IMG/VR virus record: IMGVR_UViG_3300028840_006010
Length of the DNA stretch: 64,000 bases
Source of the DNA: a virus
Reading direction: 5' to 3' (one strand)
Shown here: one piece after another, positions 1 to 64,000 of the stretch
How positions within the stretch are numbered: the first letter of the stretch is position 1
Layout of the letters: each line of letters begins with the position of its first letter
Notes under the pieces: generated by a model
Database searches by the model: none
What the model was told of the DNA's origin: nothing
The model's input: only the letters and a program-made list of their open reading frames with translations
Made by a program: the position numbers and the translations under genes

Positions 1-447
1 TGGCATCATGATACCCGTCAAACGTTTTATTCTTATAGAAATCGTTATTCAAATGACATAGCAGGTGTTGATGCCTGGGTGGAAACGATTCCAGATTTTC
101 ATGGCGGTGGTTACGATGCTGTTGTGTATGATACGGTAAAGGACGATGCAGTGTTAAGCAAACGTTTCGACAATAGAGAAGAAGCGAATGATTGGTTGAT
201 AGCATGGTTAAAAAAGAATATAGAAATAACATCCATCGCAACACATAACGGTAAAATGTTGTATTTAGTAAAAAAATTTGATAAAGTCAAAAAAGGATGG
301 CATAACTTTGAAGTTATACGCAGCTATCATGTTGTGTATTACACGAAAGATAAAATACAGGATACACCTTTTTTCTATAAAGCGGGTGCTAATAGATGGT
401 TAATGAGTTTTTTAGAACGACATCCTGAGTGGAAAATTTTTGAATAA
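1..447 (+). CDS. hypothetical protein, 5'-truncated by the window edge; the frame is open from position 1
   Basis: The ORF 79..447 frame has no stop codon back to nt 1. Ends at TAA 445-447. No recognisable motifs. Confidence 0.5.
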   Translation, partial: WHHDTRQTFYSYRNRYSNDIAGVDAWVETIPDFHGGGYDAVVYDTVKDDAVLSKRFDNREEANDWLIAWLKKNIEITSIATHNGKMLYLVKKFDKVKKGWHNFEVIRSYHVVYYTKDKIQDTPFFYKAGANRWLMSFLERHPEWKIFE

Positions 448-460
448 ACCAAAAAAAATT

Positions 461-556
461 GATACGAGACTTTTCAAAAAAAATTAACACGAGACTTTTC
501 AAAAAATTTTAGTGGGTCTTCCAAAAAAAAATAATGTGGGGACTTTTAAAAAAATA
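461..556. repeat. four imperfect direct repeats (iteron-like), ~19 bp each at ~25-bp spacing: ACGAGACTTTTCAAAAAAA x2, GTGGGTCTTCCAAAAAAAA, GTGGGGACTTTTAAAAAAA
   Basis: Read directly: 464-483, 489-506, 512-531, 536-555. Each ends in an A7-9 tract. Lies between the upstream ORF and the serine recombinase gene. Confidence 0.6.
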
Positions 557-574
557 ATTGGATATTTCATAAGT

Positions 575-583
575 TTTATAAAC
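575..583 (+). promoter_or_regulatory. TATA-box-like element (TTTTATAAA) ~20-25 nt upstream of the recombinase ATG, suggesting a leaderless archaeal-type promoter
   Basis: Sequence TTTTATAAA at 575-583 with ATG at 602. Similar TTTATATA motifs precede other genes (e.g. 9289-9296, 6790-6800). Confidence 0.3.
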
Positions 584-601
584 AGTATATACATTTGAAA
601 A

Positions 602-1180
602 ATGATGGTGGATAAGAGGAAAAAAACGGCCATTTATGTCCGTGTTAGTACATTGGACCAACATCCTGAAAATCAATTATTGGAATTAGAAGAATATGTA
701 AATCTACAACCAGATTTGGAGCTATGGGATATATATGAAGATAAAACGAGTGGAGCGAAAGAATCACGACCTGCTCTTAATCGTTTAATGAATGATGCAA
801 GAAAAAGAAAATTTCAACATGTGGTATTCTGGAAGGTGGATAGATTAGGTAGAAATGCTATACATACACAAACGGTTGTTAACGAGTGGAAAAAACTTGG
901 TATAACATTTACTATAACTACTTTGAATATAGATACTAAGACACCTGCTGGTGAATTTATATTTGCGTTATTTGCTCAATTCGCTCAAATGGAAAGAGCT
1001 TTGATTGTAGAACGAGTAAATGCTGGATTGAATAGAGTTAAAAAAAATATTGAAGATAAAGGCTATCACGTTACTGATGAAGGAAAGAAAATTAAAAAAC
1101 TTGGGAGACCAAAAGGTTCGAAGGATAAAAAGAAGAGGAGAAAAAGCGGATATTATCAAAGATGGGCTAAAAACGAGTAA
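602..1180 (+). CDS. small serine recombinase (resolvase/invertase catalytic domain). The C-terminal HTH is replaced by a basic AT-hook-like tail (KKLGRPKGSKDKKKRRK).
   Basis: N-terminal AIYVRVSTLDQ motif (catalytic Ser), VDRLGRN motif, 192 aa. GRP arm present but no helix-turn-helix after it. Confidence 0.85.
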   Translation: MMVDKRKKTAIYVRVSTLDQHPENQLLELEEYVNLQPDLELWDIYEDKTSGAKESRPALNRLMNDARKRKFQHVVFWKVDRLGRNAIHTQTVVNEWKKLGITFTITTLNIDTKTPAGEFIFALFAQFAQMERALIVERVNAGLNRVKKNIEDKGYHVTDEGKKIKKLGRPKGSKDKKKRRKSGYYQRWAKNE

Positions 1181-1273
1181 ATAATAGACCCCCGTCAGAA
1201 TTGATGTTTTTTTATGATAGCGGACTTGGTTGTAAAAAAACACATATTTATTTACAGGTTTGAGGAAATAAGG

Positions 1274-1396
1274 ATGACTCGTGAAAATGCGGTGATTTAT
1301 GTTAGGGTCTCAACTTCTGAGCAAAAAGCTGAATCTCAAATAAAACCATGTAAAAGTGAAAAGGTGAGGAAAGATGCGAGTACCATTATCCGTTGA
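1274..1396 (+). pseudogene. remnant second copy of the serine-recombinase N-terminus (40 aa, MTRENAVIYVRVSTSEQ...) overlapping the polymerase start
   Basis: Shares the xAIYVRVST(x)Q motif with 602..1180 but terminates after 40 codons. Own SD GAGGAAATAAGG before ATG 1274. Confidence 0.5.
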
Positions 1397-3575
1397 TTCG
1401 GTGGTTCGGCGTAACAAGGAATATTTCGTTATATGGCATAATGGGAAGAAAAAGGAAATACCTGCTCCTATACAACCATATTTTTACACGAAACAAAAAC
1501 TTGATTTACCAAAGGCAGTTGAAGTCAAAAAAGTAAAAGCGAAAGCATTATCAAATCTACAGGAAACATCGTTTTATAAATATTCATTTCAAAACAGAGG
1601 CGACTTGAAGGAATCACGTGGTGATAAAACATTCGAGGATAACATACCTTACATTATCAGGCATCGTATCGATAATCCTGAATTATGGAGGAAGTTCCCT
1701 CATGATAAACCACTCAAATTTCTATTCCTTGATATTGAACAAAAAACAAAGGAAGGAGAAATGTTTCCTACATATGATGATTTAATCACTGCAATATCAT
1801 TTTGTGGTAATGATAGAAAAATACGTTGTGGTTATCTGAAAAAAGATACCACATCAGATAAAAAACTCCTTGAGAAGTTCATCGAGTGGTGGGAGAACTA
1901 TCAACCTGATGTTATAGTCGTATACAACCAGAACTATGATATACCAACGATTCTTGAACGATGTAAACGTAATCGAATCAATACAGCACGTTTATCGAAA
2001 GACAAATCAAAACCACGTGTTGATAAGAACAGTATCACCATACCTGGTGCAACCATCTATGATGCGTATGATTCAGCAGCTCGTGACCAATCACTATCAG
2101 GTAATGTTATCAATCGAGGTTTGAAGGAAGTATCAAATTGGTTTGGTTTCAAAGAGGAACGTAAACCATTAACAGCAAAAGAAATATCAGATTTAACTGG
2201 TACAAAAGACCTTGTCGAATACAACAAGGACGATGTACGCCGTTTGCTTATTTGTTTCGATGTATACTGGCCTAATATTGAATTCAACGCTGATGATTTA
2301 GGTATTCCACTTAGTGAAGCTGTTGATTTACGTGTTGGCAATCTTGGTTTGATTGTTGTAGGTGATGAATACAGAAAACAAGACATCATCGCCGATGGAA
2401 GCAACAGGCAACGATACCCAGATATATTCAATAAAAAACGTGCCAACTATCAAGGAGCGCTTGTCTATCTTGAAAAGGATGGTCGATATGAACCTGTATT
2501 CAAAGCTGATTTTTCCTCGATGTATCCATCAATCATGTCCGAATTTAATTTTAGTCCTGATACAACAACGTTATTAGCATTTGAACCTCGCGGTGAATTC
2601 AAAATTGAACATGATGAACAGTGGGATATTTATTACATACCTGATGAGATTCTTGATAAAAATGTTGTCATACAAGTATCACATAAGGAAGGATTTGCAT
2701 CACGACTTGTAAAAAAATTCCTTCAAGAACGTTCCCAATACAAAAAGAAATGGAAGGAAACAGGCGACCCGATGTTTCGTGCCTTATCTGATAATCGTAA
2801 GGTGAAGGCTAACGGTGGTGTCTATGGTATACAAGGTAGTTCAACACATGCATTTGGATTCGCTCCTATAGCTATTGCTACAACAGGTATAGGTCGTGAA
2901 TGTGCTCGTTTGCTTATTGATTTACTTGATGAGTTATATCCTAATTCTGTACTTGAGGTTGATACTGATGGTGTATACTTCCATACATCAAAAGAATCAT
3001 TTAATAAAAAAGAATTATTCGATACATTCGAGCAACGCATTGTTGATAAGTTTGGCAAAAAATTAGGATTGTCAATTGATGTAGATGAATACGATAAAGG
3101 ATATTTCTACAAAACGAAAAACTACGTTCTTCAAAAAGGAGAAAAACTCATTTATCACGGCGTTGCTATGAAGGCGAGTAACAAGGACCGATTGAATCGT
3201 GAATTGATTCATGACCTTGCTGTTGCAAAATTAAACAAACAATCAACGAAGGAGATTGTCGAAAAATATAACAAGTTGGACTTCCCTCTTAATTACTTCG
3301 CTAAAAATGTCCGACTTGGTAGAAGGCTTAATCAATACACAAATGAAAATGCACTTGCTCCTCGAATGGCGCGACTTGCTGAAGAGTATTTGAATATCAA
3401 ACCGCAAATAGGAAATCAATATTATTATGTAAAAACACTCACGGGATATGAACTGTTTGAACTAGCAAAATTACATGATATAGACCGTGATTATTACTTA
3501 GACGAAATAAAAACCACCTTCGAGATGTTTGGTGTTAAAAAGGAAGCACCATCATTATCGAAATGGGGTATTTGA
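1374..3575 (+). CDS. family B DNA polymerase with 3'-5' exonuclease domain (733 aa; small, virus/plasmid-type, possibly protein-primed)
   Basis: Exo I FLDIE, Exo II YNQNYDIP, Exo III YNKDDVRRL. Motif A DFSSMYPS, motif B KVKANGGVYG, KxY KNY, motif C VLEVDTDGVYF. Confidence 0.9.
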   Translation: MRVPLSVDSVVRRNKEYFVIWHNGKKKEIPAPIQPYFYTKQKLDLPKAVEVKKVKAKALSNLQETSFYKYSFQNRGDLKESRGDKTFEDNIPYIIRHRIDNPELWRKFPHDKPLKFLFLDIEQKTKEGEMFPTYDDLITAISFCGNDRKIRCGYLKKDTTSDKKLLEKFIEWWENYQPDVIVVYNQNYDIPTILERCKRNRINTARLSKDKSKPRVDKNSITIPGATIYDAYDSAARDQSLSGNVINRGLKEVSNWFGFKEERKPLTAKEISDLTGTKDLVEYNKDDVRRLLICFDVYWPNIEFNADDLGIPLSEAVDLRVGNLGLIVVGDEYRKQDIIADGSNRQRYPDIFNKKRANYQGALVYLEKDGRYEPVFKADFSSMYPSIMSEFNFSPDTTTLLAFEPRGEFKIEHDEQWDIYYIPDEILDKNVVIQVSHKEGFASRLVKKFLQERSQYKKKWKETGDPMFRALSDNRKVKANGGVYGIQGSSTHAFGFAPIAIATTGIGRECARLLIDLLDELYPNSVLEVDTDGVYFHTSKESFNKKELFDTFEQRIVDKFGKKLGLSIDVDEYDKGYFYKTKNYVLQKGEKLIYHGVAMKASNKDRLNRELIHDLAVAKLNKQSTKEIVEKYNKLDFPLNYFAKNVRLGRRLNQYTNENALAPRMARLAEEYLNIKPQIGNQYYYVKTLTGYELFELAKLHDIDRDYYLDEIKTTFEMFGVKKEAPSLSKWGI

Positions 3576-3979
3576 AAGGAGAAAATGAAATGACAGATGT
3601 ATATAAACCAAAAGTTCTAACACAAAAAGAATTAGATGAAGGACTCAAGGACCTATTCAAGAAACAAAAGGATGGAGGACCTCAAAAATTTTCACTTACA
3701 CCTAAACCACTACGAGAACAAACAAAAAAATCACCAACGTCAATGCATAAACCAATGTACAATCCAAAACCCTTTTCATTGAAACCAACACCGTTACGTG
3801 AATTAACGAAACCGATGGAACCCGAACCCAAAGAAGAGGAAGAGGAACAGCCATATTGGTCCGCTCATGAATGGGAACAATACTTTTTGGATATGTATCA
3901 TCAATATCCAGATGTACGCCAATATTTACCTGAATGGTTTGTTGATGCTATCGAGGAAGATGAAGGAAACAATCAATGA
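3563..3979 (+). CDS. hypothetical Pro/Lys/Glu-rich protein with internal repeat (FSLTPKPLREQTK / FSLKPTPLRELTK)
   Basis: ORF overlapping the polB stop and the ATPase start; low-complexity. Confidence 0.45.
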   Translation: MGYLKGENEMTDVYKPKVLTQKELDEGLKDLFKKQKDGGPQKFSLTPKPLREQTKKSPTSMHKPMYNPKPFSLKPTPLRELTKPMEPEPKEEEEEQPYWSAHEWEQYFLDMYHQYPDVRQYLPEWFVDAIEEDEGNNQ

Positions 3980-4964
3980 TTTCGTTGGTAAAAATAATTT
4001 CAATACTGTTAACACACTAGCGAAATGGATAGAGAATTATTACTTTCAACATGACATCGTAAGTCAAAACTACGCAATATTAGTTGGTGCTTCAGGTAAC
4101 GGCAAATCATACCTATGTAAATTGTTAGCTGATACGTTCAATGTTGAATTGTTCCGTATCACACCAAATGATATTACATCAATGCAGGATATGTATGATA
4201 TTATCAAATCGATAAATATCAAAACACTCGATAGCAAAGCACATAAAATCATACTCGTGGATGATTTTGATGACTACTCAAAAACGTATAGGAAAGGATT
4301 ACTCGAGATAGGACAAATATCTCGATATCCTGTTATTTATGCTATGAAGCGCTATCCATCTGGTATGAAGGACTTTATCGAAAATTCTTTGAAGCGCAAT
4401 AAAAAATTATTGTATGTAAAAAAGCCGTTAACCTCAGACTTAATGAAAAAATTTAACGGTAAAATAGATAACGATAAACTGCAAGACCTTATCGAGAAAT
4501 CTGTTAGTTATCGTGGTGTAGAATTAGGATTAAAATCAGGTGCAAATGAACTGATTGAATCCGATGAAAATGTTTTCCAATACTTCGATTCCATCAAGAA
4601 TCGAAACATGAAACAACCAGTCACTAGAAAGAATATCAAACTAATATTTGATTCTCTTAGTGGTAGTAAAGGCACTGGCAAATCGATATTGATGGTACGT
4701 CAAGCGTTGAATGATTATTGTTATCGTACTCATGTTCAATACGAGGAAATCGAACCTTTTGAATTGAATAATGCTGATATTCCTATCGAGAGGATGTCGT
4801 TTAAGCCCGTCTTTAAAAAACGTAATGGTAATAATAAAAAACATAATAAACAAAAAACATCATCACGTAAAAAAAGAGTACCGACTATTGAAAAAACGAA
4901 AGTTGAAGATGTTAAAACTGAAACGAAACCAAAACCGAAATCATCACTCAATAAATGGTTCTGA
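3960..4964 (+). CDS. P-loop NTPase, SF3 (D5/P4-type) helicase-like ATPase. Start placed at MKETINDF rather than the longer ORF-track start 3867.
   Basis: Walker A VGASGNGKSYL (the GxGxNGKS pattern typical of SF3 helicases), Walker B IILVDDFDD. The ORF-track N-terminal extension overlaps the upstream gene and looks non-protein-like. Confidence 0.6.
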   Translation: MKETINDFVGKNNFNTVNTLAKWIENYYFQHDIVSQNYAILVGASGNGKSYLCKLLADTFNVELFRITPNDITSMQDMYDIIKSINIKTLDSKAHKIILVDDFDDYSKTYRKGLLEIGQISRYPVIYAMKRYPSGMKDFIENSLKRNKKLLYVKKPLTSDLMKKFNGKIDNDKLQDLIEKSVSYRGVELGLKSGANELIESDENVFQYFDSIKNRNMKQPVTRKNIKLIFDSLSGSKGTGKSILMVRQALNDYCYRTHVQYEEIEPFELNNADIPIERMSFKPVFKKRNGNNKKHNKQKTSSRKKRVPTIEKTKVEDVKTETKPKPKSSLNKWF

Positions 4965-5099
4965 CCTTATACAGGTATAGTGGCCTTTTTGGCGAGTCAG
5001 TTTTTGAGGTCATCCATAGTCTATACCTGGAGGATATCATAACCGTTTCTCGAAGGAGATAACACATACTATTAAATATCGCATCGAATATTCTTACAT

Positions 5100-5333
5100 G
5101 TGAAAATCGCTAAGATACAAGAAAAAATCATCTCCAAGTTTGAGTCTCTTAGTGATAAGCAAAAACGCATGTTCCTTTTGTTACCACGCATTGTTATACT
5201 GATGTTGTTCACGATATACTTCTCGAACTATGTGCGTTCAAGACTTGACCTGTATTGGTTTATCATAGGGATTACATTGCTGTCTTTCTTTTTGTTTGTA
5301 ATTCCACTAAAATTGTTCTTCAAACAAGGATAG
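5100..5333 (+). CDS. small hypothetical membrane protein
   Basis: Two hydrophobic helices; weak. Confidence 0.3.
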   Translation: MKIAKIQEKIISKFESLSDKQKRMFLLLPRIVILMLFTIYFSNYVRSRLDLYWFIIGITLLSFFLFVIPLKLFFKQG

Positions 5334-5705
5334 TTATATATTGTTATATTTTTTTTTGAATCTGGATATTGATTTACACCTCTCTTTTTGAAAAATGAAA
5401 AATCAATTTTTGAGTTTTTTTCTTTTTTACTTTGTGCTGGTTCTCACGAAGACGTTATATCAAGTTCAAGAGAAGAGATATAATTTATATTTAGAGAGAG
5501 TGTCTACCGTATATCTGACATCGGACATATATTTGTTTTTCGACAATTACAATGCTGGAGGATTTGACGTTATTCGATGTTACTATAGAACTGAGATAAA
5601 TCTTCAATTTTAGTTATTACGCTATACGATATATGTATATGAAAAAGAAGGGGAGTTCAAAAAAAATTAAATTTATAAAGTTATAACGTTTAATATTAAT
5701 TGTTT

Positions 5706-5832
5706 CTGCTTAACTAAGTAAATGTTGTTAATTTACTACCTTTACTAAGTTAACGTATCTGCTTAACTAAGTAAATGTTGTTAATTTACTACCTTTACTA
5801 AGTTAACGTATCTGCTTAACTAAGTAATGTTA
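5706..5832. repeat. 53-bp tandem direct repeat, 2.4 copies (CTGCTTAACTAAGTAAATGTTGTTAATTTACTACCTTTACTAAGTTAACGTAT). Each unit has an imperfect 12-bp inverted repeat (TAACTAAGTAAA / TTTACTAAGTTA).
   Basis: Copies at 5706-5758 and 5759-5811 are identical; third partial copy 5812-~5832. TATA-like AATTTATAAAG at 5672-5682 lies just upstream. Confidence 0.8.
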
Positions 5833-5862
5833 TTTACGTAACAACAATAAATTTTAATGTCA

Positions 5863-6273
5863 TTAGCTTAACCAATCATCTAAACTAGTACTTTTTTTAG
5901 GTTTATAACTTAAAATAAGGTCTCTTGCTATTAACGTATTCATGTATTTCCAATGTTCCCCATCGTCAGATACCTTTGCAATAACACCCATATCATATAG
6001 TTGTTTGACATCACGTAGGGTTCCTATTTTTTTCAATTCATTAATCGTTCTATGTTTACGCATCAATGCTCGTAATATCTTAATGTTTTCAGGTGTATGT
6101 ACCTTCTTTTCATCAAAACATTTCGGCATGTCTTTTAACATAATAATCAAAATGCTCAATGGGATTATTAAGTTTTTTATAGTAGCAATTCGTTTATATT
6201 TTTTGTTATAAGAGATTTGGGAGTCCATGTAAAATTCCGTTGCAAGGTTAGAAAAATGGTTAACCGGAAACAC
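5863..6273 (-). CDS. hypothetical protein (possible winged-helix DNA-binding protein)
   Basis: 136-aa ORF on the minus strand, divergent from 6346..6759. Basic helical C-terminal half. Confidence 0.4.
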   Translation of the reverse strand: MFPVNHFSNLATEFYMDSQISYNKKYKRIATIKNLIIPLSILIIMLKDMPKCFDEKKVHTPENIKILRALMRKHRTINELKKIGTLRDVKQLYDMGVIAKVSDDGEHWKYMNTLIARDLILSYKPKKSTSLDDWLS

Positions 6274-6345
6274 TGTGCTCGGTCTTGGCTACTCCTGAAT
6301 CTTTTCAAAAAAATTTTAAATATATGTTTTGTGTTATAAAAATGA

Positions 6346-6759
6346 ATGACACGTGTAAATCTAATACCACCTTATCAATTAGCTGACCAACACCTTTTAG
6401 CAGAGAACCATGAAATAAGTGGTATGTTGGGTTTTTATCGAAAAAACATGAACAAACAATACAAGCAAGGACATCACTTAAAACGTGTAGTTCCTTATTT
6501 TCATGATAAACTCTTATACATACAGAAGCGTTTTAATGCAGTACAACATGAAATGCGTGAACGAAATTTTAACGCTAACGTAGTCATCGATTTTGATGTA
6601 TACGACACATCATTGATGAATGATTGGGAACCTACAGAAAAACAAGTACAAGACCTTATAGAACGCATCATATTACGATTGCACGAAAAACCAGATTTTT
6701 ATAGGTATTGTGGGGTTATTCAACCTACTGAGTTCTTTTTACATTTAATGAAACTTTGA
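6346..6759 (+). CDS. hypothetical protein
   Basis: 137-aa ORF. Confidence 0.5.
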   Translation: MTRVNLIPPYQLADQHLLAENHEISGMLGFYRKNMNKQYKQGHHLKRVVPYFHDKLLYIQKRFNAVQHEMRERNFNANVVIDFDVYDTSLMNDWEPTEKQVQDLIERIILRLHEKPDFYRYCGVIQPTEFFLHLMKL

Positions 6760-6879
6760 TTATTTATTAAATTATATAAACTCGTTTTGCATTCTATATA
6801 TTAAGGTGGTGAGGCAGGGAAAAGGTGGGTTCTTTCCTATTCAAACCCCTTCTTCCCTGTATTCACAATATTAGGAGAT

Positions 6880-7158
6880 ATGTACATGGACCCTGTAGTT
6901 TTATTGAACACGATAGCTGGTTTTCTGTGGGCTATAGTAGGCATCATTGGCGGTGTTCTCGTCATTTGGTTCCTATGGCAAATCCTACAAGTCGGAAGGA
7001 ATATACGCGAATACGGCGTTGATTATGTTGGTTTCCTCAGAGGAGAAATCCAATTAGCTGCCGATGAAGAAGGCATTGAAATTTTGAGACCAACGAAAGG
7101 AATCAAAGACCGTAGAAGTCGCATAAAGAGAATTATCGACAAAAAGGATACGAAATAA
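6880..7158 (+). CDS. small membrane protein
   Basis: AGGAGA SD before ATG. N-terminal TM helix AGFLWAIVGIIGGVLVIWFLW, basic C-terminus. Preceded by TATA-like TATATATTA at 6790-6800. Confidence 0.55.
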   Translation: MYMDPVVLLNTIAGFLWAIVGIIGGVLVIWFLWQILQVGRNIREYGVDYVGFLRGEIQLAADEEGIEILRPTKGIKDRRSRIKRIIDKKDTK

Positions 7159-7315
7159 TTAAAAACTTCATACGATATGTCATTATGGGTAGTGAGACTG
7201 AAAATCCATTCATATCCCATAACAATCCATCTCACTACCTACAATGGCCTTTTTTTATATAGTATTATTATTTTTAACGAAATATTTTTATATGATAAAT
7301 GTATAATATTTTATC

Positions 7316-7669
7316 ATGGGTTATTGTTTCATGACCGGTCGTCTTAAAAACGGACGAATCGTATTTGATAAGTGTAAAGGAAACACATCAATATGTGTTG
7401 TTGATTTTCCAACAAAGGATGAACAGGATAATTGTAAAAAAATACGTGATAAAAGTCCTGATACAATATCATTTTTACCTTATAGTGATATCAAAAGATG
7501 TCATGAATGTGTCGAGTATACACCTGATTATAAAACAGCTTTGATAGTTTTTAAAACTTGGTTGTTAGTACACAAAGACGATATCATAAAAGGTGAATAT
7601 GATGATAACACAAAAACCTGTCTTGCGTGGGCAGAACTCGATATTGGAGATTTCAAAAAAATTAAATAA
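7316..7669 (+). CDS. hypothetical Cys-rich protein
   Basis: 117-aa ORF. Confidence 0.45.
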   Translation: MGYCFMTGRLKNGRIVFDKCKGNTSICVVDFPTKDEQDNCKKIRDKSPDTISFLPYSDIKRCHECVEYTPDYKTALIVFKTWLLVHKDDIIKGEYDDNTKTCLAWAELDIGDFKKIK

Positions 7670-8113
7670 TGATATTTTATTCGTTTTGTAAGAAGCGTGT
7701 ATGTACTCTGTTTTAGCTCTCAGATTTTTTACACGCTTCTTATCATCCCATATTTAATGTTAATTAACAATTAATAAATATCATATAAACGTTATTAATG
7801 TTAAAGGAGGCTGAGGAAAGATTGTTTAATATTAAATTAAGGGTGGAAAGGTTGAGAGGACAATTTTTTATTCTAGAAGCAAGGCCAATGCCTCCCCCCT
7901 TGCCCTCTTCTAAATACGTCTTCTCAATCCCATAATCCATAACATTTAAATCAGCATTTTTCATTACACGTAGTATGCCTGTTGAATTTACAGAATTTCG
8001 AGGAAACCCATTGATTGTTTTGAAACAACATGAAGAAGATGAACATCCTTTTAGATTTGGTTTGAAAAAGGCAAAACTTATCATAGATAATATAGAAGCA
8101 ATCAAGGAATTTA

Positions 8114-8374
8114 TTGCCGAAAACGAATAAAAAAAATTTATATAGTAACAAATATATAATCATATGTATGCAAAAAAGGCACATGATTGATGTTTATCGA
8201 GTGTTAAAAGAATTGAAAAATAACGGAATAAATTCAATTGATGGTTATGAATTAAAAAAAATGTTGAACGAAAAAAACATCAATATTTGTGATGATGACC
8301 TTGATAAAACTCTCGATTTGATGGAATTAAATGGTTATATACGAGGTACATATGTATCAGATAAAGAAATGTAG
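8114..8374 (+). CDS. small hypothetical protein (possible wHTH)
   Basis: 86-aa ORF. Confidence 0.4.
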   Translation: MPKTNKKNLYSNKYIIICMQKRHMIDVYRVLKELKNNGINSIDGYELKKMLNEKNINICDDDLDKTLDLMELNGYIRGTYVSDKEM

Positions 8375-8526
8375 AATTTGTAACAAACATGTTCATGTGC
8401 ATAAAAAACACCATCATTTTGTTGTTAAAGATTGTTGTGAACATATTGACTCAGAAAAATCTTATTCACAACATGAAATTGATAAAATAACAATGCGGTG
8501 ATATTATTTTAAAAGCGTCAAATGTT

Positions 8527-8766
8527 ATGGCTCGAATGTTGTTGTCAGTTATAACAGGCGCTATGACAGGATGGAGTATATCACAAATAATTATACTATA
8601 TCCTTTACCATTAATACATCTTATCGCTTATTTGCTATTATCAATACCTGGTATTGTATATCTATTATATCTTTATTCTTATAACAAAAAACTTAAAAAA
8701 TTAATTGAACAGGAACTTTTTGAAATAGAACAAGAAATAAAAAAATTGAGGGAGACCCATGAATAA
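8527..8766 (+). CDS. small membrane protein
   Basis: Two TM helices plus a coiled-coil tail. Confidence 0.45.
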   Translation: MARMLLSVITGAMTGWSISQIIILYPLPLIHLIAYLLLSIPGIVYLLYLYSYNKKLKKLIEQELFEIEQEIKKLRETHE

Positions 8767-8986
8767 ACGAGTGTATCCATTAACGTTCCAAATCATCATG
8801 TTAATAATATTGAATGTAATGGCACAATTAAATTATCTAACATTTAGTGAAGTTATGCTGTCAATTACATGTGTGACGTTGTTTGCTTTTTGGATGTTAG
8901 AAAAAATTTATTCCCATGAGATTAAAAAATTACTTAATGATGCAATAGCTTTTCTTGAAAAAATAAGAAACGCTACAAAAGATTGA
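8759..8986 (+). CDS. small membrane protein
   Basis: Overlaps the previous stop; two TM helices. Confidence 0.45.
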   Translation: MNKRVYPLTFQIIMLIILNVMAQLNYLTFSEVMLSITCVTLFAFWMLEKIYSHEIKKLLNDAIAFLEKIRNATKD

Positions 8987-9331
8987 TATAAAAGTGAATG
9001 AAAAAGATGGTGCATAAGCCTAAGAACAATCAAAACGGGTTTTCATGTTTTTTGTGCCTAAAAAACGTGTTTTTTACCTATTATTACACCATTTGGTTGT
9101 TAGGAAACTTGTGTATCATAATGTTGTAATTTGAACCTAAAAACAACTGAGGCAGAACTCGGCAAAGGAAAGAGAGCAAAATAATAACCTGAAAAGCAAG
9201 AAGAATTGGGGGCTTCGGTTGTTAGGACATTCAAATTGCAACATTTTTTCATTTTTTTTTATATATTCTTATTAATTTTATGCAAACATTTATATACTTG
9301 TAAACACATATTTATTATGGTGTAATAATAA

Positions 9332-9529
9332 ATGTCCAAAAATATAACCTGTAAGGACTGCGGTCGTACCGTTGATTTATCGACTGCAAAAAAAGAACGC
9401 TGGTATATCGCTGATAGCGGAAAAATGTGTTTTCATTGCATCAAGATTGAAACACTTGAACAAATGGATGCTGAACGTGAATTTTTAGCTGGTGAGTATA
9501 AACGTCATGCATATCGAGGTGATTGTTAA
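9332..9529 (+). CDS. zinc-ribbon protein (CKDCG...CFHC)
   Basis: Two CxxC pairs; TATA-like TTTATATA at 9289-9296. Confidence 0.55.
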   Translation: MSKNITCKDCGRTVDLSTAKKERWYIADSGKMCFHCIKIETLEQMDAEREFLAGEYKRHAYRGDC

Positions 9530-10284
9530 TGGTAGCTAAAAAATCAGGACATACATTTATTTGGAAGCATAAAGAAAACGGTAAAATTGTTTCCAATATT
9601 CAGATGAACGTTAAATTATCAAAAACTGTTGATTCAGGAAATGGTATTCAAAGTAATCTTATTTGCGATGATTGTGAAACCAAATTATCACAAAAATACA
9701 TTTGTAATGATTGTGGAAAGGAGTATACTATAAGGAGTATCACAAAACGCTTTGACCCAAACAATGAAATTGTATATGAATTTGCACAACGAAAAGCATT
9801 CATGGATACTGAAGTGGAACAAAAAATTGTTGTTGTTGACGAAATATCTGTTGATAATATAATGATGAATTTACCTTTCATTACAAGCTTTGATGAACTA
9901 TACAATAACAACGATGATGCTTCAATTTCAACAATTGTAAAAATTCACTCATGGTTATTGAAACATAAAAAAGCACTTGTTGTTTCTTTCGGTAACCGGC
10001 AAAAGGAACGAGCAGGAATCATCATACCAACAAGCGACCGTTTATTACTTGCAGAAATACGCGATTATCGAAACATACGACACCCAAAACAGGAGGGTAT
10101 TGAACCTATCGAAATCAAGGAAACAAAAACACTTGAAAAAGCATCGAAGGATAATGAACCTGAATTATACGCAAAATTCGTTAACAAAGTCAAAAAAGCA
10201 AAAGGCAAACCACTCGATATCAAAACTAAAGAACAAAAACAAGAAAATGAACTTATTGCACAAACATCATTTTTGGATGAATAA
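9523..10284 (+). CDS. hypothetical protein with internal zinc ribbon (CDDC...CNDCG) and Lys/Glu-rich C-terminus
   Basis: 253-aa ORF overlapping the previous stop. Confidence 0.55.
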   Translation: MLMVAKKSGHTFIWKHKENGKIVSNIQMNVKLSKTVDSGNGIQSNLICDDCETKLSQKYICNDCGKEYTIRSITKRFDPNNEIVYEFAQRKAFMDTEVEQKIVVVDEISVDNIMMNLPFITSFDELYNNNDDASISTIVKIHSWLLKHKKALVVSFGNRQKERAGIIIPTSDRLLLAEIRDYRNIRHPKQEGIEPIEIKETKTLEKASKDNEPELYAKFVNKVKKAKGKPLDIKTKEQKQENELIAQTSFLDE

Positions 10285-10286
10285 AC

Positions 10287-10442
10287 ATGGAACATGATAA
10301 ACTGACCTATTGTCCGCATTGTGATATGTTTACGATTTGTACTGTTTCTGGTACAGGTCGTAAATATACATGTCAAGAATGCGAATCACAATTTGAAGAA
10401 ACTGATATACCACTTTATGAAAACGACATTGAGAGGTTTTAA
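10287..10442 (+). CDS. 51-aa zinc-ribbon protein (CPHC...CQEC), below the ORF-track length cutoff
   Basis: ATG 10287 to TAA 10440-10442, read directly. Two CxxC pairs. Confidence 0.45.
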   Translation: MEHDKLTYCPHCDMFTICTVSGTGRKYTCQECESQFEETDIPLYENDIERF

Positions 10443-10443
10443 A

Positions 10444-10659
10444 ATGAATTTCAAAGAAATCATCGAGAATATAAAAACTATCTGTCAAGAGGAATTAGCA
10501 TCCGATAGTGGATGGTCACACATTGAAGATACTTATATTGCTGACGGAGCAGACGCAACGTTGAAGAAATACATTATCGAAATCATCATGAATTTACCAC
10601 ATCTTTCTGATTTAACAAAAATAAATATTGTACGACACTTGGAGGAATCAAATGAATAA
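10444..10659 (+). CDS. small hypothetical protein (start at MNFKEIIENIK rather than the ORF-track 10321)
   Basis: In-frame ATG immediately after the preceding ORF's stop. Confidence 0.4.
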   Translation: MNFKEIIENIKTICQEELASDSGWSHIEDTYIADGADATLKKYIIEIIMNLPHLSDLTKINIVRHLEESNE

Positions 10660-11020
10660 AACACAACGAGTACCAACTTGTCCGCGATGTGGTTCTATAC
10701 TTCATCAATATTGTGACGACCCTCCGTTGTTTCAATGTATGAGCGAAGGTTGTTGGGATGTTACACCATCAGGGAAAGTACAAGCAAAAAACGTTGTATG
10801 GAAAGACATAACAGCTCCTAAAAAAATCGACACACCTAATCCTGAACTACCATTCCTTGAACCTGTATTTACAATTGAAGAAACAAATCTTATCATTAAT
10901 GCTTTGCAAAATTACAAGGAACATACAATTATTTCTCCATACAAACACAAACAAATTACTGAAATTATCAATGAATTAAAACGAGAAAAAATAAAAAAAG
11001 ATGTAAAGGAGGAAACATAA
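10628..11020 (+). CDS. zinc-ribbon protein (CPRCG...C..C)
   Basis: 130-aa ORF. Confidence 0.5.
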   Translation: MYDTWRNQMNKTQRVPTCPRCGSILHQYCDDPPLFQCMSEGCWDVTPSGKVQAKNVVWKDITAPKKIDTPNPELPFLEPVFTIEETNLIINALQNYKEHTIISPYKHKQITEIINELKREKIKKDVKEET

Positions 11021-11445
11021 TGGTAGATACCGTCAAATCAGGAAAAGAAAAGATGCGTCAATATTTTCGTGAACAACGCGAAAAACAAGAACAGCATCAA
11101 TCAAATCCTGTCCAACAACCTGCAACACAAAACCCATTTCAACCACGCCCAATAACAATACCACAACAACCAGCACCACAACCAATCATTGTTCAACAAC
11201 CAGCCCAACAACCAATATATACACAACCCGCTCAACAACCTGTTATTCAACAACCTGTAACACAAAATAGACCACGCGCTGAATTTGGTTTTTGGCGGGC
11301 ATTATCTGCATTTACCGTGATGATTATTATGCTCGTAACAGTCATGTGGTATATGCAAGGTGGACTCGATTATGCTGTTGCCAATTGGTCATCTGTTTTT
11401 GATTACATTAAATCTGTCATTCAAAGTCTTGTATCATCTGTATAG
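11020..11445 (+). CDS. Gln/Pro-repeat membrane protein (QQPAxQPI repeats, C-terminal TM helix)
   Basis: Low-complexity PQ repeats; one C-terminal hydrophobic helix. Confidence 0.5.
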   Translation: MVDTVKSGKEKMRQYFREQREKQEQHQSNPVQQPATQNPFQPRPITIPQQPAPQPIIVQQPAQQPIYTQPAQQPVIQQPVTQNRPRAEFGFWRALSAFTVMIIMLVTVMWYMQGGLDYAVANWSSVFDYIKSVIQSLVSSV

Positions 11446-11453
11446 GTGAAATC

Positions 11454-12233
11454 ATGAGAACAACCGTGATGAAACCTAAAGCAATCGAAACTATCCCAAA
11501 AGGAAATCATATTTACGAGCTGAAATATGACGGCGGAAGTTGTGTCATTGAAGTGAAAAATAACAAAATTGGTATATGGCACAATAACAACGGTACCAAT
11601 CAGATATATAAATATCCTGAACTGGTCGAAGATTTGAAAAATTCCGTCAAGGACGGCACTTACATTGCGGAACTATGCGTTATTACACCACGCTTCAAAG
11701 GGGGAGACTTCTCCCTCTATCTGAAGCGTCAATGTGAGAACCGAATGAAAATCGAGCAACGTTCAAAAAAATATCCTATCACTGCTGTCATTTATGATAT
11801 TGTAAAAAACGATGATGAAGATGTTTCTGATGAAAAATTAATTGAACGTAAAAAAATATTATCAAAAAATATCAATGAAACGGAACACATCAAAATTATT
11901 GAATATCACAAATCACCAAAAAAATTCCTTGATATGAAGGATAAAATTGAAGGTTTCGTTATTAAGAATATTGATTCTATATATAGATTCAATACTCGTA
12001 TTGGTTGGTACAAATATCGATTTAACACCGAAAGTGTTGTCAAATGCATTACCTACGAAGACCATCCTAAAGGAATTGTATTGATTAGTGATACGGAAAG
12101 ACGATTCAATTTACCAGGTCCACGTTCACGTATTGCTCGTTCGGTTATTAATCAAAAAGGATTTATTGAAGCAGAAATATCAGCATACAAAAAACGAAAA
12201 GCTGTCGTTAAACGACTAATATATGAGGATTAA
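11454..12233 (+). CDS. minimal covalent nucleotidyltransferase, ATP-dependent DNA/RNA ligase-like (259 aa)
   Basis: Motif I ELKYDGG (KxDG), motif III-like AELCV, motif IV EGFVIK, Lys-rich motif V region WYKYRF. Confidence 0.5.
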   Translation: MRTTVMKPKAIETIPKGNHIYELKYDGGSCVIEVKNNKIGIWHNNNGTNQIYKYPELVEDLKNSVKDGTYIAELCVITPRFKGGDFSLYLKRQCENRMKIEQRSKKYPITAVIYDIVKNDDEDVSDEKLIERKKILSKNINETEHIKIIEYHKSPKKFLDMKDKIEGFVIKNIDSIYRFNTRIGWYKYRFNTESVVKCITYEDHPKGIVLISDTERRFNLPGPRSRIARSVINQKGFIEAEISAYKKRKAVVKRLIYED

Positions 12234-12235
12234 AA

Positions 12236-12904
12236 ATGAACATTGATGATATTATTTTAAAAGCAAAAGAAATAATGAAAGATGAAGGTGAACATAAACC
12301 TTTGGTTGTTTCTACTATTAATAATAAACTGGCACTATTTCCATTAACTTTTGAAGATGACGATGAAAAGGAAGAGATGCGTGTCGCTCTTCGTGATTTT
12401 ATCCATGAACATAAACTCAAAAAATATTGGACAGTAATGGAAGGTTGGTATAGTAGTAATATTCACATATCATCCCCAAAACGTGATGTAAATCGAAAGG
12501 AAGCATTGATAATAGGAGAGTTTTCTGAAGATAATCCAAAAGGAGTAAGTGTTATGATTCCTTTCACAAAAAAGGAAGGAAAAATTATATTCGGAAAGGA
12601 AGAAAGAACTAATGACTTCACTTCAAAATGGAACTTCTTTATGGAAGAAATTCCTAAAGATGAATTGGATTATATACATGAAAAAAAGCGCCGTGAGGAT
12701 ATAGTCAAACGAATCGAAAAAGCAAATATAACTAAGGAATATGAAAAAATAATCACTAAATTTAAAAAGGACCATCCTGAAGAAAAAACACCAACCTACG
12801 AAGAATTTAAAAAAGTACTTATAACAATGGCAGAAAAAGGAATTATAGGTTTTAATAACGGTAGAATACCTGATGTATTTAAATCAAAGGAGGACGATGA
12901 ATGA
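12236..12904 (+). CDS. hypothetical protein
   Basis: 222-aa ORF. Confidence 0.55.
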   Translation: MNIDDIILKAKEIMKDEGEHKPLVVSTINNKLALFPLTFEDDDEKEEMRVALRDFIHEHKLKKYWTVMEGWYSSNIHISSPKRDVNRKEALIIGEFSEDNPKGVSVMIPFTKKEGKIIFGKEERTNDFTSKWNFFMEEIPKDELDYIHEKKRREDIVKRIEKANITKEYEKIITKFKKDHPEEKTPTYEEFKKVLITMAEKGIIGFNNGRIPDVFKSKEDDE

Positions 12905-13089
12905 AAAAAACAATAAAACTACTTGCAATTGAAATGATTGCTATCGGTGGGTTGTTATTATTTGGATACCCAACCTATGCGTTTATCAATTATTATCCAT
13001 ACAACATACTCGGTATGGCATCATTTCTTGGTGTCGCATTTGTTGTAGCAATGGTTTTTATCAAGAACGCTTTTATAAAAGGAGCGTAA
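12901..13089 (+). CDS. small membrane protein
   Basis: 62 aa, two TM helices, ATGA overlap. Confidence 0.45.
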   Translation: MKKTIKLLAIEMIAIGGLLLFGYPTYAFINYYPYNILGMASFLGVAFVVAMVFIKNAFIKGA

Positions 13090-14070
13090 ATGAAAAACTA
13101 TACCAAGTTTGCATCGAATTTCATTTCGTATGCAGAACTTTTTCAATTAGGTGTTACAGAGGATACAGGCGATACTGGTCCTATGTTTATTGAAAACATC
13201 AAACAAAGTCTATTTAATTGTCATATATTTGAAACTACTAACGACATCAAACGATTATTAGCACTTACGAATTGTCCGAATAAAAATGATTTATTTCATT
13301 TACCATTTCCGGTTATGTTTCTTGATGTTTCATTCAAACGTGACGAAATGAAAAAACTTGGTATCAATATTGGGTATAAAGAAATAATTGGGATTATTGT
13401 TGCAGAAACATATCTATTTACTGACGAGTACGCTCAACACATGCAATATAAAATAAAATCTGGTATGTTTGATGAATCGATACTTGATAAATATGATAAA
13501 AACGGTGAACACAAGGTTGGTACAGGATTAAGAATTACCATATGCAGTATTCATGATATTGAGGACCATGGAAGGATATGGTTCGATACGTTTAATGTCA
13601 ACGTAAACATTGATGATGAATATAAAGATTTTAATCTTAATTTACGAAGGAATAAAGGAACAGACCCACATGCTCGTAAGTTTATACATTTATTTACGTT
13701 GAATTTTTTGAATTTCTTGAATGATAAACGAGTAAAGCTGGTAAATGTAAATCCAGACGAAAAACGTAATAGAAAACGTGTAGAAAAGGGAAAGTTCCCA
13801 ATCCCGAAAAGAAACGTAATCAAATTGTCAGGAGATTTGAAGATTTATACTGAACAATTGAAAAAAGATAAAAAGACATGGGAATACTCTCACTCATGGT
13901 GGGTGCGAGGTCATTATCGTGTATTACGTGATAAAGAATTTTGGGGTGAGAAAGCAGGAACACGTATTTTTATTCCACCTTACATTAAAGGACAAGGTGT
14001 ATTAATCAAAAAAACATATGAAGTTGACAAAACAACATCAATTGATAGTACATCAACTGATGATAAATAA
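13090..14070 (+). CDS. hypothetical protein (326 aa)
   Basis: Long ORF with no recognised motifs. Confidence 0.6.
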   Translation: MKNYTKFASNFISYAELFQLGVTEDTGDTGPMFIENIKQSLFNCHIFETTNDIKRLLALTNCPNKNDLFHLPFPVMFLDVSFKRDEMKKLGINIGYKEIIGIIVAETYLFTDEYAQHMQYKIKSGMFDESILDKYDKNGEHKVGTGLRITICSIHDIEDHGRIWFDTFNVNVNIDDEYKDFNLNLRRNKGTDPHARKFIHLFTLNFLNFLNDKRVKLVNVNPDEKRNRKRVEKGKFPIPKRNVIKLSGDLKIYTEQLKKDKKTWEYSHSWWVRGHYRVLRDKEFWGEKAGTRIFIPPYIKGQGVLIKKTYEVDKTTSIDSTSTDDK

Positions 14071-14111
14071 TCATACAAATATAAATAAACTACCATGACA
14101 TTTATGATACA

Positions 14112-14504
14112 ATGAAAATAGGGATAGTTGGAAATCGAGAAGGCTGGATTTACTGGCAAGTACAAGATACACTTAAAGAACTCGGTTTATATAAATCAGA
14201 TGTTATCGTTTCAGGAGGGGCTAAAGGAATTGATATAATGGCTCAATGGATAGCGAAAGAAATAGGTGCTCAACTTATCATTTTTTATCCTGACCCAAAA
14301 AAACCTTCACCACAACGATATTTTGATAGAAACAAACGTATTGTTTTGGAATCAGATATTGTTGTTGCTTTTGATAGAAAAGAACATTCAGGAACGTTAA
14401 ACACAATCAATTATGCTAAAGAAATCAAAAAGCCTTTGATTATAGTAAGAGGATTAAATCAACATCCTGAATATCATAATTATGAAGGTTTGCTAAATGA
14501 GTAA
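14112..14504 (+). CDS. SLOG/DprA-LOG-like Rossmann-fold protein
   Basis: Motif VSGGAKGIDIMAQWIA (SGGAxGxD), as in DprA/Smf and YpsA-type proteins. Confidence 0.4.
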   Translation: MKIGIVGNREGWIYWQVQDTLKELGLYKSDVIVSGGAKGIDIMAQWIAKEIGAQLIIFYPDPKKPSPQRYFDRNKRIVLESDIVVAFDRKEHSGTLNTINYAKEIKKPLIIVRGLNQHPEYHNYEGLLNE

Positions 14505-14784
14505 ACATGAATTTGATAATTTGAAAGAAATTGACAAACAAATTAGTAAATATTATAAGTTACCAATGTTAGCTATAACGATACAAATAATCATTACCTT
14601 TACGTTTTTGGCACTTCAATTTGCAGATATATTTGAACCAATCATCACAGTATATATTATCTTTGCTATGTTATTCTTAGTATTATCAACTAATTATTAC
14701 TGTTATAAAAAACGAAAAATTTTACTTGAAAGAAGGTTTGAAATATGCAAGCATTTAAATGCGATTTATGTAAAAAATATATAG
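14497..14784 (+). CDS. small membrane protein
   Basis: 95 aa, two TM helices. Confidence 0.4.
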   Translation: MSKHEFDNLKEIDKQISKYYKLPMLAITIQIIITFTFLALQFADIFEPIITVYIIFAMLFLVLSTNYYCYKKRKILLERRFEICKHLNAIYVKNI

Positions 14785-14918
14785 ATGGAACACATCCATA
14801 CCAAATTTATATTGAAAATAGGCTTGTTGACCCACGAGATGGAGAAACAAGATATTCTATGTGGCTGTGTGAAGAATGTGGTAGTAAATTATGGAACGAA
14901 GCAAAAAACAAATCATAA
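14745..14918 (+). CDS. 57-aa zinc-ribbon protein (CDLC...CEECG), below the ORF-track cutoff
   Basis: ATG 14745 to TAA 14916-14918, read directly. Confidence 0.4.
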   Translation: MQAFKCDLCKKYIDGTHPYQIYIENRLVDPRDGETRYSMWLCEECGSKLWNEAKNKS

Positions 14919-15074
14919 AAAGAATGTTTATGGCATGTTTCTTATCATCTATCGTTGCCATTTTCATTATATACATATGTTCTACACATAATATTAATGC
15001 CAGCATCACGCTTGTTACTTGTTTGTTTACAGGACTTATTATAGGATATTTAACAGCAGAATTTTATTATAGGT

Positions 15075-15395
15075 TTGACAAAAAGAAGGAAAAAAATGAA
15101 AACAAATTGTTTTGATTGTGCTATGTTTGCTGATGCTTTACATACTTATTACAATTCCCTTACTGATGTAACCAAAGATACTCCAATCGAATATCTTGAT
15201 AAAATGAAACAACATTTCGACAATCTATGTTGGCGACAACTTCATTTTGTTGCTTGTAAATTAGCTTTAAGGAAATATCATCCTACTATAGCTCCTCTAC
15301 TTGACAACCCGCCAATTTACGCAGAAAATTTAACTTTAGAACAATTACAAGACATCATAAACAATATTAAAGAAAAATTAGGTGCGGAAAAGTGA
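15075..15395 (+). CDS. hypothetical protein
   Basis: 106-aa ORF. Confidence 0.45.
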   Translation: MTKRRKKMKTNCFDCAMFADALHTYYNSLTDVTKDTPIEYLDKMKQHFDNLCWRQLHFVACKLALRKYHPTIAPLLDNPPIYAENLTLEQLQDIINNIKEKLGAEK

Positions 15396-15655
15396 CAGAT
15401 AAAATAAAAAAAGCAATTGAAGAAAAGTATGGAAAAGTTAAAGGAACAAAAGAGGTGGTTATTGATAACAATTTTTTAGTTATCAGTGTAATGACCGAGC
15501 ATTTCATACATCCAGATAAAGAAACAATAGATAACATCAAAACCATAAAACTCAAAGAATTAATCAAACAATTACAAAAATTAGAAAAAGAACATGGAAA
15601 TGTTGATATTTTTAGTAACTGGTACTCAGTTAGGTATTTTGTCAGCAATAGATGA
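15392..15655 (+). CDS. hypothetical protein
   Basis: 87 aa, 4-nt overlap. Confidence 0.45.
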   Translation: MTDKIKKAIEEKYGKVKGTKEVVIDNNFLVISVMTEHFIHPDKETIDNIKTIKLKELIKQLQKLEKEHGNVDIFSNWYSVRYFVSNR

Positions 15656-16004
15656 TAAATGTGTACGAAACAAAACTATTCAAAACATAATTGATAAACA
15701 ATATATTCGAGCATCATCTACAAGCATCATGGATGATATAAAAGAACTAACTCAACCAAAACACACAAAACCGTTGAAGCATCAAAAAATAGAATTTATA
15801 TCAACGACTTATCCAGAAATTGATATTAATAATTTCTGTACATGTCGTGAACCTACGAAAAGGGAAATCTGTGTTGCTCTAAAAATTATTGCAACTATTC
15901 CAAAAGATGAATTCGGTGATTTCGCACAGATGCTCGTTAATGCTGAAAAATTCGAAGGCACAGACATTCCAATAAAAATAACATTAGAATCCTTGAGGGA
16001 GTAA
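15594..16004 (+). CDS. hypothetical protein
   Basis: 136-aa ORF. Confidence 0.45.
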   Translation: MEMLIFLVTGTQLGILSAIDDKCVRNKTIQNIIDKQYIRASSTSIMDDIKELTQPKHTKPLKHQKIEFISTTYPEIDINNFCTCREPTKREICVALKIIATIPKDEFGDFAQMLVNAEKFEGTDIPIKITLESLRE

Positions 16005-16005
16005 A

Positions 16006-16209
16006 ATGATACAATCAAAAACTTTTGTTTCAGGAGAAATAGTTACCGTTACACAGGTAGAAAAGATACAAGCAAGAAGAGTGATTAACAATAAAGACAC
16101 AGATACGTTTTTTCGTGAAATAAAAATCACGGACAGTCAATCAAACCACATCACTTTGCAAATATATGCTGATGATAAAGAAAAAATAAAAATCATTAAA
16201 GAGAAGTAG
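16006..16209 (+). CDS. hypothetical protein
   Basis: 67-aa ORF. Confidence 0.4.
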   Translation: MIQSKTFVSGEIVTVTQVEKIQARRVINNKDTDTFFREIKITDSQSNHITLQIYADDKEKIKIIKEK

Positions 16210-16212
16210 AAA

Positions 16213-16479
16213 ATGGAAATAAGTACTGAAATCAAAACAGACAGTTATGGTTCTGAATTTATCTCTACCACAAAAGAATTACTTAATCACCCATTCTTTG
16301 AAGACAGAGATAATAGTCATCATTATCCAAATTGTGAAATTTGCAATAAGTATCCAGATAAAAATAAAACTGATGAAAAATGGTTTGTAGGATATAATTG
16401 GGGAGAATGGTTTTCAATTTTCATTTGTGAAGATTGCATTAAAAGAATTAACGAAGGATTAAAGAATGCAAGTAAATGA
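16213..16479 (+). CDS. zinc-ribbon protein (CEIC...CEDC)
   Basis: 88-aa ORF. Confidence 0.5.
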   Translation: MEISTEIKTDSYGSEFISTTKELLNHPFFEDRDNSHHYPNCEICNKYPDKNKTDEKWFVGYNWGEWFSIFICEDCIKRINEGLKNASK

Positions 16480-16672
16480 TATTGTATTGATTTGGTGTTA
16501 TCGTGGATTTCGTCCTGCTTATGTTAAAACAATCGGAAAAAGAAAAGCACTTATCACATGGGCTGATGGTGAACAAGAATGGATAAACACATCACGAATC
16601 AAGGAGCCCAAAAACTTTAAAGACCGAATGTGGATGGAAAAGGCACTAAAAACAGAAAAGAATTTGAGGTAA
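16466..16672 (+). CDS. hypothetical protein
   Basis: 68-aa ORF. Confidence 0.4.
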   Translation: MQVNDIVLIWCYRGFRPAYVKTIGKRKALITWADGEQEWINTSRIKEPKNFKDRMWMEKALKTEKNLR

Positions 16673-16770
16673 TAATGTATGGGATACGAATCCGGATTAC
16701 AAGATTATATAGATACGTATATCATGGAAACAGGACGACATCCGTTTGATGATTTAGATGAGGATGATTA

Positions 16771-17166
16771 ATGTTAATCGGTAATGAAGAGTTATTAAAA
16801 TCAACTATTAAAACAAACAAGAAAGATATTCAACGATTACACGGTATCAAAGGACATATGGATTATCTCAACCCACCAAAGAAACATACGATTGGTGATG
16901 CAATTCATATGCTAGTTGAAAACTATTACAATTCATATTTTACTGATGCTGAAAAGAAAAAAATGGTCGAAGAGGCTGTTTCGGAATTTTCAATCAATCA
17001 AAAATTCGTTGATATGTTACATTGGTTAATCGATGAACTAGATATCCTATACAAGGAAAAACAAGAAAAATATGTCAAAGAATTATTAGAAACAATGGAT
17101 AATCCACCGAAGATGCCACCAAAATCAACGAGGAAAGTGAAAATAAATTTAAGTGATAAAAAATGA
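16771..17166 (+). CDS. hypothetical protein
   Basis: 131-aa ORF. Confidence 0.5.
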   Translation: MLIGNEELLKSTIKTNKKDIQRLHGIKGHMDYLNPPKKHTIGDAIHMLVENYYNSYFTDAEKKKMVEEAVSEFSINQKFVDMLHWLIDELDILYKEKQEKYVKELLETMDNPPKMPPKSTRKVKINLSDKK

Positions 17167-17642
17167 AAGAATTAGATAGAATGAAGAAAGCCCTTGATTT
17201 TTTTATTGAAAGAGCTGACGAAGGTGGATGTGTTAGTAACAGCGGAAGATGCGGTGTATCATCAAATGCTATGTGTCGATTTATGATTGGTTACGACAAC
17301 AAACCTCGTAGCCATCCTTATGATAATGCTGATTGGGATAGATGTAAGCGTACCATTAAAAGGATACCTCACGTGGAATGGTTGGAACGATTATATGAAT
17401 TACCTAACTTTGATGGTTGGAGTGATTATCGTGAACAAATTTTAGAAGCTGTTACTGAACGACTCTTTGAACTAAAAGATGATGCGAAATTATCATTACA
17501 AACAACAGCGTTTTTATCGATTATCATACGCGAAATAAAAGATATCATTCAAAGCGATACAAAAACTGTAAAACGAAAACTAATAGAAATAGATGAATTA
17601 CTCGATGCCTGGGTAAAATCAAACAAACTGAATATCGGATAA
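17163..17642 (+). CDS. hypothetical Cys-rich protein
   Basis: 159 aa, ATGA overlap. Confidence 0.5.
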   Translation: MKELDRMKKALDFFIERADEGGCVSNSGRCGVSSNAMCRFMIGYDNKPRSHPYDNADWDRCKRTIKRIPHVEWLERLYELPNFDGWSDYREQILEAVTERLFELKDDAKLSLQTTAFLSIIIREIKDIIQSDTKTVKRKLIEIDELLDAWVKSNKLNIG

Positions 17643-18027
17643 ATTACCTTTGAGGGAGTAGGATGGAATCAAAAGATGTTATATCAAAATATAGTCGACA
17701 TGTTGAAATGAGAATAAAAGAGATTCAAGAAAGAAAGAAAAACAACCGACACAAAGGGTTAGTTTAATAAACCATTTTAAAAAATATCAAAACATATTTA
17801 ACAATCCTTCTTATACAATAATGTATGGTGGAAATTCAATTTAAACTAAAGAGGAAGAGCAATGTTATTGAAGCTGATGGGACTAAAACGAAACTCGAAT
17901 ATATACCATTAGGTGATTATTCAAAAGATGTAAAATTAATTGTGAACAATAAGGATGTCGCTGACATTTTACATCTACCGACTACACGACCTGAAGATAC
18001 CGTTATTGTTTTTATAGACGAAAAGAA

Positions 18028-18282
18028 ATGAAGATAAAAACTCGTGGAGAATGGATTTGTGTTGTTATAGCTTTAATCATTGTAATAATGGCATGTCTTT
18101 GGTGTATTGATATATCCGTATCAGCTATGTTGGCGGGAGGTGTGTTATCAAATGGTTTCTTGCTTAATAACCCTGCTCAAATGTATCATATAGGAATATA
18201 TGGTATAATATTATCAACGATGCTGTTGTCATTCATTTGTATACACATCATTGTCGATGTGCTTGATAAGAAAAAAGAATGA
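18028..18282 (+). CDS. small membrane protein
   Basis: Three hydrophobic helices. Confidence 0.4.
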   Translation: MKIKTRGEWICVVIALIIVIMACLWCIDISVSAMLAGGVLSNGFLLNNPAQMYHIGIYGIILSTMLLSFICIHIIVDVLDKKKE

Positions 18283-18548
18283 GGCGAGGAAAATGGTAAA
18301 GGATTTGAATAATTATTTCAAAATGGAATCCGAAATGTCGCATGTTTATAATGAGGCAATAAAAAAGGCAATTACAAAATGTGACGAAAAAGGGTATACA
18401 ACTCATCCTTGGGATGATTTTTCTTTACAGTTTCTTGAAGGAAGAATGCATCAAGAAATTGAAGAATATTATGAAAGCAAACAAAAAGAAGAATTACTTG
18501 ATATTATCAATTTAGCAATCTTTTGTTATTTGAAACAGGAGAAAAAAT

Positions 18549-18797
18549 ATGGTGAGTAAAGGTGATAGGTTCTTAGTTCGTGATGAACATTCATTCTATG
18601 GGGCTAATTATTATGATGAGTATCTTCTGGCATATGTTGATAGTAATAACAGTTTAATGAATCTTATCAAATTATATGATGGTACTCCTTGGAGCAAACC
18701 AGTAAAAGTAGAAGCACCATATAACATCACCGAAGATGAATGGAAACAGCTTACCGATGATTGTGTAGATAAATTTATAGCAATTAGGAGGAAATAA
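18549..18797 (+). CDS. hypothetical protein
   Basis: 82-aa ORF. Confidence 0.4.
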   Translation: MVSKGDRFLVRDEHSFYGANYYDEYLLAYVDSNNSLMNLIKLYDGTPWSKPVKVEAPYNITEDEWKQLTDDCVDKFIAIRRK

Positions 18798-19339
18798 TGA
18801 ACTATATAGTATCAGGACTTGAAAGGTCAGGCACATCACTTTTAATGCAACTGCTTGAAGCAGGTGGCGCTCCTGTAGCATATGATGCTTCCCGAAAAGC
18901 GAATGAACACAACCCGAAAGGTTTCTATGAACTTGAAGGCGGAAAAATCATTAACAAGCTTATGGATAAAACATTTGATATTAAAAAATATGAAGGAAAG
19001 TTTATCAAAATTACTGCGTATGGTTTGCGTTTCCTTCCTGATGGTGATTACAAAATACTTTTTTCAGAACGAGCATTAAGTGAGATATTAGATTCAATGG
19101 AAAAGATGTCAACACAAAAGTTTGAACGACATGAAACATCTTTACTGCTAAAAAAATTATTAGGTGATGCTTTAACAAAAATAATGAAAAAAGGATGGCA
19201 AGTCCAATTTATTGATTATAATATGCTGATGATGAATCCTGATTATGAATTAAAGAAAATAAAACATTTCATTCCTGACTTTAATATTGAAGAAGCAAAG
19301 AAAGTAATTGATAAAAAACTATATAGAAATAGATGTTGA
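18797..19339 (+). CDS. sulfotransferase-like P-loop protein
   Basis: N-terminal IVSGLERSGTSLLMQLL resembles the sulfotransferase 5'-PSB PAPS-binding loop (PKSGTTW-like). Confidence 0.35.
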   Translation: MNYIVSGLERSGTSLLMQLLEAGGAPVAYDASRKANEHNPKGFYELEGGKIINKLMDKTFDIKKYEGKFIKITAYGLRFLPDGDYKILFSERALSEILDSMEKMSTQKFERHETSLLLKKLLGDALTKIMKKGWQVQFIDYNMLMMNPDYELKKIKHFIPDFNIEEAKKVIDKKLYRNRC

Positions 19340-19521
19340 ACATGACAACACCTAAAAATAAAATACATTTTAGCGACAAAAGAGGAACGCATATTTGTGG
19401 TTGTCGAAGTAAGTATAATAAACCGAAACAAGTAACCGATAATTGGGATGAAGTAACTTGTACCCATTGTCTTAAACTAAGAGAAAAATTTAAAAATAGG
19501 TGGTGAGGAAACATAAAAACA

Positions 19522-19707
19522 ATGGATGATGTAAAAGAAGCTATTGATACAATGAAACGGCATTTAGCAAATCGACCTGATGAAAAGCTCATCAAAGGAT
19601 ATCAAAGAGCCATGAAGGATTATGAAGAAACTGGCGATGAAAAAATCAAATCAGCTGCCGATGCTATAAAGCAAGAAATCGACAAAAGAGGTTTATCCGT
19701 TGACTGA
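19522..19707 (+). CDS. hypothetical protein
   Basis: 61 aa; SD GGTGGTGAGG upstream. Confidence 0.4.
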   Translation: MDDVKEAIDTMKRHLANRPDEKLIKGYQRAMKDYEETGDEKIKSAADAIKQEIDKRGLSVD

Positions 19708-20335
19708 AGTACGAGAAATAGGAATCGAGAAAGAACTTTTCCTTATAGGAAAAGACCACATAAAAGAACCAAGAAGATATGGGTTTCCACGTGATGAGTT
19801 CGAGTTCCTGGTGGAAATCCGGTCTCTTCCTTCTGACCGTTTCTACCCGATTTACACAACATTGAAAGCAGAGGAACTACAATATTCATTACGTGCAAAT
19901 AAATTCCATATGGAGCTTGATGATTCGCCAAACAAATTAATCGACAAACCGTGGGTTGATGCACTATGGAAAAAACACAATCTTGACAGGTTCTCTGATT
20001 GTGATTATACACAAAATATATATCCAGAATTCAAGGATAAAGAATCATATCATTTTGGTCGATTTGATTTCTCGAAAGAATATTACAAACTAACAGCAGG
20101 AATGCATGTACATTTCAGTAGCCGTGATGCTGATACAGGCGAAGTTATCGAACTGCCTGTTGAAGATATTGTACGAAAAATGGATTTACGGTTCTACGAT
20201 GTGATTCTTGATTCAGGTAGGAACCGAGGTGAATGGGAACCAAAATCACACGGGTTTGAATATCGCTCACTTCCTGCCAATGCTGATGTGTATCGTGTAT
20301 TAAAAGAATCTTTTCACATATTAAGGGATGTATAA
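19700..20335 (+). CDS. truncated GCS2/YbdK-like carboxylate-amine ligase domain protein (211 aa)
   Basis: N-terminal IGIEKELFLI (GvEEEffLv-like) and GMHVHFS (G.HVH) motifs typical of glutamate-cysteine ligase family 2. Lacks the C-terminal half. Confidence 0.35.
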   Translation: MTEVREIGIEKELFLIGKDHIKEPRRYGFPRDEFEFLVEIRSLPSDRFYPIYTTLKAEELQYSLRANKFHMELDDSPNKLIDKPWVDALWKKHNLDRFSDCDYTQNIYPEFKDKESYHFGRFDFSKEYYKLTAGMHVHFSSRDADTGEVIELPVEDIVRKMDLRFYDVILDSGRNRGEWEPKSHGFEYRSLPANADVYRVLKESFHILRDV

Positions 20336-20676
20336 TGGATAAATCTGATGTGGTTGTTGTATTTGTAATATGCTTTTTTCTAATCATATTTGGAGTAATA
20401 ATATATTTCTTGTTATACACAACATCAGTAGCAACTGCTGAAGAAGAGCATTATATCATGGAAATATCAAACGACAGTATTTGGCTTGAAAATCACACGT
20501 TTTATATTTATGGTCCTGACAACGCACCAGTTGAAATTACATCAACATCAGAAACGTTAGATTTTACACAACAAAGCGTAGTGTATGTAAGGTTTTCAAG
20601 ATTTAAACCAACTTTTATTTATGGTGGTTCCGATTGGCGTTTTGATGGAATAGTAAAATTAGAAGGAGATGAATGA
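20335..20676 (+). CDS. membrane protein
   Basis: N-terminal TM helix; 113 aa. Confidence 0.45.
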   Translation: MDKSDVVVVFVICFFLIIFGVIIYFLLYTTSVATAEEEHYIMEISNDSIWLENHTFYIYGPDNAPVEITSTSETLDFTQQSVVYVRFSRFKPTFIYGGSDWRFDGIVKLEGDE

Positions 20677-20929
20677 AATGATATGCCCAGAATGTAATCA
20701 ATACTCGCTAGATTATGACAGCTACTTCAGAAGATTTGTATGTCGAAACAGGGAATGTAATGCTTCTGAATTAAGTTCTGAAAAGATAAAACAAATTGCT
20801 CGACAAGATGCTATCAAAGGCACATGTAATGTTTGTCAAGGAAATATTGTTAAATACCGCAACGATAATATATTACATTGTGAAACCTGCGGTTTGATGT
20901 ATTACAGGTTACCAGAGGTAAAAAAATGA
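20669..20929 (+). CDS. multi-zinc-ribbon protein
   Basis: CPEC...C..C...CNVC...CETC. Confidence 0.5.
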   Translation: MNEMICPECNQYSLDYDSYFRRFVCRNRECNASELSSEKIKQIARQDAIKGTCNVCQGNIVKYRNDNILHCETCGLMYYRLPEVKK

Positions 20930-21510
20930 TTTGTGTAGAAGGTGATTGTTCAACCTGTTGGTATCGACCATATTGCCAGCAGAAAGAACCAACACACGCA
21001 TTTACGAGATGGCACAATGCCGATATGTAATTCATGTGGTAATCCAATGATTGTTGATGTTCATGGATATTGGTTTTGTCCGGCATGTGATGTTGAATGG
21101 TGAAATGCAAAATTTGTAAGGAAGAAGCACCATTAGAAGATGGAATATGCTTTTGGTGTAAAGAACAAATTCAAGAAGACCTTGAGATGTTAAAAAATGA
21201 TTCGTACTGATGTGTTACGTTACACAGGTCTTATCAATAAAATTGATGATGTGTTACGCAATGAAAACATGGAATATTATCATCGTGTGATTGTTGCAAA
21301 GCAACTCATTGAGGATTTCAGGAAGAAGGTTTAAATGGTAATTATGGTAACTAAAATATCAATAGAGATAGGTGACCGCATCAAATGTCCTATTCATGGA
21401 ACTTTACAAAAAATCGTCAGCCTTGATGGTAGTAGTTGGGGAGGCGGTGGCAAAGATGTATATCTTCATTTAGCTTGCGGTCATCAAATCTATTTAACGG
21501 ATGGTAGCGT

Positions 21511-21801
21511 ATGAACGGAGAAACCTTCATCATTTATTTTTTTATAATATGGTTGCTAATAGGTTTCATAACATCAATTGTTTTAATTTACCTTCAAGGT
21601 TATTTACGTGTAAAAGATTTAGAGGCAATCTTTTATTTTACATTAATAGGACCATTCATGTTACTAATTTTAATATACATACGATATGAAGAAAGAATTA
21701 AAGAGAACGAAAAGAAATATGGTAAACTGAAAGACAGATATATATGGAGGAGTAAACGTGTACAACAATCCGATGATACCGTATTGCGAAAAACACCATA
21801 G
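21511..21801 (+). CDS. small membrane protein
   Basis: Two TM helices. Confidence 0.45.
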   Translation: MNGETFIIYFFIIWLLIGFITSIVLIYLQGYLRVKDLEAIFYFTLIGPFMLLILIYIRYEERIKENEKKYGKLKDRYIWRSKRVQQSDDTVLRKTP

Positions 21802-22075
21802 GCGAATGTCAGGAGATTGCATTATCGGATGGTATTGCCCTGATTGTCGAGATGAAAAATTAAAACATACAATGATTATCAATGAGCCATCATCAGAATT
21901 AATTGGCAGTCGATATGCATATTCACCTGGTACAAAAATAGAGTTATCAGATGATAAGTCGTTAGTTGAGATATCACATTTTTATCATGGAGGAGACATC
22001 ACTCAGGTAGTCGGATTTTCTACTGATGAAATTGATAATGTAATCACTTATCTAAAACAATTAAAGGAAATATAA
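21758..22075 (+). CDS. zinc-finger protein (CEKHH...C..C)
   Basis: 105-aa ORF. Confidence 0.45.
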   Translation: MYNNPMIPYCEKHHRRMSGDCIIGWYCPDCRDEKLKHTMIINEPSSELIGSRYAYSPGTKIELSDDKSLVEISHFYHGGDITQVVGFSTDEIDNVITYLKQLKEI

Positions 22076-22374
22076 TGGAAGTCTTAATTAAAAAATTATC
22101 ATTTATCAACCGATGGTATCTTACATGCCTTGCCATGTTTTTCTTAGCGTGTTATTGTTCTTTTAAAAATATAACTTTTCTTTATGAAATATATATTGAA
22201 GCGGACATTTCTGCATATACATTTTTTATGTTATTATTTTCTAAATGGTTTTATTTATGGTATCCTAGTTTCGGATTAGCATTACTTTCCTTAGTCAATC
22301 TTATATTAGTAATGAAATTTGGTAGCTTGCGAGAAGCATTAAAACAAATCAAGGAAGAAATCGAAAATGTATGA
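22075..22374 (+). CDS. membrane protein
   Basis: 99 aa, multiple TM helices. Confidence 0.4.
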   Translation: MEVLIKKLSFINRWYLTCLAMFFLACYCSFKNITFLYEIYIEADISAYTFFMLLFSKWFYLWYPSFGLALLSLVNLILVMKFGSLREALKQIKEEIENV

Positions 22375-23047
22375 ACGCATCACTGGATTAATTGATTGGC
22401 GTTTCTTTCTGTATCCAACCATTATATTTATAATCTTATCAATAATAAGTTATTTGGGATTTATATGAAGTTGGAATGTATCATTTGCGGAGGTCCTATT
22501 ACTATTCATGATGATATATATGATGGTAAATGTGCCAAATGCAGGAATACAAAACGCACTGTTAAGTATCAACGATTGAAATTAAAACGTATCAGAAACA
22601 AACGTGACCTGCCCGAGAAACCATTACCTGTTAAATCATTTGTATTAAACAAACAATCATTTCAACTGTTGGTTGGATTAGATGATAGAATATATATCAA
22701 GAATCAGGATAATGATAAATTCTATGAATTGGTAAATGAAGTGTTAGAATGAAACGGTGATGAAATGGAAGATAAACAATCAAGATTAGCTGATGAATGG
22801 TGGAATCAATTATCACCAGAAGATAAAAAGAAGATATATTGGAATTATAGGAAAATCCTTGAATAGAATAAAACCGAGATGTTTGAAATGATGTTTCGTA
22901 AACTAGATTACAAAATCGGCAAATGCAAATCATGTAAGGCGAAGAATGTTCCTTTGATTTTTGGAATATGTCAAGAATGCCGTAAACATACCTTTCAACA
23001 AGCAAATCGAGAAGCAAGAAAACATAACAGGTTTATAGGTTGATGAA

Positions 23048-23434
23048 ATGACGGAAATAGATATAGAAAAACTTGTAGAAAGTATGTTTAAAGACTATAA
23101 AATACCATCAAATGAAGAAATCAAAAAACGTTGGTGTGAAGTAAACTTAAAAAGTCCTAACCCGAGAACATGTAAAGTATGTGGTTCAAAATATATGTAT
23201 TTCGATTCAATGGCAGGTCCAATTGTCGGTGGTGTAGGTACATGGAAACATCCTCCTAACGCTCATAATGTTGGTTCTTGGGTTTGTTTAGATTGTCAAA
23301 TCAAATCATCTCAAAAGGCATATAAAAGAAAAGAGGAACAACGGAAGAAAGAAGCACCACAACGAATCGAAGAAAAGAAACAAAAAATAAAAAAACTACA
23401 ACAGGAAATTGAAGAATTAGAAAAGTTGATTTAA
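23048..23434 (+). CDS. zinc-ribbon protein with coiled-coil tail
   Basis: CKVCG...CLDC; Lys/Glu-rich C-terminus. Confidence 0.5.
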   Translation: MTEIDIEKLVESMFKDYKIPSNEEIKKRWCEVNLKSPNPRTCKVCGSKYMYFDSMAGPIVGGVGTWKHPPNAHNVGSWVCLDCQIKSSQKAYKRKEEQRKKEAPQRIEEKKQKIKKLQQEIEELEKLI

Positions 23435-23920
23435 ATGCCAGCATGTAATTATTGTGAACTAAAACGAATCAAAAAAGAAGCTGAAAAAAGTCATTCTCAT
23501 GTATATGTAAGGAAAAGCGAGGATACTGGTTTGGATGTTTTTGTTGTGCCTGAAGGTGAACAATTAGATTCAAATCCTAATGGTAAACATTGCGTTGCTT
23601 GGTTAATGGAATTACCGAAGGAGTGTTGTTGTTAAATGGTACATTATTTATGCTCGCAATGCCAAGAAATATTCGATGAAGATGACATTGTTATTGTAAC
23701 AAGAATTCATAATCCTGTAGCATATTGTTTGAAATGCTACGCAATAAAGAAGGAGAAATAACTTGAAATATAAATGCGGACATGAAAGCGAACCTGTATT
23801 CCTTTCAGGAAAAACAATTATGTTATCATATCCTGCTTATTTAGTGTGGAAAGAATCAACTGGATATGAAGGTGACAAATCACAATGTTGGGCTTGTTTT
23901 TGTAAAGAGATGAATGGAAA

Positions 23921-24232
23921 ATGGAAGAAGAAACAAGAAAAACAATAAAAGAGCAATTCGATAAATTATTGGAATATCAAAAACAATATGTTCAAGATTT
24001 GAAGAAAATGCCATTCGGTGCTGTAAAAGAAATCGTTATTAATGATTACCAAAGCCATCACATTAAAAGAATCGATGAGCATACATGGGAATACGTTTGT
24101 ACATGTTGTAATGGCAGGAGATTGGCAATAGGAGGGCAAGGTGGAGTATTCGATAGCGGTACGCATGAAAAGCCGTGTGCTGTTTGTGGAAAAATGTTTT
24201 GTTATTGTTTGGGTGATAAAAATGGAAAATGA
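23921..24232 (+). CDS. zinc-finger protein
   Basis: CTCCNG...CAVCGKMFCYC. Confidence 0.45.
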   Translation: MEEETRKTIKEQFDKLLEYQKQYVQDLKKMPFGAVKEIVINDYQSHHIKRIDEHTWEYVCTCCNGRRLAIGGQGGVFDSGTHEKPCAVCGKMFCYCLGDKNGK

Positions 24233-24889
24233 AGACTGGTTAAAACTGTTCGTTTTTGTATCGTTTTTTGCTATCTTCTTTATATTTATTTCATCACCAA
24301 TTTTTGGACGGGAAGAACTAACGATACAAGGCAATGTTGAAAAGATAATTCCGATTGGTAATAAAGAATATCAATTGCAGATGGATAACGGTGCTTATTA
24401 CAAAGTCTATTTCGATTTGGATAATGTTAATCTAAAAAATCAATCAAGTCTCATTATAACAATGAGAAAAATTAATTGGTTTTTTATTCCCAGAGAAACG
24501 TGGGACATTCAACAAATTATTACAGTCGATGAAAATCAAATAGAGGTTTAAATATGGAACAAATAAATTATGAATCAATCTCCTCATTCACTGATGGAAA
24601 AACACTATTAGAAATAGGAATTGACAAAGATATCAATTCTGTTGTTATAAAACTAACACATGACCGAACTACTAACATTTTTCCTTTTGATAGTAGTGAT
24701 GATACCAATATATTTATTGAAGAAATCAAAAAAGCCAAAGCGGTATTGAAATGGGAATGATAGAATCAAAAAAAGAATTAAGGGATTTTCTTAATAACCT
24801 ACAACAAAAACACCATCTAACATATACTCATATGTATCATATAGTTGAAGATGAATATGCAAGATATGGCGTGAAAATGTGTAAGGAAG

Positions 24890-25081
24890 ATGGCTTATAA
24901 TAAAAAATATAAATTCTATAGGAAATGCTACGTTTGTGGCAAACCTGCTTCAGGTCAATTATGTCGTGAATGCTTTCGTAAAGGTAGAAGAGGAAGAAGG
25001 AAACATAGAGGAATGAAAGATGAAAGATTTACCAAAAAGCTACGAGATGATGACGATTTGTCTCAACTGCAACAACCTTGA
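24890..25081 (+). CDS. zinc-ribbon basic protein
   Basis: CYVCG...CREC followed by RRGRRKHRG. Confidence 0.45.
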   Translation: MAYNKKYKFYRKCYVCGKPASGQLCRECFRKGRRGRRKHRGMKDERFTKKLRDDDDLSQLQQP

Positions 25082-25337
25082 TTCATGGACAGTTCCTTAT
25101 GGCGTTGATGCATCAGGTCAAGACGCTGTGTGGCTTTATAATGAAAAAAGAGAACAATATTACAACCTTAAAGAAAACAAATATCAAGATACTGCTTCAT
25201 ATCCAACATGTACCAAATGCGGTTCAGTTCATTTAAGAAAACAATACACCATCAAAGATAAATTGGATGAAATCGAAAACAAGCTAAATGAAATCGAATC
25301 AATGTTAGCAGATGTTAAAAAGGATGTGATTAACTGA
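25020..25337 (+). CDS. zinc-ribbon protein with C-terminal coiled coil
   Basis: CLNC...CTKCG. Confidence 0.45.
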   Translation: MKDLPKSYEMMTICLNCNNLDSWTVPYGVDASGQDAVWLYNEKREQYYNLKENKYQDTASYPTCTKCGSVHLRKQYTIKDKLDEIENKLNEIESMLADVKKDVIN

Positions 25338-25671
25338 AAAAATATTTTTGTGATTACTGCGATAAAGAGATTGACGGGCAAAAATATGGAGACCCTGATT
25401 CTAATTTCCCTTCACTTTTCGATGTTTGCGAAACGTGTTATAATCGCATAAAAAAAGAAAAGGCAGAACGAGAAAAAGAAAATCCAATCAATGAGTTATA
25501 TCTCGATGAATTCATCGCATCACTTTGTAATAAAATTATGATGTGTAAGGAAGAAAGAGCTATAGTAGATATAATTGATAAAGCAAAAGAGACCATATAT
25601 GATAAACATACAAAATTTATTTATGAAGAAAGACCATCTCGGAGATTGAATAATCCGATATAGGTGATGAT

Positions 25672-25845
25672 ATGGGAACGAAAAATTGGACACCATTAAT
25701 GAATAAGGTATATTTGATTTGTTTCGGGGGTCCTCATAATGTAGATGAGATTGCGGAACAAACAGGTGAATCCGTAGAAGCAGTTGAGGAAGCGATTAAA
25801 CAATTAAAAAAGGAAGACGCTATTGATTTAACAGAGGTAAAATAA
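25672..25845 (+). CDS. 57-aa putative winged-helix DNA-binding protein, below the ORF-track cutoff
   Basis: ATG 25672 to TAA 25843-25845. ICFGGPHNVDEIAEQTGESVEAVEEAIKQL resembles small archaeal wHTH regulators. Confidence 0.4.
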   Translation: MGTKNWTPLMNKVYLICFGGPHNVDEIAEQTGESVEAVEEAIKQLKKEDAIDLTEVK

Positions 25846-26309
25846 TGCCTACAATATTAGTGAATGATTTATATGATTGTATAGTAAAGGACGGCTTTTA
25901 TCGTATAAAGAAAAATAAAAGTTCATCATATGAAACCGTACCTAATGAAGATATTAACGATGTAGTCAATGCAATCTTATATGTTATCAGAAATCCTGAA
26001 CCATTAAAAGATAAAAATAATGTCTCAAACTTTACGTTTATACCGGCACGAGCACTCTTTAATGCTTTGTTCCATGTATCAGAAACGTTTCGTGAACGGC
26101 AAGAGATATGGCTACAAAAGAATAAGGTTGGTCGTAATACAGGCGATTATACAAAATTCTATTATAACGCTTTACATGTTTTGAATCATGAGAACAAATT
26201 GAAATATTACAAAAAAGGTGTAATATCAGATTTTGAACCATTGTTAACAGCAAAAGAATTAAAAGTATATAAAAAAATAAAAAAACCAACATTAGATGAT
26301 TACGTTTAA
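25845..26309 (+). CDS. hypothetical protein
   Basis: 154 aa, ATGA-type overlap with the previous ORF. Confidence 0.55.
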   Translation: MPTILVNDLYDCIVKDGFYRIKKNKSSSYETVPNEDINDVVNAILYVIRNPEPLKDKNNVSNFTFIPARALFNALFHVSETFRERQEIWLQKNKVGRNTGDYTKFYYNALHVLNHENKLKYYKKGVISDFEPLLTAKELKVYKKIKKPTLDDYV

Positions 26310-26357
26310 TAATTGAAAAAATCACAAACATTATTAACCCGCTTTTTATTTCTTTAA

Positions 26358-26687
26358 CAAATTATTTATGGTGAGGAAATACTTCAAAAAGGCTCGAGAG
26401 TTGGTGCAATACTAGGCGTCAATAACGATATCGTAGATTTTCTTGGATTTGGTGTATATGTAGGTGATGAGATTCCTTATGAAGCGGTAGGATTCATTGC
26501 ACAAACACTCAAAAAAACAAAAACAAAAAATCCTAAATTACAACTTGATTCTGGAAAAGTTGTATACGGTTGTGAATGTTGGTGGGGCGGAGAAAGAGTA
26601 TTGAAAGAACAACTGGAAAGATATAAAGGAATCAATTACGTGGACATTGATGAATATCGAAAAAAAATTATTGACGGTCAAGGTTGA
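26358..26687 (+). CDS. hypothetical ~109-aa ORF with CxxC motif (VYGCECWWGG). No ATG/GTG/TTG start; in-frame ATA 4 nt after SD GGTGAGG.
   Basis: Frame open 26358-26684, stop TGA 26685-26687. SD GGTGAGGAA at 26370-26378. Not in the ORF track because it lacks a canonical start. Confidence 0.3.
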   Translation, partial: QIIYGEEILQKGSRVGAILGVNNDIVDFLGFGVYVGDEIPYEAVGFIAQTLKKTKTKNPKLQLDSGKVVYGCECWWGGERVLKEQLERYKGINYVDIDEYRKKIIDGQG

Positions 26688-29118
26688 CCGTTACAACTTT
26701 TCGTGATGGCACTTCAATTTTAAATTGTTTTAGAGAGTTAGGTTCGGATTCATCCAAGTAATTATCAATCGAATCAATTTTGCCTACCTTAATGGTATAT
26801 TTACCTGCTGGTAAAACGTAATCATTTGGATTTCCTGTTACCACTTTTTTGTTGTTTTCATTATAGATAGAAATATTATAATTAATTGATGATAACAACC
26901 GAAGGGTTCCGTATCCTCTCCATTGTAACCATTCTAAGTCATCGAAATCTGCCGTTTTAATATAATTACGCCAATGTTCACGACCTTCTTCCGTATCACG
27001 TTCTCGTATAGCCTGTCTTACTCTTTCATCCGAGTCATTTGTTAATACATTGATTATTCGGGGGTCCAGGTTAGGTGAAATAGCTGTACATATACGTTCC
27101 ACAATATTTCCTTTTGCTAAACGTTCAGCGTATGTATAAGGTATTTTTTGATACATCATAACATATACACGTTCAGCCATAATCGGTGATTTTAGGAACT
27201 TGCCAATCATCTGTTGTGATAAATATTTGTTTGGTATATAATTTTGGTATATTGCCATTTTAGTTTCACTTTTTTGTCCTGATAATAATTGTTTTAATTG
27301 TGATTCGCTTATTTTATAATACCGTAGGAAGAACGGGTCTGTGTATTTATCCCAATACGCTTTTAATATACTAAATGGAATTGGTATAGTACGCCGATTG
27401 ATTATTTTTCTTAATAATTCATCTTCATCAGAATTTTTTATGCGATTCAATAATTTTCGTTGTATTCTTTTCCATGTTTCTGCTCGTACACCTTGAGGTA
27501 CCTTTTCTAAAACATCAATATATCTTTCATGATAATTATGGTCCACCGGCCATATTTCTAATAATCGCTCTGGGTCCAAATTACTAAGATGTAACAGACT
27601 CGCTGGGTTTTCTTTTTTAATCATGTCGTACATTTCTGGTGTCATTTGTAGATGCTTGTTTTCTTTATCTTCAATTCTTTTTATAATCTTGTCACAAAGT
27701 GTTCTATCACCAGTTTTTCGACATAGATGCATCAATTGTGGAATAGTCAAATCATCACGTGATTTTAAATTTGACAAAACACTCGAATCAGCTTTTTTAT
27801 CATATATCAATCGTTGTACTAACCGGTTTGGAATCTTATCCTGTTGTTTGGACAAAGTTAAACGATAATCTTTAGGTGTAACACTTTTTAATTCTGGTGT
27901 ATAGCTGAAAGTCTTGCTACCTATTTGATAAGGAGTGGTAAGATTGTGTGTAGCATAACCTTTACTTTGCAAATACGATTTTACTATATTATGTGTCACT
28001 CCTCCTAATGAGGTAGGATATATTTCTGGATTCAACCCTATATTAGGGGTTCCAGCGCGTGTTTCTCCCCACCGTAAGAAAATACGACCAGATGGTGTAT
28101 CTTTACCTGGTATCTTATCATCAAGATAAATCCAAGCAATAGCGTTTTTATTTGCAACATCATCCCATACATAATGCTGTTGAGCACCAGGACTTTGTAA
28201 TTTACCTGCTGATTCATTCCAACTTGTTGAAAATGTTTGACAACTGTTCCATGGAACATTTGTTGATTTTCTCATTACATCTGTAGGATAATCTGATATT
28301 AATATTCGGACCTTTTCTGGATTTGGATTAAAAAGTGTAGTTAATTCACGAATATGAGGTGGAGGTTTATTAAATAATTTTAATATATTTTTATGTTTTG
28401 TAACGACATATCGCGGTGGTTGACCTGGTTTTTCAAGTACCATTTCTACATCAACCATCATTGGTTCTTTTGGATAATTGAAATGAATAAGATATTCTGG
28501 TTTCGCTTGACGTAGTTCATCTTTAAGATAATTTTGTATTAAAGCGGCAAGCTCATTTTTTGCAGTGGTATCAAATTTTGCCGGATTAATAGTATGAACA
28601 CCAACAATTTTGGCGAAAGGAGTTTCTTGCACACGTTTTCTACGTAACAATGCATCCGCAAGTCTGTCAGAATAATATTTTTCTACAGTACCCCCTGATT
28701 TAAAATGGTCAGGCATTTGTCTTTCTGCTTCAGCAAATACAGTACCCATCGTATCAAATTTTGGAAACGTTTTTCGGAAAGCTGAAACACGAGCAAATGA
28801 ATGAACCGGTTCATCCTTATATTCTTCAGGTACTTTATGTCTGAGTGGGTCAAAAGGTCGACAATCAAACATGTTGATATGTTTATCCCTATCCCAATTA
28901 CCAAACGGTGATAATGCTAATCCATATCGTTGTCGTGCTTGTGGATATGAAAGGTTTTTGTTTGGTTGTTTTGGTAAAGGGGTCAAAGGACGAAACGCTG
29001 GTCGTATTTTAACAGGTTGTGTATTGAACATAGGTCTTGATTTTCTTCTTACGGGTTGTACACCCCAATAATTTTCCATATTATACCCTCCATACTTTGA
29101 CGCCGCCAGGCGCCTCAT
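26668..29118 (-). CDS. large hypothetical protein (816 aa) with LRV/HEAT-like repeats near the C-terminus (VLTNDSDERVRQAIRE)
   Basis: Long uninterrupted ORF on the minus strand. No catalytic motifs recognised. Confidence 0.75.
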   Translation of the reverse strand: MRRLAASKYGGYNMENYWGVQPVRRKSRPMFNTQPVKIRPAFRPLTPLPKQPNKNLSYPQARQRYGLALSPFGNWDRDKHINMFDCRPFDPLRHKVPEEYKDEPVHSFARVSAFRKTFPKFDTMGTVFAEAERQMPDHFKSGGTVEKYYSDRLADALLRRKRVQETPFAKIVGVHTINPAKFDTTAKNELAALIQNYLKDELRQAKPEYLIHFNYPKEPMMVDVEMVLEKPGQPPRYVVTKHKNILKLFNKPPPHIRELTTLFNPNPEKVRILISDYPTDVMRKSTNVPWNSCQTFSTSWNESAGKLQSPGAQQHYVWDDVANKNAIAWIYLDDKIPGKDTPSGRIFLRWGETRAGTPNIGLNPEIYPTSLGGVTHNIVKSYLQSKGYATHNLTTPYQIGSKTFSYTPELKSVTPKDYRLTLSKQQDKIPNRLVQRLIYDKKADSSVLSNLKSRDDLTIPQLMHLCRKTGDRTLCDKIIKRIEDKENKHLQMTPEMYDMIKKENPASLLHLSNLDPERLLEIWPVDHNYHERYIDVLEKVPQGVRAETWKRIQRKLLNRIKNSDEDELLRKIINRRTIPIPFSILKAYWDKYTDPFFLRYYKISESQLKQLLSGQKSETKMAIYQNYIPNKYLSQQMIGKFLKSPIMAERVYVMMYQKIPYTYAERLAKGNIVERICTAISPNLDPRIINVLTNDSDERVRQAIRERDTEEGREHWRNYIKTADFDDLEWLQWRGYGTLRLLSSINYNISIYNENNKKVVTGNPNDYVLPAGKYTIKVGKIDSIDNYLDESEPNSLKQFKIEVPSRKVVTVNLDRQ
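26674..26691 (-). terminator. perfect 8-bp stem hairpin (ACGGTCAA-GG-TTGACCGT) at the convergence point. A T8 run follows it on the minus strand (26660-26667).
   Basis: Read directly. Overlaps the stop of the + ORF (26685-26687) and precedes the stop (26668-26670) and U-run of the minus-strand gene. Confidence 0.55.
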
Positions 29119-30196
29119 AATCTGATGGATTTATTTGAACGTTTCTTATAAAGATATTATTTACTAAACCATCTCCTCCATAACTAAGGAACATAAACGG
29201 GTCATCAAATTTTTCATAACGTAAAATTTTAATCATTTCTTTTGGGATTGTTACATTACTACAACCTCTACCTGCGGATTCATACGGTTTAGGTGTAAAA
29301 CCATATAATGATTTTGATTTGTAAATACCGGGCGATAAATGATAACCATAAAAATTTGTATCGATACCAAGATTTATTTTAGATTTTCCTTTCTCCTTTG
29401 CTTCAATCATCATTTTTGCATATGCTAATTCATCGAGATATTTACTATCCCGAGTGAAAGCTGAATAAGAGGCAGAATATCTATCACCCAGGTCTTTTAA
29501 TAAACGACCTCCTAATAATTTATCATCTTTTTTAATGTAAAATCCTGTATGTTTTTTTGGTGGAAATATACCACTTAATTTATCAGAAGGACGACCACGA
29601 GGTTTGCTTGTCAATGTTTTTTCATAAACATCTCTGTACCAACTTTTGTATAAATCTTGGTCCTGCATGTCTCTATCCCAATATAATTCTAAATCCTCAT
29701 TACGTTTACCTTCTTGTAATGAATTCAATGCTCGTCTTATATCACGACCTTTTTTAATGCTTTTAATATACGTTTCAATGTCTTGTACAGGACGTGTCCA
29801 AGTTACACGAGAAGGCACTTCAAAAAATCCTTGTTCAGTTAAAAATTTTTTAACAGTAGCATCATATTTCGTTACAACTATAATATCATCATTTAATTTT
29901 AATTCATTTCGTAATATGCCAGCCATTGTACCATAATTTGGATTGCTTACATGTTTTCTTATTGCGTCAAAACCTTTCCATCTTTCCTTATGTATTCTAA
30001 CTTTTGGAAACTTTTTTTCTTGTTTTAATACTTCAATTTTCACATCATCTGATGGGTCATTCAATAACATGCCGTATATTACATCAGTAATATTTGGATT
30101 GTTTGCTAACGCGATACGGTCCTGTATATTATTGCTATCAGCGAATTGGAACATATCATTAACGTTTGTTGTTGTTTCTGGATTAACATGTTGCAT
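29081..30196 (-). CDS. hypothetical protein (371 aa) with N-terminal LRV/HEAT-like repeats (IALANNPNITDVIYGMLLNDPSDDVKIEVL)
   Basis: Overlaps the downstream minus-strand gene by 38 nt. Divergent promoter region at 30197-30476 with TTTATATA. Confidence 0.7.
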   Translation of the reverse strand: MQHVNPETTTNVNDMFQFADSNNIQDRIALANNPNITDVIYGMLLNDPSDDVKIEVLKQEKKFPKVRIHKERWKGFDAIRKHVSNPNYGTMAGILRNELKLNDDIIVVTKYDATVKKFLTEQGFFEVPSRVTWTRPVQDIETYIKSIKKGRDIRRALNSLQEGKRNEDLELYWDRDMQDQDLYKSWYRDVYEKTLTSKPRGRPSDKLSGIFPPKKHTGFYIKKDDKLLGGRLLKDLGDRYSASYSAFTRDSKYLDELAYAKMMIEAKEKGKSKINLGIDTNFYGYHLSPGIYKSKSLYGFTPKPYESAGRGCSNVTIPKEMIKILRYEKFDDPFMFLSYGGDGLVNNIFIRNVQINPSDYEAPGGVKVWRV

Positions 30197-30476
30197 ATAT
30201 GGATTAAAAGGTCTACAATCAAAACGATTTCTGACACCATCACGGTCAATGTCACCATTAGGATTTAAGTTAAAGAACGATTTGGATTGCGACCAATTTA
30301 AATCAAAAGGCTTCCAATAATTAGTAAAACGTTTTCTCTCTCGCAGATGGAACCACCTTACAGTATATATGTGTGCGTTCTTATTTATATTTTTTGAAAC
30401 TGTCTGAGGATGTTTGAAAAAAACGAAAACATTAAAAAAAGAAACAACATAATCGAATGATACGGATGGTCTTTGG

Positions 30477-30785
30477 ATGGATATTTGTATATATACAACA
30501 CCTGAAAAACTCGAGCATAAAAAAGGTGGAGACGGTTTTGAGGAATATTATTGGTATTTGCGTAATATCCCGAAACGTTTCAAAGTAGGGGAACGGATAT
30601 ATTTTGCAGTCAAAGGTAAAGTTGCAGGCTCATTCATGTGTAATGAATTTAACCTACACAATGATGAAACAATTTGTTGGAATAAGAATTCATGGAAGCC
30701 TATTGATGATGATATATCTACAAAACCGTTTCAAGGTTTTCGATATCGGTGGTTTGATGTTACAACAGAAGGTAAAGATAAATGA
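30477..30785 (+). CDS. hypothetical protein (possible small beta-barrel PUA/ASCH-like fold)
   Basis: 102-aa ORF. Confidence 0.4.
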   Translation: MDICIYTTPEKLEHKKGGDGFEEYYWYLRNIPKRFKVGERIYFAVKGKVAGSFMCNEFNLHNDETICWNKNSWKPIDDDISTKPFQGFRYRWFDVTTEGKDK

Positions 30786-30917
30786 ATAAATATAGCATAA
30801 TATTTGATAATACATTATGGAAATCATTTTCAATCTTTAAAAAATGTATTGCTTTTATCTTGTTACCTTTTTTAGTAATGGATGCATTGCGACATCTTAA
30901 AGCAATGAAAAAAATGA

Positions 30918-31190
30918 ATGAAGGAAATGAATATGGTAGAAGAAAGAACATTCGAAGTGGAAGAATATACGATAGGTTCTCGTGAGAAAACCGAACGTAT
31001 CATTTTTACCGACAAGAAGCAGTTGTTAGACGCCAAACAAGCGTTCAATGATGGACGCGATATTTTAGTGAAAGTGAAAGACGAAAACGGACAGGGTCTC
31101 ATTATCACTGTACCGCAAACAATGATAAGCAATCGTTTATACAAAGGTGAAATTGTGTTAGCCGCTAGAGATAAAGGTGATGCAGAATGA
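30918..31190 (+). CDS. small soluble protein, possible NfeD-like OB-fold partner of the flotillin gene
   Basis: 4-nt overlap (ATGA) with the flotillin start; beta-rich C-terminus. Functional call from synteny only. Confidence 0.3.
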   Translation: MKEMNMVEERTFEVEEYTIGSREKTERIIFTDKKQLLDAKQAFNDGRDILVKVKDENGQGLIITVPQTMISNRLYKGEIVLAARDKGDAE

Positions 31191-32824
31191 TACCTATACC
31201 ATTATGGATTATTCCAATTATCGCTGGCGTTTTAGCCTTGCTTATTATGGCAATGTTACGAACTGTTGTACCGCCAAATAAAATTGATATCGTAATCAGG
31301 AAACGAAGTTCAACTATTTATTGTGCCAATCAAGAATATTTCATCAAACCAAAACGTGATGAAAAAGGAATGGTAGTTCCACACACCGAATCTGATTTGA
31401 AAGGAATACAAATCAATTCCGTTTATTATCATATACCATCATGGGTGCCTGGATTTGGTATGTATGTAAGAAGATTACCATTAGATATGATGGAAATCAA
31501 GGTTCCTAACTTTGTGGCGTTTGATGAAAACAGGGCACGTTTTGAATGTGACATTGTAGCTTTTTGTGCTATTGTTGATGGTGTAACAGCATCAATGCGT
31601 ATGCCCGACACATCAGAAGCTTTACATGCACAAGTAAAGCAAGTTCTTTGGGCAACAATGCGTGACAGTACAACTAAAATGACTGTGCGAACAATCATTA
31701 ACAATCGTAAGAAAATAATTGATAGCATTCGTGACCCATTAAAAGAAGCACTCGATGAATGGGGTCTTGGACTGAAAGATATTGAAATCATTGAGTTCAA
31801 AGACGCACCTGAAACAAAGGTTATTACAAATATTTCATCAATTCGTGAACAAGAAATTGAAACTGAAGCACGTCAAAAGAATGCCGACCAAGTGATGAAA
31901 GCACGTCTCGTTGAAGCAGAATCAGATGAAAAAGCACAAATGCGTGAAATTGAACGTGATGAAGTAGTTGCCAAACGTCAACAGGATAAATTAAAAATGA
32001 TTGCATCACAGGAAAAGGAAGCGAAGAAAGAACAACTCGAAGTGACACGTGTTGATAAAGTTAAGAATCAAGAAATTGAAAAGGAGAAAGCTCAGGTATT
32101 CGCTGAACAAGAAAAGATTGTTGCAAAAATTGATGCAGAAAAACAAAAGGAAGTTGAGGCAATTATCAAGCAACAAAAACAATTAGCTGGTGAAGGAGAT
32201 AAATTACGTGACATTGAACAAGCAAAAGGTAAAGCAGCTCCGATTCGGGAAATGGGTCTTGCTGAAGCAGATATCATTGAAAAGAAATTGATTGCCGAAG
32301 CGAAAGGTAAAGACGAATTACAAAAAGCGTTGAACAAATTCGGTATCAGCGGTATCAAAGCAATGACTGCTATCCGTGAAATCGAGAAGGATGAAAACGT
32401 ATATTCCAAACTTGCTGAATCAGTAAAATACGCTGACACAAAAGTATTCATGGGCAACGAAGGAAAAGATGCTTTCAAATTCTCTCAAGCAATGGAAGGA
32501 TTGTTAACAGGAAGCGGTGCTACAGGACGAGCAATACTTAATCGAATAGCTCAACCAAACGACCTCGGTTTCAGTAAAAAGGATTATGTGGCACTCGCTG
32601 TAGCGTTATCAAAAAATCCTGAATTGAAGGAACAAGTCCGTTTGGAAATGGATAAAGCAACTGATGAAGAAAAACAACAACTAGAGGAAAGCATTGAAAC
32701 AGAAGACGATTACCTCGATGAATGGTCTCAACAAATAATAACTCCCGTAGACATGAGTGAGAAGGTGGAACAAGAGGAAAACGAAAAAATACCAAAACGT
32801 AAAAAACCAATGAAGAGGAAGTAA
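31187..32824 (+). CDS. flotillin-like SPFH/band-7 membrane protein with long coiled-coil region
   Basis: N-terminal TM helix, VVPPNKIDIVIR, TKDNV-like block, LGLKDIEIIEFKD. Followed by ~200 aa of EA/KQ-rich heptads. Confidence 0.7.
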   Translation: MIPIPLWIIPIIAGVLALLIMAMLRTVVPPNKIDIVIRKRSSTIYCANQEYFIKPKRDEKGMVVPHTESDLKGIQINSVYYHIPSWVPGFGMYVRRLPLDMMEIKVPNFVAFDENRARFECDIVAFCAIVDGVTASMRMPDTSEALHAQVKQVLWATMRDSTTKMTVRTIINNRKKIIDSIRDPLKEALDEWGLGLKDIEIIEFKDAPETKVITNISSIREQEIETEARQKNADQVMKARLVEAESDEKAQMREIERDEVVAKRQQDKLKMIASQEKEAKKEQLEVTRVDKVKNQEIEKEKAQVFAEQEKIVAKIDAEKQKEVEAIIKQQKQLAGEGDKLRDIEQAKGKAAPIREMGLAEADIIEKKLIAEAKGKDELQKALNKFGISGIKAMTAIREIEKDENVYSKLAESVKYADTKVFMGNEGKDAFKFSQAMEGLLTGSGATGRAILNRIAQPNDLGFSKKDYVALAVALSKNPELKEQVRLEMDKATDEEKQQLEESIETEDDYLDEWSQQIITPVDMSEKVEQEENEKIPKRKKPMKRK

Positions 32825-32852
32825 TCTTCCTCTTTTTTCTGGTGGTGAGGAA

Positions 32853-33323
32853 TTGAGAGGAATTGGATTATTTATAGCAATGAGCATCTTTTTAATTTTT
32901 AGTATGTTTATATTTCTTGGTACTATCGATGACATCGTAGATGATGTTGATGAAGAGGTTGGATTTAATAATAGTTCAATATTCACCATCAAAAAAATAA
33001 TGCCATTGATTTCTATTCTTATTATTATTACAGCCCTATTAATGCTCATTACTTTTTTATCACGTATGTTTGGTGCTATGGGCGGACATCGAGATTATTA
33101 TGATGAAGAAGAGGAACGCCGACAAAGATTAGAAAAAGAACGAAGAAAAACATTAGAAAATGAATTAGAAAGATATCGAAAAAGAAGTAATGCTGAAATC
33201 ATGAAGATGTTTGATGAATCTCCTATTGAAAAAAAAATCGATAAACCGAAACCAATCAAAGAAACCAAAAAACTTAAAAAAGGATTAAAGGATAGACTAA
33301 TTGGCAAGGACGAGTGGAAATGA
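32853..33323 (+). CDS. membrane protein with charged coiled-coil tail
   Basis: Two TM helices; EEEERRQRLEKERRK tail. SD GGTGGTGAGG upstream, TTG start. Confidence 0.5.
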   Translation: MRGIGLFIAMSIFLIFSMFIFLGTIDDIVDDVDEEVGFNNSSIFTIKKIMPLISILIIITALLMLITFLSRMFGAMGGHRDYYDEEEERRQRLEKERRKTLENELERYRKRSNAEIMKMFDESPIEKKIDKPKPIKETKKLKKGLKDRLIGKDEWK

Positions 33324-33822
33324 ATGTAAAAGGACAGAATGTTGTTGTATTTGTTAATAAAAATAGGAAGATAGTAGGAAAGGTTTCATCATTAGATGGC
33401 AGAAAGGTATTGATTAAAACAAAAAACGGTGATGAACATTGGGTTGATTATCGCAAGTTGAGAACGTGTAGGGAATAAAAATGTCTAAAGGAAATATATG
33501 TCCAAATTGTAATAAGCAAAGATTACATAAAACAGGTACAAAAGTTGTAGTTGTTTATTCTTGTGAATGTGGTTTCGAGGGTCACTCGTTTTAGAAAGTG
33601 GTTTGAAATGTCTAAAGTTAGGATTAAATATAGAAAAAATTCACATGAAAAATACTTTTCATATATTCGTTCCGCGGATGACCCCTTCATGTTTGATTTG
33701 GTAAAAACTACTTTTTTGAAAACTGATGCTGACAGGATTCAAGTTGTGTTAGAAAAGGTTGAAGAAAAGAAACCCAAAATCAAAATATCAAAATGTAATT
33801 GTAGAATATAAGAGGATTTGAA

Positions 33823-34269
33823 ATGGAATTAGAAGAGTGGACAGAAAGAAAAGATAAGCTGAAGAATAGATACAAAAATAGAGAAGATTTAAGAAAAGAT
33901 TGTGTCAAGAAATTAGATAAGGACAACTTTGTTTTTATGGAATTCGTTGATTTGATAGGCATATATCCTGTCGGTATTGACAGTTTACATACAATGCGTG
34001 ATGTAAAATGGTACAATGTCAAGGATGATTCTTTAGAGGCAATGGAAACCAAAGAAAAGATAAAACAAATCACTAATATTCTTAAAGACCATGTTACTTT
34101 AGAAAAAGTGATTGAAGATGCTCTTACTGAAACAAATCCAAGTGACCTAAATGAAATATTTGAACGTGTTGTATTGAAAAGAGGTAAAATAAAGGAGGAA
34201 GAAGGTTGCTACAAGTTGATTCTTGGAGGAAAACGAGGTGCACCTTTCGAATTTGCACTTAGAGATTAG
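33823..34269 (+). CDS. hypothetical protein
   Basis: 148-aa ORF. Confidence 0.45.
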   Translation: MELEEWTERKDKLKNRYKNREDLRKDCVKKLDKDNFVFMEFVDLIGIYPVGIDSLHTMRDVKWYNVKDDSLEAMETKEKIKQITNILKDHVTLEKVIEDALTETNPSDLNEIFERVVLKRGKIKEEEGCYKLILGGKRGAPFEFALRD

Positions 34270-34442
34270 ATGATAACGTTTAAATATATATAATTCATTT
34301 TATATAATGATGCTGAAATGTCTATAACGCCATATTGTGCTTGTTTTGGTTGTGGTCAATCTCTCTCGCACCATCTTTCAATTCATATTCACAATACGGG
34401 GTGGATAAAATTTACGCGTCAAAAATATATAAGGTGACATGA

Positions 34443-35390
34443 ATGAATGATATTGAAATTAAGGCAACGCTTCATGAAATACTTGAAGGTAAGATTGTCA
34501 TTAACAAAAAGGTTTATTCAATCAAGTATTTACATGATTTGGAGGCAATTGAACAACAACCACAACCTGAAACCCTACCGCAACCTGTTATCGAACCTGT
34601 AATAATAACAAGAAATCAACATAACAAAGGGAAAGTTTTAGCGAAAACACCAACAATAGATATTAATGAAAATGTGTACATCGATATTATTTATTGTATT
34701 AAAAAACAATTTACGTTAGATAAAATATTAAAGGATATACTTTCTCCTTATTATCCAGGAGCCAAGGAAAAATCATTAAAAACATATTATAGAAGATATT
34801 TACAATTTGTACGTGAATGGAATCCTGAATTGATTCCTTTTATTGGTGAATCACACACAAGAACAATTAAAAAATCTGTTAAAAAAGAACAAACTGAAAA
34901 AGGAAAACCTGACAAAGGAAAAGTTATTGGTAAAGATTCGTTTTTGACATATTATGAAAACATTGCCCATGACATCAAAATCGCTATAGAAAAAGAAAAA
35001 TCAAAACAAGAAATTGCTGATACAGTTATGGAAAAATATTATCCCGCTGTAATGAAAAAAACAAAACTGAATTATGCCAGTCGTTATATGAAATTTGTTA
35101 TTAAACGAGAAGATAGAAAGCGACCACCTGAAAATGCATACGGATATAGTAAAAAATATCACACCTATGTTACACCTGAAGAAGTAAAGGAAGTTAAAAA
35201 GGCAATTTTGTATGTTGCATATGATTACAAACCAACTTCAAAAAATATTATAAAACAATCTAAATTGAAATATCATCGTGCAATGGCTGTATTAAGCATT
35301 CTTAAAAACCAAAGAAAGATTTCCAGGACAATGGATGATAAAGGTGATTTTGTTTATAAATGGATTGAGAATGAAAAAATCGTAAAATAA
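34443..35390 (+). CDS. basic protein with four ~35-aa internal repeats (KxYxxRYxxFV motif)
   Basis: 315 aa; repeats such as SLKTYYRRYLQFV and KLNYASRYMKFV. Confidence 0.55.
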   Translation: MNDIEIKATLHEILEGKIVINKKVYSIKYLHDLEAIEQQPQPETLPQPVIEPVIITRNQHNKGKVLAKTPTIDINENVYIDIIYCIKKQFTLDKILKDILSPYYPGAKEKSLKTYYRRYLQFVREWNPELIPFIGESHTRTIKKSVKKEQTEKGKPDKGKVIGKDSFLTYYENIAHDIKIAIEKEKSKQEIADTVMEKYYPAVMKKTKLNYASRYMKFVIKREDRKRPPENAYGYSKKYHTYVTPEEVKEVKKAILYVAYDYKPTSKNIIKQSKLKYHRAMAVLSILKNQRKISRTMDDKGDFVYKWIENEKIVK

Positions 35391-35780
35391 TATCATCTCT
35401 AAATAATCTAGAGGATTCAAAACTTATATAAACCACCGGCAACATAATTATTGTTAGGTTAGGTGGTTCAAACGCGAGAGAGATTATTACTACTTTTTAG
35501 GTGTAAAAAAGTATTTTTTAAGGAGGGATAATTATTTACCAAACATACTTTGTTGTAAAAATAAAAAAGCCTTTTGGTGATGGTACAGTAAAATTTGTGA
35601 GGGGTAAACGTTACTGGGAACCTGAATACTTAGAAGGTTTGAAATTCAAATTTCCTTTAATCAAAAGAGATTTTTCAAAAGACCAGGTTATAGATTTTCT
35701 ACGTAAAAAATGGGATTTTTGGTATAATGATATTGAAATGTTAGAATCAGATGATTATGGAATATTTGGAGGACTCTAAT

Positions 35781-36422
35781 ATGAAAAACAAAAAGAAATA
35801 TATGGCATTGTCGATGATAATGTGCATTACGCTGATAGTAGTTGCTCCACATTCATTGGGAGATGAACCTGTATCAGGCACATTCACTCCAAAAGCAGAA
35901 GCTACTATCTTCGGTGTATATCCTGCAAATACATCAACATCTATTGATAGACCGGCAACTAATATGAGTTCCTATATCAATTCATCGGTGACGTTTGATG
36001 TTTATTTCTATTTGTATAACGAAACTGGTCTGTCACCAACATGGACGCTCATATACAATTGGTCTAACGAAACATCACAACGCTTCAGCGTACCACGTAC
36101 TTATCTTGATGTATTTGGTTTGGGCACGGAATTTATTTGGGGTAACAACACATACACATGGAGAATCATGACTCGGGTATGTGCTACCTGGCAAAATTTT
36201 ACATACACCTATACAACAAATGCTACCACCGTTATTATGGACAAAAACGCAAGAATGGATGTGAACAACAACGGATACATTAATGTGTTTGATACGGCAG
36301 ATGATTGGGCACATCATACGTTCGGCGGATATGCAGAATATAATAGAATATATGATGTAAATAATGACAACAAGGTTGATTCACTTGATTTGTCGGCAAT
36401 CTGGGGTCAAAAAACAATTTAG
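35781..36422 (+). CDS. secreted protein with C-terminal type-I dockerin domain. Paralogous to the C-terminal ~170 aa of the giant adhesin.
   Basis: Signal peptide. Dockerin Ca-binding loops DVNNNGYINVFD and DVNNDNKVDSLD followed by a helix. Shares the FYLYNETGLSPTWTL...WGNNTYTW block with 53060-53556. Confidence 0.7.
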   Translation: MKNKKKYMALSMIMCITLIVVAPHSLGDEPVSGTFTPKAEATIFGVYPANTSTSIDRPATNMSSYINSSVTFDVYFYLYNETGLSPTWTLIYNWSNETSQRFSVPRTYLDVFGLGTEFIWGNNTYTWRIMTRVCATWQNFTYTYTTNATTVIMDKNARMDVNNNGYINVFDTADDWAHHTFGGYAEYNRIYDVNNDNKVDSLDLSAIWGQKTI

Positions 36423-36439
36423 ACTCACTAACTTACTCG

Positions 36440-36490
36440 TTGGTGGGAACCACCAAACCTATCCACTGCTGAAGGGGTTAATACCCCTTC
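36440..36490 (+). terminator. two adjacent GC-rich hairpins (TTGGTGG-GAA-CCACCAA; GAAGGGG-TTAATA-CCCCTTC) immediately after the stop of the dockerin gene
   Basis: Read directly; unusually GC-rich for this genome. Confidence 0.4.
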
Positions 36491-36515
36491 GCGTGGACTT
36501 ACACGAGGTCGAAAT

Positions 36516-36917
36516 ATGTTGAACAAAGCAATAAATCTTGATAATATAATTGAACGATTCAAAACAAAATATCATCCCGATATTTACAAATATGGTAAAT
36601 GTTCAGAATTTGCTGTTGCATTAAAACTATTCATTGATGGAAAAGATGGTAGTACAATAACAATGAAAGAGCTGACAACAGGAGTAGGTGATTTGTATAA
36701 ACATGGTTTATTTCATGTATGCCTATTTTACGATGGGTATTATTGGGATATAAGAGGTAAACAAACTGAGACTGAATTACTTGCAAATGACCCAACAGCA
36801 TTAAATAAAGCAGGTAATCGAAAAGCTCGAATCGATGAAATACAACACCTTTATGATTTACTTGATAAAAATGAAGTGAGAAAAATAATAAGAGGATTGC
36901 AGGAAGCATCAGCATGA
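36516..36917 (+). CDS. hypothetical protein, possible HEPN-like partner (C-terminal RIDEIQHLY, resembling R-x4-6-H-x-Y)
   Basis: 133 aa; overlaps the following NTase gene by ATGA. Confidence 0.35.
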   Translation: MLNKAINLDNIIERFKTKYHPDIYKYGKCSEFAVALKLFIDGKDGSTITMKELTTGVGDLYKHGLFHVCLFYDGYYWDIRGKQTETELLANDPTALNKAGNRKARIDEIQHLYDLLDKNEVRKIIRGLQEASA

Positions 36918-37612
36918 GGATTAAACACAGCGCCACATTGTATCATATGCGAAGAACACTTATTGATAGTGAAGTATTAAAACAAACTCATAAGCGCGGT
37001 AACATTATTTACGGCGGTCAAGCGGTGAAAGCACATATCGGTAAAATTCCATATCTTAGTAGTATTGAACCAAGTGATTGGGATATAGCATCTGATAATC
37101 CAAAACGTGACGCTGAAGAAATGAAACGTATATTAAACAAAAAAATTGGAAACAAATTCTATGTATTACATAAAAGAAAATCACCAAAACGACATGATGA
37201 TGTTTGGTCCGTAAAAAATCGCGACATCACGCCAGGTTTTCGATATGACTATCCACCTGAATCTACAAGAACAGGTATGCCCTTAACGATACATACCTTT
37301 ACAAGTAGGAATCCTTCAATACTATTAGAAAAAAGGTTTGATATCACCGCTGAACAACAAGAACAGTTTAGAGATTTAACTGAAATTGATTATACAAAGA
37401 AAAAAGGCGACCATTTTGATGTTGTATCTTTGTATGATAGGACAACAAATGAACCAATAAAAGTGTGTGTAGTAAGCGAAAAAGATATTATAAAAAGACG
37501 CCGGCAAACGTTAGCTGAACCAGATAAAAAACATCGTTATCATAAGGATGAAAGAACGATAAGAAATTTACAAAAAGCGAAAAAAATTAAAAGAGATTTT
37601 AGGAGGAAATAA
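36914..37612 (+). CDS. Pol-beta-type minimal nucleotidyltransferase (MNT) fold protein with basic C-terminal tail
   Basis: IIYGGQAVKAHIGKIPYLSSIEPSDWDIAS matches the hG[GS]x9-13-DhDh NTase motif. Downstream acidic HDDVW. Confidence 0.5.
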   Translation: MRIKHSATLYHMRRTLIDSEVLKQTHKRGNIIYGGQAVKAHIGKIPYLSSIEPSDWDIASDNPKRDAEEMKRILNKKIGNKFYVLHKRKSPKRHDDVWSVKNRDITPGFRYDYPPESTRTGMPLTIHTFTSRNPSILLEKRFDITAEQQEQFRDLTEIDYTKKKGDHFDVVSLYDRTTNEPIKVCVVSEKDIIKRRRQTLAEPDKKHRYHKDERTIRNLQKAKKIKRDFRRK

Positions 37613-37613
37613 A

Positions 37614-37844
37614 ATGGATTTCATACCAACATTTCATTTCATATCTTCTTTGGTTATATTCGGTTTGCTGATGTATATGTATAATCCGACAATCGAGTAC
37701 TTAAGCGGTGTTATGGGAATACATGCAGGTACTAATACATACGCGGCCGCTATGTTCTTCTTTTGGTCAATAATTGCTCTAGTTAACATATTTGGGTCGG
37801 GAATTCGATTGATAATGAAAATGCAACAGAGGCCACGATTATGA
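37614..37844 (+). CDS. small membrane protein
   Basis: Two TM helices. Confidence 0.45.
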   Translation: MDFIPTFHFISSLVIFGLLMYMYNPTIEYLSGVMGIHAGTNTYAAAMFFFWSIIALVNIFGSGIRLIMKMQQRPRL

Positions 37845-38155
37845 GATGGATTAAAGCATCAATAGGATTAGCAGCCTTCGGTTTTATTAATTTAGTCCTA
37901 TTCATAGCAATAAGCGCCCCGTTTTCATCAGTATTACACGCAATGTCCGATGAAGCAGGAAAATTGGATGAATATGAATACAACTATTCTTCAGGACAAG
38001 GAGAAAAAACAGGAAGGACCTTAAACAATAGTAATTTCCAACATTTTTACGGTATGATTCGTATGATATTTGGATTAACATTCGTATTCAGTATGTTTGG
38101 TTCGATTGTATGGTTCTTCTTAGGAACACATGAAGAGGAATATGAACAAGCTTAA
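37841..38155 (+). CDS. small membrane protein (paralogous motif VWFFLGT shared with 58602..59051)
   Basis: Two TM helices. Confidence 0.45.
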   Translation: MRWIKASIGLAAFGFINLVLFIAISAPFSSVLHAMSDEAGKLDEYEYNYSSGQGEKTGRTLNNSNFQHFYGMIRMIFGLTFVFSMFGSIVWFFLGTHEEEYEQA

Positions 38156-40049
38156 AGTAGTAACATACACAATACTCATGATATGTGCATCATGTCTTAC
38201 TGTATCATCTACATCTAATTATGATGTTATTACGTTGCAACCTGGAACGCATTTGATTCCTGCGGAATATTTTAACAAATTAGAAGTAAAAAATTGGGAA
38301 TACACTTATGTTATTGAAAAAGAACCCACAACACGTTTCTTTACAACTGATAACATACGCCAATCAACTGATGTACATTATAATCAAAAATATTATTATG
38401 ACATCATTGAAAAAGGAACCCAATCATTTGTCCGTATATTTATTCCTGAATGTTTTTATCAAAACGAGAAAAAATACCAAACAAATCAAATAGAATTCAA
38501 AATACATTATCATAATTATCATAATCGTCCTTTAACACTTTCACCTGCAATTGAACAACCACAAACAGAAACATATGAATATATCATCATTTTAAACGAA
38601 TCATATTGGAATATTGTTAATCATGAATTTAAACATTGGAAACAACTTCATGACACTAAAATAAACCGTATACTTATTGTCAACGTATCAACTATTATTA
38701 ACAACCCTGATTATTGGGTAAACGCAACCTACGGCGATGCAACAGACGCTTCCGGTGGTAATCATTGGATAGCCAATGGAAAACAAATATCATCAAACTA
38801 TAATCTTTTTAATGATTCACAAGCAAAAATTAGAAACTTCTTACGTTATGCTTATGATACATATTCAACAGAATATGTTCTTCTTTTTGGAAACCGTGAC
38901 CTTGTACCTGTAAGACAAGCATGTAGTTATGCAACAGGAGATGAAGGAGGCAGTTATTATAACGATTTATCACACGCCTCCGATATGTATTATGCTTGTT
39001 TACATAAATCAATGAACAATAACACCAACACACGCTTTATGGAGAACCGTTGCTATTCATATGGTTGGGATGAAATAGATTGGGGATATGACCTTTGTGT
39101 TGGTCGTGTACTTATCAATTCAATGAATGAAGCTCGCCGTTGGATAAACAAAACGATTGATGCATATCAAGGCAACTCGATTGATGAGTATTTGAAAAAT
39201 CACATTGTTGCAACGAAAAACAACGCCAATCAAATATCAAGTATGACTTGGAGTATGATTGGTGATGAATTCCAACAGAATCAAACATTCCTTAACAATC
39301 GAAACATATCATCTTCGCAATGGAATAACATTGATGATTATGTCAACGGATTAATAGATGGCTGGTCAGGTTTTCAATTTATTTATCATACGGGACACGG
39401 AGGGACATTGTGGACTCCATATCAACCATCAAATTGTTTTAATGATGAAACACCACAATTCGTTTACACCGAAGGATGTCATTCTGCCAATTTTGGTTCA
39501 TCATCATCAAGCAGAATGGAACAATGGTTACAAGATGATGGTTGTGCTTATGCTGGAATAGCCAATTCAGCGTATGGTTGGTTTATTGCTTCAACATATT
39601 ATGGAGAATCACTGTGCGATTATCTTTTCGATAATCAAACGACAAATGTTTGGTGCCAAGCTCATAATGATGCTCGGGAAGCACACCCAACGACAAACAA
39701 TAGTGTTTTTGCAATGATTATCAAGGAATCAAATTTCTTTGGTGACCCTGCGTTAGAATATCAATGGTATTCGGAAAGCCCAATCAAAATGCTTACACCG
39801 AATCAAACAACATACACAACTCCACATATTGTTATCAATTGGTCGTCTTGTACTGGCGTTAGCCGATACAGCGTTATTGTCGCTGAAGACGAATCATTTA
39901 ATAGTATCATTTTCAACGCATCAAATGTAAGTAAATATGGTTGGCCTTCAAGAGTGACCGAACAATACGGTGTAATGTCATTTGTATTACCAATAGACGT
40001 GGAATTTAAAGATTATTATGTAAAAATAAAAGCATTTAGAGGTGGATAA
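38130..40049 (+). CDS. secreted clan-CD (C25 gingipain-like) cysteine peptidase-like protein
   Basis: Signal peptide. His-Gly dyad FIYHTGHGG and Cys ~40 aa later VYTEGCHSANFG. Many N-x-S/T sequons. Confidence 0.45.
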   Translation: MKRNMNKLKVVTYTILMICASCLTVSSTSNYDVITLQPGTHLIPAEYFNKLEVKNWEYTYVIEKEPTTRFFTTDNIRQSTDVHYNQKYYYDIIEKGTQSFVRIFIPECFYQNEKKYQTNQIEFKIHYHNYHNRPLTLSPAIEQPQTETYEYIIILNESYWNIVNHEFKHWKQLHDTKINRILIVNVSTIINNPDYWVNATYGDATDASGGNHWIANGKQISSNYNLFNDSQAKIRNFLRYAYDTYSTEYVLLFGNRDLVPVRQACSYATGDEGGSYYNDLSHASDMYYACLHKSMNNNTNTRFMENRCYSYGWDEIDWGYDLCVGRVLINSMNEARRWINKTIDAYQGNSIDEYLKNHIVATKNNANQISSMTWSMIGDEFQQNQTFLNNRNISSSQWNNIDDYVNGLIDGWSGFQFIYHTGHGGTLWTPYQPSNCFNDETPQFVYTEGCHSANFGSSSSSRMEQWLQDDGCAYAGIANSAYGWFIASTYYGESLCDYLFDNQTTNVWCQAHNDAREAHPTTNNSVFAMIIKESNFFGDPALEYQWYSESPIKMLTPNQTTYTTPHIVINWSSCTGVSRYSVIVAEDESFNSIIFNASNVSKYGWPSRVTEQYGVMSFVLPIDVEFKDYYVKIKAFRGG

Positions 40050-40051
40050 AA

Positions 40052-41785
40052 ATGAGAAAAGAAAGAGTAATTTATAGTGCCATTTTAGTTGGCATATTAA
40101 TAGGAGTTGTGTTCTTTAGCGGAACAACATCAACCGTCACAATCAACGATACAACAGTAACTACAGACAACATAGCACCAACAGGAAGTCAATTATTTAT
40201 TCAAGGAAATATGAATATGAGTAATAATAATCTTACTAACATGTCTCATTTAGAATTAGGACCTCATTATGATATCTATGGTTTTATACCATTTTTAAGC
40301 ATGTATAAAAATGAATCTGTTCCTTATATAGCAGGTCCAGGTCATCGAGATTATGGCATTTATTATCGCAGAGAATTTCCAGATGATATGGCTGCTTCTA
40401 CAGCCACAGCTGTGTGGGGTTCTAGCATATTCATATCAGTTCCTGAAAGCAATCATGAAAATCTTAATATTCTAAGATTATATGGACAACAAATCAACCT
40501 AAATAATAATGGGTTAAACAAAGCACAAATTATGGAAGGTTTTTCTTCTTCAATTAATGATAATGGTAAACCAACATACAACATAAGAGGTTATAATTCT
40601 TATATATATACAGGAGCTGTGGAAGCAAAGGCGTTTAGAAACGTATTTACACCATGTGGAAATTCAAATACTATGTATGGTTTTGACAATGAATTTGGAT
40701 TAGATAATTATGATTTTATAGCTCGAGTTAATAAAGCATATGGAGCCAATATATATTTTGAAGACCCTTATTGGACTAATTACACACATTACAATGAAAC
40801 ATATGGTTATTACTTTGATGGTAATTTTTATGAAGCTCCTGACCCAGATAATCAATATGGAGTATACTTAACAAACATCTCTGCTAATAACGATTCCTAC
40901 GCCATCTACGCTGACAGTGGCGATACATTTCTTAATGGAACACATACTAACGTCACTGGAAAAGTCGCTATTGGTGAGTATGAAGAAGAGGGTATACCAT
41001 CAAATATCAATGAACCAAAAGTTTGTATATTTGAAAATTCAACTGAAGGTGATAATAACGCTTTGCACGTATATAAATCCGTAACAGATGATTATATTAG
41101 AGATGGTTTCTTTAGTTATCAAAAAGGAATATACGTAAAAAATGAATTACCAATTAACAGTAACGCTACAAAACCGATGTTAATGACGATAGATTCAACT
41201 GCTTACAATCGTGCTCCTAACGATGTTTATGCTCTGTATTGTTTAAACCTTAATACTCGTAATTTTAATTCCAATTCTGATATAAATAAGTTATTCGCAA
41301 TCGGTTCACAACGTCAAGCAAAATCTCATGTGAATGATACTTATGGATTTTATGATGCGCTAATGGCTAATACAGATACATGTGATATCGACAATAATTT
41401 TTTCAATTATTTTAAATTACACCTTACAGGAACAGGATTTATTGAAAATTCATATGGAACATGGCTCGGTTTTTCTGAAGATATTTCTACTGGTGGAATA
41501 GTAAACAACTCATATGGTTTATATGTTGACAATACCAATGATGGAACACAAATCAATAACACGTATGGTGTATATATCAAAAACGTTTCTTCTGAAGTTA
41601 ACTCATACGCCATTTACGTAGAAGACGGCGACACACTATTACAAAACACCACCATCGATAATGTATTACATCTCACGCCTGTTGCCACCGCTCCAACATC
41701 TCCAACTGAAGGAGATATTTATTACAATTCAACGACCCATAAACCGTATTGTTATAATGGTTCTGCATGGAACCCATTTTGGTGA
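40052..41785 (+). CDS. fibre-like repeat protein with N-terminal membrane anchor and conserved C-terminal GDIYYNSTTHKPYCYNGSAWNPFW motif (tail-fibre-repeat-like)
   Basis: Internal repeats NSYAIYADSGDTFLNG / NSYAIYVEDGDTLLQN. C-terminal motif resembles the phage tail-fibre GDxYxNxxxxxxYxYNGxxW signature. Confidence 0.45.
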   Translation: MRKERVIYSAILVGILIGVVFFSGTTSTVTINDTTVTTDNIAPTGSQLFIQGNMNMSNNNLTNMSHLELGPHYDIYGFIPFLSMYKNESVPYIAGPGHRDYGIYYRREFPDDMAASTATAVWGSSIFISVPESNHENLNILRLYGQQINLNNNGLNKAQIMEGFSSSINDNGKPTYNIRGYNSYIYTGAVEAKAFRNVFTPCGNSNTMYGFDNEFGLDNYDFIARVNKAYGANIYFEDPYWTNYTHYNETYGYYFDGNFYEAPDPDNQYGVYLTNISANNDSYAIYADSGDTFLNGTHTNVTGKVAIGEYEEEGIPSNINEPKVCIFENSTEGDNNALHVYKSVTDDYIRDGFFSYQKGIYVKNELPINSNATKPMLMTIDSTAYNRAPNDVYALYCLNLNTRNFNSNSDINKLFAIGSQRQAKSHVNDTYGFYDALMANTDTCDIDNNFFNYFKLHLTGTGFIENSYGTWLGFSEDISTGGIVNNSYGLYVDNTNDGTQINNTYGVYIKNVSSEVNSYAIYVEDGDTLLQNTTIDNVLHLTPVATAPTSPTEGDIYYNSTTHKPYCYNGSAWNPFW

Positions 41786-41790
41786 GCTAA

Positions 41791-43629
41791 ATGAATAAAG
41801 AAAGAATGCTATTGATATCATTAATAATAGGGCTTTCGCTCATATCGACATCTGTTGCCTATGACTCTTTAACGATAGTATCAACGAAAACAACGAAAGA
41901 TGTATTGTTTGTCGTTAGCAATCAAAATTACACAACTAACGCAACGATGCAGTTTTCAGAAATCGTTGTTGACACCAGCGATATCACTTTCAATGATACA
42001 ACATTTGAGGTCGTATCACCGAATAATATTGCGATAGCGTTAGACACGTTGAAGCAGGCACCCGCTTGGTGGAATACATCATTTTCAAAAAGCAAGACAT
42101 ACGTTATCAATCCAAATATGATTGACGAAACATTATCAAACTTTCCTGTTTTGGTAAAAATCGACAGCACGACAGGTGCGTTGTGTGATGATGGGAATAG
42201 CATTCGATTTATATCACCTGACAACCAAACGGAATATCCGTATGAAATAGATACATGGAATAATTCAGGCACCTCATTTGTTTGGGTTAAAATACCTACA
42301 GTAAGTAATACCACAAATACTCGGTTCTTAATGTATTACAATAACAGCAACGCCGTTGATGGTGAAACGCCAACGGAAGTATGGGATGATAATTATGTGT
42401 ATGTAAACCATTTTGGTTATGACTACAATGACAGTACAGGAAACGCTCCTACCACAACAAATACCGGAGTAACATTTATTTATGATGATGTTTGTGGTAT
42501 GAGTGGAAGTTTTTATCCTACTGACCGTTTACGAATACCAAGCTATGACAAATTAAATGTTTCTGAGATTAATTTAAATGTTATTGGTAATGTTAGAGAT
42601 AGGGATACTGCTACATATGGTTGTTTTATTAGTAAATCTTATGCTTCTCAATATGAATTTAGATGGCTTAGTTGGGATGGTTATTTTGAAGGTAAAATTG
42701 GTGGTACTCAATATAATGATATTACTCTTACTCATAATTTCATTACAGAAGGTTCTTACGCCAATTATTTAATTACATATGAAAACGGCGAGAATATGAA
42801 ATTTTATCGTGATACTGTCTATAAAGACGATATTACGATAAACGGTGGATATTTTAATACATCTACATCACCTATGTATGTTGGTTATAGAAGCGCCGAT
42901 GTTTCTTTTGATGGTAATTTTACTGAATTACGTATTTCAAATATTACAAGGAGTGATGCTTGGAATGATGCTGTATACTCCAGTGTTATGGATTACGATA
43001 ACTTTACCATCGAAACCGAGAACCATGATTATGCTGACAGCACACCAAGACCATTAGCGTTTTATGCTGAAACATCCGCAGGAAATGTTAGTTTCAATAT
43101 ATCGGGATTTATGGCGGACACACGTTATGATGTTATTCGTGGCGGTAGTACAATCGCTTCTCGTTTAACGGATGCAAATGGTGTAATCCGATTTACAAAT
43201 GATGTGTGGAGCGAACAACACTTTTACATCAACTCAAACAACATCATTGATGTAGCCGTTGTGCCAAGTGTTTGGCAAGCTGGCAACATTGAGTTAGGGG
43301 AAAACGCACAAAACAACTTTACATTTTATCAAAACGGCACAGCATCACTTGACATTAGTATCGGGTATAACACCACGAACTACTCATTTGTTTCTTACAG
43401 TGCATGGAAAACAGGTGGAAACAATCAGGTTTGTGCAAACTATACGGCTGACGTGTGGCTTGCCGAATCAAACATTGCTCCTGGCTATCCTCCTTCAACA
43501 GGTTTGAAAGTGGACTTTGAGTCAGGGAATTTTGTATTTGGAAATAGATTATGGGCACCGAGAACAACGTTGGGTTTAGCTCAACTTGAAAACTTTGATA
43601 TTGTCCTAACGGTGCAGGAACATACATGA
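41791..43629 (+). CDS. secreted DUF2341 + LamG (concanavalin-A-like lectin) domain surface protein
   Basis: Signal peptide. FPVLVKIDS...IRFISPDNQTEYPYEIDTWN...FVWVKIP...LMYYNN (DUF2341 pattern). TELRISNITRSDAWNDAVY (LamG-like). Confidence 0.6.
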   Translation: MNKERMLLISLIIGLSLISTSVAYDSLTIVSTKTTKDVLFVVSNQNYTTNATMQFSEIVVDTSDITFNDTTFEVVSPNNIAIALDTLKQAPAWWNTSFSKSKTYVINPNMIDETLSNFPVLVKIDSTTGALCDDGNSIRFISPDNQTEYPYEIDTWNNSGTSFVWVKIPTVSNTTNTRFLMYYNNSNAVDGETPTEVWDDNYVYVNHFGYDYNDSTGNAPTTTNTGVTFIYDDVCGMSGSFYPTDRLRIPSYDKLNVSEINLNVIGNVRDRDTATYGCFISKSYASQYEFRWLSWDGYFEGKIGGTQYNDITLTHNFITEGSYANYLITYENGENMKFYRDTVYKDDITINGGYFNTSTSPMYVGYRSADVSFDGNFTELRISNITRSDAWNDAVYSSVMDYDNFTIETENHDYADSTPRPLAFYAETSAGNVSFNISGFMADTRYDVIRGGSTIASRLTDANGVIRFTNDVWSEQHFYINSNNIIDVAVVPSVWQAGNIELGENAQNNFTFYQNGTASLDISIGYNTTNYSFVSYSAWKTGGNNQVCANYTADVWLAESNIAPGYPPSTGLKVDFESGNFVFGNRLWAPRTTLGLAQLENFDIVLTVQEHT

Positions 43630-44423
43630 TAAAGAAAGCAGTAATCATCATAATACTGGTTGCCAGTTTGTTAATGCCTACAGTTACAGTCAGTGCTAAA
43701 ATATATAACATTAAAATTGAGCCTGAATATGATGGATATTGTTGGTATACAATCAAAAATGATATAGATGTTATGGATAAATCGGCTCATAGGAGCTCTT
43801 TATCATGGGCTAGTTTTTATGAATGGAATTTGTCTAATATTCCATTAAATGCTACTATTCTTAATATAACATTCCATTGGACTATTGTTGATAACAGAGC
43901 CCACAATGCAAAAGTTCGTATTCAAGAAATTACAACAAAACCTTCAGAATATAAAGAAACAAATGTTGAAAATAAAAGTTTGTATTTAAATATTATAAAT
44001 GGAGAAACATTATATTCAAGATATGCTTTTTCCAGTTTAGATTTTGATTATCATTTGAATAAAATTCAAGATAATATTTCTAGAGGATGGTATTCTTTTG
44101 GTCATATAGTAAGGAGATATGGTACGTTTGGAGATAAATATTTTCATGTTGCATCAACTCGTTCCGACAATCCACCTTACATGTGGATAACATATCATGT
44201 TCCTTCAGTTTTTGCACAATTACATCCCACACCATCAAATAATAGTGTTGTAGGAAACCCATCAGTCTCAACAGGTATAACAGTATCCCATATCAATCCT
44301 ATAAATCTTACCTTCAAATTATACAACACATCATCTGGAACATGGAATACATTTATGATTACAATAACAATGGATTGGTTGAAGTATTTGACCTTTCTAT
44401 ATTATGGAATAATAGAACAATAG
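43626..44423 (+). CDS. secreted hypothetical protein
   Basis: Signal peptide; 265 aa; ATGA overlap. Confidence 0.55.
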   Translation: MIKKAVIIIILVASLLMPTVTVSAKIYNIKIEPEYDGYCWYTIKNDIDVMDKSAHRSSLSWASFYEWNLSNIPLNATILNITFHWTIVDNRAHNAKVRIQEITTKPSEYKETNVENKSLYLNIINGETLYSRYAFSSLDFDYHLNKIQDNISRGWYSFGHIVRRYGTFGDKYFHVASTRSDNPPYMWITYHVPSVFAQLHPTPSNNSVVGNPSVSTGITVSHINPINLTFKLYNTSSGTWNTFMITITMDWLKYLTFLYYGIIEQ

Positions 44424-44460
44424 AATAAGGATAAAAAAAAATAAAAAAGGTGCGAGAGAG

Positions 44461-47400
44461 ATGAATAAAATAAAAACAATCTTGATAGTAATGCTTTTTA
44501 TAGCAACTATTGTACCATTAACGGTATCATCTGACGACCCATATATTCCACAAGCAGATGTATATGTGTGTGGTACTATGGGAGCAGGCTGGTATGATGC
44601 AACGCATGTTGCAACGATAGCTGAAGGAATAACGAATGTATCATCAGGTGGAACCATTTACGTGTGGAATGGCACATATGATGAACAACTGACTATATCA
44701 AAACAACTAACCTTACAAGGAAATTCATCGGCTGCTACAATCATAAGATATAATTCAGGAAATATTGTAACAGTAGTAAGCGCAGACGGATGTGCTTTCA
44801 AAGATTTGAATTTTACATGGACAGGCGGTTGGAGCAACTGTATTGATATGCAATATTGTAATAATACATTGATTGACAATGTGCATTTTAAAGATGGCTA
44901 CAGCGCTGTTGATATTGTTGATAGTAGAAATTTTACATTTTCAAATTGTGTTGTTAGAAGTATGTATGCTTATGGTGTACATCTGACTACTGTAACATGG
45001 GCAAACATTACTCAATCCAATTTTGTTGATAATGATAATGATATTTATATATGGAGAGGATATCATATAAACACTTCACATTGTAGGTTTTATAATCATC
45101 CAGGTGAGGATATAGCTGTACGTATGTCAACGACAACAGGATATAATTCTTATTATACAATATATGATTGTGATATTGAAGCTAATACAGGTTGGCCTGG
45201 AATATATATTGGAGGTCGATATAGCAGAATAATTCAAAATCGGATTAGTAATTGCTCTAGTGCTATTCATTTGTCAGATTCTAGTGCTTACTATACAGAA
45301 GTAAAAAATAATGTTATACGGGATTGTTCTCTTGAAGGTATTAATGTAAATTATGGTCAATCATCTACAACTCCAGGTATCATTGCACATAACTCTATTA
45401 AAAATTGTACCTATGCATTAGAACTTGACGATACATCATATTGGACTATTTATAATAATTATTTCAATAATTCAATCGAGTTTTCTGGTACCGTTCACCA
45501 CATTACGTGGAACATATCTAAAACGACTGCCCCCAACATTGTAGGAGGACCATATCAAGGTGGTAACTTTTGGAGTGCATATTCAGGTGTAAATCGAGGC
45601 GATGGTTTTGGTTCAACCAACTATACAATACGCCAATGGAGCGATATTGATTACCTGCCATTAGTTGATGATTATTATCAAGTATATGTTGATGATGACA
45701 AACCTGCTCAATGGTATGATGTGTATCATGTCGCTACAATACCAGAAGCAATCACCAACATCACTAACGGAACGATTTATGTGTGGGAAGGTACATATGA
45801 TGAAGAAGTTACTATCAATAAAGAAGTAACGTTGATTGGAAACGGCACTAATTCAATAATCACAAATCTAACTATAGTTTCTAATGATAATGTAACGATA
45901 ATGAATCTCAATTTCACACGGAGCGGTTCAGGGGATGCAATACGTTTATCTTCAAAAAATAATATCACCGTTAAAAATTGTGAGTTTTATAATCTTGATT
46001 CTGCTATACTTATGTATTCTGATTTAGAAGGCTTTAACTTTACAGGATGTAATTGTACAAAATGTGGATTGAATGATGGATGTTTAGAATTTAATTGGGG
46101 CTCAGGAACATCACAAAACAACGTTATATATGATAACGAATTTTATAATATAGGTACTGAAGAAACAATATACATGGGAGATACCGTAGGTGATTTTGTT
46201 GTGGCAAATAATGTATTTAAAAACACCGATGATATAACCTTACGTTCAAGCGAATCAGCGAATCATATTTACAATAACTCTTTTATTGGAAGTAGCACTA
46301 CTATAGGAGTAGGCGATAATGATGTTATTTCTTATAATACTATTAATGATGCCAGCTCTGCCTTTTCTTGTTATGCTTCCAATGTTGATATTCATCACAA
46401 CAATATTACTACAGTAGAAAATTACGCTTTTTATTTGGGTACAAGCGCAAGTGATGTACAAATATATTCTAATAACATAACTGGAGTAGATACAGTTGCT
46501 TATTCACAATCAGGAATAGTGGATGCTACATTTTATAATAATTATATATCTTATGATTCATCTAAATCAAGTGGAAGTGGATATGACAAAATTATATGGA
46601 ACACCACAAAAACAACAGGACCTAACATAATAGGAGGACTATCTATCGGAGGCAATTATTGGGTGCAATATACAACAGCCGTTGATACAACAGGTAATGG
46701 TTTTGCAAGCCAATATCAAATTAATACAGGTGTTTATGATTATCTCCCACTATCAAACAATCTGACAAGTATATTTGTTTCATCAAATCAACCAGCGGGT
46801 TGGTATAATGAACATAGAGTACATACAATTTCAGAAGCAATCACTAACGCTTCAGATGGTTGGACAGTTTATGTTTGGAATGGTTCATATAATGAGCAAG
46901 TAACAATCAGTAAACGGTTAGACATCATAGGTAATACATCAGCAAATGTAACCATTACTGCACCTTCCTCACCAGTCATTAAAGTATCATCTGACCACGT
47001 AAACATATCAAATGTAAATGTTACAGGTTCTGGTTTCATAGGATTGGATATTATAAACTCAATTGATTATGTCAGAATTACCGATTCAAGATTCTATGGA
47101 CTAAAATATGGAATAACCAACCAATCATACCATAATTTAGATTTTATTAACATATCCAATTGTAATTTTACTCATATTTCTGGCACAGCAATTCAGTTTT
47201 ATCCTGACTCATATTCCGATAATGTTACAATAGATAACAATGAATTTTATGGTAATGACGGTGATATGGATTATGGAATAGTCATTCATAGAGGAGATGA
47301 TTGTACTATATCGAACAATCAATTCAAACAATTATATTACAATAGTTTATTATTGAATGATAATGCTTGTCAAAGAAATACAGTTGAAAATAACACATTT

Positions 47401-50400
47401 ACTAACACAAACGGAGGAATTTGGACTTATTCAACTGGTCATATAAAATACAATACATTTACTGACATACCTACAAATGATTACCCGATATCTATTCTGG
47501 CTCATGATGGTATGGTTTACGTACATCATAATGACATATCAAGCTGTTGGCGAGGTATTGAACTCTATAACAATGGTGAGAATGCAACGATTTATGCCAA
47601 CAATATTAGTACAACGAATTATTCAATATTTGGAGGAACAGGTGTTAGTAATGTATTCGTTTATAACAACCGATTATATCAAGATGTAGGAGGCACATCA
47701 TTTGGCGAATGGAATACAACAGAATCAATCGCCACTAACATAATTGGAGGACCAACAATCGGTGGTAACTGGTGGGCTCAATATACAGATGCTACAGATA
47801 CAACAGGAAATGGAATTGCCGATACGCATTATGAGGTATTTTCAGGTGTTTATGATGAACTGCCAATAACGAATAATATATCACTTCAAACTTTCTATGT
47901 ATCAAATTCAATGGGAGAAAATTGGTATGATTCAAATCACACTCATACAATAAACGATGCATTAACGAACCTTTCTGATAATGGTGGAACGATTTATGTA
48001 TGGGATGGCACGTATACAGAAACACTTGCTATCAACAAACCAAATGTCAATATTATTGGAAACGGAACTGACGTTACAACATTACAACATTCTACAGGAA
48101 ATTTAATACATATATACCAAAGCAACATAAATATTTCTCATATGTATCTTAAAACAACATCATCAAAAAATATGCATGGAATAGTAAAAGACACAGGCAC
48201 GGTAAATAATTTAACATTTTATGATTTACACCTTTACGATTTCGCTTATGGAATCCATATATACAACACTGTAGACAATGTTACCATTAAGAATTGCAAC
48301 ATCACTGATTGTGCCACTGTTGGTGGATTAATGGCTGTTGAAATAAAAGAAGGTTGTAGTAATGTAACAATCACTAACAACGAATTTTACAACAATACAC
48401 AACGGTGTATGTTTATTTATAATTCCAATGATATTGCCATAACGCATAATATTATAAAAACAACTTACTATGATGCTATACTCACTCAATATGGTAAACG
48501 GTTTGAAATAAGTAATAACACCATTACTGATTCACTTTATTCAGCTATTTATTTCAAATCATCTGGACATGTAAAATACAATAATATTATTAATTGCAAT
48601 CATGGGATTGTAATAGAAGCAGATGAAGTCTCGATGGTAAATCAATACTACCATCATAATATTATTGATAATGCTGTCGGTGGAGCATTCGCAATAGGAA
48701 CACCCAAAGGCGTACAACCAATAGTATATAGTAATGAAATAAGAAACGTATCATATTGTATATATTGTTATCAATCATTATCAAATGGAACATTTTATAA
48801 CAACAATTTTACAGGTATTGTAAATTCAAATAGCAAATCATTAACAGGATGTTCTTTCAACATAACACAACGAACTGGTCCTAACATCATCGGCGGGCAA
48901 GATATAGGTGGAAATTATTGGTCAGGATATACTGGTTATACAACCGGAGATGGAATTGGTACAACATCATATCAAACATATGTTGGTGGTCCATACGATT
49001 ATTTACCTTTGACAAATAAACAAAACATCATTTATGTATCTGGTTCAATGGGAGCAGGATGGTATAATGGAGCTCATGTGGCAACAATAGCCGAAGCAAT
49101 AACTAATATGACGCTTAATAACAGCGGAACGGTGTATGTATGGGAAGGAACATACAGTGAAGACCTAACTGTAGATAAAGGAATTACGTTTATTGGAAAC
49201 GGCACAGATAGAACAAATGTATCTGGTGCTTGGACGATTTCACATGATAATGTAACCATCCAAGCTATGAATTTATCAAAAAACAGTGGGACTATTATAT
49301 CAACAGGTACTTCTAAAGACATTAATATAAATAACGTAAAATTGAGTACTGCTACATATGGTATATCTAGTACAACAGGAAAAAGAATCAATGTTACAAA
49401 TTGTACTTCATCATACAGTTTTGGATGGTATGCAATACATTTTGTTGGTACGACACATTGTAATGTTAAAGATAACACATTTACTGGTGGAGCACTTCCG
49501 ATACATGGGAAATATGCTGACTATCTTAATGTATCTAATAACTTCGTAAAAGGCACCAATATCATAGAATATTCTAATTATACTACGCTTTACAATAATT
49601 CTTTCTATAAAGGTCAAGGTGCATATATTTATTCAACACTTGAGATTACCGGATGTACGGAAACTACCATACAAAATAACAATATCTATAAATCCACCGG
49701 TCAATCAGCTATTGAAATACAAAGCGGTACTAATAATAATATAATACATAATACAATCAATAACACAGCTTATTATGGTCTATTTGTTAGTAGCACAGAA
49801 AATAATATAACAATCAAAAATAATATATTTGCTAATAACAGCGAAGTAGGTAGCAATTATCATGATATAACATTATTCGATAGTTGCAATGACGTACTCA
49901 TATATAACAATAGATTTATGACTACCAACAATCCTGATTTTAACAGAGCTGATGTTATTAGTGTAAACAATGTAACTCTTAACACAACACAACAAACTGG
50001 ACCTAATATCATTGGCGGTCAGGACATTGGCGGTAACAAGTGGAGTTTATACACTGGCGTTGATATAACAGGAGACGGTATTGGCAGTACATCATATACC
50101 ATTGATGGAGTAACTGATTATTTACCATTAACAAATACAAGACAATATACGACAGTGTATGTATCAGGTTCAATGGGAGCCGGATGGTATAATACAACAC
50201 AAGTTCACACGTTAGCAGAAGCTGTAACAAACATTTCAAATGTTGGTGGAACAGTATATGTTTGGAATGGAACATATACAGGTGGCGCTACAGTAACAAA
50301 AGCTATAACATTTATTGGAAATAGTACTGCTAAAACAAATATTACAACAAACGAAATAGATATTGAGTCCGATAACGTATCAATAAGCAACTTCAATTTT

Positions 50401-53400
50401 ATTGGTAGCGGTTCTGGAAATGCTTTAAAAACCAGTGGAGCTACTTGGAGAAGGAATATTACAATACAGAATTGTAAATTCTATAATTTTGAACAGGGAT
50501 TTTTTGCATATTCTGATGTTCAAAATTTTAACATAACTGGTTGTAACTTCACTTCTTGCGGTTTGAATGATGAAGCTTCTATCCAATTTAATTTTGGAGC
50601 ACCTGAATCAACAGGTTTGGTAATCCATCATAATGAATTCTATAATGGAGGAGACGCTATCTACATGACAGAAGATTGTACTATAATCAATAATGTGTTT
50701 AATACTCCAGGATATCACGCTATACACGCAACTTCTTCTTGTGATGTGATGAATGCTTATAATAATACTTTCAGGAATGTTGATTATGCAATATTTGGTT
50801 ATGGTGCCGGTCACATTAAATATAATACTGTAGAGAATTGTAATACTTTTATGGGCGTATATAGAGACAACATCAACATACATCATAATAACATCTCATG
50901 GTGTAGTGCATCTGGTTTTTATTTCGGAAGCGCTTCAGCCACGAATAATAACATTTATTCAAACAATATAACTTGCAGAAATTTCACATTTGCTCAAAAT
51001 TGTATTGGAGGAAATGTTATCTATAACAACTACATCAACGTTACCAATTATGTTGCATGGGGTACTGATAGAGCATATCTTGAATGGAATACAACCCAAC
51101 GAGAAGGAACAAATATCATCGGAGGACCAAACATAGGAGGTAATTATTATGTACAATATACCTCTGCCGTTGACACTACGGGTGATGGATTCGCTAGCGC
51201 TTACGATATTCCGCCTTATGATGATGCAACGGATTATCTGCCTTTGACCAACAATTTATCGTTAACAACTTGTTATGTATCCAATACACAACCAGCTGGT
51301 TGGTATGATGTAAATCATCTCAGTACTATAAGTGAAGCGTTAACAAATATCAGTGACACGGGAGGCACCATTTATGTTTGGGACGGTTGGTATACAGAAA
51401 ACATCAACATCACTAAGAACCTTACTGTTATCGGTAATGCGACAGCAACAGTGCACCTTGGAGCTTCCAATCAAGCGGATTATGTAATCAAGGTATATGC
51501 GGATAACGTTACTGTAAATAATTTTGAAGTGTTAAACAGCACACACGGAGTAAAAATAGCACCCGATAGCTTCTTATGTAACATAGAAAACACAACGTTT
51601 ACTGACATCACTATTACAGCAGTTGAAGTCCGTGGAAATTGCGCTGAAATAAAATATGCAACAGCTGGAGCATTATATGGCGTTGATAATTACGCCAACT
51701 TCTTATCTGTTCAGAACTCAACATTTACAAGCACTCATACAGGTGTAAAAACACAAGGAATCAATACAACAATACGTGATTGTAATATCACTCAACAAGA
51801 GGTTGCTGGTTGTTATGGGTTGAATGCCGAGAACTTTTCAGTTAGACATACCGAATTTTATGATATCAGAAACGGAACTTCGTATGCAGGAGCAGTTATT
51901 TATCATAATGTTGATGGTGTAAGAATACACAGCAATTACATGAACCTAACAGAATATGCATTATACGAACCAAATCCAACACCAGGCGGTTTAGTATGTT
52001 TCTATAATAACAAAGTATACAATTCCGATGCAGGTGTTGATGTTGGTAATTTACAACAAACAGCATCCATTGGTGATTGTATCATGTATACTAACAACAT
52101 GACAATCGACATAAATGAAACTGCATATCCCGTTGTATATGGTTCTACTTTACAATCATATACAAGTTGCCCAATTCGTATGCAAGATGTTACTGTTATA
52201 AGTATTTCAGATAACGTTATTATTGAAGGAACATATGGGATGTGGCTTGAAGTATCAACTTCTGTCGGGAATCATATTTATGATAACACGATAAGAAATT
52301 GTACAACGCAAGGTATTCATGTTGTAGGTGGAAGAGTTGATGTATACAACAACACGTTTGACAATATAACCAATGATGGTATTTACAGCCGATTTAATAA
52401 TAACTCAGCGATTATTTACAATGTTATCAATAATTCTATTGCCGGAATAACAGTATCACATTCTACAAGTCCAAGAATATATGAAAATAACATTACAAAT
52501 GCTTCTACAAGTGCAATATCTTGTGCAAACTCAGATGGTAACATTATCCATCATAATCGTATTGACAATATGATTTGGTTATATCAAAACGATAATTCAC
52601 AGGCTCATAATAACACAATAGCTGGTTCTGGCAGTGATATTGGAATATCACTGCAAGGTGTCTCGATTGGTATAGACATTGAAGCGAATTATATCGACAA
52701 TTTCGAAGATGGTATAAAGATTTTTGATTCAAACAGACATGTTAACATATCAAACAACTATATTGAAAATTCGTCACGATATGGAATAAATGTTTCTGGT
52801 GTTTACATAAACTCATTATGTTATAACAATTATTTCGCCAATAACGGTAATCATGTATATGACACATCATCTGACGTTAATGACCGATACAATACTACCC
52901 AACAAACAGGACCTAACATAATCAGCGGACAGGACATTGGTGGTAATTATTATGATAATTACACAGGTGTTGATACAAACGGAGATGGAATTGGTGAAAC
53001 TGTTTTCGTATTAGGTAATGGTTACATTGATTATCTACCATTAACGAATAATCAAGAATTAACAAATATTACTAATCCATTCCCTGCTAATTCATCGACA
53101 AGCGTTGCAAGACCTCCAGTTAATATCAGCGTTACAGTTAATGGAAGTGTTGAATTTTACCTCTATTTCTATAACACAACAGGTATTAGCCCACAATGGA
53201 CATTGATGGACAATTGGACTGTTTCTGGTAAAGAACGATGTGAAATGGTAAGTCTTGATAGTTGGGGGTGGGGAACGCAATTTGTATGGGGCAACACAAC
53301 CTATACTTGGAAAGCATGTGCGTATAACAATACTTGGTTAAACAACACTTATACATTTACAACATTAGCGGATGCAGGAGGAGCCAATGCTCGTAATGAT

Positions 53401-53556
53401 GTCAACGATGATAATGTGGTTAATGTTTTTGATATGAGCGCTGATTGGGGACACCGAACGATTGCAGGATACAAAACGTATAACAGATATTATGATGTAA
53501 ACAATGATGATGTAGTAAACACGATTGATTTATCGACAATCTGGAATAGTACATAG
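44461..53556 (+). CDS. giant (3031 aa) secreted adhesin-like protein: signal peptide, seven tandem ~375-aa right-handed parallel beta-helix (NosD/CASH/PbH1-type) modules, C-terminal shared module and type-I dockerin
   Basis: Each module starts YVxxxxxxGWYDxxHVxTIxEAITN...GT(I/V)YVWxGTY and ends TTGPNIIGGxxIGGNYWxxYTGxDxxGDGIGxTxY...DYLPLTNN. C-terminus has DVNDDNVVNVFD...DVNNDDVVNTID dockerin loops. Extremely dense N-x-S/T sequons. Confidence 0.9.
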   Translation: MNKIKTILIVMLFIATIVPLTVSSDDPYIPQADVYVCGTMGAGWYDATHVATIAEGITNVSSGGTIYVWNGTYDEQLTISKQLTLQGNSSAATIIRYNSGNIVTVVSADGCAFKDLNFTWTGGWSNCIDMQYCNNTLIDNVHFKDGYSAVDIVDSRNFTFSNCVVRSMYAYGVHLTTVTWANITQSNFVDNDNDIYIWRGYHINTSHCRFYNHPGEDIAVRMSTTTGYNSYYTIYDCDIEANTGWPGIYIGGRYSRIIQNRISNCSSAIHLSDSSAYYTEVKNNVIRDCSLEGINVNYGQSSTTPGIIAHNSIKNCTYALELDDTSYWTIYNNYFNNSIEFSGTVHHITWNISKTTAPNIVGGPYQGGNFWSAYSGVNRGDGFGSTNYTIRQWSDIDYLPLVDDYYQVYVDDDKPAQWYDVYHVATIPEAITNITNGTIYVWEGTYDEEVTINKEVTLIGNGTNSIITNLTIVSNDNVTIMNLNFTRSGSGDAIRLSSKNNITVKNCEFYNLDSAILMYSDLEGFNFTGCNCTKCGLNDGCLEFNWGSGTSQNNVIYDNEFYNIGTEETIYMGDTVGDFVVANNVFKNTDDITLRSSESANHIYNNSFIGSSTTIGVGDNDVISYNTINDASSAFSCYASNVDIHHNNITTVENYAFYLGTSASDVQIYSNNITGVDTVAYSQSGIVDATFYNNYISYDSSKSSGSGYDKIIWNTTKTTGPNIIGGLSIGGNYWVQYTTAVDTTGNGFASQYQINTGVYDYLPLSNNLTSIFVSSNQPAGWYNEHRVHTISEAITNASDGWTVYVWNGSYNEQVTISKRLDIIGNTSANVTITAPSSPVIKVSSDHVNISNVNVTGSGFIGLDIINSIDYVRITDSRFYGLKYGITNQSYHNLDFINISNCNFTHISGTAIQFYPDSYSDNVTIDNNEFYGNDGDMDYGIVIHRGDDCTISNNQFKQLYYNSLLLNDNACQRNTVENNTFTNTNGGIWTYSTGHIKYNTFTDIPTNDYPISILAHDGMVYVHHNDISSCWRGIELYNNGENATIYANNISTTNYSIFGGTGVSNVFVYNNRLYQDVGGTSFGEWNTTESIATNIIGGPTIGGNWWAQYTDATDTTGNGIADTHYEVFSGVYDELPITNNISLQTFYVSNSMGENWYDSNHTHTINDALTNLSDNGGTIYVWDGTYTETLAINKPNVNIIGNGTDVTTLQHSTGNLIHIYQSNINISHMYLKTTSSKNMHGIVKDTGTVNNLTFYDLHLYDFAYGIHIYNTVDNVTIKNCNITDCATVGGLMAVEIKEGCSNVTITNNEFYNNTQRCMFIYNSNDIAITHNIIKTTYYDAILTQYGKRFEISNNTITDSLYSAIYFKSSGHVKYNNIINCNHGIVIEADEVSMVNQYYHHNIIDNAVGGAFAIGTPKGVQPIVYSNEIRNVSYCIYCYQSLSNGTFYNNNFTGIVNSNSKSLTGCSFNITQRTGPNIIGGQDIGGNYWSGYTGYTTGDGIGTTSYQTYVGGPYDYLPLTNKQNIIYVSGSMGAGWYNGAHVATIAEAITNMTLNNSGTVYVWEGTYSEDLTVDKGITFIGNGTDRTNVSGAWTISHDNVTIQAMNLSKNSGTIISTGTSKDININNVKLSTATYGISSTTGKRINVTNCTSSYSFGWYAIHFVGTTHCNVKDNTFTGGALPIHGKYADYLNVSNNFVKGTNIIEYSNYTTLYNNSFYKGQGAYIYSTLEITGCTETTIQNNNIYKSTGQSAIEIQSGTNNNIIHNTINNTAYYGLFVSSTENNITIKNNIFANNSEVGSNYHDITLFDSCNDVLIYNNRFMTTNNPDFNRADVISVNNVTLNTTQQTGPNIIGGQDIGGNKWSLYTGVDITGDGIGSTSYTIDGVTDYLPLTNTRQYTTVYVSGSMGAGWYNTTQVHTLAEAVTNISNVGGTVYVWNGTYTGGATVTKAITFIGNSTAKTNITTNEIDIESDNVSISNFNFIGSGSGNALKTSGATWRRNITIQNCKFYNFEQGFFAYSDVQNFNITGCNFTSCGLNDEASIQFNFGAPESTGLVIHHNEFYNGGDAIYMTEDCTIINNVFNTPGYHAIHATSSCDVMNAYNNTFRNVDYAIFGYGAGHIKYNTVENCNTFMGVYRDNINIHHNNISWCSASGFYFGSASATNNNIYSNNITCRNFTFAQNCIGGNVIYNNYINVTNYVAWGTDRAYLEWNTTQREGTNIIGGPNIGGNYYVQYTSAVDTTGDGFASAYDIPPYDDATDYLPLTNNLSLTTCYVSNTQPAGWYDVNHLSTISEALTNISDTGGTIYVWDGWYTENINITKNLTVIGNATATVHLGASNQADYVIKVYADNVTVNNFEVLNSTHGVKIAPDSFLCNIENTTFTDITITAVEVRGNCAEIKYATAGALYGVDNYANFLSVQNSTFTSTHTGVKTQGINTTIRDCNITQQEVAGCYGLNAENFSVRHTEFYDIRNGTSYAGAVIYHNVDGVRIHSNYMNLTEYALYEPNPTPGGLVCFYNNKVYNSDAGVDVGNLQQTASIGDCIMYTNNMTIDINETAYPVVYGSTLQSYTSCPIRMQDVTVISISDNVIIEGTYGMWLEVSTSVGNHIYDNTIRNCTTQGIHVVGGRVDVYNNTFDNITNDGIYSRFNNNSAIIYNVINNSIAGITVSHSTSPRIYENNITNASTSAISCANSDGNIIHHNRIDNMIWLYQNDNSQAHNNTIAGSGSDIGISLQGVSIGIDIEANYIDNFEDGIKIFDSNRHVNISNNYIENSSRYGINVSGVYINSLCYNNYFANNGNHVYDTSSDVNDRYNTTQQTGPNIISGQDIGGNYYDNYTGVDTNGDGIGETVFVLGNGYIDYLPLTNNQELTNITNPFPANSSTSVARPPVNISVTVNGSVEFYLYFYNTTGISPQWTLMDNWTVSGKERCEMVSLDSWGWGTQFVWGNTTYTWKACAYNNTWLNNTYTFTTLADAGGANARNDVNDDNVVNVFDMSADWGHRTIAGYKTYNRYYDVNNDDVVNTIDLSTIWNST
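44563..52890 (+). repeat. intragenic tandem array of 7 beta-helix modules (~1.09-1.14 kb each; starts near 44563, 45681, 46768, 47890, 49033, 50158, 51272)
   Basis: Protein-level periodicity read from the translation. DNA at module 5/6 starts is 34/36 identical (TATGTATCNGGTTCAATGGGAGCNGGATGGTATAAT). Confidence 0.8.
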
Positions 53557-53599
53557 TATTAAATAAGTCCAAAAAAATATATATGAAGGTGGTGAGTAA

Positions 53600-55333
53600 A
53601 TAAGGAAAGTAATACTAATCCTCATTTTCTTTCTTTTTTTCGTAGCATTCGTTGTTACTGTAAATGCGGATAATCCAAACTATATCTACAATAATAACTT
53701 TATTGACAATACAAGAGATGCTATTGATAACAGCTCAAACACCTATTGGAACTCATCGTATCCTACTGGCGGAAATTATTGGTCAAATTATACAAATCAA
53801 CATAATCCACCACAAGATATATATTCAGGAACCTATCCACAATCCGTACCGGGTGCGGATGGTATATGGGATATTTATTACGCGATTTGGGGAACAGCTG
53901 GTAGTCATGATTATTATCCGCTTTCAGACCAATATCCTCCTATGAACGTTGTATACGTTGACGATAACCGACCATGGGATTGGTATAACGTGACAGGGCA
54001 TTATCGTAACATTACTTATGGAATGTTCTATGTAGCAAACAACGGCACCGTTTATGTTTTTGATGGCACTTACAATGAACATGTAATAGGAAATAAATCA
54101 GTAAAAATTATTGGAAACGGCTCTGAGACAACCACAATACATGGAATATATCATACACACGTTGTTAATTTAACTGCTGATTATGTAAACATTACTGGTT
54201 TTACGATTGAGAATGGAGGCGGACATGAATATGATGCTGGCGTGTATATTAAGACAAATCATTCATATGTTTATAACAACACAATAGTAGATTGTAATGT
54301 AGGAATCTATGTTCAATATGATTATAACTTTATTGGTAGAAATAATATATCAGGCAATCCTCGTAATATCTATATCATAAATTGTAATCGAAGTAACATC
54401 ACCAGAAATACAATAGAACATAGCTCAATATATGCTCTTTACGCTGAAAACTGCCATCATAATATCATTGATTACAATAATTGTTCTAATGGTACTCGAG
54501 GTATGAGATTAATCACCAGTACAGATAATAACCTTAGTTATAATGAAATAAATGATATTGAATTTGATGCTATAGAAATAACATCTGATGATAATGTTGT
54601 GTATAGATGTGATTTAATCAACGCCACTCGAGCTGTATACATACATGATTGTTCTAACAATGAACTTTTTTATTCTAATGTTTCTTTAAGTCAAAAAGGA
54701 GTTCATATTGACTCTGCTTATGACATGTTTGTTAAAAGAATGAAGGCATATGAGTGTTATGAATACGGTATCATCATAGAAAATTCATCTAATATTAATT
54801 TATATTATAACAGTTTAATACGAAACGCAATAAACGGATTTGATGATTCAAACAATAATAGTTGGTATTCATCTGATTTAGAACGAGGTAATTATTGGTC
54901 GAATTATCATAACGCTTCTCAAGGAGCGTATGATAATAATTCTGATGGTATTGCTGATGACCCATATATTGTTCCATCAGGTGGTTCGCTTGACTTGTAT
55001 CCATTGATGTGGCCTGTCGGAACAGGATTCCTTAGTATTGATGGAAAATCAAATGGATGCCAGATTTATGATTACACACCAACGTTTAACTGGACAAAAA
55101 TATATAATACAGGTCATTATCAATTACAAATTGCGACAGATTCAGGTTTTACAAATCTCGTTGTTAATTTAACAAACATAACATGGGCTTCTGAATGGTA
55201 TTTTGCAAGTTATTATGAACAAAACGAAACGCGAGCATCATTTACACTTCCTCCCCAATATGCTTTACCTGATTATGGTCTTTATTATTGTCGTGTCCGA
55301 GGATTAACCCATGGAGGGAGACCGTCACCTTGA
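53600..55333 (+). CDS. beta-helix module surface protein (same module family). The frame is open upstream of the ORF-track ATG (53942) and encodes a signal-peptide-like stretch, but there is no canonical start; in-frame ATA 53600 follows SD AAGGTGGTGAG.
   Basis: Upstream in-frame translation ...ILILIFFLFFVAFVVTVNADNPNYIYNNNFIDN...GGNYWSNYT...DYYPLS continues into MNVVYVDD... Stop TAA at 53597-53599 bounds the frame. Confidence 0.55.
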   Translation: MRKVILILIFFLFFVAFVVTVNADNPNYIYNNNFIDNTRDAIDNSSNTYWNSSYPTGGNYWSNYTNQHNPPQDIYSGTYPQSVPGADGIWDIYYAIWGTAGSHDYYPLSDQYPPMNVVYVDDNRPWDWYNVTGHYRNITYGMFYVANNGTVYVFDGTYNEHVIGNKSVKIIGNGSETTTIHGIYHTHVVNLTADYVNITGFTIENGGGHEYDAGVYIKTNHSYVYNNTIVDCNVGIYVQYDYNFIGRNNISGNPRNIYIINCNRSNITRNTIEHSSIYALYAENCHHNIIDYNNCSNGTRGMRLITSTDNNLSYNEINDIEFDAIEITSDDNVVYRCDLINATRAVYIHDCSNNELFYSNVSLSQKGVHIDSAYDMFVKRMKAYECYEYGIIIENSSNINLYYNSLIRNAINGFDDSNNNSWYSSDLERGNYWSNYHNASQGAYDNNSDGIADDPYIVPSGGSLDLYPLMWPVGTGFLSIDGKSNGCQIYDYTPTFNWTKIYNTGHYQLQIATDSGFTNLVVNLTNITWASEWYFASYYEQNETRASFTLPPQYALPDYGLYYCRVRGLTHGGRPSP

Positions 55334-58300
55334 ATAAGATAACCGCAATAAGTATTGTACTACTTATCATATTTACAACAGTCTATCCGGTACAATCTAC
55401 AAGAGGTCCACATTATATACCTTCTCAATCCGCCGATATCTATGTTGATTGGAACGCTTCATATAGAGGAGTTGGATGGTATGATGCAACGCATGTAGCT
55501 ACTATTTCACAAGCTATATCAAACGCTAACGATGGAGATACAATTTTTATCTATAATGGAACTTATAATGAAGAGGTCACTATCAATAAAAGAGTAAGTA
55601 TTATAGGTCAAAAAAATTCTACTTCACCAACTGATTATATTAATGATACTGTAATAATTAGTAAAAATCCAACTGATGCTTGTTTTAATATAGAAAGTCA
55701 TTGGGTTAACATTTCGAATATAGCATTTTCTTGTCAAAATGCATTAAAACCATGTGTTTTAGTAGAATCCCATAATCATATCAACATTAGTGATTGTTTA
55801 TTTACACATGCAATACAAGGAACAACTGGATGTGGTGTAAAACTCGATGCAGTAGGTTATGTTGATATTTATAATAACGTTTTTTATGGCTCCGGATGTG
55901 GTATTTGGTTTGAATCTATGGGTTTTTCTCATCATTGTACAATACGCAATAACTCAATTACAACATATCATCATGCAGATGATAATGCTTGTGGTATCAA
56001 AATAAATCGTGATAATAGTTATAATACAATAGATAATAATATAATTTATAACAACTCATTCGCCGGTGTACATATCTTTGGAACTTGGAATACAATAACG
56101 AATAATACTATATCAGGGAACGGGAGAAGTGGTATTACTGATTCATGTGGCGTACTTTTAGAATCAGAAAGTCATAATAATACTATTGGTACAACTCACA
56201 TTCAAGAATCATATAGTAACATTTTTAATTATAATAACCGAGCCGTTGTAATAGAAAAGGATTCAAAAGATAATAATGTTTCAATGAATCTTTTTAATAA
56301 TAGTAATATTTCTGTATCAGTTGTCGAAACAGTTGGTGTTATGTCAGGTGGAGGAGAACCTAATCATGTTTTTAGAAACGATTTCATGAATGCTAATGTA
56401 AGGCATCTTCAAGTTGAAGCTTTAGCTTCCTCAACTGTATATTGGAATCTGACCTATCCTGGTTTTCCACTCACCCATGCTATTGGTAATTATTTTGATG
56501 ATTATTCCGGTGAAGATGAGTATCACGGTGCAAATCAAGATATAACTGGTTCTGATGGTGTAGGTGACACACCGTATCCGGCGCAAGTAATGTCAACACA
56601 AGCCTACTATCCTACAATACAATCACAAGGGAATATGTCATGGGGAATCATTGTATTACCGACACAAAATATTGAGGCAATAACTGCTACATTATGGGGT
56701 TGGTATGGTTGGGGAACAACTGATACAGCATCAAGTGCCGGTTTTTATTATGGTAAATGTAACTGTTCTCAAAGCAACCATGATTTCAATACAACAGGAG
56801 GAACAAACTTAGAAAATGAATCATATTCGAAATCGGTTACCGTTGAAGGTTCATCTTGTTATTGTGTAAAAGCATGGGCAAAAAACGATACAGGTTTTCA
56901 TGTATCAACCAACACAGATTATTTTCTAACAAAACCATCTGCTTCTCCTTCAAATTTAACTATTACTCATCGAAATGCAACTAACGTTACTTTGACATGG
57001 GATAATTTATCAATTACACCTCCATCATGTGCTACATCATTTGTTCAATATACTATTATTAGGTATAGCCCTACATCTCATCCTGCAAATCCTACTGATG
57101 GACAATCAGGTTACATAGGTACAGCTGAAACATGTAAGATAACAGGACTAACAAAAGACAGTCAATATTTCTTTTCCGCGTGGACATACATTCGAGCAAA
57201 TTGTTCCGGTACAATGTATTCACAAAATAGCACAGAATTTGCAACTACAACAACATGGACGCAAGGTGGTGCGTATAACATTAGTGTACGATATGAAAAC
57301 ACAACATATGGTTATGTACCTTTAAATCGATGGGGACCGCATGTTTTTACGATTTATTATTATGGAGAGGAACCTTGGGGTGAGGCATATGGACAGGTTG
57401 ATTACGTTACGATTGTAACTAACGATACAGGCGTCACAAATATTACATATGATAAAGGCATCATTGGTGATTTTTCGGATATATCACATGGAAATTTGAC
57501 GATAACAACAAATCGAACTATTAAATTCATACAATTATATTGGAATGACACGGATATAGGTTTTCCAAATCGTTGTTTTCGGACAATTATTCCTGAAACA
57601 GGAGAACGAAACGTCACATTCTTCATTCGAACTAATTTGCAGGTATATGGAGAAGGTACAAACAATTTCAACGGTAGTATAGTGATGTATAATTATGTGT
57701 TCATCGATGAAACAGGACAATTTCGTCCACCAAACCAACCATATGCTTCAATATATACATTTGATGAAGAAGGAAATCGTTTGGTTATACATGAAGAATT
57801 TTTTGATACAACAGGTGCGGTTTATCCTTGGTTGATATTTGACAAACAATATTTCATTGGTGTATATTGTGATTTACTTGAATATGATAGGTTAGGATTA
57901 GCGCCATCACAAACTGACCAAAGTCCTGAAATTGATATTCCTTGGGAATGGAATCAAACATACGCATTTTATGATTTAATTATGCTTACACCCAAATGGT
58001 ATAGTAATGGTTTCTATGTGTATTATCGTGATACTACATACAGTACTTCTGCTGTCACATTTACAGTATATGATTCAATAAATGGTACACAATTATATAC
58101 AACAACATTCACAGGTGGTAGTGTAAAGAATTTTACCTACCCATGTAATACAACACAAAATTATGCATACAAAATAACGGCAACACTTGATAGTGTTGAT
58201 AATGTGTATGATGGTACCTATTCTACCAAACAGGTTATTGTTGCATATGCTACCGAGGCAATATACGACCAATCATCAATTGATGATATTATTGAAAATA

Positions 58301-58605
58301 TTTTTGGTTTAACGCCTATATATAATACGGCGACAAATCAAGAAGTACCATGGACTTATATAATCATATTTTCATTAGCATTTATATTCTTAGTTTCTCT
58401 CGGAAAATTAAATGCATTTCTTGGCGCATTGGGGTGTGGAATGGTCCTTGCTTTATCAGGTGTAGCTGTAATTGGTGCAGGAGCGCTTTTTTCGAATTAT
58501 CCTAATTGGCAAGGACCTTCCCTTTTAGTTATAGGAGTATTCATTATACTTATTGGTATTATTGGTCTTATAGGAGGAGTTGACAGGAGGTCTGGATACT
58601 ATTGA
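55330..58605 (+). CDS. beta-helix module + Fn3-like repeats surface protein with C-terminal multi-TM anchor. Start proposed at TTG 55330 (TTGA overlap with upstream stop), giving signal peptide MNKITAISIVLLIIFTTVYPVQS.
   Basis: N-terminal module YVDWNASYRGVGWYDATHVATISQAISN...IFIYNGTYNEEVTIN. Module-end motif GNYFDDYSGEDE...GVGDTPYP. C-terminal hydrophobic helices then RRSGYY. Confidence 0.65.
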   Translation: MNKITAISIVLLIIFTTVYPVQSTRGPHYIPSQSADIYVDWNASYRGVGWYDATHVATISQAISNANDGDTIFIYNGTYNEEVTINKRVSIIGQKNSTSPTDYINDTVIISKNPTDACFNIESHWVNISNIAFSCQNALKPCVLVESHNHINISDCLFTHAIQGTTGCGVKLDAVGYVDIYNNVFYGSGCGIWFESMGFSHHCTIRNNSITTYHHADDNACGIKINRDNSYNTIDNNIIYNNSFAGVHIFGTWNTITNNTISGNGRSGITDSCGVLLESESHNNTIGTTHIQESYSNIFNYNNRAVVIEKDSKDNNVSMNLFNNSNISVSVVETVGVMSGGGEPNHVFRNDFMNANVRHLQVEALASSTVYWNLTYPGFPLTHAIGNYFDDYSGEDEYHGANQDITGSDGVGDTPYPAQVMSTQAYYPTIQSQGNMSWGIIVLPTQNIEAITATLWGWYGWGTTDTASSAGFYYGKCNCSQSNHDFNTTGGTNLENESYSKSVTVEGSSCYCVKAWAKNDTGFHVSTNTDYFLTKPSASPSNLTITHRNATNVTLTWDNLSITPPSCATSFVQYTIIRYSPTSHPANPTDGQSGYIGTAETCKITGLTKDSQYFFSAWTYIRANCSGTMYSQNSTEFATTTTWTQGGAYNISVRYENTTYGYVPLNRWGPHVFTIYYYGEEPWGEAYGQVDYVTIVTNDTGVTNITYDKGIIGDFSDISHGNLTITTNRTIKFIQLYWNDTDIGFPNRCFRTIIPETGERNVTFFIRTNLQVYGEGTNNFNGSIVMYNYVFIDETGQFRPPNQPYASIYTFDEEGNRLVIHEEFFDTTGAVYPWLIFDKQYFIGVYCDLLEYDRLGLAPSQTDQSPEIDIPWEWNQTYAFYDLIMLTPKWYSNGFYVYYRDTTYSTSAVTFTVYDSINGTQLYTTTFTGGSVKNFTYPCNTTQNYAYKITATLDSVDNVYDGTYSTKQVIVAYATEAIYDQSSIDDIIENIFGLTPIYNTATNQEVPWTYIIIFSLAFIFLVSLGKLNAFLGALGCGMVLALSGVAVIGAGALFSNYPNWQGPSLLVIGVFIILIGIIGLIGGVDRRSGYY

Positions 58606-59051
58606 AAGCAGTTAACATTATGATGTATTTATTGATATTTAATATCGTCATTTCTTTGATAGGTTATTTGAATATTTATCAAATGAATGTGCAAGGAAGA
58701 TATAATTTGGTTGATTTAGAAGAAGGGCGTGGAGGAGAATCAGCTGTATGGTTCTTCTTAGGAACATCCGCTGTTGTATTGATTACAGCCGCTATTGCTG
58801 GTGCGGTAGGAGGAGCGTACTTTTTGAAAATTCCTACATCTGAAGGAGCCGCGTATGGCTTTTTCGGTACATTATTAGGTTTGATATTCATCAATTCATA
58901 TGATATATTATGGGCTTTAGTTGACTATGCACCACAACCAGCTCAATTTGCTGTTGGTGTTGTTGTAGCGTTATTCTTAGGTATAACTGGAGTAATGTTT
59001 GCACTTGGTTATTTACAACTGATACGTGGTAGCATACAAACAATGGCGTGA
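58602..59051 (+). CDS. multi-pass membrane protein
   Basis: 4 TM helices; ATGA overlap. Confidence 0.5.
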   Translation: MKAVNIMMYLLIFNIVISLIGYLNIYQMNVQGRYNLVDLEEGRGGESAVWFFLGTSAVVLITAAIAGAVGGAYFLKIPTSEGAAYGFFGTLLGLIFINSYDILWALVDYAPQPAQFAVGVVVALFLGITGVMFALGYLQLIRGSIQTMA

Positions 59052-59370
59052 GAAAATGATAGATGTAACGACAATAATAGCAGTCATTGTAAACTTCTCG
59101 AATTTCACTCGAGATGGTATAATACGATTAGCGTTTCAACCGTATTATGCCATACTTGGTAATTTTACATGGGGTATCATATTTGGATTTATTGGCGTAG
59201 CATTATACGCTAATGAAAGAAGCATGGGTACTGTATCCATATTTTTGATTATTATAGGAGTGTTTTTCAGTATTGCAATGGCACAATTGATGTGGTATTT
59301 ATTCGGAATCATACTTGGTTTGTTATTAGCAACAATATTTTATAGAACATTTGTGGTTCAAAAGTTATAA
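59026..59370 (+). CDS. membrane protein
   Basis: 3 TM helices. Confidence 0.45.
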   Translation: MVAYKQWREKMIDVTTIIAVIVNFSNFTRDGIIRLAFQPYYAILGNFTWGIIFGFIGVALYANERSMGTVSIFLIIIGVFFSIAMAQLMWYLFGIILGLLLATIFYRTFVVQKL

Positions 59371-59407
59371 GGTGAGGAAATATGAACAAAAAGGAGAGTA
59401 GGATATC

Positions 59408-59719
59408 TTGATACCAGAAATATATATACTGATATTCAGTTGTGCAGTATTATTTTTCATATTGGGTATCCTCAAAGAAAGTGTTGTATTCACAGCGTTC
59501 TCGATGCTGTTTTGGATAGTAATCATGGCAAACTCGATATTCATTGATATACCGTATTACGCTTTTGATTCAACGAATAAAACATTCTATACAGGACATT
59601 TTGAATATACCTATTACAGTATATCGTTTGTTGCTTTAGCATTTATCATCATGTGTGTGATATGGACTATATTGCAATATACTGATTTTTCATATTGGAG
59701 AAAAAGACGTATACGATAA
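59408..59719 (+). CDS. membrane protein (TTG start)
   Basis: 3 TM helices; SD GGTGAGGAA at 59361. Confidence 0.45.
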   Translation: MIPEIYILIFSCAVLFFILGILKESVVFTAFSMLFWIVIMANSIFIDIPYYAFDSTNKTFYTGHFEYTYYSISFVALAFIIMCVIWTILQYTDFSYWRKRRIR

Positions 59720-59728
59720 GGGATTAAT

Positions 59729-60013
59729 GTGAATAAAATCATCAAAGTCATTCGTATTGGCACTCCCGATGATATCAGAACATCGATTCGGAGGATTGTA
59801 TCACAACTTGAAAAACATAATTATTCCATAAGTTCGGACCCACGAGCGGTCCGACTTTTTTCTCGTTTTATACCTGAACCGTATCGTAGAAACAGAATTA
59901 TTATATTTTCAAGGACGGTTGATAGACCAACACGAAGTATCATCACAATAAAACCAGAATATAAAGTTGAATTGAAAGATGATTTTAGTTTTAAGATTTT
60001 GTTGAACAAATAA
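59729..60013 (+). CDS. hypothetical basic protein
   Basis: 94-aa ORF. Confidence 0.4.
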   Translation: MNKIIKVIRIGTPDDIRTSIRRIVSQLEKHNYSISSDPRAVRLFSRFIPEPYRRNRIIIFSRTVDRPTRSIITIKPEYKVELKDDFSFKILLNK

Positions 60014-60130
60014 TGATAACATTCGTTAATTATTTAAACTACTCTTTATATTACATGATGTGAGGTTTCTCGGGAGGCAACCTACAGATACCGGTTAAAT
60101 ATTTATACCGGTATCAACTATTACCTTTTT

Positions 60131-60346
60131 ATGTCAAGAACATTTCGATTAATTGGTTTCAAAAACGGAAAACCTGATTACAGTAAGCATATCAATCAGG
60201 TTGCTCCATATCGTTTTTATCGTCACGAGAATGTTAATGCTCGTAAAAAATATTATCGAGGTTATAGAATACGACAAAAACAATTTTTAAAAAAATTCAA
60301 TGAACATTTAAAATTCAGACCAACAAATGGGTGGCGTACATGGTAA
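60131..60346 (+). CDS. small basic protein
   Basis: 71 aa, Arg/Lys/Tyr-rich. Palindrome GATACCGGT-N11-ACCGGTATC at 60087-60115 upstream. Confidence 0.4.
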   Translation: MSRTFRLIGFKNGKPDYSKHINQVAPYRFYRHENVNARKKYYRGYRIRQKQFLKKFNEHLKFRPTNGWRTW

Positions 60347-60466
60347 AACAAGAATTTCGACCTACGCCAACATTAAAAGGAAAAGCCGCTAAACGATTTT
60401 TTAATGAAATCAATGACGGTGAGATATCAGAAAAACAAAAAAAGTTCCTAAAAGAATGTGCTAAAC

Positions 60467-61102
60467 TTGTTAAAGATTTGTGCTGTTTCTGATTTACATG
60501 ATAATCGCATTATTATACCAAAATGTAACGTTTTGATTATTGCAGGTGATATCAGTAAAAAAGGTAATGCGTTTTGGTTCAAAGAATGGTTTTTACCTTA
60601 CCTAAAAGATGTTAAACATACTTATGATGTGTGTTTGTTGGTATTCGGAAATCATGACGACGATATTCAACTGTCAGATGATTACAAAGAAGACATTCCT
60701 GATTATATTAAAATCTTGAATAATCAGTTATTCAAATATAAAGGAATCAATTTTTTTGGTTCACCTTTTACTGTTCAAACACCTGAAATAATAGATAGTA
60801 TGACTGCTTTTGATGATGATATTCTTGAGGTGTTTTATCGGGATATTCCTGAAAAAACCGATGTTCTAATAACGCATATGCCACCATACGGTATCGGTGA
60901 TACTGTTATCAATCAAAATTATCATTTAGGAAGCACGACATTGTTAAGTCGTGTATGGATTGTAAAACCAAAGATTCACATATTTGGACATATACATACA
61001 GGAAAAAAATACACCAAAGTAAATGGAACCAAATTTTATAACGTATCTGTATTAGATGAAAAGTACCAAGTAGCGTACAAACCAACTATCATTAACCTGT
61101 AA
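60467..61102 (+). CDS. calcineurin-like metallophosphoesterase (start at TTG 60467, or GTG 60458)
   Basis: MPP motifs VSDLHDN, IAGDIS, FGNHDD, ITHMPPYG, IFGHIHTG. Confidence 0.75.
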   Translation: MLKICAVSDLHDNRIIIPKCNVLIIAGDISKKGNAFWFKEWFLPYLKDVKHTYDVCLLVFGNHDDDIQLSDDYKEDIPDYIKILNNQLFKYKGINFFGSPFTVQTPEIIDSMTAFDDDILEVFYRDIPEKTDVLITHMPPYGIGDTVINQNYHLGSTTLLSRVWIVKPKIHIFGHIHTGKKYTKVNGTKFYNVSVLDEKYQVAYKPTIINL

Positions 61103-61128
61103 ATTTAACAAACGTTAAATAACAAAAT

Positions 61129-61596
61129 ATGATTACAATAATAATGGAGAAATTTCAAGTATTATCAATTACAGAAATGATAGAAAAATACCCACATTTA
61201 CCTGAATATTATTCTTTTAAACCAGAAGATATTCAAATAATTGTGATTACAAAAAATGAATATGATTACAATTTTCGACCTCTTTTAAAACTAGATTTTG
61301 ATGATGTTATGCAGTCGGATAAACATGGTGTTTTCATCCAACCAAAACACATTGATATGTTGATAGAAAAATTACCTGAAATCAAAAATGCACTTCTTGT
61401 ATATGTATGTTGTGATGCAGGAATATCTCGAAGTCCTGCCGTTGCAAGTGCATTAGCGCATTTTTTAGGTGATGCTAAATCATATGGAAACCTGACATAC
61501 AGATATCCTTTTGCCAATCATGATGTGTTTGAGGAAGTACTAAGGGGTTTACGTGATACATGTCGCGATGTTATAAAGGGTGTCAAATATGAATAA
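61129..61596 (+). CDS. Cys-based protein phosphatase (dual-specificity/PTP-like)
   Basis: CX5R signature VYVCCDAGISRSPAVASA (HCxAGxSRS-like). Confidence 0.55.
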   Translation: MITIIMEKFQVLSITEMIEKYPHLPEYYSFKPEDIQIIVITKNEYDYNFRPLLKLDFDDVMQSDKHGVFIQPKHIDMLIEKLPEIKNALLVYVCCDAGISRSPAVASALAHFLGDAKSYGNLTYRYPFANHDVFEEVLRGLRDTCRDVIKGVKYE

Positions 61597-61870
61597 CGTA
61601 AAAATTCAGATAGCTCAGGAAATGTTGTTAGGTGGTGTGATTACTAACGTAGAAATGGATTCAACAGGTCTTATTGTTATCGTTGTTTATAACCAAGGTA
61701 CAAGATATTGTGTATATCCACAAGCAGTATCACGTATTGATAGTCCTAATAATAAAGAATTATCAATTGATAAATTATTGAAAAAACATGAAAACAAACA
61801 AAAAAATGATTAATAAAATTAAATTTAAATATAAGTGTAATCATTATAGATAAAAAAGGAGTAAGGATGG

Positions 61871-62269
61871 ATGAACGAATCACAACGCAATATTCTAAAA
61901 CAACTCGAACAATCTCCATTGACTGGTGAAGAACTTGTTGAACATACGGGGTATTCTCCTAATGGAATAAGAGGTCGCATCAGCGAACTTAGAAAACTTG
62001 GGTATGATATTCAATATGAAGAACGTACGGAAATCAAAAAGATTAAAGTAAAAAAATATGTATTGAAATCGAAAAAAACCGATGAATTCCTGACGTATTT
62101 AAAAAAAAGAGCATTATTTGGCAAGGTTATAGACGTTAGTGTTGTCGCAAAACAAATAGGAATGACCGTTGAAGAAATACAATCAATTATCGGTAAATTA
62201 TTTTTGAATCCTAATTATAGTGTTATACAATTATCAAACGTTCAAGTAAAGATTCAAAGATTATCTTAA
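61871..62269 (+). CDS. winged-helix DNA-binding protein
   Basis: ILKQLEQSPLTGEELVEHTGYSPNGIRGRISELRKLGY (HTH plus wing). Confidence 0.45.
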   Translation: MNESQRNILKQLEQSPLTGEELVEHTGYSPNGIRGRISELRKLGYDIQYEERTEIKKIKVKKYVLKSKKTDEFLTYLKKRALFGKVIDVSVVAKQIGMTVEEIQSIIGKLFLNPNYSVIQLSNVQVKIQRLS

Positions 62270-62976
62270 TCTTCATTCAATAAACTCATTAAATATTTTT
62301 GGGATTTGATTATTATATTGTGAGTTATTTCATTTTCCAAATCATATATCAAAACATCAATCATATCATTATCTAACGATGGATAATCTTTTTTTATTTT
62401 TTCTATAATGTGTTCTTTTATTTTTTGTTGATATCTTTGTTTAGATTTTTCTACATCCTTTTTTGAAATTGCGTCTTCATTACAATGATAAAAATATTTA
62501 TCCCAAAAATTTTTAAGTTTATCATATTTATCTTCTTTACCATCTTTCATATACTCATTGCCACAATTGAAGAGATTCATAAATGAATCTTCATGTCCTT
62601 CTTTGGCGCAAGATTTCATTCTTTTCACTAATTCTACTTTTTTGTTTTCCATATATTCCTCGGCTTGTTTTTCATAAATATTAAGTTTGGTAAATATTTC
62701 TTCATACAAAACAAAGTTATCGATATTTTTAATAAGAGTATATTTATTTAACTTCGAACACATATATTGAAAGGATAAAGAAATATGTTTACTCATTTTT
62801 TTAAAGAAAGCATTTACCTTATAATTATCAGAACATAAAACAGATAAAACATCACCTTCTTTTATATTAGGAAAATTTTTTTTATCTAATCTGATAATAA
62901 GACTATTTCCCGCTTTTTTAACCTTCATTTTTTTAATTTCATTAATATTTTCATCATCAATATTTTCTTCATTCAT
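62266..62976 (-). CDS. AbrB/MazE/SpoVT-type swapped-hairpin DNA-binding domain protein with long helical C-terminal extension (alternative start at 62928, MKVKKAGNSL)
   Basis: VKKAGNSLIIRLDKKNFPNIKEGDVLSV matches the AbrB/MazE VxKxGNSxxVTIPKEIxxxLGIKEGDxV pattern. Confidence 0.55.
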   Translation of the reverse strand: MNEENIDDENINEIKKMKVKKAGNSLIIRLDKKNFPNIKEGDVLSVLCSDNYKVNAFFKKMSKHISLSFQYMCSKLNKYTLIKNIDNFVLYEEIFTKLNIYEKQAEEYMENKKVELVKRMKSCAKEGHEDSFMNLFNCGNEYMKDGKEDKYDKLKNFWDKYFYHCNEDAISKKDVEKSKQRYQQKIKEHIIEKIKKDYPSLDNDMIDVLIYDLENEITHNIIIKSQKYLMSLLNED

Positions 62977-63062
62977 ATTTTCATCACCATCCTGTTTATT
63001 TGAAAAATAGTATATTAAGTTAATTTAAGTATTTTTCGAAAACTTGAATTCCCATCTCTTTT

Positions 63063-63176
63063 CCGGGCACTTTATTACTCTGTAATAAAGTGAAAAAGTG
63101 AAGAGTTTAAATCTTTTTTCCGGGCACTTTATTACTCTGTAATAAAGTGAAAAAGTGAAGAGTTTAAATCTCTTTT
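63063..63176. repeat. two tandem 57-bp repeats, each containing an 11-bp perfect inverted repeat CACTTTATTAC-TCT-GTAATAAAGTG (63068-63092 and 63125-63149); operator-like
   Basis: Read directly. Located in the divergent intergenic region between 62976(-) and 63505(+). Confidence 0.8.
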
Positions 63177-63504
63177 TTATGTACAACGTAAAAAATGAAA
63201 AAATTAAAAATTATGTTATACAAGCGTATTATAATCTATTATTTTTGTATTATTTCTCGATAGAAAAGCGTATTTTTTAGAAAATTAATTTGAGTGAACG
63301 GTTTTTTAGAAAAAAAAAGTCGCCTTCGAGAAAAAATGTGATACGGATTGCAAATCCCTTAGACTAACTAGAAACAACTATAGTATTTTTATGCGATTGG
63401 ATATCTATTAGTCCCAATCGCAAAAATACAATATTTGTTTTCAAAAGTTAAGGACTAACAAAATATTTAAACCCGCCCCGCCTTAATAATTATGAGGAAA
63501 GACG

Positions 63505-63939
63505 TTGGTTAAAATCGATGACTACTGGCATCACCCAGCAAACAAAATAAATTGGAATGTATCCTATTGGGGAAAACCAACCAAACGTGATGGTCGTAGA
63601 GTATATTTTGAATTCACGTTACTGATGGGACCTGATTTTGAAACATGGCATCCCAGCGCAAAAGAGCGTTTGTTAGACCATTTATCTGATTCTCACGCAA
63701 GTGCTACGTACAATGGAAACATTGATTATGACATGTCAGGCAACACTTGGCATGAAAATAAAGTATTTGGTGATGGTTCATTTGACATACCATATGAATT
63801 GTTAGATGAGTTTACAACGCGAGATGAACTCAACGAAGTAGCTGAAGATGCAATTTCAAACGTCATTAATTACAATCTGGCGCGTTTTGAACGTGACGCT
63901 ATAGATTCGTATGGTGTGAAAATAAGACTGCTTAGATGA
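63505..63939 (+). CDS. hypothetical protein
   Basis: 144 aa; followed by hairpin ACGGATTC-TGT-GAATCCGT at 63949-63967. Confidence 0.5.
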   Translation: MVKIDDYWHHPANKINWNVSYWGKPTKRDGRRVYFEFTLLMGPDFETWHPSAKERLLDHLSDSHASATYNGNIDYDMSGNTWHENKVFGDGSFDIPYELLDEFTTRDELNEVAEDAISNVINYNLARFERDAIDSYGVKIRLLR

Positions 63940-63948
63940 TAAGAAAAA

Positions 63949-63967
63949 ACGGATTCTGTGAATCCGT
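63949..63967. terminator. perfect 8-bp stem / 3-nt loop hairpin flanked by A6 (5') and AT-rich sequence (3')
   Basis: Read directly after the stop of 63505..63939. Confidence 0.4.
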
Positions 63968-64000
63968 AAATTTAAAATTCAACGTTTTCATCAAAAAAAT

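What the first reader, a model, noticed from the sequence alone, without database searches (positions are those of the whole stretch)
602..4964. Replication/recombination core: small serine recombinase + family-B DNA polymerase + SF3-like helicase ATPase
A catalytic-domain-only serine recombinase sits immediately 5' of a compact (733 aa) exonuclease-proficient PolB and a D5/P4-type (GxGxNGKS) ATPase, with iterons upstream. Self-synthesising elements described so far pair a PolB with Cas1 (casposons), rve integrase (polintons) or tyrosine recombinase (pipolins). A serine-recombinase/PolB/SF3 combination would be a different architecture for an integrative or linear-plasmid/viral replicon.
Basis: partly seen in the sequence, partly recalled or inferred. 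Interest (0 to 1): 0.65.

Follow-up and report, generated by a model that had tools for sequence, protein, structure and literature searches.

The report
Archaeal mobile-element replication module with recombinase
This stretch is the start of the DNA-replication gene block of a large, uncultivated archaeal virus- or plasmid-like element: an ordinary primer-dependent archaeal-type DNA polymerase, a clamp-loader-like ATPase (not a helicase), and in front of them a frequently replaced site-specific recombinase, so it is not a new kind of self-copying transposon.

Summary

**Polymerase.** ORF 1374-3575 is a complete family-B polymerase with all exonuclease and polymerase motifs. It is collinear with Pyrococcus/Thermococcus PolB, so it is the primer-extending archaeal type, not the protein-primed type.

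**ATPase.** The gene really starts at 3960 (334 aa). Its best matches are replication factor C large subunit and phage clamp loaders, not SF3/D5 helicases.

**Shared tail.** Both proteins end in a PCNA-binding-like motif (SLSKWGI, SLNKWF). It is conserved in 26 of 28 polymerases and 13 of 14 ATPases of the family.

**Recombinase.** ORF 602-1180 is a catalytically complete serine recombinase with no helix-turn-helix. It carries a conserved AT-hook-like tail, GRPKGSKDK..RRKSGYYxRW. A 40-aa relic of a second recombinase lies at 1274-1396.

**Relatives.** In 14 of 16 related genomes a small recombinase sits just upstream of PolB. Eleven are serine type (at least five lineages) and three are tyrosine type.

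**No element ends.** Homology to the nearest relative runs from PolB more than 14 kb downstream. No terminal repeats or att sites bound the trio.

**Host element.** It is at least 67 kb, has no tRNA, capsid or terminase match, and probably belongs to Thermoplasmatota.

Verdict: moderately interesting new variant; the self-synthesising reading is not supported.

The parts
449..556 (.). Four direct repeats with a ~24-25 nt period. Two near-perfect copies read ..ACGAGACTTTTCAAAAAAA. Two degenerate copies read GTGGGTCTTCCAAAAAAAA and GTGGGGACTTTTAAAAAAA. They lie 45-150 nt upstream of the recombinase start.
   Evidence: The nearest relative L035 has four analogous 'CCCC(G)TCTCT + A/T-run' elements at the same place (8987-9170), although its recombinase is of a different lineage. 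Function unknown: operator, promoter array, origin or accessory site.
575..585 (+). TATA-like box (TTTTATAAAC) about 20 nt before the recombinase ATG, suggesting a short-leader or leaderless archaeal transcript.
   Evidence: Read directly from the sequence. Inference only.
602..1180 (+). Small serine recombinase of 192 aa. It has the catalytic domain (S16, R14, D80-R81, R84), long helix E, a short beta-hairpin and an AT-hook-like basic tail (LGRPKGSKDKKKRRKSGYYQRW). It has no helix-turn-helix.
   Evidence: Pfam Resolvase 5.8e-38. PHROG DNA invertase 4.6e-46. PDB profile search: Gin invertase 1e-32, gamma-delta resolvase 4e-24, with alignments ending at the end of helix E. AlphaFold model pLDDT 85.8: helix 115-153, then a hairpin and an extended tail. 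Foldseek top hits are all serine recombinase catalytic domains. Tail residues G168, R169, P170, G172, D175, R179, G183 and Y184 are invariant in 38 relatives.
1187..1198 (+). C-run motif GACCCCCGTCAG, 7 nt after the recombinase stop codon. A '(A/G)TA(N)ACCCC' motif follows the stop of 6 of 9 genes of this recombinase subfamily, in unrelated contexts.
   Evidence: In the 13 loci compared, 6 of 8 such genes carry CCCC within 20 nt of the stop. Only 1 of 256 other + strand ORFs of at least 80 aa does (binomial P about 1e-8). Nucleotide homology is otherwise confined to the ORF. Role unknown.
1274..1396 (+). 40-aa relic of the N-terminus of a second serine recombinase (MTRENAVIYVRVSTSEQKAESQIKPC...). 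It has its own Shine-Dalgarno sequence and a TATA-like upstream sequence, and it overlaps the PolB start by 23 nt.
   Evidence: Pfam Resolvase positions 1-27, E 0.0026. Best matches are the full-length HTH-bearing recombinases directly upstream of PolB in L026 and L024. Called as a 40-aa gene in four assemblies.
1374..3575 (+). Family-B DNA polymerase of 733 aa, of the archaeal primer-extending type. It has an intact 3'-5' exonuclease and a C-terminal PIP-like motif (SLSKWGI).
3563..3979 (+). Conserved 138-aa acidic protein of unknown function. Its reading frame overlaps both PolB (13 nt) and the ATPase (20 nt), which suggests translational coupling.
   Evidence: No Pfam, PHROG or NCBIfam match. 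Homologues sit between PolB and the ATPase in L005, L024, L025, L027, L031, L034, L035 and L039, and follow PolB in L040.
3960..4964 (+). AAA+ ATPase of 334 aa, RFC-large-subunit-like. Features: N-terminal DFVG box, Walker A GASGNGKS, Walker B ILVDDFDD, an SxSxR sensor-2-like motif, a lysine-rich linker and a C-terminal PIP-like motif SLNKWF.
   Evidence: NCBIfam RFC large subunit 2.5e-12, residues 5-181 to model positions 16-197, below the curated cutoff. PHROG clamp loader 1.7e-12. In the PDB profile search the longest alignment is to yeast RFC1, 248 positions, 3.6e-6, and no SF3 helicase is among the 60 best. Motifs. C-terminal motif in 13 of 14 homologues. It is the only Walker-A protein in the 64 kb.
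5705..5831 (.). 53-nt tandem repeat, 2.4 copies at 98% identity. Each unit holds a 13-nt inverted repeat. It lies next to the divergent gene 5863-6273(-). It is a candidate operator or origin, and a better iteron candidate than 449-556.
   Evidence: Copy number differs between assemblies of the same genome, and two assemblies break there. The relative L184 has an unrelated 22/44-nt tandem repeat at the syntenic position.
5863..6273 (-). Small protein (the gene call is 92 aa, 5863-6141) that looks like a winged-helix protein. Its C-terminus SLDDWLS is a third PIP-like tail.
   Evidence: Conserved in L035/L184. No family match. The winged-helix assignment is by eye only.

Best explanation
Window 449-4964 is the head of the DNA-replication module of a large (at least 67 kb) uncultivated archaeal virus- or plasmid-like element, probably of sediment Thermoplasmatota.

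**Replication genes.** An operon encodes three overlapping genes: a proofreading, primer-extending archaeal-type PolB; a conserved 138-aa protein; and an RFC-large-subunit-like AAA+ ATPase. PolB and the ATPase, and also the small divergent protein at 5863-6273, end in the same kind of PCNA-interacting tail. The inferred mechanism has three steps:
1. The element brings its own polymerase and a clamp-loader subunit.
2. These dock onto the host sliding clamp.
3. The host supplies the helicase and primase, because the window has no other P-loop protein.

**Recombinase slot.** In front of the operon is a slot that, across the family, always holds a small site-specific recombinase, but of interchangeable kind. 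Here it holds an HTH-less serine recombinase with an AT-hook-like tail, followed by the 40-aa stump of the previous occupant. The stump keeps the promoter-like sequence and ribosome-binding site and probably now serves as the leader of the PolB operon.

**Role of the recombinase.** The most likely job is conservative site-specific recombination for the replicon itself. I favour resolution of replication multimers of a circular form (about 0.45). Integration/excision comes second (about 0.25). It does not act as the transposase of a PolB-driven self-synthesising element.

**Shown:** gene identities, motifs, synteny and turnover. **Inferred:** PCNA binding, hybrid clamp loading, and the recombinase's role and site.
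For: - **PolB type:** profile aligns end to end with Pfu/KOD/Tgo/9N PolB (E 2e-44 to 1e-35). Weaker hits are to Pol alpha and delta catalytic cores. No phi29-type entry is among the best 60. All exonuclease and polymerase motifs are invariant. In the nearest relative an intein sits at the DTD motif.
- **ATPase type:** RFC large subunit and clamp loader are the best family hits. The longest PDB alignment is to RFC1.
- **C-terminal [LIV]xx[WF]-hydrophobic tail:** present in 26 of 28 PolBs and 13 of 14 ATPases. In this window only 5 of 177 ORFs of at least 60 aa have a strict L/I/V/M-x-x-W tail, and three of them are PolB, the ATPase and orf 5863-6273.
- **Operon structure:** overlapping stop and start codons, with the same gene order in relatives.
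- **Recombinase slot:** 11 serine and 3 tyrosine recombinases in 16 genomes. Serine recombinases in the slot are only 13-43% identical between lineages, while the adjacent PolBs are 50-80% identical. The relic matches the L026/L024 lineage.
- **Recombinase competence:** catalytic residues are conserved, the model is confident, and the fold matches serine recombinases. In small serine recombinases the linker after helix E is an AT-hook that docks in the minor groove (PMC9943657).
- **Mobile-element context:** no tRNA or Rfam hit in 64 kb. Nearly all genes are on one strand. Ku, ATP-dependent ligase, a DprA-like protein and an endonuclease-V-like glycosylase are present. Most ORFs have no family match.
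Against: - No sliding clamp, RFC small subunit, primase or helicase was found in the window. Relatives L005 and L187 do encode an RFC-small-like gene. The replisome model therefore rests on host factors that I cannot see.
- The RFC assignment is below NCBIfam's curated cutoffs. The AlphaFold model of the ATPase was too poor to use (pLDDT 52).
- PCNA binding of the tails is inferred from sequence only.
- Genome topology is unknown, and multimer resolution presupposes a circular form.
- No recombination site was identified. The upstream repeats resemble those of L035, which has a different recombinase, so they are probably not recombinase-specific.
- An HTH-less recombinase may need a partner for site choice.
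- Two family members (L033, L105) have no recombinase in the sequence available upstream of PolB (10 kb, of which 4 kb was screened, for L033; 1.6 kb for L105).
Confidence: 0.7

Rival explanations
1. The recombinase is the element's integrase. It inserts the whole element into the host chromosome and excises it (lysogeny or plasmid integration). The PolB-proximal slot is where integrase modules are exchanged, as in temperate phages.
For: - The slot holds either serine or tyrosine recombinases of the Phage_integrase family, as integration modules do.
- It sits at a mosaic junction. The sequence upstream of it is unrelated between the window and its nearest relative, while the downstream sequence is collinear.
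- The C-run motif that travels with the gene could be an attachment core.
Against: - No integrated copy was seen. The closest PolB-bearing contigs in 185,579 species genomes are short MAG contigs of 30 kb and 5 kb.
- The 10 kb upstream of the recombinase in the relative on a 232-kb contig still looks like mobile-element DNA: a methyltransferase, a Cas4-like nuclease, the same strand and the same GC.
- There is no tRNA gene or tRNA fragment in the window.
- The tyrosine recombinases are only about 205 aa (catalytic domain only), and this serine recombinase has no sequence-reading domain.
Confidence: 0.22
2. The recombinase gene is a selfish mini-cassette (gene plus adjacent site) that inserts itself near essential replication genes, much as homing endonuclease genes and inteins do. 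It contributes nothing to the replicon.
For: - Turnover is high: at least five serine lineages plus tyrosine types, and one relic, in a single slot.
- The same subfamily occurs in unrelated contexts without PolB (L189, L191, L193, L195).
- A short C-run motif follows the stop codon in 6 of 9 cases.
- PolB genes of this family also collect inteins, and a GIY-YIG-like ORF (recognised by eye, not searched) lies in the slot of L024.
Against: - There is no conserved flanking sequence or terminal repeat beyond the ORF.
- No empty-site/filled-site pair was found. The one apparent case (L004) was a truncated contig.
- Occupancy of 14 of 16 genomes by an intact gene is more typical of a needed function.
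- No serine recombinase is known to me to mobilise only itself without a DNA-binding domain (from memory).
Confidence: 0.15
3. One reading: a self-synthesising mobile element in which a serine recombinase replaces Cas1, rve or tyrosine integrase. A protein-primed PolB and an SF3 helicase would replicate a unit bounded by terminal inverted repeats.
For: - A recombinase gene is adjacent to PolB, and the adjacency recurs in relatives.
- There is a marginal Pfam RNA_helicase (SF3) hit on the ATPase (E 1.5e-4).
- A weak inverted repeat flanks the block (454-480 against 5385-5411, 78% complementary, low complexity).
Against: - The PolB is collinear with primer-dependent archaeal PolB and has an N-terminal domain.
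- The ATPase is RFC-like.
- Homology with the relative continues more than 14 kb past the ATPase, so there is no right-hand end.
- The flanking inverted repeat ranks ninth of 143 in 6.5 kb of A/T-rich DNA.
- The recombinase is interchangeable with tyrosine recombinases.
- The host element is at least 67 kb, and relatives lie on contigs of 60-230 kb.
Confidence: 0.03

Closest known systems
Archaeal replicative family-B polymerases (Pyrococcus/Thermococcus PolB: Pfu, KOD, Tgo, 9N)
   Same: - Same domain order (N-terminal domain, exonuclease, palm/fingers/thumb) over the whole length.
- All exonuclease and polymerase motifs are present.
- The extreme C-terminal tail is of the form hydrophobic-x-x-aromatic. 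The archaeal PolB PIP box is recalled from memory.
- Inteins are inserted at the DTD motif in relatives.
   Different: - Matches no NCBIfam cellular PolB model above its cutoff; the best is 76 bits against a cutoff of 780.
- Forms its own clade of more than 100 metagenomic clusters on contigs that look like mobile elements.
- The nearest genome-bin sequences are only 42-45% identical.
Replication modules of archaeal tailed viruses (magroviruses / Magrovirales and some haloviruses)
   Same: A virus-borne archaeal-type PolB together with other replication and repair genes. Magrovirales are described as rich in genome replication and repair genes and are classified partly by polB (PMC11706807).
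   Different: - No HK97 capsid, portal or terminase match, and no second P-loop ATPase, in 64 kb.
- PolB is only 23-31% identical to IMG/VR viral contigs and 23-24% to cyanophage gp43.
- A recombinase slot heads the module, whereas those viruses are reported to lack integrases.
Self-synthesising transposons (casposons, polintons, pipolins)
   Same: A PolB gene next to a recombinase or integrase gene.
   Different: From memory, those are 8-40 kb units bounded by terminal inverted repeats and target-site duplications. Most have a protein-primed PolB, paired with Cas1, an rve integrase or a tyrosine recombinase. Here the PolB is primer-dependent, no ends exist around the trio, and the recombinase is interchangeable.
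Small serine recombinases (Gin/Hin invertases, Tn3/gamma-delta/Sin resolvases)
   Same: - Catalytic domain, helix E and the GRP 'AT-hook' linker (PMC9943657).
- Size of about 190 aa.
   Different: [quoted passage not shown]
- It is replaced by a conserved GRPKGSKDK-x2-RRKSGYYxRW tail, preceded in many members by a ~14-residue hairpin insert.
- The subfamily is abundant: 1,153 clusters at E <= 1e-10. All of the best 120 carry the Resolvase domain only. The few named ones come from Thermoplasmatales.
Replication factor C large subunit (archaeal RFC-L, eukaryotic RFC1)
   Same: N-terminal box, Walker A and B, a sensor-2-like arginine, and a basic linker with a C-terminal PIP-like motif.
   Different: - Shorter (about 305-335 aa against 400-500 aa).
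- No Rep_fac_C collar domain was detected.
- Scores are far below the family cutoffs.
- Whether it loads a clamp is untested.

Membership tests
Protein-primed family-B polymerases (phi29, adenovirus, pipolin type) | The exonuclease domain starts at the N-terminus, with no separate N-terminal domain. | tested here: not met
   Exo I (D120/E122) is preceded by about 110 residues. These align with the N-terminal domain of Pfu-type PolB (profile positions 5-693 to chain residues 3-708).
Protein-primed family-B polymerases (phi29, adenovirus, pipolin type) | TPR1 and TPR2 insertions. | tested here: inconclusive
   The alignment with Pfu PolB is end to end in a single stretch. The spacing from motif B to motif C is about 50 residues (K476 to D530), which is like Pfu by my memory of the reference spacings. 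No direct alignment to a phi29-type sequence could be made.
Protein-primed family-B polymerases (phi29, adenovirus, pipolin type) | A terminal-protein gene and terminal inverted repeats of the replicon. | not testable with these tools
   The genome ends are not in hand. No inverted repeat was found between the 3.5 kb upstream of the window and the window's last 6 kb.
Primer-extending archaeal-type family-B polymerases | Exo I-III, polymerase motifs A-C and the KxY motif, all intact. | tested here: met
   D120, E122, N185, Y188, D189, Y283, D287, D379, Y384, K476, N480, G485, D530-T531-D532 and K582-N583-Y584 are invariant in 28 sequences.
Primer-extending archaeal-type family-B polymerases | C-terminal clamp-binding (PIP) motif. 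| tested here: inconclusive
   A motif-like tail is present in 26 of 28 sequences. Binding was not tested.
SF3 helicases (D5 / P4 alpha / E1 / large T antigen type) | Best profile similarity to SF3 families, with Walker A, B, B' and motif C and without an AAA+ lid and sensor-2 arginine. | tested here: not met
   Pfam RNA_helicase scores only 22.6 bits (E 1.5e-4), against AAA at 36 bits. RFC-L scores 2.5e-12 and phage clamp loader 1.7e-12. No SF3 structure is among the 60 best PDB hits. S181, S183 and R185 are conserved in the predicted lid.
SF3 helicases (D5 / P4 alpha / E1 / large T antigen type) | An associated primase or origin-binding domain (D5_N, primase-polymerase). | tested here: not met
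   No such domain is found in the 334-aa protein or its neighbours.
Clamp-loader AAA+ (RFC large subunit) | RFC boxes: N-terminal box II, Walker A and B, and a sensor-2 arginine. | tested here: met
   DFVG, GASGNGKS, ILVDDFDD and SxSVR are conserved. The alignment to the RFC-L model runs from residue 5 to 181.
Clamp-loader AAA+ (RFC large subunit) | A score above the curated family threshold, and a C-terminal collar domain. | tested here: not met
   46 bits against a cutoff of 280. No Rep_fac_C hit. I therefore call it RFC-L-like, not a member.
Clamp-loader AAA+ (RFC large subunit) | Loads PCNA together with small subunits. | not testable with these tools
   No RFC-small-subunit homologue was found in the window by tblastn, and no clamp-family (PCNA) match was found among the larger ORFs scanned with Pfam. 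Relatives L005 and L187 encode an RFC-small-like protein.
Small serine recombinases (resolvase/invertase) | Catalytic serine, conserved arginines and helix E. | tested here: met
   Y12, R14, S16, R56, D80, R81 and R84 are invariant or nearly invariant. The model has a helix at 115-153.
Small serine recombinases (resolvase/invertase) | C-terminal helix-turn-helix DNA-binding domain. | tested here: not met
   Only 22 residues follow the GRP motif. The model shows no three-helix bundle. Alignments to Gin and gamma-delta resolvase stop at residue ~133 of 183-193.
Self-synthesising transposons (casposon, polinton, pipolin) | A discrete unit bounded by terminal inverted repeats and target-site duplication. 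| tested here: not met
   Collinear homology with L184 runs from PolB to beyond window position 15,800. There is only one weak low-complexity inverted repeat around the block.
Tailed archaeal viruses (Caudoviricetes, e.g. Magrovirales) | HK97-fold capsid protein, portal and large terminase. | tested here: not met
   None of the larger ORFs scanned with Pfam, PHROGs or NCBIfam gave a capsid, portal or terminase match. There is no second Walker-A protein. About 3.6 kb of the contig lies outside the window, and very divergent capsid proteins cannot be excluded.

The most novel reading that the evidence does not exclude
The window belongs to an undescribed family of large (about 60 to more than 230 kb) archaeal mobile elements with no recognisable capsid, packaging or conjugation genes. 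In this reading:
- The replication module docks onto the host sliding clamp through a shared C-terminal tail on PolB, on an RFC-L-like ATPase and on a small DNA-binding protein.
- The module is always headed by a hot-swappable site-specific recombinase slot.
- The current occupant represents an unstudied, abundant subfamily of serine recombinases. These have replaced the helix-turn-helix by an AT-hook-like GRPKGSKDK..SGYYxRW tail. They carry a short C-run motif just after their stop codon that may be their recombination site.
Probability: 0.3. Interest if true: 0.55.

Novelty: new variant of a known kind. Interest (0 to 1): 0.35.

Why it matters
- **It removes a false lead.** This is not a fourth class of PolB-driven self-synthesising transposon.
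- **Recombinase specificity.** The window points to an abundant archaeal subfamily of serine recombinases that lack the site-reading domain. That raises a concrete question: how does such an enzyme choose its site?
- **Replication strategy.** It points to a family of large sediment-archaeal elements that appear to replicate by plugging their own polymerase and clamp-loader subunit into the host clamp.

Both of these points can be tested with a few recombinant proteins and the source metagenome reads.

Tried and rejected
1. **Apparent presence/absence polymorphism of the recombinase.** Locus L004 seemed to lack it, but the contig simply starts inside the gene. Rejected.
2. **Structure of the ATPase.** The AlphaFold model from six sequences reached only pLDDT 52, too poor for a fold search. 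I relied on profile searches instead.
3. **ATPase as a single sequence against the PDB.** Only generic AAA hits appeared. A 14-sequence profile was needed.
4. **IMG/VR scans.**
   - The single PolB sequence found nothing.
   - The PolB profile found only distant viral polymerases of 23-31% identity.
   - The recombinase profile returned mostly bacterial prophage invertases. Only one member of the HTH-less subfamily came back.
5. **The upstream repeat core in relatives.** Absent at up to 2 mismatches. It is not enriched in the window overall.
6. **Terminal repeats or circular overlap.** Nothing was found between the 3.5 kb upstream of the window and the window's end. The 67.6-kb contig itself could not be retrieved.
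7. **Search for an integrated copy.**
   - The 232-kb contig of the nearest relative shows element-like genes, not obvious host genes, upstream of its recombinase.
   - The genome collection gave only short MAG contigs.
8. **Search for virion or other replication genes.**
   - No Pfam, PHROG or NCBIfam match for capsid, terminase, portal, primase or helicase among the larger ORFs tested (most ORFs of at least 110 aa).
   - tblastn with RFC-small and Cas4-like proteins of relatives against the window found nothing.
   - tblastn of the 816-aa ORF against phage genomes found nothing.
9. **Literature.** No paper was found that describes this element family or HTH-less serine recombinases.

Full report
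**What is in the sequence.** The window is A/T-rich (about 33% G+C), and almost all ORFs of at least 110 aa lie on the + strand. Between 449 and 4964 I find, in order:
- Four direct repeats with a 24-25 nt period at 449-556.
- A 192-aa serine recombinase at 602-1180 (Pfam Resolvase, E 5.8e-38).
- A 40-aa ORF at 1274-1396 that is the N-terminal stump of a second serine recombinase (Pfam Resolvase positions 1-27).
- A 733-aa family-B polymerase at 1374-3575.
- A 138-aa ORF at 3563-3979.
- A P-loop ATPase.

The same genome was assembled independently in several samples at 99.98-100% identity over the shared stretches. The gene calls there agree, including the 40-aa ORF and a 334-aa ATPase starting at window 3960 rather than 3867. 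The PolB, orf138 and ATPase reading frames overlap by 13 and 20 nt, as in a translationally coupled operon.

**The polymerase.**
- A profile of 28 family members aligns in one piece with Pyrococcus/Thermococcus PolB (positions 5-693 to residues 3-708, E 2e-44). It aligns more weakly with the catalytic cores of Pol alpha and Pol delta. No phi29-type polymerase is among the 60 best hits.
- Exo I-III and polymerase motifs A, B, C and KxY are invariant, so 'exonuclease-proficient' is right.
- About 110 residues precede Exo I, and these match the N-terminal domain of the archaeal enzymes. The motif B to motif C spacing is about 50 residues. By my memory of the reference enzymes, that leaves no room for a TPR2 insertion.
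- The protein reaches no NCBIfam cellular PolB threshold. It belongs to a clade of more than 100 clusters, 41-80% identical, known only from metagenomes on contigs up to 232 kb.
- Several members carry inteins. In the nearest relative the intein sits exactly at the DTD motif.
- In species-representative genomes the closest sequences are on short contigs binned as Thermoplasmatota (45% and 42% identity). One cluster was binned as Heimdallarchaeaceae and one as Atribacterota.
- Conclusion: this is a primer-extending archaeal-type polymerase carried by a mobile element, not a protein-primed one.

**The ATPase.**
- Its best family matches are replication factor C large subunit (NCBIfam, E 2.5e-12, residues 5-181 to model positions 16-197, far below the curated cutoff) and phage clamp loaders (PHROG, 1.7e-12).
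- The SF3-type Pfam RNA_helicase hit is marginal (22.6 bits).
- A 14-sequence profile against the PDB gives short generic AAA+ hits. Its longest alignment, 248 positions, is to yeast RFC1 (3.6e-6). No SF3 helicase is among the best 60.
- Conserved features are an N-terminal DFVG box, Walker A GxSGNGK[ST], Walker B DD, an SxSxR motif in the predicted lid, a lysine-rich linker and a conserved extreme C-terminus.
- The AlphaFold model was too poor to use.
- I therefore call it RFC-L-like, not a proven RFC member.

**A shared C-terminal tail.**
- PolB ends in SLSKWGI, the ATPase in SLNKWF, and the small divergent protein at 5863-6273(-) in SLDDWLS.
- Only 5 of 177 ORFs of at least 60 aa in the window have such a tail, and these three are among them.
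- Across the family, 26 of 28 PolBs and 13 of 14 ATPases end in [LIV]-x-x-[WF]-hydrophobic.
- From memory, archaeal PolB and RFC-L bind PCNA through C-terminal motifs of exactly this form.
- The ATPase is the only Walker-A protein in the 64 kb. No clamp, primase, helicase or RFC small subunit was found. Relatives L005 and L187 do encode an RFC-small-like protein.
- Inferred mechanism: the element supplies the polymerase and one clamp-loader subunit, both dock on the host clamp, and the host provides unwinding and priming.

**The recombinase.**
- Its catalytic residues are intact. Its profile matches Gin invertase (1e-32), the TP901-1 integrase catalytic domain and gamma-delta/Tn3 resolvases. 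These alignments stop at the end of helix E.
- A confident model (pLDDT 85.8) shows the catalytic domain, a helix at 115-153, a short hairpin and an extended tail. There is no helix-turn-helix. Foldseek returns only serine recombinases.
- The tail LGRPKGSKDK-x2-RRKSGYYxRW is the most conserved part of the protein outside the active site.
- In classical resolvases the GRP linker is a short AT-hook in the minor groove (PMC9943657). Here that element is extended and the site-reading domain is gone.
- The subfamily is large: 1,153 clusters at E <= 1e-10. The best 120 all carry the Resolvase domain only and are 129-242 aa long. The few named members come from Thermoplasmatales genomes.
- It is not tied to PolB. 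Of nine contexts examined, four are next to a PolB of this family (window, L040, L187, L194). Five are not (L189, L191, L193, L195 and the IMG/VR contig L202).

**The recombinase slot.**
- I examined 16 related genomes with at least 0.8 kb of sequence upstream of PolB. Fourteen have a co-oriented small recombinase within about 2.5 kb.
- Eleven are serine recombinases and three are ~205-aa tyrosine recombinases.
- The serine recombinases fall into at least five lineages, 13-43% identical to each other. The adjacent polymerases are 50-80% identical.
- L025 has two recombinases. The window has one plus the 40-aa relic. The relic is closest to the HTH-bearing lineage that sits directly before PolB in L026 and L024.
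- The relic keeps a TATA-like sequence and a Shine-Dalgarno sequence and ends 20 nt inside PolB. I infer that it survives as the leader of the PolB operon.
- Against the nearest relative (L035/L184, PolB 80%), homology begins at PolB. It continues collinearly through orf138, the ATPase, the divergent small gene, Ku and the ligase to beyond 15.8 kb. Everything upstream of PolB is unrelated.
- So the trio is not a cassette, and the recombinase marks a mosaic junction.

**The repeats.**
- The 449-556 repeats are real but local.
- The relative L035 has four analogous C-rich-core-plus-A/T-run elements at the same place, although its recombinase is of another lineage with a different C-terminal domain. 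The repeats therefore more probably belong to the module's control region or origin than to this recombinase.
- A stronger iteron candidate is the 53-nt x 2.4 perfect tandem repeat at 5705-5831. Each unit contains a 13-nt inverted repeat, and the array is variable in copy number. It lies next to the small PIP-tailed protein gene. L184 has a different tandem repeat at the same place.
- Unexplained: a C-run ((A/G)TA(N)ACCCC) lies 3-12 nt after the stop codon of 6 of 9 genes of the HTH-less subfamily. Only 1 of 256 other ORFs in the same loci shows this.

**What the host element is.**
- The 64 kb contain no tRNA and no Rfam family.
- Identifiable genes are Ku, an ATP-dependent ligase, a DprA/SLOG protein, an endonuclease-V-like glycosylase, a metallophosphatase, a C25 peptidase and giant NosD/beta-helix proteins of up to 3,031 aa.
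- No capsid, portal, terminase or conjugation match was found among the larger ORFs scanned.
- Relatives lie on contigs of 56-232 kb.
- I can only call it a large virus- or plasmid-like archaeal element. NosD-like adhesins on sediment viral contigs have been reported (PMC13452462).

**Mechanism and comparison.**
- The best-supported reading is a replication module that hijacks the host clamp, headed by a maintenance or integration recombinase whose identity is freely exchanged.
- Interchangeable serine and tyrosine enzymes at one position beside the replication genes are what plasmid and phage multimer-resolution or integration modules look like (general knowledge). I favour resolution because I found no integrated copy. 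Topology is unknown, so this is inference.
- Compared with casposons, polintons and pipolins, only the bare adjacency of a recombinase and a PolB is shared.
- Compared with magroviruses, the idea of a virus-borne archaeal replisome is shared, but not the structural genes (PMC11706807).

**Verdict.** The 'new self-synthesising architecture' is not supported. What remains is a new variant of a known kind, with two modestly novel side issues: the HTH-less recombinase subfamily and the recombinase slot in an undescribed element family.

Noticed in passing
window 5705-5831 and 5863-6273(-): A perfect 53-nt tandem repeat (2.4 copies, each unit with a 13-nt inverted repeat) lies beside a small, probably winged-helix gene whose product ends in a PIP-like tail (SLDDWLS). 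Copy number differs between assemblies of the same genome, and two assemblies break here. The relative L184 has an unrelated 22/44-nt tandem repeat at the syntenic place (11703-11787). Candidate origin plus origin-binding protein.
   Followed up: partly
window 1187-1198; L187 6567-6576; L189 5745-5752; L040 9510-9520; L191 5560-5570; L194 4318-4326: A C-run motif, (A/G)TA(N)ACCCC, lies 3-12 nt after the stop codon of 6 of 9 HTH-less serine recombinase genes in unrelated contexts. Only 1 of 256 other ORFs in the same loci has it. It may be a recombination core or a regulatory signal that travels with the gene. A GGGG-containing partner lies upstream in three cases.
   Followed up: partly
window 9523-10284, 11454-12233, 14112-14504, 6346-6759: The element encodes Ku (Pfam 27.9 bits), a minimal ATP-dependent DNA ligase, a DprA/SLOG-like protein and a T4 endonuclease-V-like pyrimidine-dimer glycosylase. 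An end-joining pair on a mobile element suggests repair or circularisation of linear DNA ends. From memory, this is known for mycobacteriophages Corndog and Omega.
   Followed up: no
window 14463-15820 vs L184 19512-20987: This 1.3-kb stretch is about 94% identical in all six translated frames to the relative, that is nearly identical DNA. Neighbouring genes are only 50-80% identical at the protein level. This looks like a recent exchange between the two elements.
   Followed up: no
window 38130-58605: A block of surface or adhesin-like genes: a C25 peptidase, a DUF2341 protein, and NosD/right-handed beta-helix proteins of 3,031, 463 and 1,105 aa. A dockerin/EF-hand-like protein lies at 35751-36422.
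   Followed up: no
whole window: Only one protein in the 64 kb has a Walker A motif (the ATPase at 3960-4964). No larger ORF scanned matches a capsid, portal, terminase, primase, helicase or conjugation family. There are no tRNA genes and no Rfam hits.
   Followed up: partly
L001 1760-3979 and window 79-447: At least three tandem paralogues of a ~160-190-aa protein beginning MKIDDYWHK lie immediately upstream of the recombinase. They have no family match apart from a weak hit to a PHROG family of unknown function.
   Followed up: no
L035 11600-12640 (= L184 7958-9000): The PolB of the nearest relative carries a LAGLIDADG intein inserted exactly at the DTD catalytic motif (window nt 2961-2966). 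Several other family members are 1,060-1,115 aa for the same reason.
   Followed up: partly
window 63054-63177: A second long tandem repeat: 57 nt x 2.2 at 97% identity.
   Followed up: no
L032 8248-8868, L036 7079-7702, L039 9127-9735: Tyrosine recombinases of only ~205 aa (catalytic domain only, Pfam Phage_integrase) occupy the slot upstream of PolB in three relatives.
   Followed up: partly

Follow-up and report, generated by a model that had tools for sequence, protein, structure and literature searches.

A C-terminal β-sandwich–dockerin cassette on a small and a giant predicted surface protein of a PolB-encoding element, and candidate cohesin partners in Thermoplasmatota

The stretch of DNA analysed here (64 kb, referred to as the window in the following) encodes two predicted surface proteins, one small and one giant, that terminate in the same cassette of ~165 aa, composed of a β-sandwich and a dockerin. 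On balance, we favour the interpretation that this cassette represents a dockerin-type surface-anchoring module by which the element displays its giant adhesin on the host, with an extracellular cohesin as the putative binding partner. The interpretation is based on the sharing of the cassette, the homology to dockerins and cohesins, the strict C-terminal place of the cassette, and the fusion, adjacency and co-occurrence of cohesins. From these observations we infer the physical cohesin–dockerin interaction, the identity of the partner cohesin and the role of the protein that lacks a cargo. In bacterial cellulosomes, the cohesin–dockerin pair serves as the textbook high-affinity “plug and socket”, and it has become a workhorse in protein engineering.

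The small gene is located at 35781..36422 (+) and encodes a 213-aa product identical to the public protein P0001; seven contigs from JGI, ENA and Logan samples encode an identical copy. The open frame spans 35751..36422, and the ATG at 35781 is the likely start; a ribosome-binding site, GGAGG, can be read directly from the sequence at 35768..35772 (+), 8 nt 5' of this ATG, and both the public 213-aa gene call and the coordinates in the earlier note agree. By inspection, the N-terminus is K-rich and hydrophobic after that, in line with a predicted signal peptide at 35781..35861 (+; MKNKKKYMALSMIMCITLIVVAPHSLG|DEP), where the AF2 model shows a low-pLDDT helix (residues 6–17) and to which the N-termini of the paralogues are alike. 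It is followed by a linker (35862..35915, +) with a G-T-F-T-P motif common to the cassette-only small proteins P0002, P0027, P0032, P0044, P0048 and P0125. The cassette itself comprises an Ig/Fn3-like β-sandwich half (35916..36245, +; YPANTST ... WGNNTYTW ... YTYTT) and a dockerin half (36246..36419, +). A GC-rich hairpin, GAAGGGGTTAATACCCCTTC (36471..36490, +), is found 3' of the stop codon and may serve as terminator, although no T-run follows it.

The giant gene (44461..53556, +) encodes a predicted secreted β-helix, adhesin-like protein of 3031 aa with seven repeat units (Pfam NosD, 1e-111; Beta_helix, 1e-73). An orthologue, P0006, is present on a sibling element, i.e. a 232-kb ENA contig whose collinearity with the window begins at the resolvase and reaches past the giant protein. 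The second copy of the cassette forms the C-terminus of the giant protein (53080..53553, +; A1 profile, E 1e-72), its dockerin extending from about 53386 (+) with loops that begin at 53398 and 53494. Alignment of the small protein with the last 251 aa of the giant ORF by BLASTP resulted in 83 identical positions out of 165 (50%, E 4e-41), and the likeness of the two cassettes is well above chance level. A cassette of ~170 aa common to both proteins had been described in the earlier note, and this description holds: the motifs YLYNxTGxSPxWTL and WGNxTYTW as well as all four loops (DVNNNGYINVFD / DVNNDNKVDSLD and DVNDDNVVNVFD / DVNNDDVVNTID) were found in the sequence. When the 64-kb window was screened in six frames with a regular expression, paired loops of the dockerin type were detected in these two ORFs only. 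Both cassette proteins are moreover rich in N-x-S/T sequons, with 4.2 per 100 aa in the small and giant proteins compared to 0.1–0.8 in the cytoplasmic proteins PolB, Band_7 and ligase; this corresponds to ~1.7–2.4 times the shuffle expectation. Such a density fits exported, N-glycosylated archaeal surface proteins, and we consider both proteins candidates for Sec export that are probably N-glycosylated.

The assignment of the C-terminal half was approached with family models, profiles and structure prediction. The small protein matched Pfam Dockerin_1 (PF00404) with 25.1 bits (E 2e-5), above the gathering score of 22.9, whereas the giant protein alone reached 14.5 bits (E 0.043) and fell below it; the dockerin proposed in the earlier note is thus recovered by Pfam in the small protein but not in the giant one taken by itself. 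Among 57 family members, 11 were matched by Dockerin_1 at E<=1e-3. A profile built from the dockerin segment of 28 family members was run against the PDB and returned dockerins as top matches (1ohz_B, 8e-5; 2ccl_B; 4fl4_A; the CipA XDoc 2b59_B, 9e-4), with 3kcp_A at 3e-3. Loops DVNNNGYINVFD and DVNNDNKVDSLD of the small protein (36258..36293 and 36354..36389, +) are spaced 32 residues apart and conform to the D-x-[ND]-x-[DN] type of 12-residue Ca-binding loop, and over 147 family members the unit of D-x-N-x-D loop plus helix is evidently repeated twice, the internal duplication by which dockerins are defined. AF2 modelling of the small protein with a 57-sequence alignment, which replaced a run with only 6 sequences (pLDDT 64), was confident over both domains (pLDDT 89.8, pTM 0.77). 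The model consists of an N-terminal helix, a short linker, an eight-strand β-sandwich (residues 42–146) and two loop–helix units, the helices behind the Ca-binding loops comprising residues 169–176 and 201–208. The dockerin is short, its second helix ending ~10 residues ahead of the stop codon. Based on the HMM and profile matches, the last ~55 residues of the cassette are assigned to a dockerin, the loops of which are predicted to bind Ca2+. Regarding the other half, no Pfam or NCBIfam model covers the β-sandwich, and no specific similarity to X-modules was found.

An alternative reading of the same tail is a Ca2+-stabilised EF-hand pair that binds another partner (an S-layer glycan, a surface protein or itself) or only stabilises the β-sandwich, in other words a generic extracellular “end-cap”. 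The EF-hand models of Pfam give weak scores on cassette protein as well, which is compatible with such a tail. Conversely, the PDB search with the dockerin profile ranked dockerins before calmodulin-type EF-hands, which appeared at E>0.1 only. The cohesin data presented below also bear on this question.

The extent of the family became apparent when a profile made from six cassettes was searched exhaustively against 1.84 billion representative proteins; word-index homologue searches had revealed merely two to three relatives each. With a threshold of E<=1e-3 the profile matched 325 proteins; the number fell to 197 for E<=1e-10, and at least 117 protein clusters remained for E<=1e-30. A complete cassette is present in 134 of the 151 best proteins, and in 132 of these 134 it ends no more than 5 residues from the C-terminus. 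The length of the carriers varies from 152 to 4340 aa (median 612). The cargo domains N-terminal of the cassette, as surveyed in 57 members, include NosD/Beta_helix, PKD, FG-GAP, PhoX, in one case CBM96, and others. The cassette forms the terminal module of >100 unrelated architectures. Thirteen family proteins consist of signal peptide, G-[TS]-F-T-P linker and cassette without any cargo, and the small protein is therefore a recurrent architecture rather than a truncated oddity. To address the lineage, cassette patterns were scanned against one genome per GTDB species. Twelve loci were found, 11 of which are located in MAGs assigned to Thermoplasmatota, Thermoplasmata or Thermoplasmatales, with four or fewer per MAG; the remaining locus comes from a contig of 1.7 kb that was assigned to a Chlorobiaceae bin. 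The flanks of the MAG loci are chromosomal (methylmalonyl-CoA mutase, MeaB, TsaD, thiolase and β-oxidation enzymes) and also contain C25 peptidases and NosD proteins. As the loci fall in Thermoplasmatota MAGs with chromosomal flanks, the cassette is attributed to a native surface-protein module of Thermoplasmatota.

The relation between the two window copies can be judged against the sibling element. The orthologues encoded there are 79% identical for the small-protein cassette and 92% for the giant-protein cassette. Each window cassette finds its nearest non-orthologous relative in the other one, at ~50–53% identity, with P0011 and P0148 being equally close. Because the window copies are only 50% identical to each other compared to 79–92% with the sibling orthologues, they are interpreted as old paralogues, and duplication or exchange would likewise be old. 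The modular exchange suggested in the earlier note is therefore reflected at the level of the family, in the many architectures that end in the cassette, but not in a recent swap between the two window proteins.

Cohesins, the partners of dockerins, were found to be linked to the cassette at several levels. Two cassette proteins exceeded the cutoff of Pfam Cohesin (PF00963; 24.1), namely P0056 with 47.6 bits and P0086 with 43.9 bits. Iterated searches starting from these two showed that 18 of the 151 cassette proteins possess a cohesin. The fused cohesins often finish one to five residues N-terminal of the cassette start. In the MAGs, separate cohesin ORFs adjoin cassette genes: one starts 7 nt past a match to a cassette gene (L012:4579-5550), a second 4 nt past a cassette gene (L016:179-1702), and a third lies inside a cluster of three cassette genes (L007:7030-7866). 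The three ORFs are alike in that a signal peptide precedes the cohesin, which is sometimes followed by a PKD domain, and an acidic D-x-D-G-D-G linker leads to a single TM helix with a lysine-rich tail; a membrane-anchored socket would be expected to have such a layout. When 15 of these archaeal cohesins were combined into a profile, it gave ScaB as best PDB match (3l8q_A, 1.4e-7), and only cohesins ranked above E 0.1. A more divergent set of element-type cohesins, which produced no direct match in Pfam or the PDB, was tied to this profile by hhalign (99.5% probability, E 2e-23). Neither the cassette nor the cohesin anchors and neighbouring proteins are represented by an NCBIfam family. Taken together, the HMMs support membership of the dockerin and cohesin superfamilies, but not of the cellulosome.

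The sibling element carries both kinds of cohesin protein. About 40 kb upstream of its PolB gene, three genes are arranged in tandem (L018:5988-7961, 7976-9946 and 9959-11257, the last one encoding P0007), each for a signal peptide, a divergent cohesin, Fn3 and the cassette. Additionally, a putative membrane-anchored cohesin with signal peptide, cohesin, PKD domain, acidic DDNP linker, TM helix and basic tail is encoded ~7 kb upstream of the resolvase (L026:1073-2065). Neither the 64-kb window (ORFs >=50 aa) nor 3.5 kb of upstream sequence (L022) yielded a cohesin, even with the HMMER filters switched off (--max, E<50); all cohesins detected were from sibling elements or MAGs. The synteny between the window's element and the sibling does not extend to the region upstream of the resolvase. 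Orthologues of the sibling anchor, 73% identical, are present on two JGI contigs (L033 and L034), one of which, L034 (9.2 kb), stems from a sample in which the window's element occurs as well. Comparison of both contigs with L022, L023 and the window showed neither overlap nor a join to the window's element. With respect to the cohesin-bearing scaffold in host or virion that the earlier note had postulated, a search beyond the window returned cohesins that are cassette-fused, cassette-adjacent or membrane-anchored in cassette-carrying Thermoplasmatota genomes, the likely host lineage, and in sibling elements, though none in the window itself.

These data allow for a re-evaluation of the “end-cap”. 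Its favourable points are the lack of a cohesin in the window and the modest fraction of cassette proteins with a fused cohesin (18/151). Moreover, orphan dockerins are common outside cellulosomes, and many dockerin-like modules of non-cellulolytic organisms have no demonstrated partner, according to work cited in PMC9012536. Against it stand the cohesins located directly upstream of the cassette in fusion proteins, next to cassette genes in MAGs, and TM-anchored in the same loci and elements, and we regard it as unlikely.

The window contains genes for a serine recombinase, a family-B DNA polymerase (PolB), a clamp-loader-like ATPase, a T4-endoV-like glycosylase, a Ku-like protein, an ATP-dependent ligase, DprA and Band_7, nearly all genes being located on the + strand. 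The giant gene is part of a block encoding proteins with signal peptides. It is preceded by a C25 peptidase, a 577-aa protein, a DUF2341 protein (612 aa) and a 265-aa protein (38130..44423, +), all without cassette and in a gene order that is conserved in the sibling element, and it is followed by two more NosD/β-helix proteins of the same surface module, one of 463 aa and the other of 1105 aa, the latter featuring fn3 and, at its C-terminus, a multi-TM anchor (53942..58605, +). The sibling PolB is 80% identical to that of the window and contains an intein; the sibling small protein is 73% identical. An identical PolB recurs on contigs of several JGI, ENA and Logan samples, which we take to represent hypersaline sediment, and members of the PolB family are found on numerous inconsistently binned contigs, the longest of which measures 183 kb, one relative being binned as Heimdallarchaeaceae. 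As judged from the taxonomic distribution of the cassette alone, the host lineage is likely Thermoplasmatota. No tRNA was found in the window or the sibling loci, which leaves no clue to an integration site. A 62.8-kb JGI contig was considered as the missing part of the window's replicon and rejected, as it encodes its own intein-containing PolB, 80% identical to that of the window, and is a copy of part of the 232-kb sibling.

The presence of PolB, the clamp-loader-like ATPase, the ligase and many one-strand ORFans could also indicate a virus, in which case the giant protein would be a fibre or spike whose dockerin tip, together with the small protein, recognises host-exposed cohesins as receptor. 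β-Helix proteins are typical of tailspikes, and the 577-aa neighbour weakly matches a PHROG annotated as “virion structural protein” (7e-4). This assignment is nevertheless improbable. Neither a capsid nor a portal or terminase was detected in the window (Pfam, PHROGs) or among the precomputed Pfam matches of the sibling, which covered ~95 kb, and all proteins of the module feature signal peptides in addition to the enrichment in sequons, which fits Sec export but not cytoplasmic assembly. Furthermore, the cassette had no match in IMG/VR, nothing in GenBank phages and archaeal viruses was closely related to the PolB, which shares just 23% identity with cyanophage gp43, and the sibling provides its own membrane-anchored cohesin. 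No indication was obtained for the virion part of the earlier proposal. We are equally sceptical of the window being a variable island of a Thermoplasmatota chromosome, with the two proteins as ordinary host surface proteins using the host cohesin–dockerin system. In favour of an island, MAG chromosomes harbour both the cassette and cohesins, cassette genes there also have C25 peptidases and NosD proteins as neighbours, and the sibling contig is as long as 232 kb. On the other side, no tRNA, ribosomal or core metabolic gene is present in the window and the sibling stretches examined, and almost all genes share one orientation. PolB (intein-containing in the sibling), serine recombinase, ligase, Ku and DprA are supplied by the element itself, and the PolB family is spread over many inconsistently binned contigs.

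Returning to the favoured anchoring function, the following sequence of events can be proposed. Both window proteins would leave the cell via the Sec pathway, and the dockerin would then dock non-covalently, on the outside of the cell, to a cohesin module. Two types of socket may be available, one being the membrane-anchored cohesin with the layout described above and the other an adaptor that combines a cohesin and Fn3 with this very cassette; genes for both types are present on Thermoplasmatota chromosomes and sibling elements. In this manner, a large PolB-encoding element could hang its own 3031-aa β-helix adhesin on the surface of the host.

The proposed arrangement has counterparts in bacteria. 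The XDoc dyad of C. thermocellum CipA (type II), bound to the SdbA cohesin in PDB entries 2b59 and 3kcp, likewise places an Ig-like β-sandwich directly N-terminal to a C-terminal two-loop dockerin, and through it a large extracellular protein is attached to a cohesin anchored on the cell, as may be the case for the cassette by analogy; the β-sandwich of the cassette differs in that it bears no specific X-module similarity. The adaptor scaffoldin ScaB of Acetivibrio cellulolyticus (PDB entries 3l8q and 4u3s) resembles P0007 and its two neighbours in the succession of a cohesin and a C-terminal dockerin, and by analogy the latter might bridge cargo and anchor. The archaeal proteins, however, contain one cohesin each and Fn3 spacers whereas ScaB contains several cohesins, and the sequence identity is very low. 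Differences to the cellulosome as a whole are the lack of GH families in the 57 members inspected and the occurrence of single-cohesin proteins instead of multi-cohesin scaffoldins.

In archaea, dockerin and/or cohesin modules that have nothing to do with cellulose breakdown have been reported in secreted proteins of Archaeoglobus fulgidus and ANME-1/-2 (Peer et al. 2009; Chadwick et al. 2022, PMC9012536), some of these proteins holding both module types (PMC9012536). These reports concern chromosomal genes, while the present cassette is a conserved β-sandwich–dockerin unit found in Thermoplasmatota MAGs and on large PolB elements, and the elements additionally bear anchor and adaptor cohesins. 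Our literature search returned no report of dockerins for Thermoplasmatota, of a fixed cassette, or of dockerins on archaeal extrachromosomal elements or viruses. The novelty claimed in the earlier note for cohesin–dockerin display thus has to be narrowed. The principle is already known from archaea, and what is new is the lineage, the fixed β-sandwich–dockerin dyad and the carriage by large mobile elements.

The analysis defines a large, previously unnamed family of C-terminal cassettes (β-sandwich plus dockerin) together with matching TM-anchored and adaptor cohesins in Thermoplasmatota, a kit that is carried on big mobile elements. Provided that binding takes place, this would offer a testable model for the attachment of very large adhesins in wall-less or S-layer archaea, and also for how a mobile element can alter the surface of its host. 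It would also be a source of new orthogonal cohesin–dockerin pairs, which are possibly salt-tolerant if the samples are indeed hypersaline.

The specific role of the small protein is a matter of conjecture. It might represent an anchor without cargo, in which the β-sandwich itself is the payload (a minimal lectin-like unit), or a cap, competitor or occupant of cohesin sites. In a wider and distinctly more tentative scenario, which we consider possible though not probable, a family of large PolB-encoding archaeal extrachromosomal elements, the largest reaching at least 232 kb, would carry a self-contained display kit of membrane anchor, adaptors and cargo, 3000-aa adhesins among the latter, that re-dresses Thermoplasmatota surfaces, with the small cassette proteins as caps or competitors regulating the occupancy of cohesin sites. 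A further element, represented by a 110-kb contig, encodes the cassette-only protein P0154, followed directly by a 950-aa protein with cohesin and cassette and a 761-aa cohesin protein with C-terminal TM helix; these adjacent cohesin genes support a functional link for the small protein.

Two dockerin sequence types can be distinguished in the family alignment. In copies of the element lineage, the first dockerin repeat carries the pattern ...[IV]-N-V-F-D (window loops at 36258..36293 and 53398..53433), whereas most cassettes from MAGs show V-N-F-Q-D-A-G in both repeats. Judged from sequence, the two types may represent separate cohesin-specificity groups, in parallel with the cohesin subtypes A5 (the divergent element-type set) and A6 (the profile matching solved PDB cohesins). 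The cassette-only small proteins of different elements have a G-[TS]-F-T-P motif in common (35862..35915 in the window), located directly after the predicted signal-peptide cleavage site.

The giant adhesin-like protein (44461..53556) is composed of seven beta-helix units, mostly of ~370 aa, each of which is closed by a conserved block, ...TGPNIIGG..IGGNYW...D.TG[DN]G...DYLPL. The D[YE]LP[LI] sites of this unit-closing block are found at aa 397, 760, 1132, 1513, 1886, 2258 and 2857. Just 5' of the giant gene, a 265-aa ORF shows a weak match (E 9e-6) between its C-terminus (44246..44425) and the N-terminal half of the cassette's beta-sandwich; this ORF is devoid of a dockerin.

Further surface-protein genes are found nearby. 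A secreted gingipain-like C25 peptidase (38130..40049) and a 463-aa NosD protein (53942..55333) share a C-terminal domain of ~75 aa (BLASTP E 1e-4), and C25 peptidases are likewise found adjoining cassette genes at MAG loci of Thermoplasmatota. The 1105-aa NosD+fn3 protein (55288..58605) starts with TTG, the first in-frame ATG being located 630 nt further 3', and ends in a hydrophobic region with multiple TM segments. This protein is anchored directly in the membrane and not via the cassette.

Synteny between the window and the collinear 232-kb sibling element begins at a serine recombinase gene (602..1180), as seen in the comparison of the window and its 3.5 kb upstream stretch L022 with the sibling stretches L026 and L027. 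Upstream of this gene, the two elements differ completely (L022 vs. L026/L027), and therefore a recombination junction at the resolvase is suggested. The sibling PolB (L026:10001-13138; L027:10001-13264) comprises 1045-1087 aa, is 80% identical to the window PolB (1374..3575, 733 aa) and contains a LAGLIDADG intein that the window PolB lacks. The PolB family is large: at E<=1e-20 it encompasses 112 clusters, the contigs concerned reach 183 kb, and one member carries the label of a Heimdallarchaeaceae MAG. Two overlapping ORFs of 816 and 371 aa (26668..30196, -), neither with a match in Pfam or PHROG, are the sole large genes on the minus strand of the window; almost all others are encoded on the plus strand. 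Near-perfect intergenic tandem repeats are located at 5705..5831 (53 bp x 2.4 copies, 98% identity) and at 63054..63177 (57 bp x 2.2 copies, 97% identity).

What the first reader, a model, noticed from the sequence alone, without database searches (positions are those of the whole stretch)
44461..53556. 3031-aa giant adhesin built from seven tandem ~1.1-kb beta-helix modules with ongoing homogenisation
Each module has a conserved cap (YVxxxxxxGWYDxxHVATIxEAITN...GTxYVWxGTYxE), parallel beta-helix turns and a closing TTGPNIIGGxDIGGNYWxxYTG...GDGIGxTxY...DYLPLTN motif. Modules 5 and 6 share near-identical DNA at their starts (34/36 nt), indicating recent duplication or gene conversion. Such arrays are hot spots for recombinational length variation, a likely mechanism for host-range or surface-antigen variation. 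The protein ends in a dockerin.
Basis: seen in the sequence. Interest (0 to 1): 0.75.

Follow-up and report, generated by a model that had tools for sequence, protein, structure and literature searches.

The report
Seven-module secreted beta-helix surface protein
This is a real 3031-residue secreted protein made of seven old, well-diverged beta-helix domains plus a dockerin-like tail, carried by a large uncharacterised mobile element or virus. It is a new member of a very common protein kind, and it varies by swapping module bodies between related elements, not by internal repeat homogenisation.

Summary
The ORF (44461-53556, +, 3031 aa), its seven modules, the cap and closing motifs and the 34/36-nt match are all present. 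Pfam NosD (1e-111) and Beta_helix (1e-73) match, and an AlphaFold model of module 6 (pLDDT 81) is a right-handed beta-helix.

The evolutionary reading is not supported. Modules are 31-47% identical in protein and 48-56% in DNA. Codon identity at conserved residues equals the codon-usage expectation. The longest exact internal repeat is 18 nt. A related element keeps exactly seven modules, while flanking genes have dS 0.9-1.85.

Between the two elements, dS ranges from 0.016 (module 7) to 0.93 (module 1 body) and 1.15 (dockerin). Change points sit at or near the cap and closing motifs. This indicates exchange of module bodies between elements.

The tail has two canonical Ca-loop patterns. It scores below Pfam's threshold, but a paralogue passes it.

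The gene sits in a cluster of secreted, sequon-rich proteins on a PolB/Ku/ligase element. No cohesin, capsid or tail gene was recognised.

The module family has about 50,000 representative clusters, many in 2000-4800-aa multi-module proteins. Viral NosD-like plus dockerin proteins were described in 2026.

The parts
44449..44452 (+). Shine-Dalgarno-like GGTG, 9-12 nt upstream of the ATG
   Evidence: Upstream sequences. Most + strand genes in the window have GGTG/GAGG/AGGAGG at this distance.
44461..53556 (+). Giant ORF, 3031 aa
   Evidence: Pfam NosD 1.2e-111 and Beta_helix 1.1e-73. Orthologue P0001 is 91% identical.
44461..44532 (+). Predicted Sec signal peptide (MNKIKTILIVMLFIATIVPLTVSS)
   Evidence: Basic n-region, then a 15-residue hydrophobic core (Kyte-Doolittle 2.75), then a small-residue c-region. 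Read from the sequence; no SignalP was available.
44560..45669 (+). Module 1 (aa 34-403). Its body, 44641-45507, is the most divergent block versus the related element (33% nt divergence, dS 0.93).
45682..46758 (+). Module 2 (aa 408-766)
46771..47874 (+). Module 3 (aa 771-1138)
47893..49017 (+). Module 4 (aa 1145-1519)
49030..50136 (+). Module 5 (aa 1524-1892). Its body, 49282-49959, is the second divergent block (21% nt divergence, dS 0.61).
50155..51252 (+). Module 6 (aa 1899-2264), the module modelled: right-handed beta-helix, pLDDT 81, pTM 0.83
51271..53049 (+). Module 7 (aa 2271-2863). It is longer (593 aa, extra beta-helix coils) and nearly identical to the related element (dS 0.016).
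53050..53385 (+). Strand-rich, sequon-rich domain of unknown fold (aa 2864-2975). It is shared with ORF 35751-36422.
   Evidence: Alignment (51% identity to the paralogue). The AF2 model failed (pLDDT 37).
53386..53553 (+). Dockerin-like tail (aa 2976-3031) with two loops, DVNDDNVVNVFD and DVNNDDVVNTID
   Evidence: Pfam Dockerin_1 19.3 bits, below GA 22.9. The paralogue scores 25.1 bits. Alignment. dS 1.15 versus the related element.
35751..36422 (+). Small secreted paralogue: signal peptide, the same unknown domain, and a dockerin
38130..44423 (+). Upstream secreted, sequon-rich proteins: Peptidase_C25-like, a 577-aa unknown, a DUF2341 protein and a 265-aa unknown
53600..55333 (+). Single-module NosD-type protein. 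The frame is open from 53600 and encodes a signal peptide upstream of the first ATG (53942). The probable start is ATA at 53600.
55288..58605 (+). NosD module, fn3 and a C-terminal multi-span hydrophobic anchor

Best explanation
What is shown:
- The ORF encodes a Sec-type signal peptide and seven complete NosD/CASH-type right-handed beta-helix domains. Each domain has a pectin-lyase-fold N-cap and a 'WNxT..GxNIIGG..GGNYW..GDGIG..DYLPL' closing motif.
- Linkers between domains are 4-6 residues. A ~110-aa strand-rich domain and a two-loop dockerin-like tail follow.
- The duplications are ancient (synonymous sites between modules are saturated), and the number of modules is stable between related elements.
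- Between two related elements the gene is a mosaic. Module 7 is almost identical. Modules 2-4 and 6 are close. The bodies of modules 1 and 5 and the dockerin are as diverged as the flanking genes. Change points lie at or near the conserved cap and closing motifs.

What is inferred:
- The protein is exported and N-glycosylated: 127 N-x-S/T sequons, 1.7 times the compositional expectation.
- It forms a fibre of stacked or beaded beta-helices, roughly 40-50 nm long. This length is my estimate from the fold, not a computed result.
- The C-terminal dockerin holds it on a cohesin-bearing partner at the host cell surface. The variable module 1 would then be distal.
- It binds, and possibly processes, glycans on other cells or surfaces.
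- Specificity changes by homologous exchange of whole beta-helix bodies between co-occurring elements, with the conserved motif-coding DNA as crossover sites.

The carrier is a large PolB/Ku/ligase/resolvase element. A relative is on a 232-kb contig. The host is probably archaeal, and the element is not classifiable as virus or plasmid from this window.
For: Architecture and fold:
- ORF, modules and motifs.
- AF2 model of module 6: pLDDT 81, pTM 0.83.
- Foldseek hits to GH87, PL6 lyases, Sf6/HK620 tailspikes and AlgE epimerases.
- The PDB profile search hits pectinesterase on the cap, and 2kzw on the closing motif at 8.8e-9.

Age and stability of the array:
- Codon-identity test.
- Longest exact repeat 18 nt.
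- Seven modules and only 1-aa indels in P0001.
- The module 1 and 5 bodies of L001 are closest to the same-numbered window modules: 57% and 79%, versus at most 37% to any other module.

Mosaic:
- dS 0.016 to 1.15 within one ORF, with dN/dS 0.09-0.36 throughout. Flanking genes have dS 0.9-1.85.
- Change points at 44641, 45508, 49282, 49959, 51166 and 53248.
- Both variants are present in JGI sample 3300018080.

Secretion and surface location:
- Hydrophobic N-termini on every cluster protein.
- Sequon z-scores of +7.1 (giant), +6.4 and +5.6 (its NosD neighbours), against -1.5 for PolB.
- ORF 55288 has a C-terminal membrane anchor.

Dockerin.

Precedent: viral NosD-like proteins with a signal peptide next to a dockerin, for which an adhesion role was proposed (PMC13452462).
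Against: - No cohesin was found in the window or in the 29 kb of the related locus, so the anchoring partner is hypothetical.
- The dockerin score of this protein is below Pfam's cut-off, and the AF2 model of the tail failed.
- Glycan binding is inferred from fold and family only. No ligand site was identified.
- Only two distinct alleles exist in the searched collections (L006 is identical to L001). The cassette-exchange picture therefore rests on one pairwise comparison.
- The host domain is unproven. PolB relatives are binned with Heimdallarchaeaceae, Thermoplasmatota, Woesearchaeota, Saccharibacteria, Ignavibacteria and Atribacterota MAGs.
- Beta-helix proteins are also classic virion tailspikes.
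Confidence: 0.6

Rival explanations
1. The array is evolving in concert: recent duplication or gene conversion between modules keeps homogenising them. Unequal recombination between modules changes the copy number and so generates antigenic or host-range variants.
For: The 34/36-nt identity at the starts of modules 5 and 6 is real and is the best window among all module pairs. The layout is tandem, with about 1.1-kb periodicity.
Against: - Whole-module DNA identity is 48-56%.
- Same-codon use at conserved residues equals the codon-usage expectation in all 21 module pairs, including M5-M6 (0.49 observed, 0.46 expected).
- No exact repeat exceeds 18 nt.
- TRF finds no long-period array. It reports periods up to 500 nt only, so it could not have reported a 1.1-kb period.
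- The orthologue keeps seven modules in positional orthology.
Confidence: 0.04
2. It is a virion receptor-binding protein or tailspike-type depolymerase of a large archaeal or bacterial virus. Module swapping changes host range.
For: Foldseek matches include the Sf6, HK620 and Det7 tailspikes and Klebsiella phage capsule lyases. The carrier looks like a mobile element or virus: PolB, many small ORFs on one strand, no tRNA or rRNA, and inconsistent binning of relatives. NosD-like genes near structural genes are reported in some sediment viruses (PMC13452462).
Against: - The protein has an N-terminal Sec signal peptide, strong sequon enrichment and a dockerin-like tail rather than a virion-attachment domain.
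- All its neighbours are secreted or membrane-anchored proteins.
- The ten ORFs scanned with PHROGs gave no capsid, portal, terminase or tail hit, and Pfam gave only one sub-threshold Phage_capsid_2 hit (18.6 bits, cut-off 25).
- There are no relatives in IMG/VR or GenBank phages.
Confidence: 0.15
3. It is a dockerin-tethered multi-enzyme, cellulosome-like, in which each beta-helix is a polysaccharide lyase, hydrolase or esterase that degrades extracellular polymer.
For: The nearest structures are enzymes: GH87 alpha-1,3-glucanase, PL6 lyases, pectinesterase and RbmB. A dockerin plus a neighbouring Peptidase_C25-like protein recalls enzyme display systems.
Against: - The residues invariant across the nine aligned modules are W, Y, G, N, K, T and V only. 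No invariant Asp, Glu, His or Arg occurs in the helix body. The body is poorly aligned, so this is weak evidence.
- Sequence identity to any enzyme is 10-16%.
- The fold alone does not discriminate binding from catalysis.
Confidence: 0.15
4. The seven-module array is an assembly artefact (collapse or expansion of repeats).
For: The window's own allele of the gene was not found in any other assembly. Window-type contigs from other samples end inside the cluster.
Against: - Modules share no exact word longer than 18 nt, so short-read assemblers have nothing to collapse.
- An independently assembled orthologue (ENA, 232-kb contig) has the same seven modules in the same order. A JGI contig confirms the last two thirds of module 7, the tail and the downstream genes base for base.
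Confidence: 0.02

Closest known systems
Multi-domain 'NosD domain-containing / parallel beta-helix repeat' surface proteins (Pfam PF05048 + PF13229; CASH domain), e.g. WP_321431274.1 of an uncultured Methanolobus sp.
   Same: The module is the same: a cap of the '..TIQ.AI..A..G.TI.V..G.Y.E.V.I.K.L.L.G' type, a beta-helix body and a 'WN.T...G.NI.GG...GGNYW' closing motif ending in DYLPL. They are tandem multi-module giants of 2000-4800 aa. The module profile finds 49,883 representative clusters at E<=1e-3. Among the 148 top-ranked sequences examined, 18 carry 5-9 closing motifs.
   Different: Identity is only 24-33%. Those proteins usually interleave PKD, Ig or subtilase domains. Here seven modules follow each other directly, end in a dockerin-like tail, and are encoded on a mobile element rather than a chromosome.
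Viral nosD-like proteins of sediment and alkane-oxidising enrichment viromes (Narayanan et al., ISME J 2026, PMC13452462)
   Same: A NosD-like beta-helix on a virus-like contig, with a signal peptide and a dockerin next to it, further dockerins on the same contig, and a proposed adhesion role.
   Different: A seven-module 3031-aa form, and mosaic exchange between elements, did not appear in the passages I read (abstract, outline and the passages matching 'NosD', 'dockerin' and 'beta-helix'); I did not read the whole paper.
Canonical NosD of the NosDFY complex (nitrous oxide reductase maturation)
   Same: The Pfam family (PF05048) and the beta-helix fold.
   Different: No nosZ, nosF, nosY or nosL was found among the ORFs of 150 aa or more that were scanned. 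The module profile gave no PDB NosD chain at E<=1. The protein has seven domains and is secreted.
Type I dockerin (Pfam PF00404) of cellulosomal and non-cellulosomal proteins
   Same: Two 12-residue loops with D/N at positions 1, 3, 5, 9 and 12, about 32 residues apart, at the extreme C-terminus. The paralogue passes Pfam's cut-off.
   Different: This copy is below the cut-off. No cohesin is in sight. The domain-plus-dockerin unit has only six relatives in 5.8 billion proteins, most of them traceable to contigs of this element or its 232-kb relative.
Phage tailspike or depolymerase beta-helices (Sf6, HK620, Det7)
   Same: Right-handed parallel beta-helix fold.
   Different: Identity is 10-13%. 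The protein has a signal peptide and no recognisable virion-binding N-domain. It is monomeric-style tandem domains rather than a trimeric single helix (inferred).

Membership tests
Pfam NosD (PF05048) / Beta_helix (PF13229) superfamily, pectin-lyase fold | HMM score above the gathering threshold | tested here: met
   NosD 371.6 bits (GA 23.6) in 12 stretches. Beta_helix 246.5 bits (GA 25.9) in 14 stretches.
Pfam NosD (PF05048) / Beta_helix (PF13229) superfamily, pectin-lyase fold | Right-handed parallel beta-helix three-dimensional structure | tested here: met
   AF2 model of module 6: pLDDT 81, pTM 0.83, regular short strands over residues 1-318. Foldseek gives 50 PDB beta-helix matches at E<=1e-3.
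Canonical NosD (N2O reductase accessory protein) | Genomic association with nosZ, nosF, nosY and nosL | tested here: not met
   Pfam scans of the ORFs of 150 aa or more in the window show none of these genes.
Canonical NosD (N2O reductase accessory protein) | Sequence closeness to structurally characterised NosD, including its copper-shuttling motif | tested here: inconclusive
   No NosD chain was found among PDB hits of the module profile at E<=1. The His-Met-Met motif itself was not examined.
Type I dockerin (PF00404) | HMM score above the gathering threshold | tested here: not met
   19.3 bits (isolated tail) and 16.0 bits (168 aa), against GA 22.9. The homologous tail of ORF 35751-36422 scores 25.1 bits.
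Type I dockerin (PF00404) | Duplicated Ca-binding loop with D/N at positions 1, 3, 5, 9 and 12 | tested here: met
   DVNDDNVVNVFD (aa 2980-2991) and DVNNDDVVNTID (aa 3012-3023), conserved in three other tails.
Type I dockerin (PF00404) | A cognate cohesin partner | tested here: not met
   No cohesin hit at E<=1 in the unannotated secreted proteins of the window or in the two extra genes of L001. The rest of the element and the host could not be searched.
Type I dockerin (PF00404) | Dockerin fold (two helices around two Ca sites) | tested here: inconclusive
   The AF2 model of the C-terminal 168 aa has pLDDT 36.7 and is unusable.
Concertedly evolving tandem-repeat surface protein (contingency or length-variable adhesin) | High DNA identity between repeats and low synonymous divergence | tested here: not met
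   48-56% nt identity. Same-codon fraction 0.41-0.55 against 0.46-0.49 expected. Longest exact repeat 18 nt.
Concertedly evolving tandem-repeat surface protein (contingency or length-variable adhesin) | Repeat-number polymorphism among relatives | tested here: not met
   Seven modules in both available alleles. Only two alleles exist, and no long reads were available.
Phage tailspike / receptor-binding depolymerase | Location in a virion structural module and absence of an export signal | tested here: not met
   A signal peptide is present. No capsid, portal, terminase or tail family passed threshold in the window ORFs scanned.
Archaeal N-glycosylated surface protein | Sequon enrichment beyond composition in exported proteins | tested here: met
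   127 sequons against 73.6 +/- 7.5 in shuffles (z = 7.1). Cytoplasmic PolB has z = -1.5. Glycosylation itself is not testable here.

The most novel reading that the evidence does not exclude
A family of large PolB-encoding elements carries a 'secretome island'. Its dockerin-tagged beta-helix fibres plug into host cohesins and re-wire the host's cell-cell or cell-surface contacts. The conserved cap and closing motifs of the modules act as built-in crossover sites, so that whole beta-helix bodies, the distal module 1 above all, are exchanged as cassettes between co-occurring elements to switch ligand specificity.
Probability: 0.2. Interest if true: 0.6.

Novelty: new member of a known kind. Interest (0 to 1): 0.33.

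Why it matters
The protein itself is ordinary for its class. Tandem NosD-type beta-helix giants number in the thousands, and mobile-element NosD-plus-dockerin proteins have just been described.

The worthwhile points are these:
- It is a clean counter-example to the assumption that tandem modules imply ongoing concerted evolution. Here the repeats are ancient and the copy number is stable.
- Variation arises instead by block exchange between related elements, bounded at or near the conserved motifs. This is a testable route to specificity change.
- A dockerin type that appears confined to this element lineage implies a cohesin partner, still to be found, that could identify the host.
- The carrier, a poorly known PolB/Ku/ligase element with a relative on a 232-kb contig, deserves description in its own right.

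Tried and rejected
- Exact look-ups of the window's giant protein, from both possible starts, found nothing on record.
- IMG/VR scans with the giant protein and with PolB found no relatives.
- GenBank phages: no hit for the C25-like protein, and only ~23% identity cyanophage gp43 hits for PolB.
- The metagenome scan returned one contig, identical to L001, so there is no third allele.
- The genome scan with a PolB profile returned five MAG contigs from five unrelated taxa, so it gives no host call.
- phmmer of module 6, ORF 26668 and ORF 29081 against the PDB found nothing.
- NCBIfam on ten proteins found nothing.
- Rfam and tRNA scans of the window found nothing.
- A lenient Pfam scan for cohesin found none.
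- The AF2 model of the C-terminal domain plus dockerin had pLDDT 37 and is unusable.
- A two-module alignment for structure prediction was abandoned. MAFFT aligned it out of register, and the tool returns no inter-domain geometry.
- TRF found no long-period array, although it reports periods up to 500 nt only.
- Borg affiliation was considered because of the ~33% GC and the single-strand gene layout. It was not pursued: the Borg paper consulted does not mention NosD, beta-helix or dockerin.
- The sample's environment could not be verified. The literature gives only the PI of JGI 3300018080.

Full report
**1. The observation**

The window has one ORF at 44461-53556 (+) of 3031 aa with an ATG start. 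A GGTG lies 9-12 nt upstream, as for most genes of the window.

Searching the translation for the WY[DN] and D[YE]LP[LI] anchors gives seven of each, in alternation. This defines the modules:
- Modules 1-6: aa 34-403, 408-766, 771-1138, 1145-1519, 1524-1892 and 1899-2264. Each is 359-375 aa, about 1.1 kb.
- Module 7: aa 2271-2863. It is 593 aa, about 1.8 kb, with extra beta-helix coils.

- Cap: 'YVS...GAGWYD..HV.TI.EAITN.S.GGTIYVW.GTY.E'.
- Closing motif: 'WNTT..TGPNIIGG..IGGNYW..YTG..DTTGDGIG.T.Y.....G..DYLPLTN'.

Pfam gives NosD 1.2e-111 (12 stretches) and Beta_helix 1.1e-73 (14 stretches). The 34/36-nt identity between the starts of modules 5 and 6 (49033 vs 50158) is real, and both differences are synonymous.

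**2. Are the modules being homogenised?**

No.
- Pairwise module identity is 31-47% in protein and 48-56% in DNA. M5-M6 is 44% and 54%.
- I took every residue identical between two aligned modules (excluding Met and Trp) and asked how often the codon is also identical. Observed fractions are 0.41-0.55. The gene's own codon usage predicts 0.46-0.49. For M5-M6 the values are 0.49 observed and 0.46 expected. Synonymous sites between modules are therefore saturated, and the duplications are old.
- The 34/36 window is simply the maximum of a continuous distribution (next best 32, 32, 31, 31, 30...). All of these windows lie in the cap or closing motifs, where the peptide is identical.
- The longest exact word shared by any two places in the gene is 18 nt.
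- TRF reports no long-period array, although it reports periods up to 500 nt only.

There is thus no long stretch of exact identity for unequal homologous recombination to use, and nothing that could mislead an assembler.

**3. A related allele**

The protein search found P0001. It is 3021 aa, 91% identical, and lies on a 232,221-bp ENA contig (locus L001).
- A JGI contig (L006) is identical to L001 over 10.6 kb. Only two distinct alleles are therefore available.
- P0001 has seven modules, and its only internal indels are of single residues. The orthologue's called start lies ten codons later.
- The module 1 and module 5 bodies of L001 are closest to the window's modules 1 and 5: 57% and 79%, against at most 37% to any other module. 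Positional orthology is intact, and there is no inter-module conversion.

**4. Mosaic divergence**

Divergence between the two alleles is very uneven. Nei-Gojobori dS by segment:

| Segment | dS |
|---|---|
| Module 7 | 0.016 |
| Modules 2-4 and 6 | 0.08-0.16 |
| Unknown C-terminal domain | 0.31 |
| Module 5 body | 0.61 |
| Module 1 body | 0.93 |
| Dockerin | 1.15 |
| Downstream genes | 0.9-1.85 |

dN/dS is 0.09-0.36 in every segment.

A likelihood segmentation puts the change points at 44641, 45508, 49282, 49959, 51166 and 53248.
- The first lies inside the cap of module 1.
- The second is at the first residue of module 1's closing motif.
- The fourth lies a few codons upstream of module 5's closing motif.
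- The fifth lies within module 6's closing motif.
- The third lies inside module 5's body, and the last inside the C-terminal domain.

A 60-fold range of dS within one ORF under purifying selection cannot come from point mutation. It indicates repeated homologous exchange between diverged elements. The most conserved coding stretches appear to be favoured crossover sites; with one pairwise comparison, this last point is an inference.

Both variants occur in the same JGI sample, 3300018080 (L006, and L015 of the window type). In other samples, window-type contigs that are at least 99.98% identical end inside the cluster. This is what strain heterogeneity there would produce.

The cluster's gene content also differs. 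L001 has an extra 1036-aa gene. Where the window has a 265-aa ORF, L001 has an 807-aa NosD plus dockerin-like gene.

**5. Fold**

An AlphaFold2 model of module 6, made with the nine-sequence alignment, has pLDDT 81.2 and pTM 0.83. Residues 1-318 form the regular short strands of a beta-helix. The closing motif is poorly modelled.

Foldseek against the PDB returns only right-handed beta-helices, at 10-16% identity:
- GH87 glucanase and PL6 lyases;
- the Sf6, HK620 and Det7 tailspikes;
- AlgE epimerases and RbmB.

It also hits the small NMR structure 2kzw ('uncharacterized protein') over the closing motif, at E = 8.8e-9.

The refutation condition 'not beta-helical' is not met. The fold does not tell binding from catalysis. 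No Asp, Glu, His or Arg is invariant across the nine modules, but this is weak evidence because the bodies align poorly.

**6. The two ends**

N-terminus: MNKIKTILIVMLFIATIVPLTVSS is a textbook Sec signal.

After module 7 comes a ~110-aa strand-rich domain. The tail follows, with the loops DVNDDNVVNVFD and DVNNDDVVNTID 32 residues apart. These match the D1-N3-D5-N9-D12 pattern of dockerin calcium loops (the pattern is established knowledge of the family).
- Pfam Dockerin_1 gives 19.3 bits for this tail, below the 22.9 cut-off.
- ORF 35751-36422 is a 223-aa secreted protein made of the same domain plus tail. It is 51% identical and scores 25.1 bits.
- The 807-aa L001 protein scores 18.7 bits.
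- The domain-plus-tail unit has only six relatives in 5.8 billion proteins. Most are traceable to contigs of this element or its 232-kb relative.
- No cohesin was detected.
- The AF2 model of the tail was unusable.

**7. Context**

The genes from 35.7 to 58.6 kb form a run that is mostly exported proteins:
- the small dockerin protein;
- a Peptidase_C25-like protein;
- a 577-aa unknown;
- a DUF2341 protein;
- a 265-aa unknown;
- the giant;
- a single-module NosD protein;
- a NosD plus fn3 protein with a C-terminal multi-span anchor.

N-x-S/T sequons exceed the compositional expectation in these proteins: z = +7.1 for the giant and +3.2 to +6.4 for four neighbours. PolB (-1.5), the Band 7 protein (-0.3) and ORF 26668 (-0.1) show no excess. 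This is what N-glycosylated archaeal surface proteins look like, but it is an inference.

The rest of the window encodes:
- a serine recombinase, a family B DNA polymerase and an AAA/RFC-like ATPase;
- Ku, an ATP-dependent ligase and an SPFH protein;
- many small ORFs, almost all on the + strand.

It has no tRNA and no Rfam match. GC is about 33%.

PolB has more than 100 relatives at 41-80% identity on contigs up to 183 kb. The few that are binned sit in MAGs of Heimdallarchaeaceae, Thermoplasmatota (twice), Woesearchaeota, Saccharibacteria, Ignavibacteria and Atribacterota. Such inconsistent binning is typical of a mobile element. I could not recognise a capsid, portal, terminase or tail gene, so virus versus plasmid-like element stays open.

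**8. How common is the kind?**

The module profile, searched against 1.84 billion representative proteins, finds 49,883 clusters at E<=1e-3 and 1,669 at E<=1e-30. The top hits are mostly 1000-4800-aa proteins with 4-17 matched stretches. Among the 148 top-ranked sequences examined, 18 carry five to nine closing motifs, and several end in a dockerin-like loop.

Named relatives are 'NosD domain-containing' or 'parallel beta-helix repeat' proteins, for example from an uncultured Methanolobus.

Narayanan et al. (ISME J 2026, PMC13452462) describe nosD-like genes in sediment viruses. One has a signal peptide beside a dockerin, on a contig with further dockerins. They propose three roles: virion attachment, lysis, or host adhesion.

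**9. Verdict**

The feature is real and is correctly described as a seven-module beta-helix protein with a dockerin-like end. It is a new member of a known, very large kind.

The claims that made it look exciting are contradicted by the sequence: ongoing homogenisation and a recombinational length-variation hot spot. What the data do show is exchange of module bodies between related elements.

The most likely function is a dockerin-anchored, glycosylated, glycan-binding fibre on the host surface (confidence about 0.6 for the package). A virion receptor-binding protein and a tethered multi-enzyme are the main rivals.

Noticed in passing
window 53600-53945: The reading frame of the NosD gene listed from ATG 53942 is open back to 53600. 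There it encodes a signal peptide (IRKVILILIFFLFFVAFVVTVNA) and a closing-motif fragment, both conserved in L001. The only candidate start is ATA at 53600, just downstream of GGTGGTGA. The overlapping 93-aa ORF 53664-53945 has dN/dS of about 1.2 and is probably spurious.
   Followed up: partly
window 602-4964 and 9523-12233: The replication and repair set of the carrier element: a serine recombinase beside a family B DNA polymerase and an AAA/RFC-like ATPase, then a Ku homologue and an ATP-dependent DNA ligase (an NHEJ-type pair). Several PolB relatives carry LAGLIDADG inteins.
   Followed up: partly
window 5705-5831 and 63054-63177 (also 450-506): Near-perfect intergenic tandem repeats: 53 nt x 2.4 copies at 98% matches, 57 nt x 2.2 at 97%, and 25 nt x 2.3. 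Their function is unknown.
   Followed up: no
L001 745-3855 and 7516-9939, versus window 40049-40052 and 43626-44423: The related element has an extra 1036-aa gene after the C25-like gene. It also has an 807-aa NosD plus dockerin-like gene where the window has a 265-aa ORF. The secreted-protein cluster therefore varies in gene content as well as sequence.
   Followed up: partly
L006 and L015 (JGI 3300018080); L012-L014: Both element variants occur in one metagenome. Window-type contigs from the other samples are at least 99.98% identical, and the two that reach the secreted-protein cluster end inside it (at 38889 and 41203). L012 lacks 72 bp at 33162-33233.
   Followed up: partly
window 26668-30196 (- strand): These are the only sizeable minus-strand genes (816 and 371 aa). 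They have no hit in Pfam, PHROGs, NCBIfam or PDB sequences.
   Followed up: partly
window 11163-11255: An imperfect 27-30-nt tandem repeat (about 3 copies) lies inside the coding region just upstream of the ligase gene.
   Followed up: no
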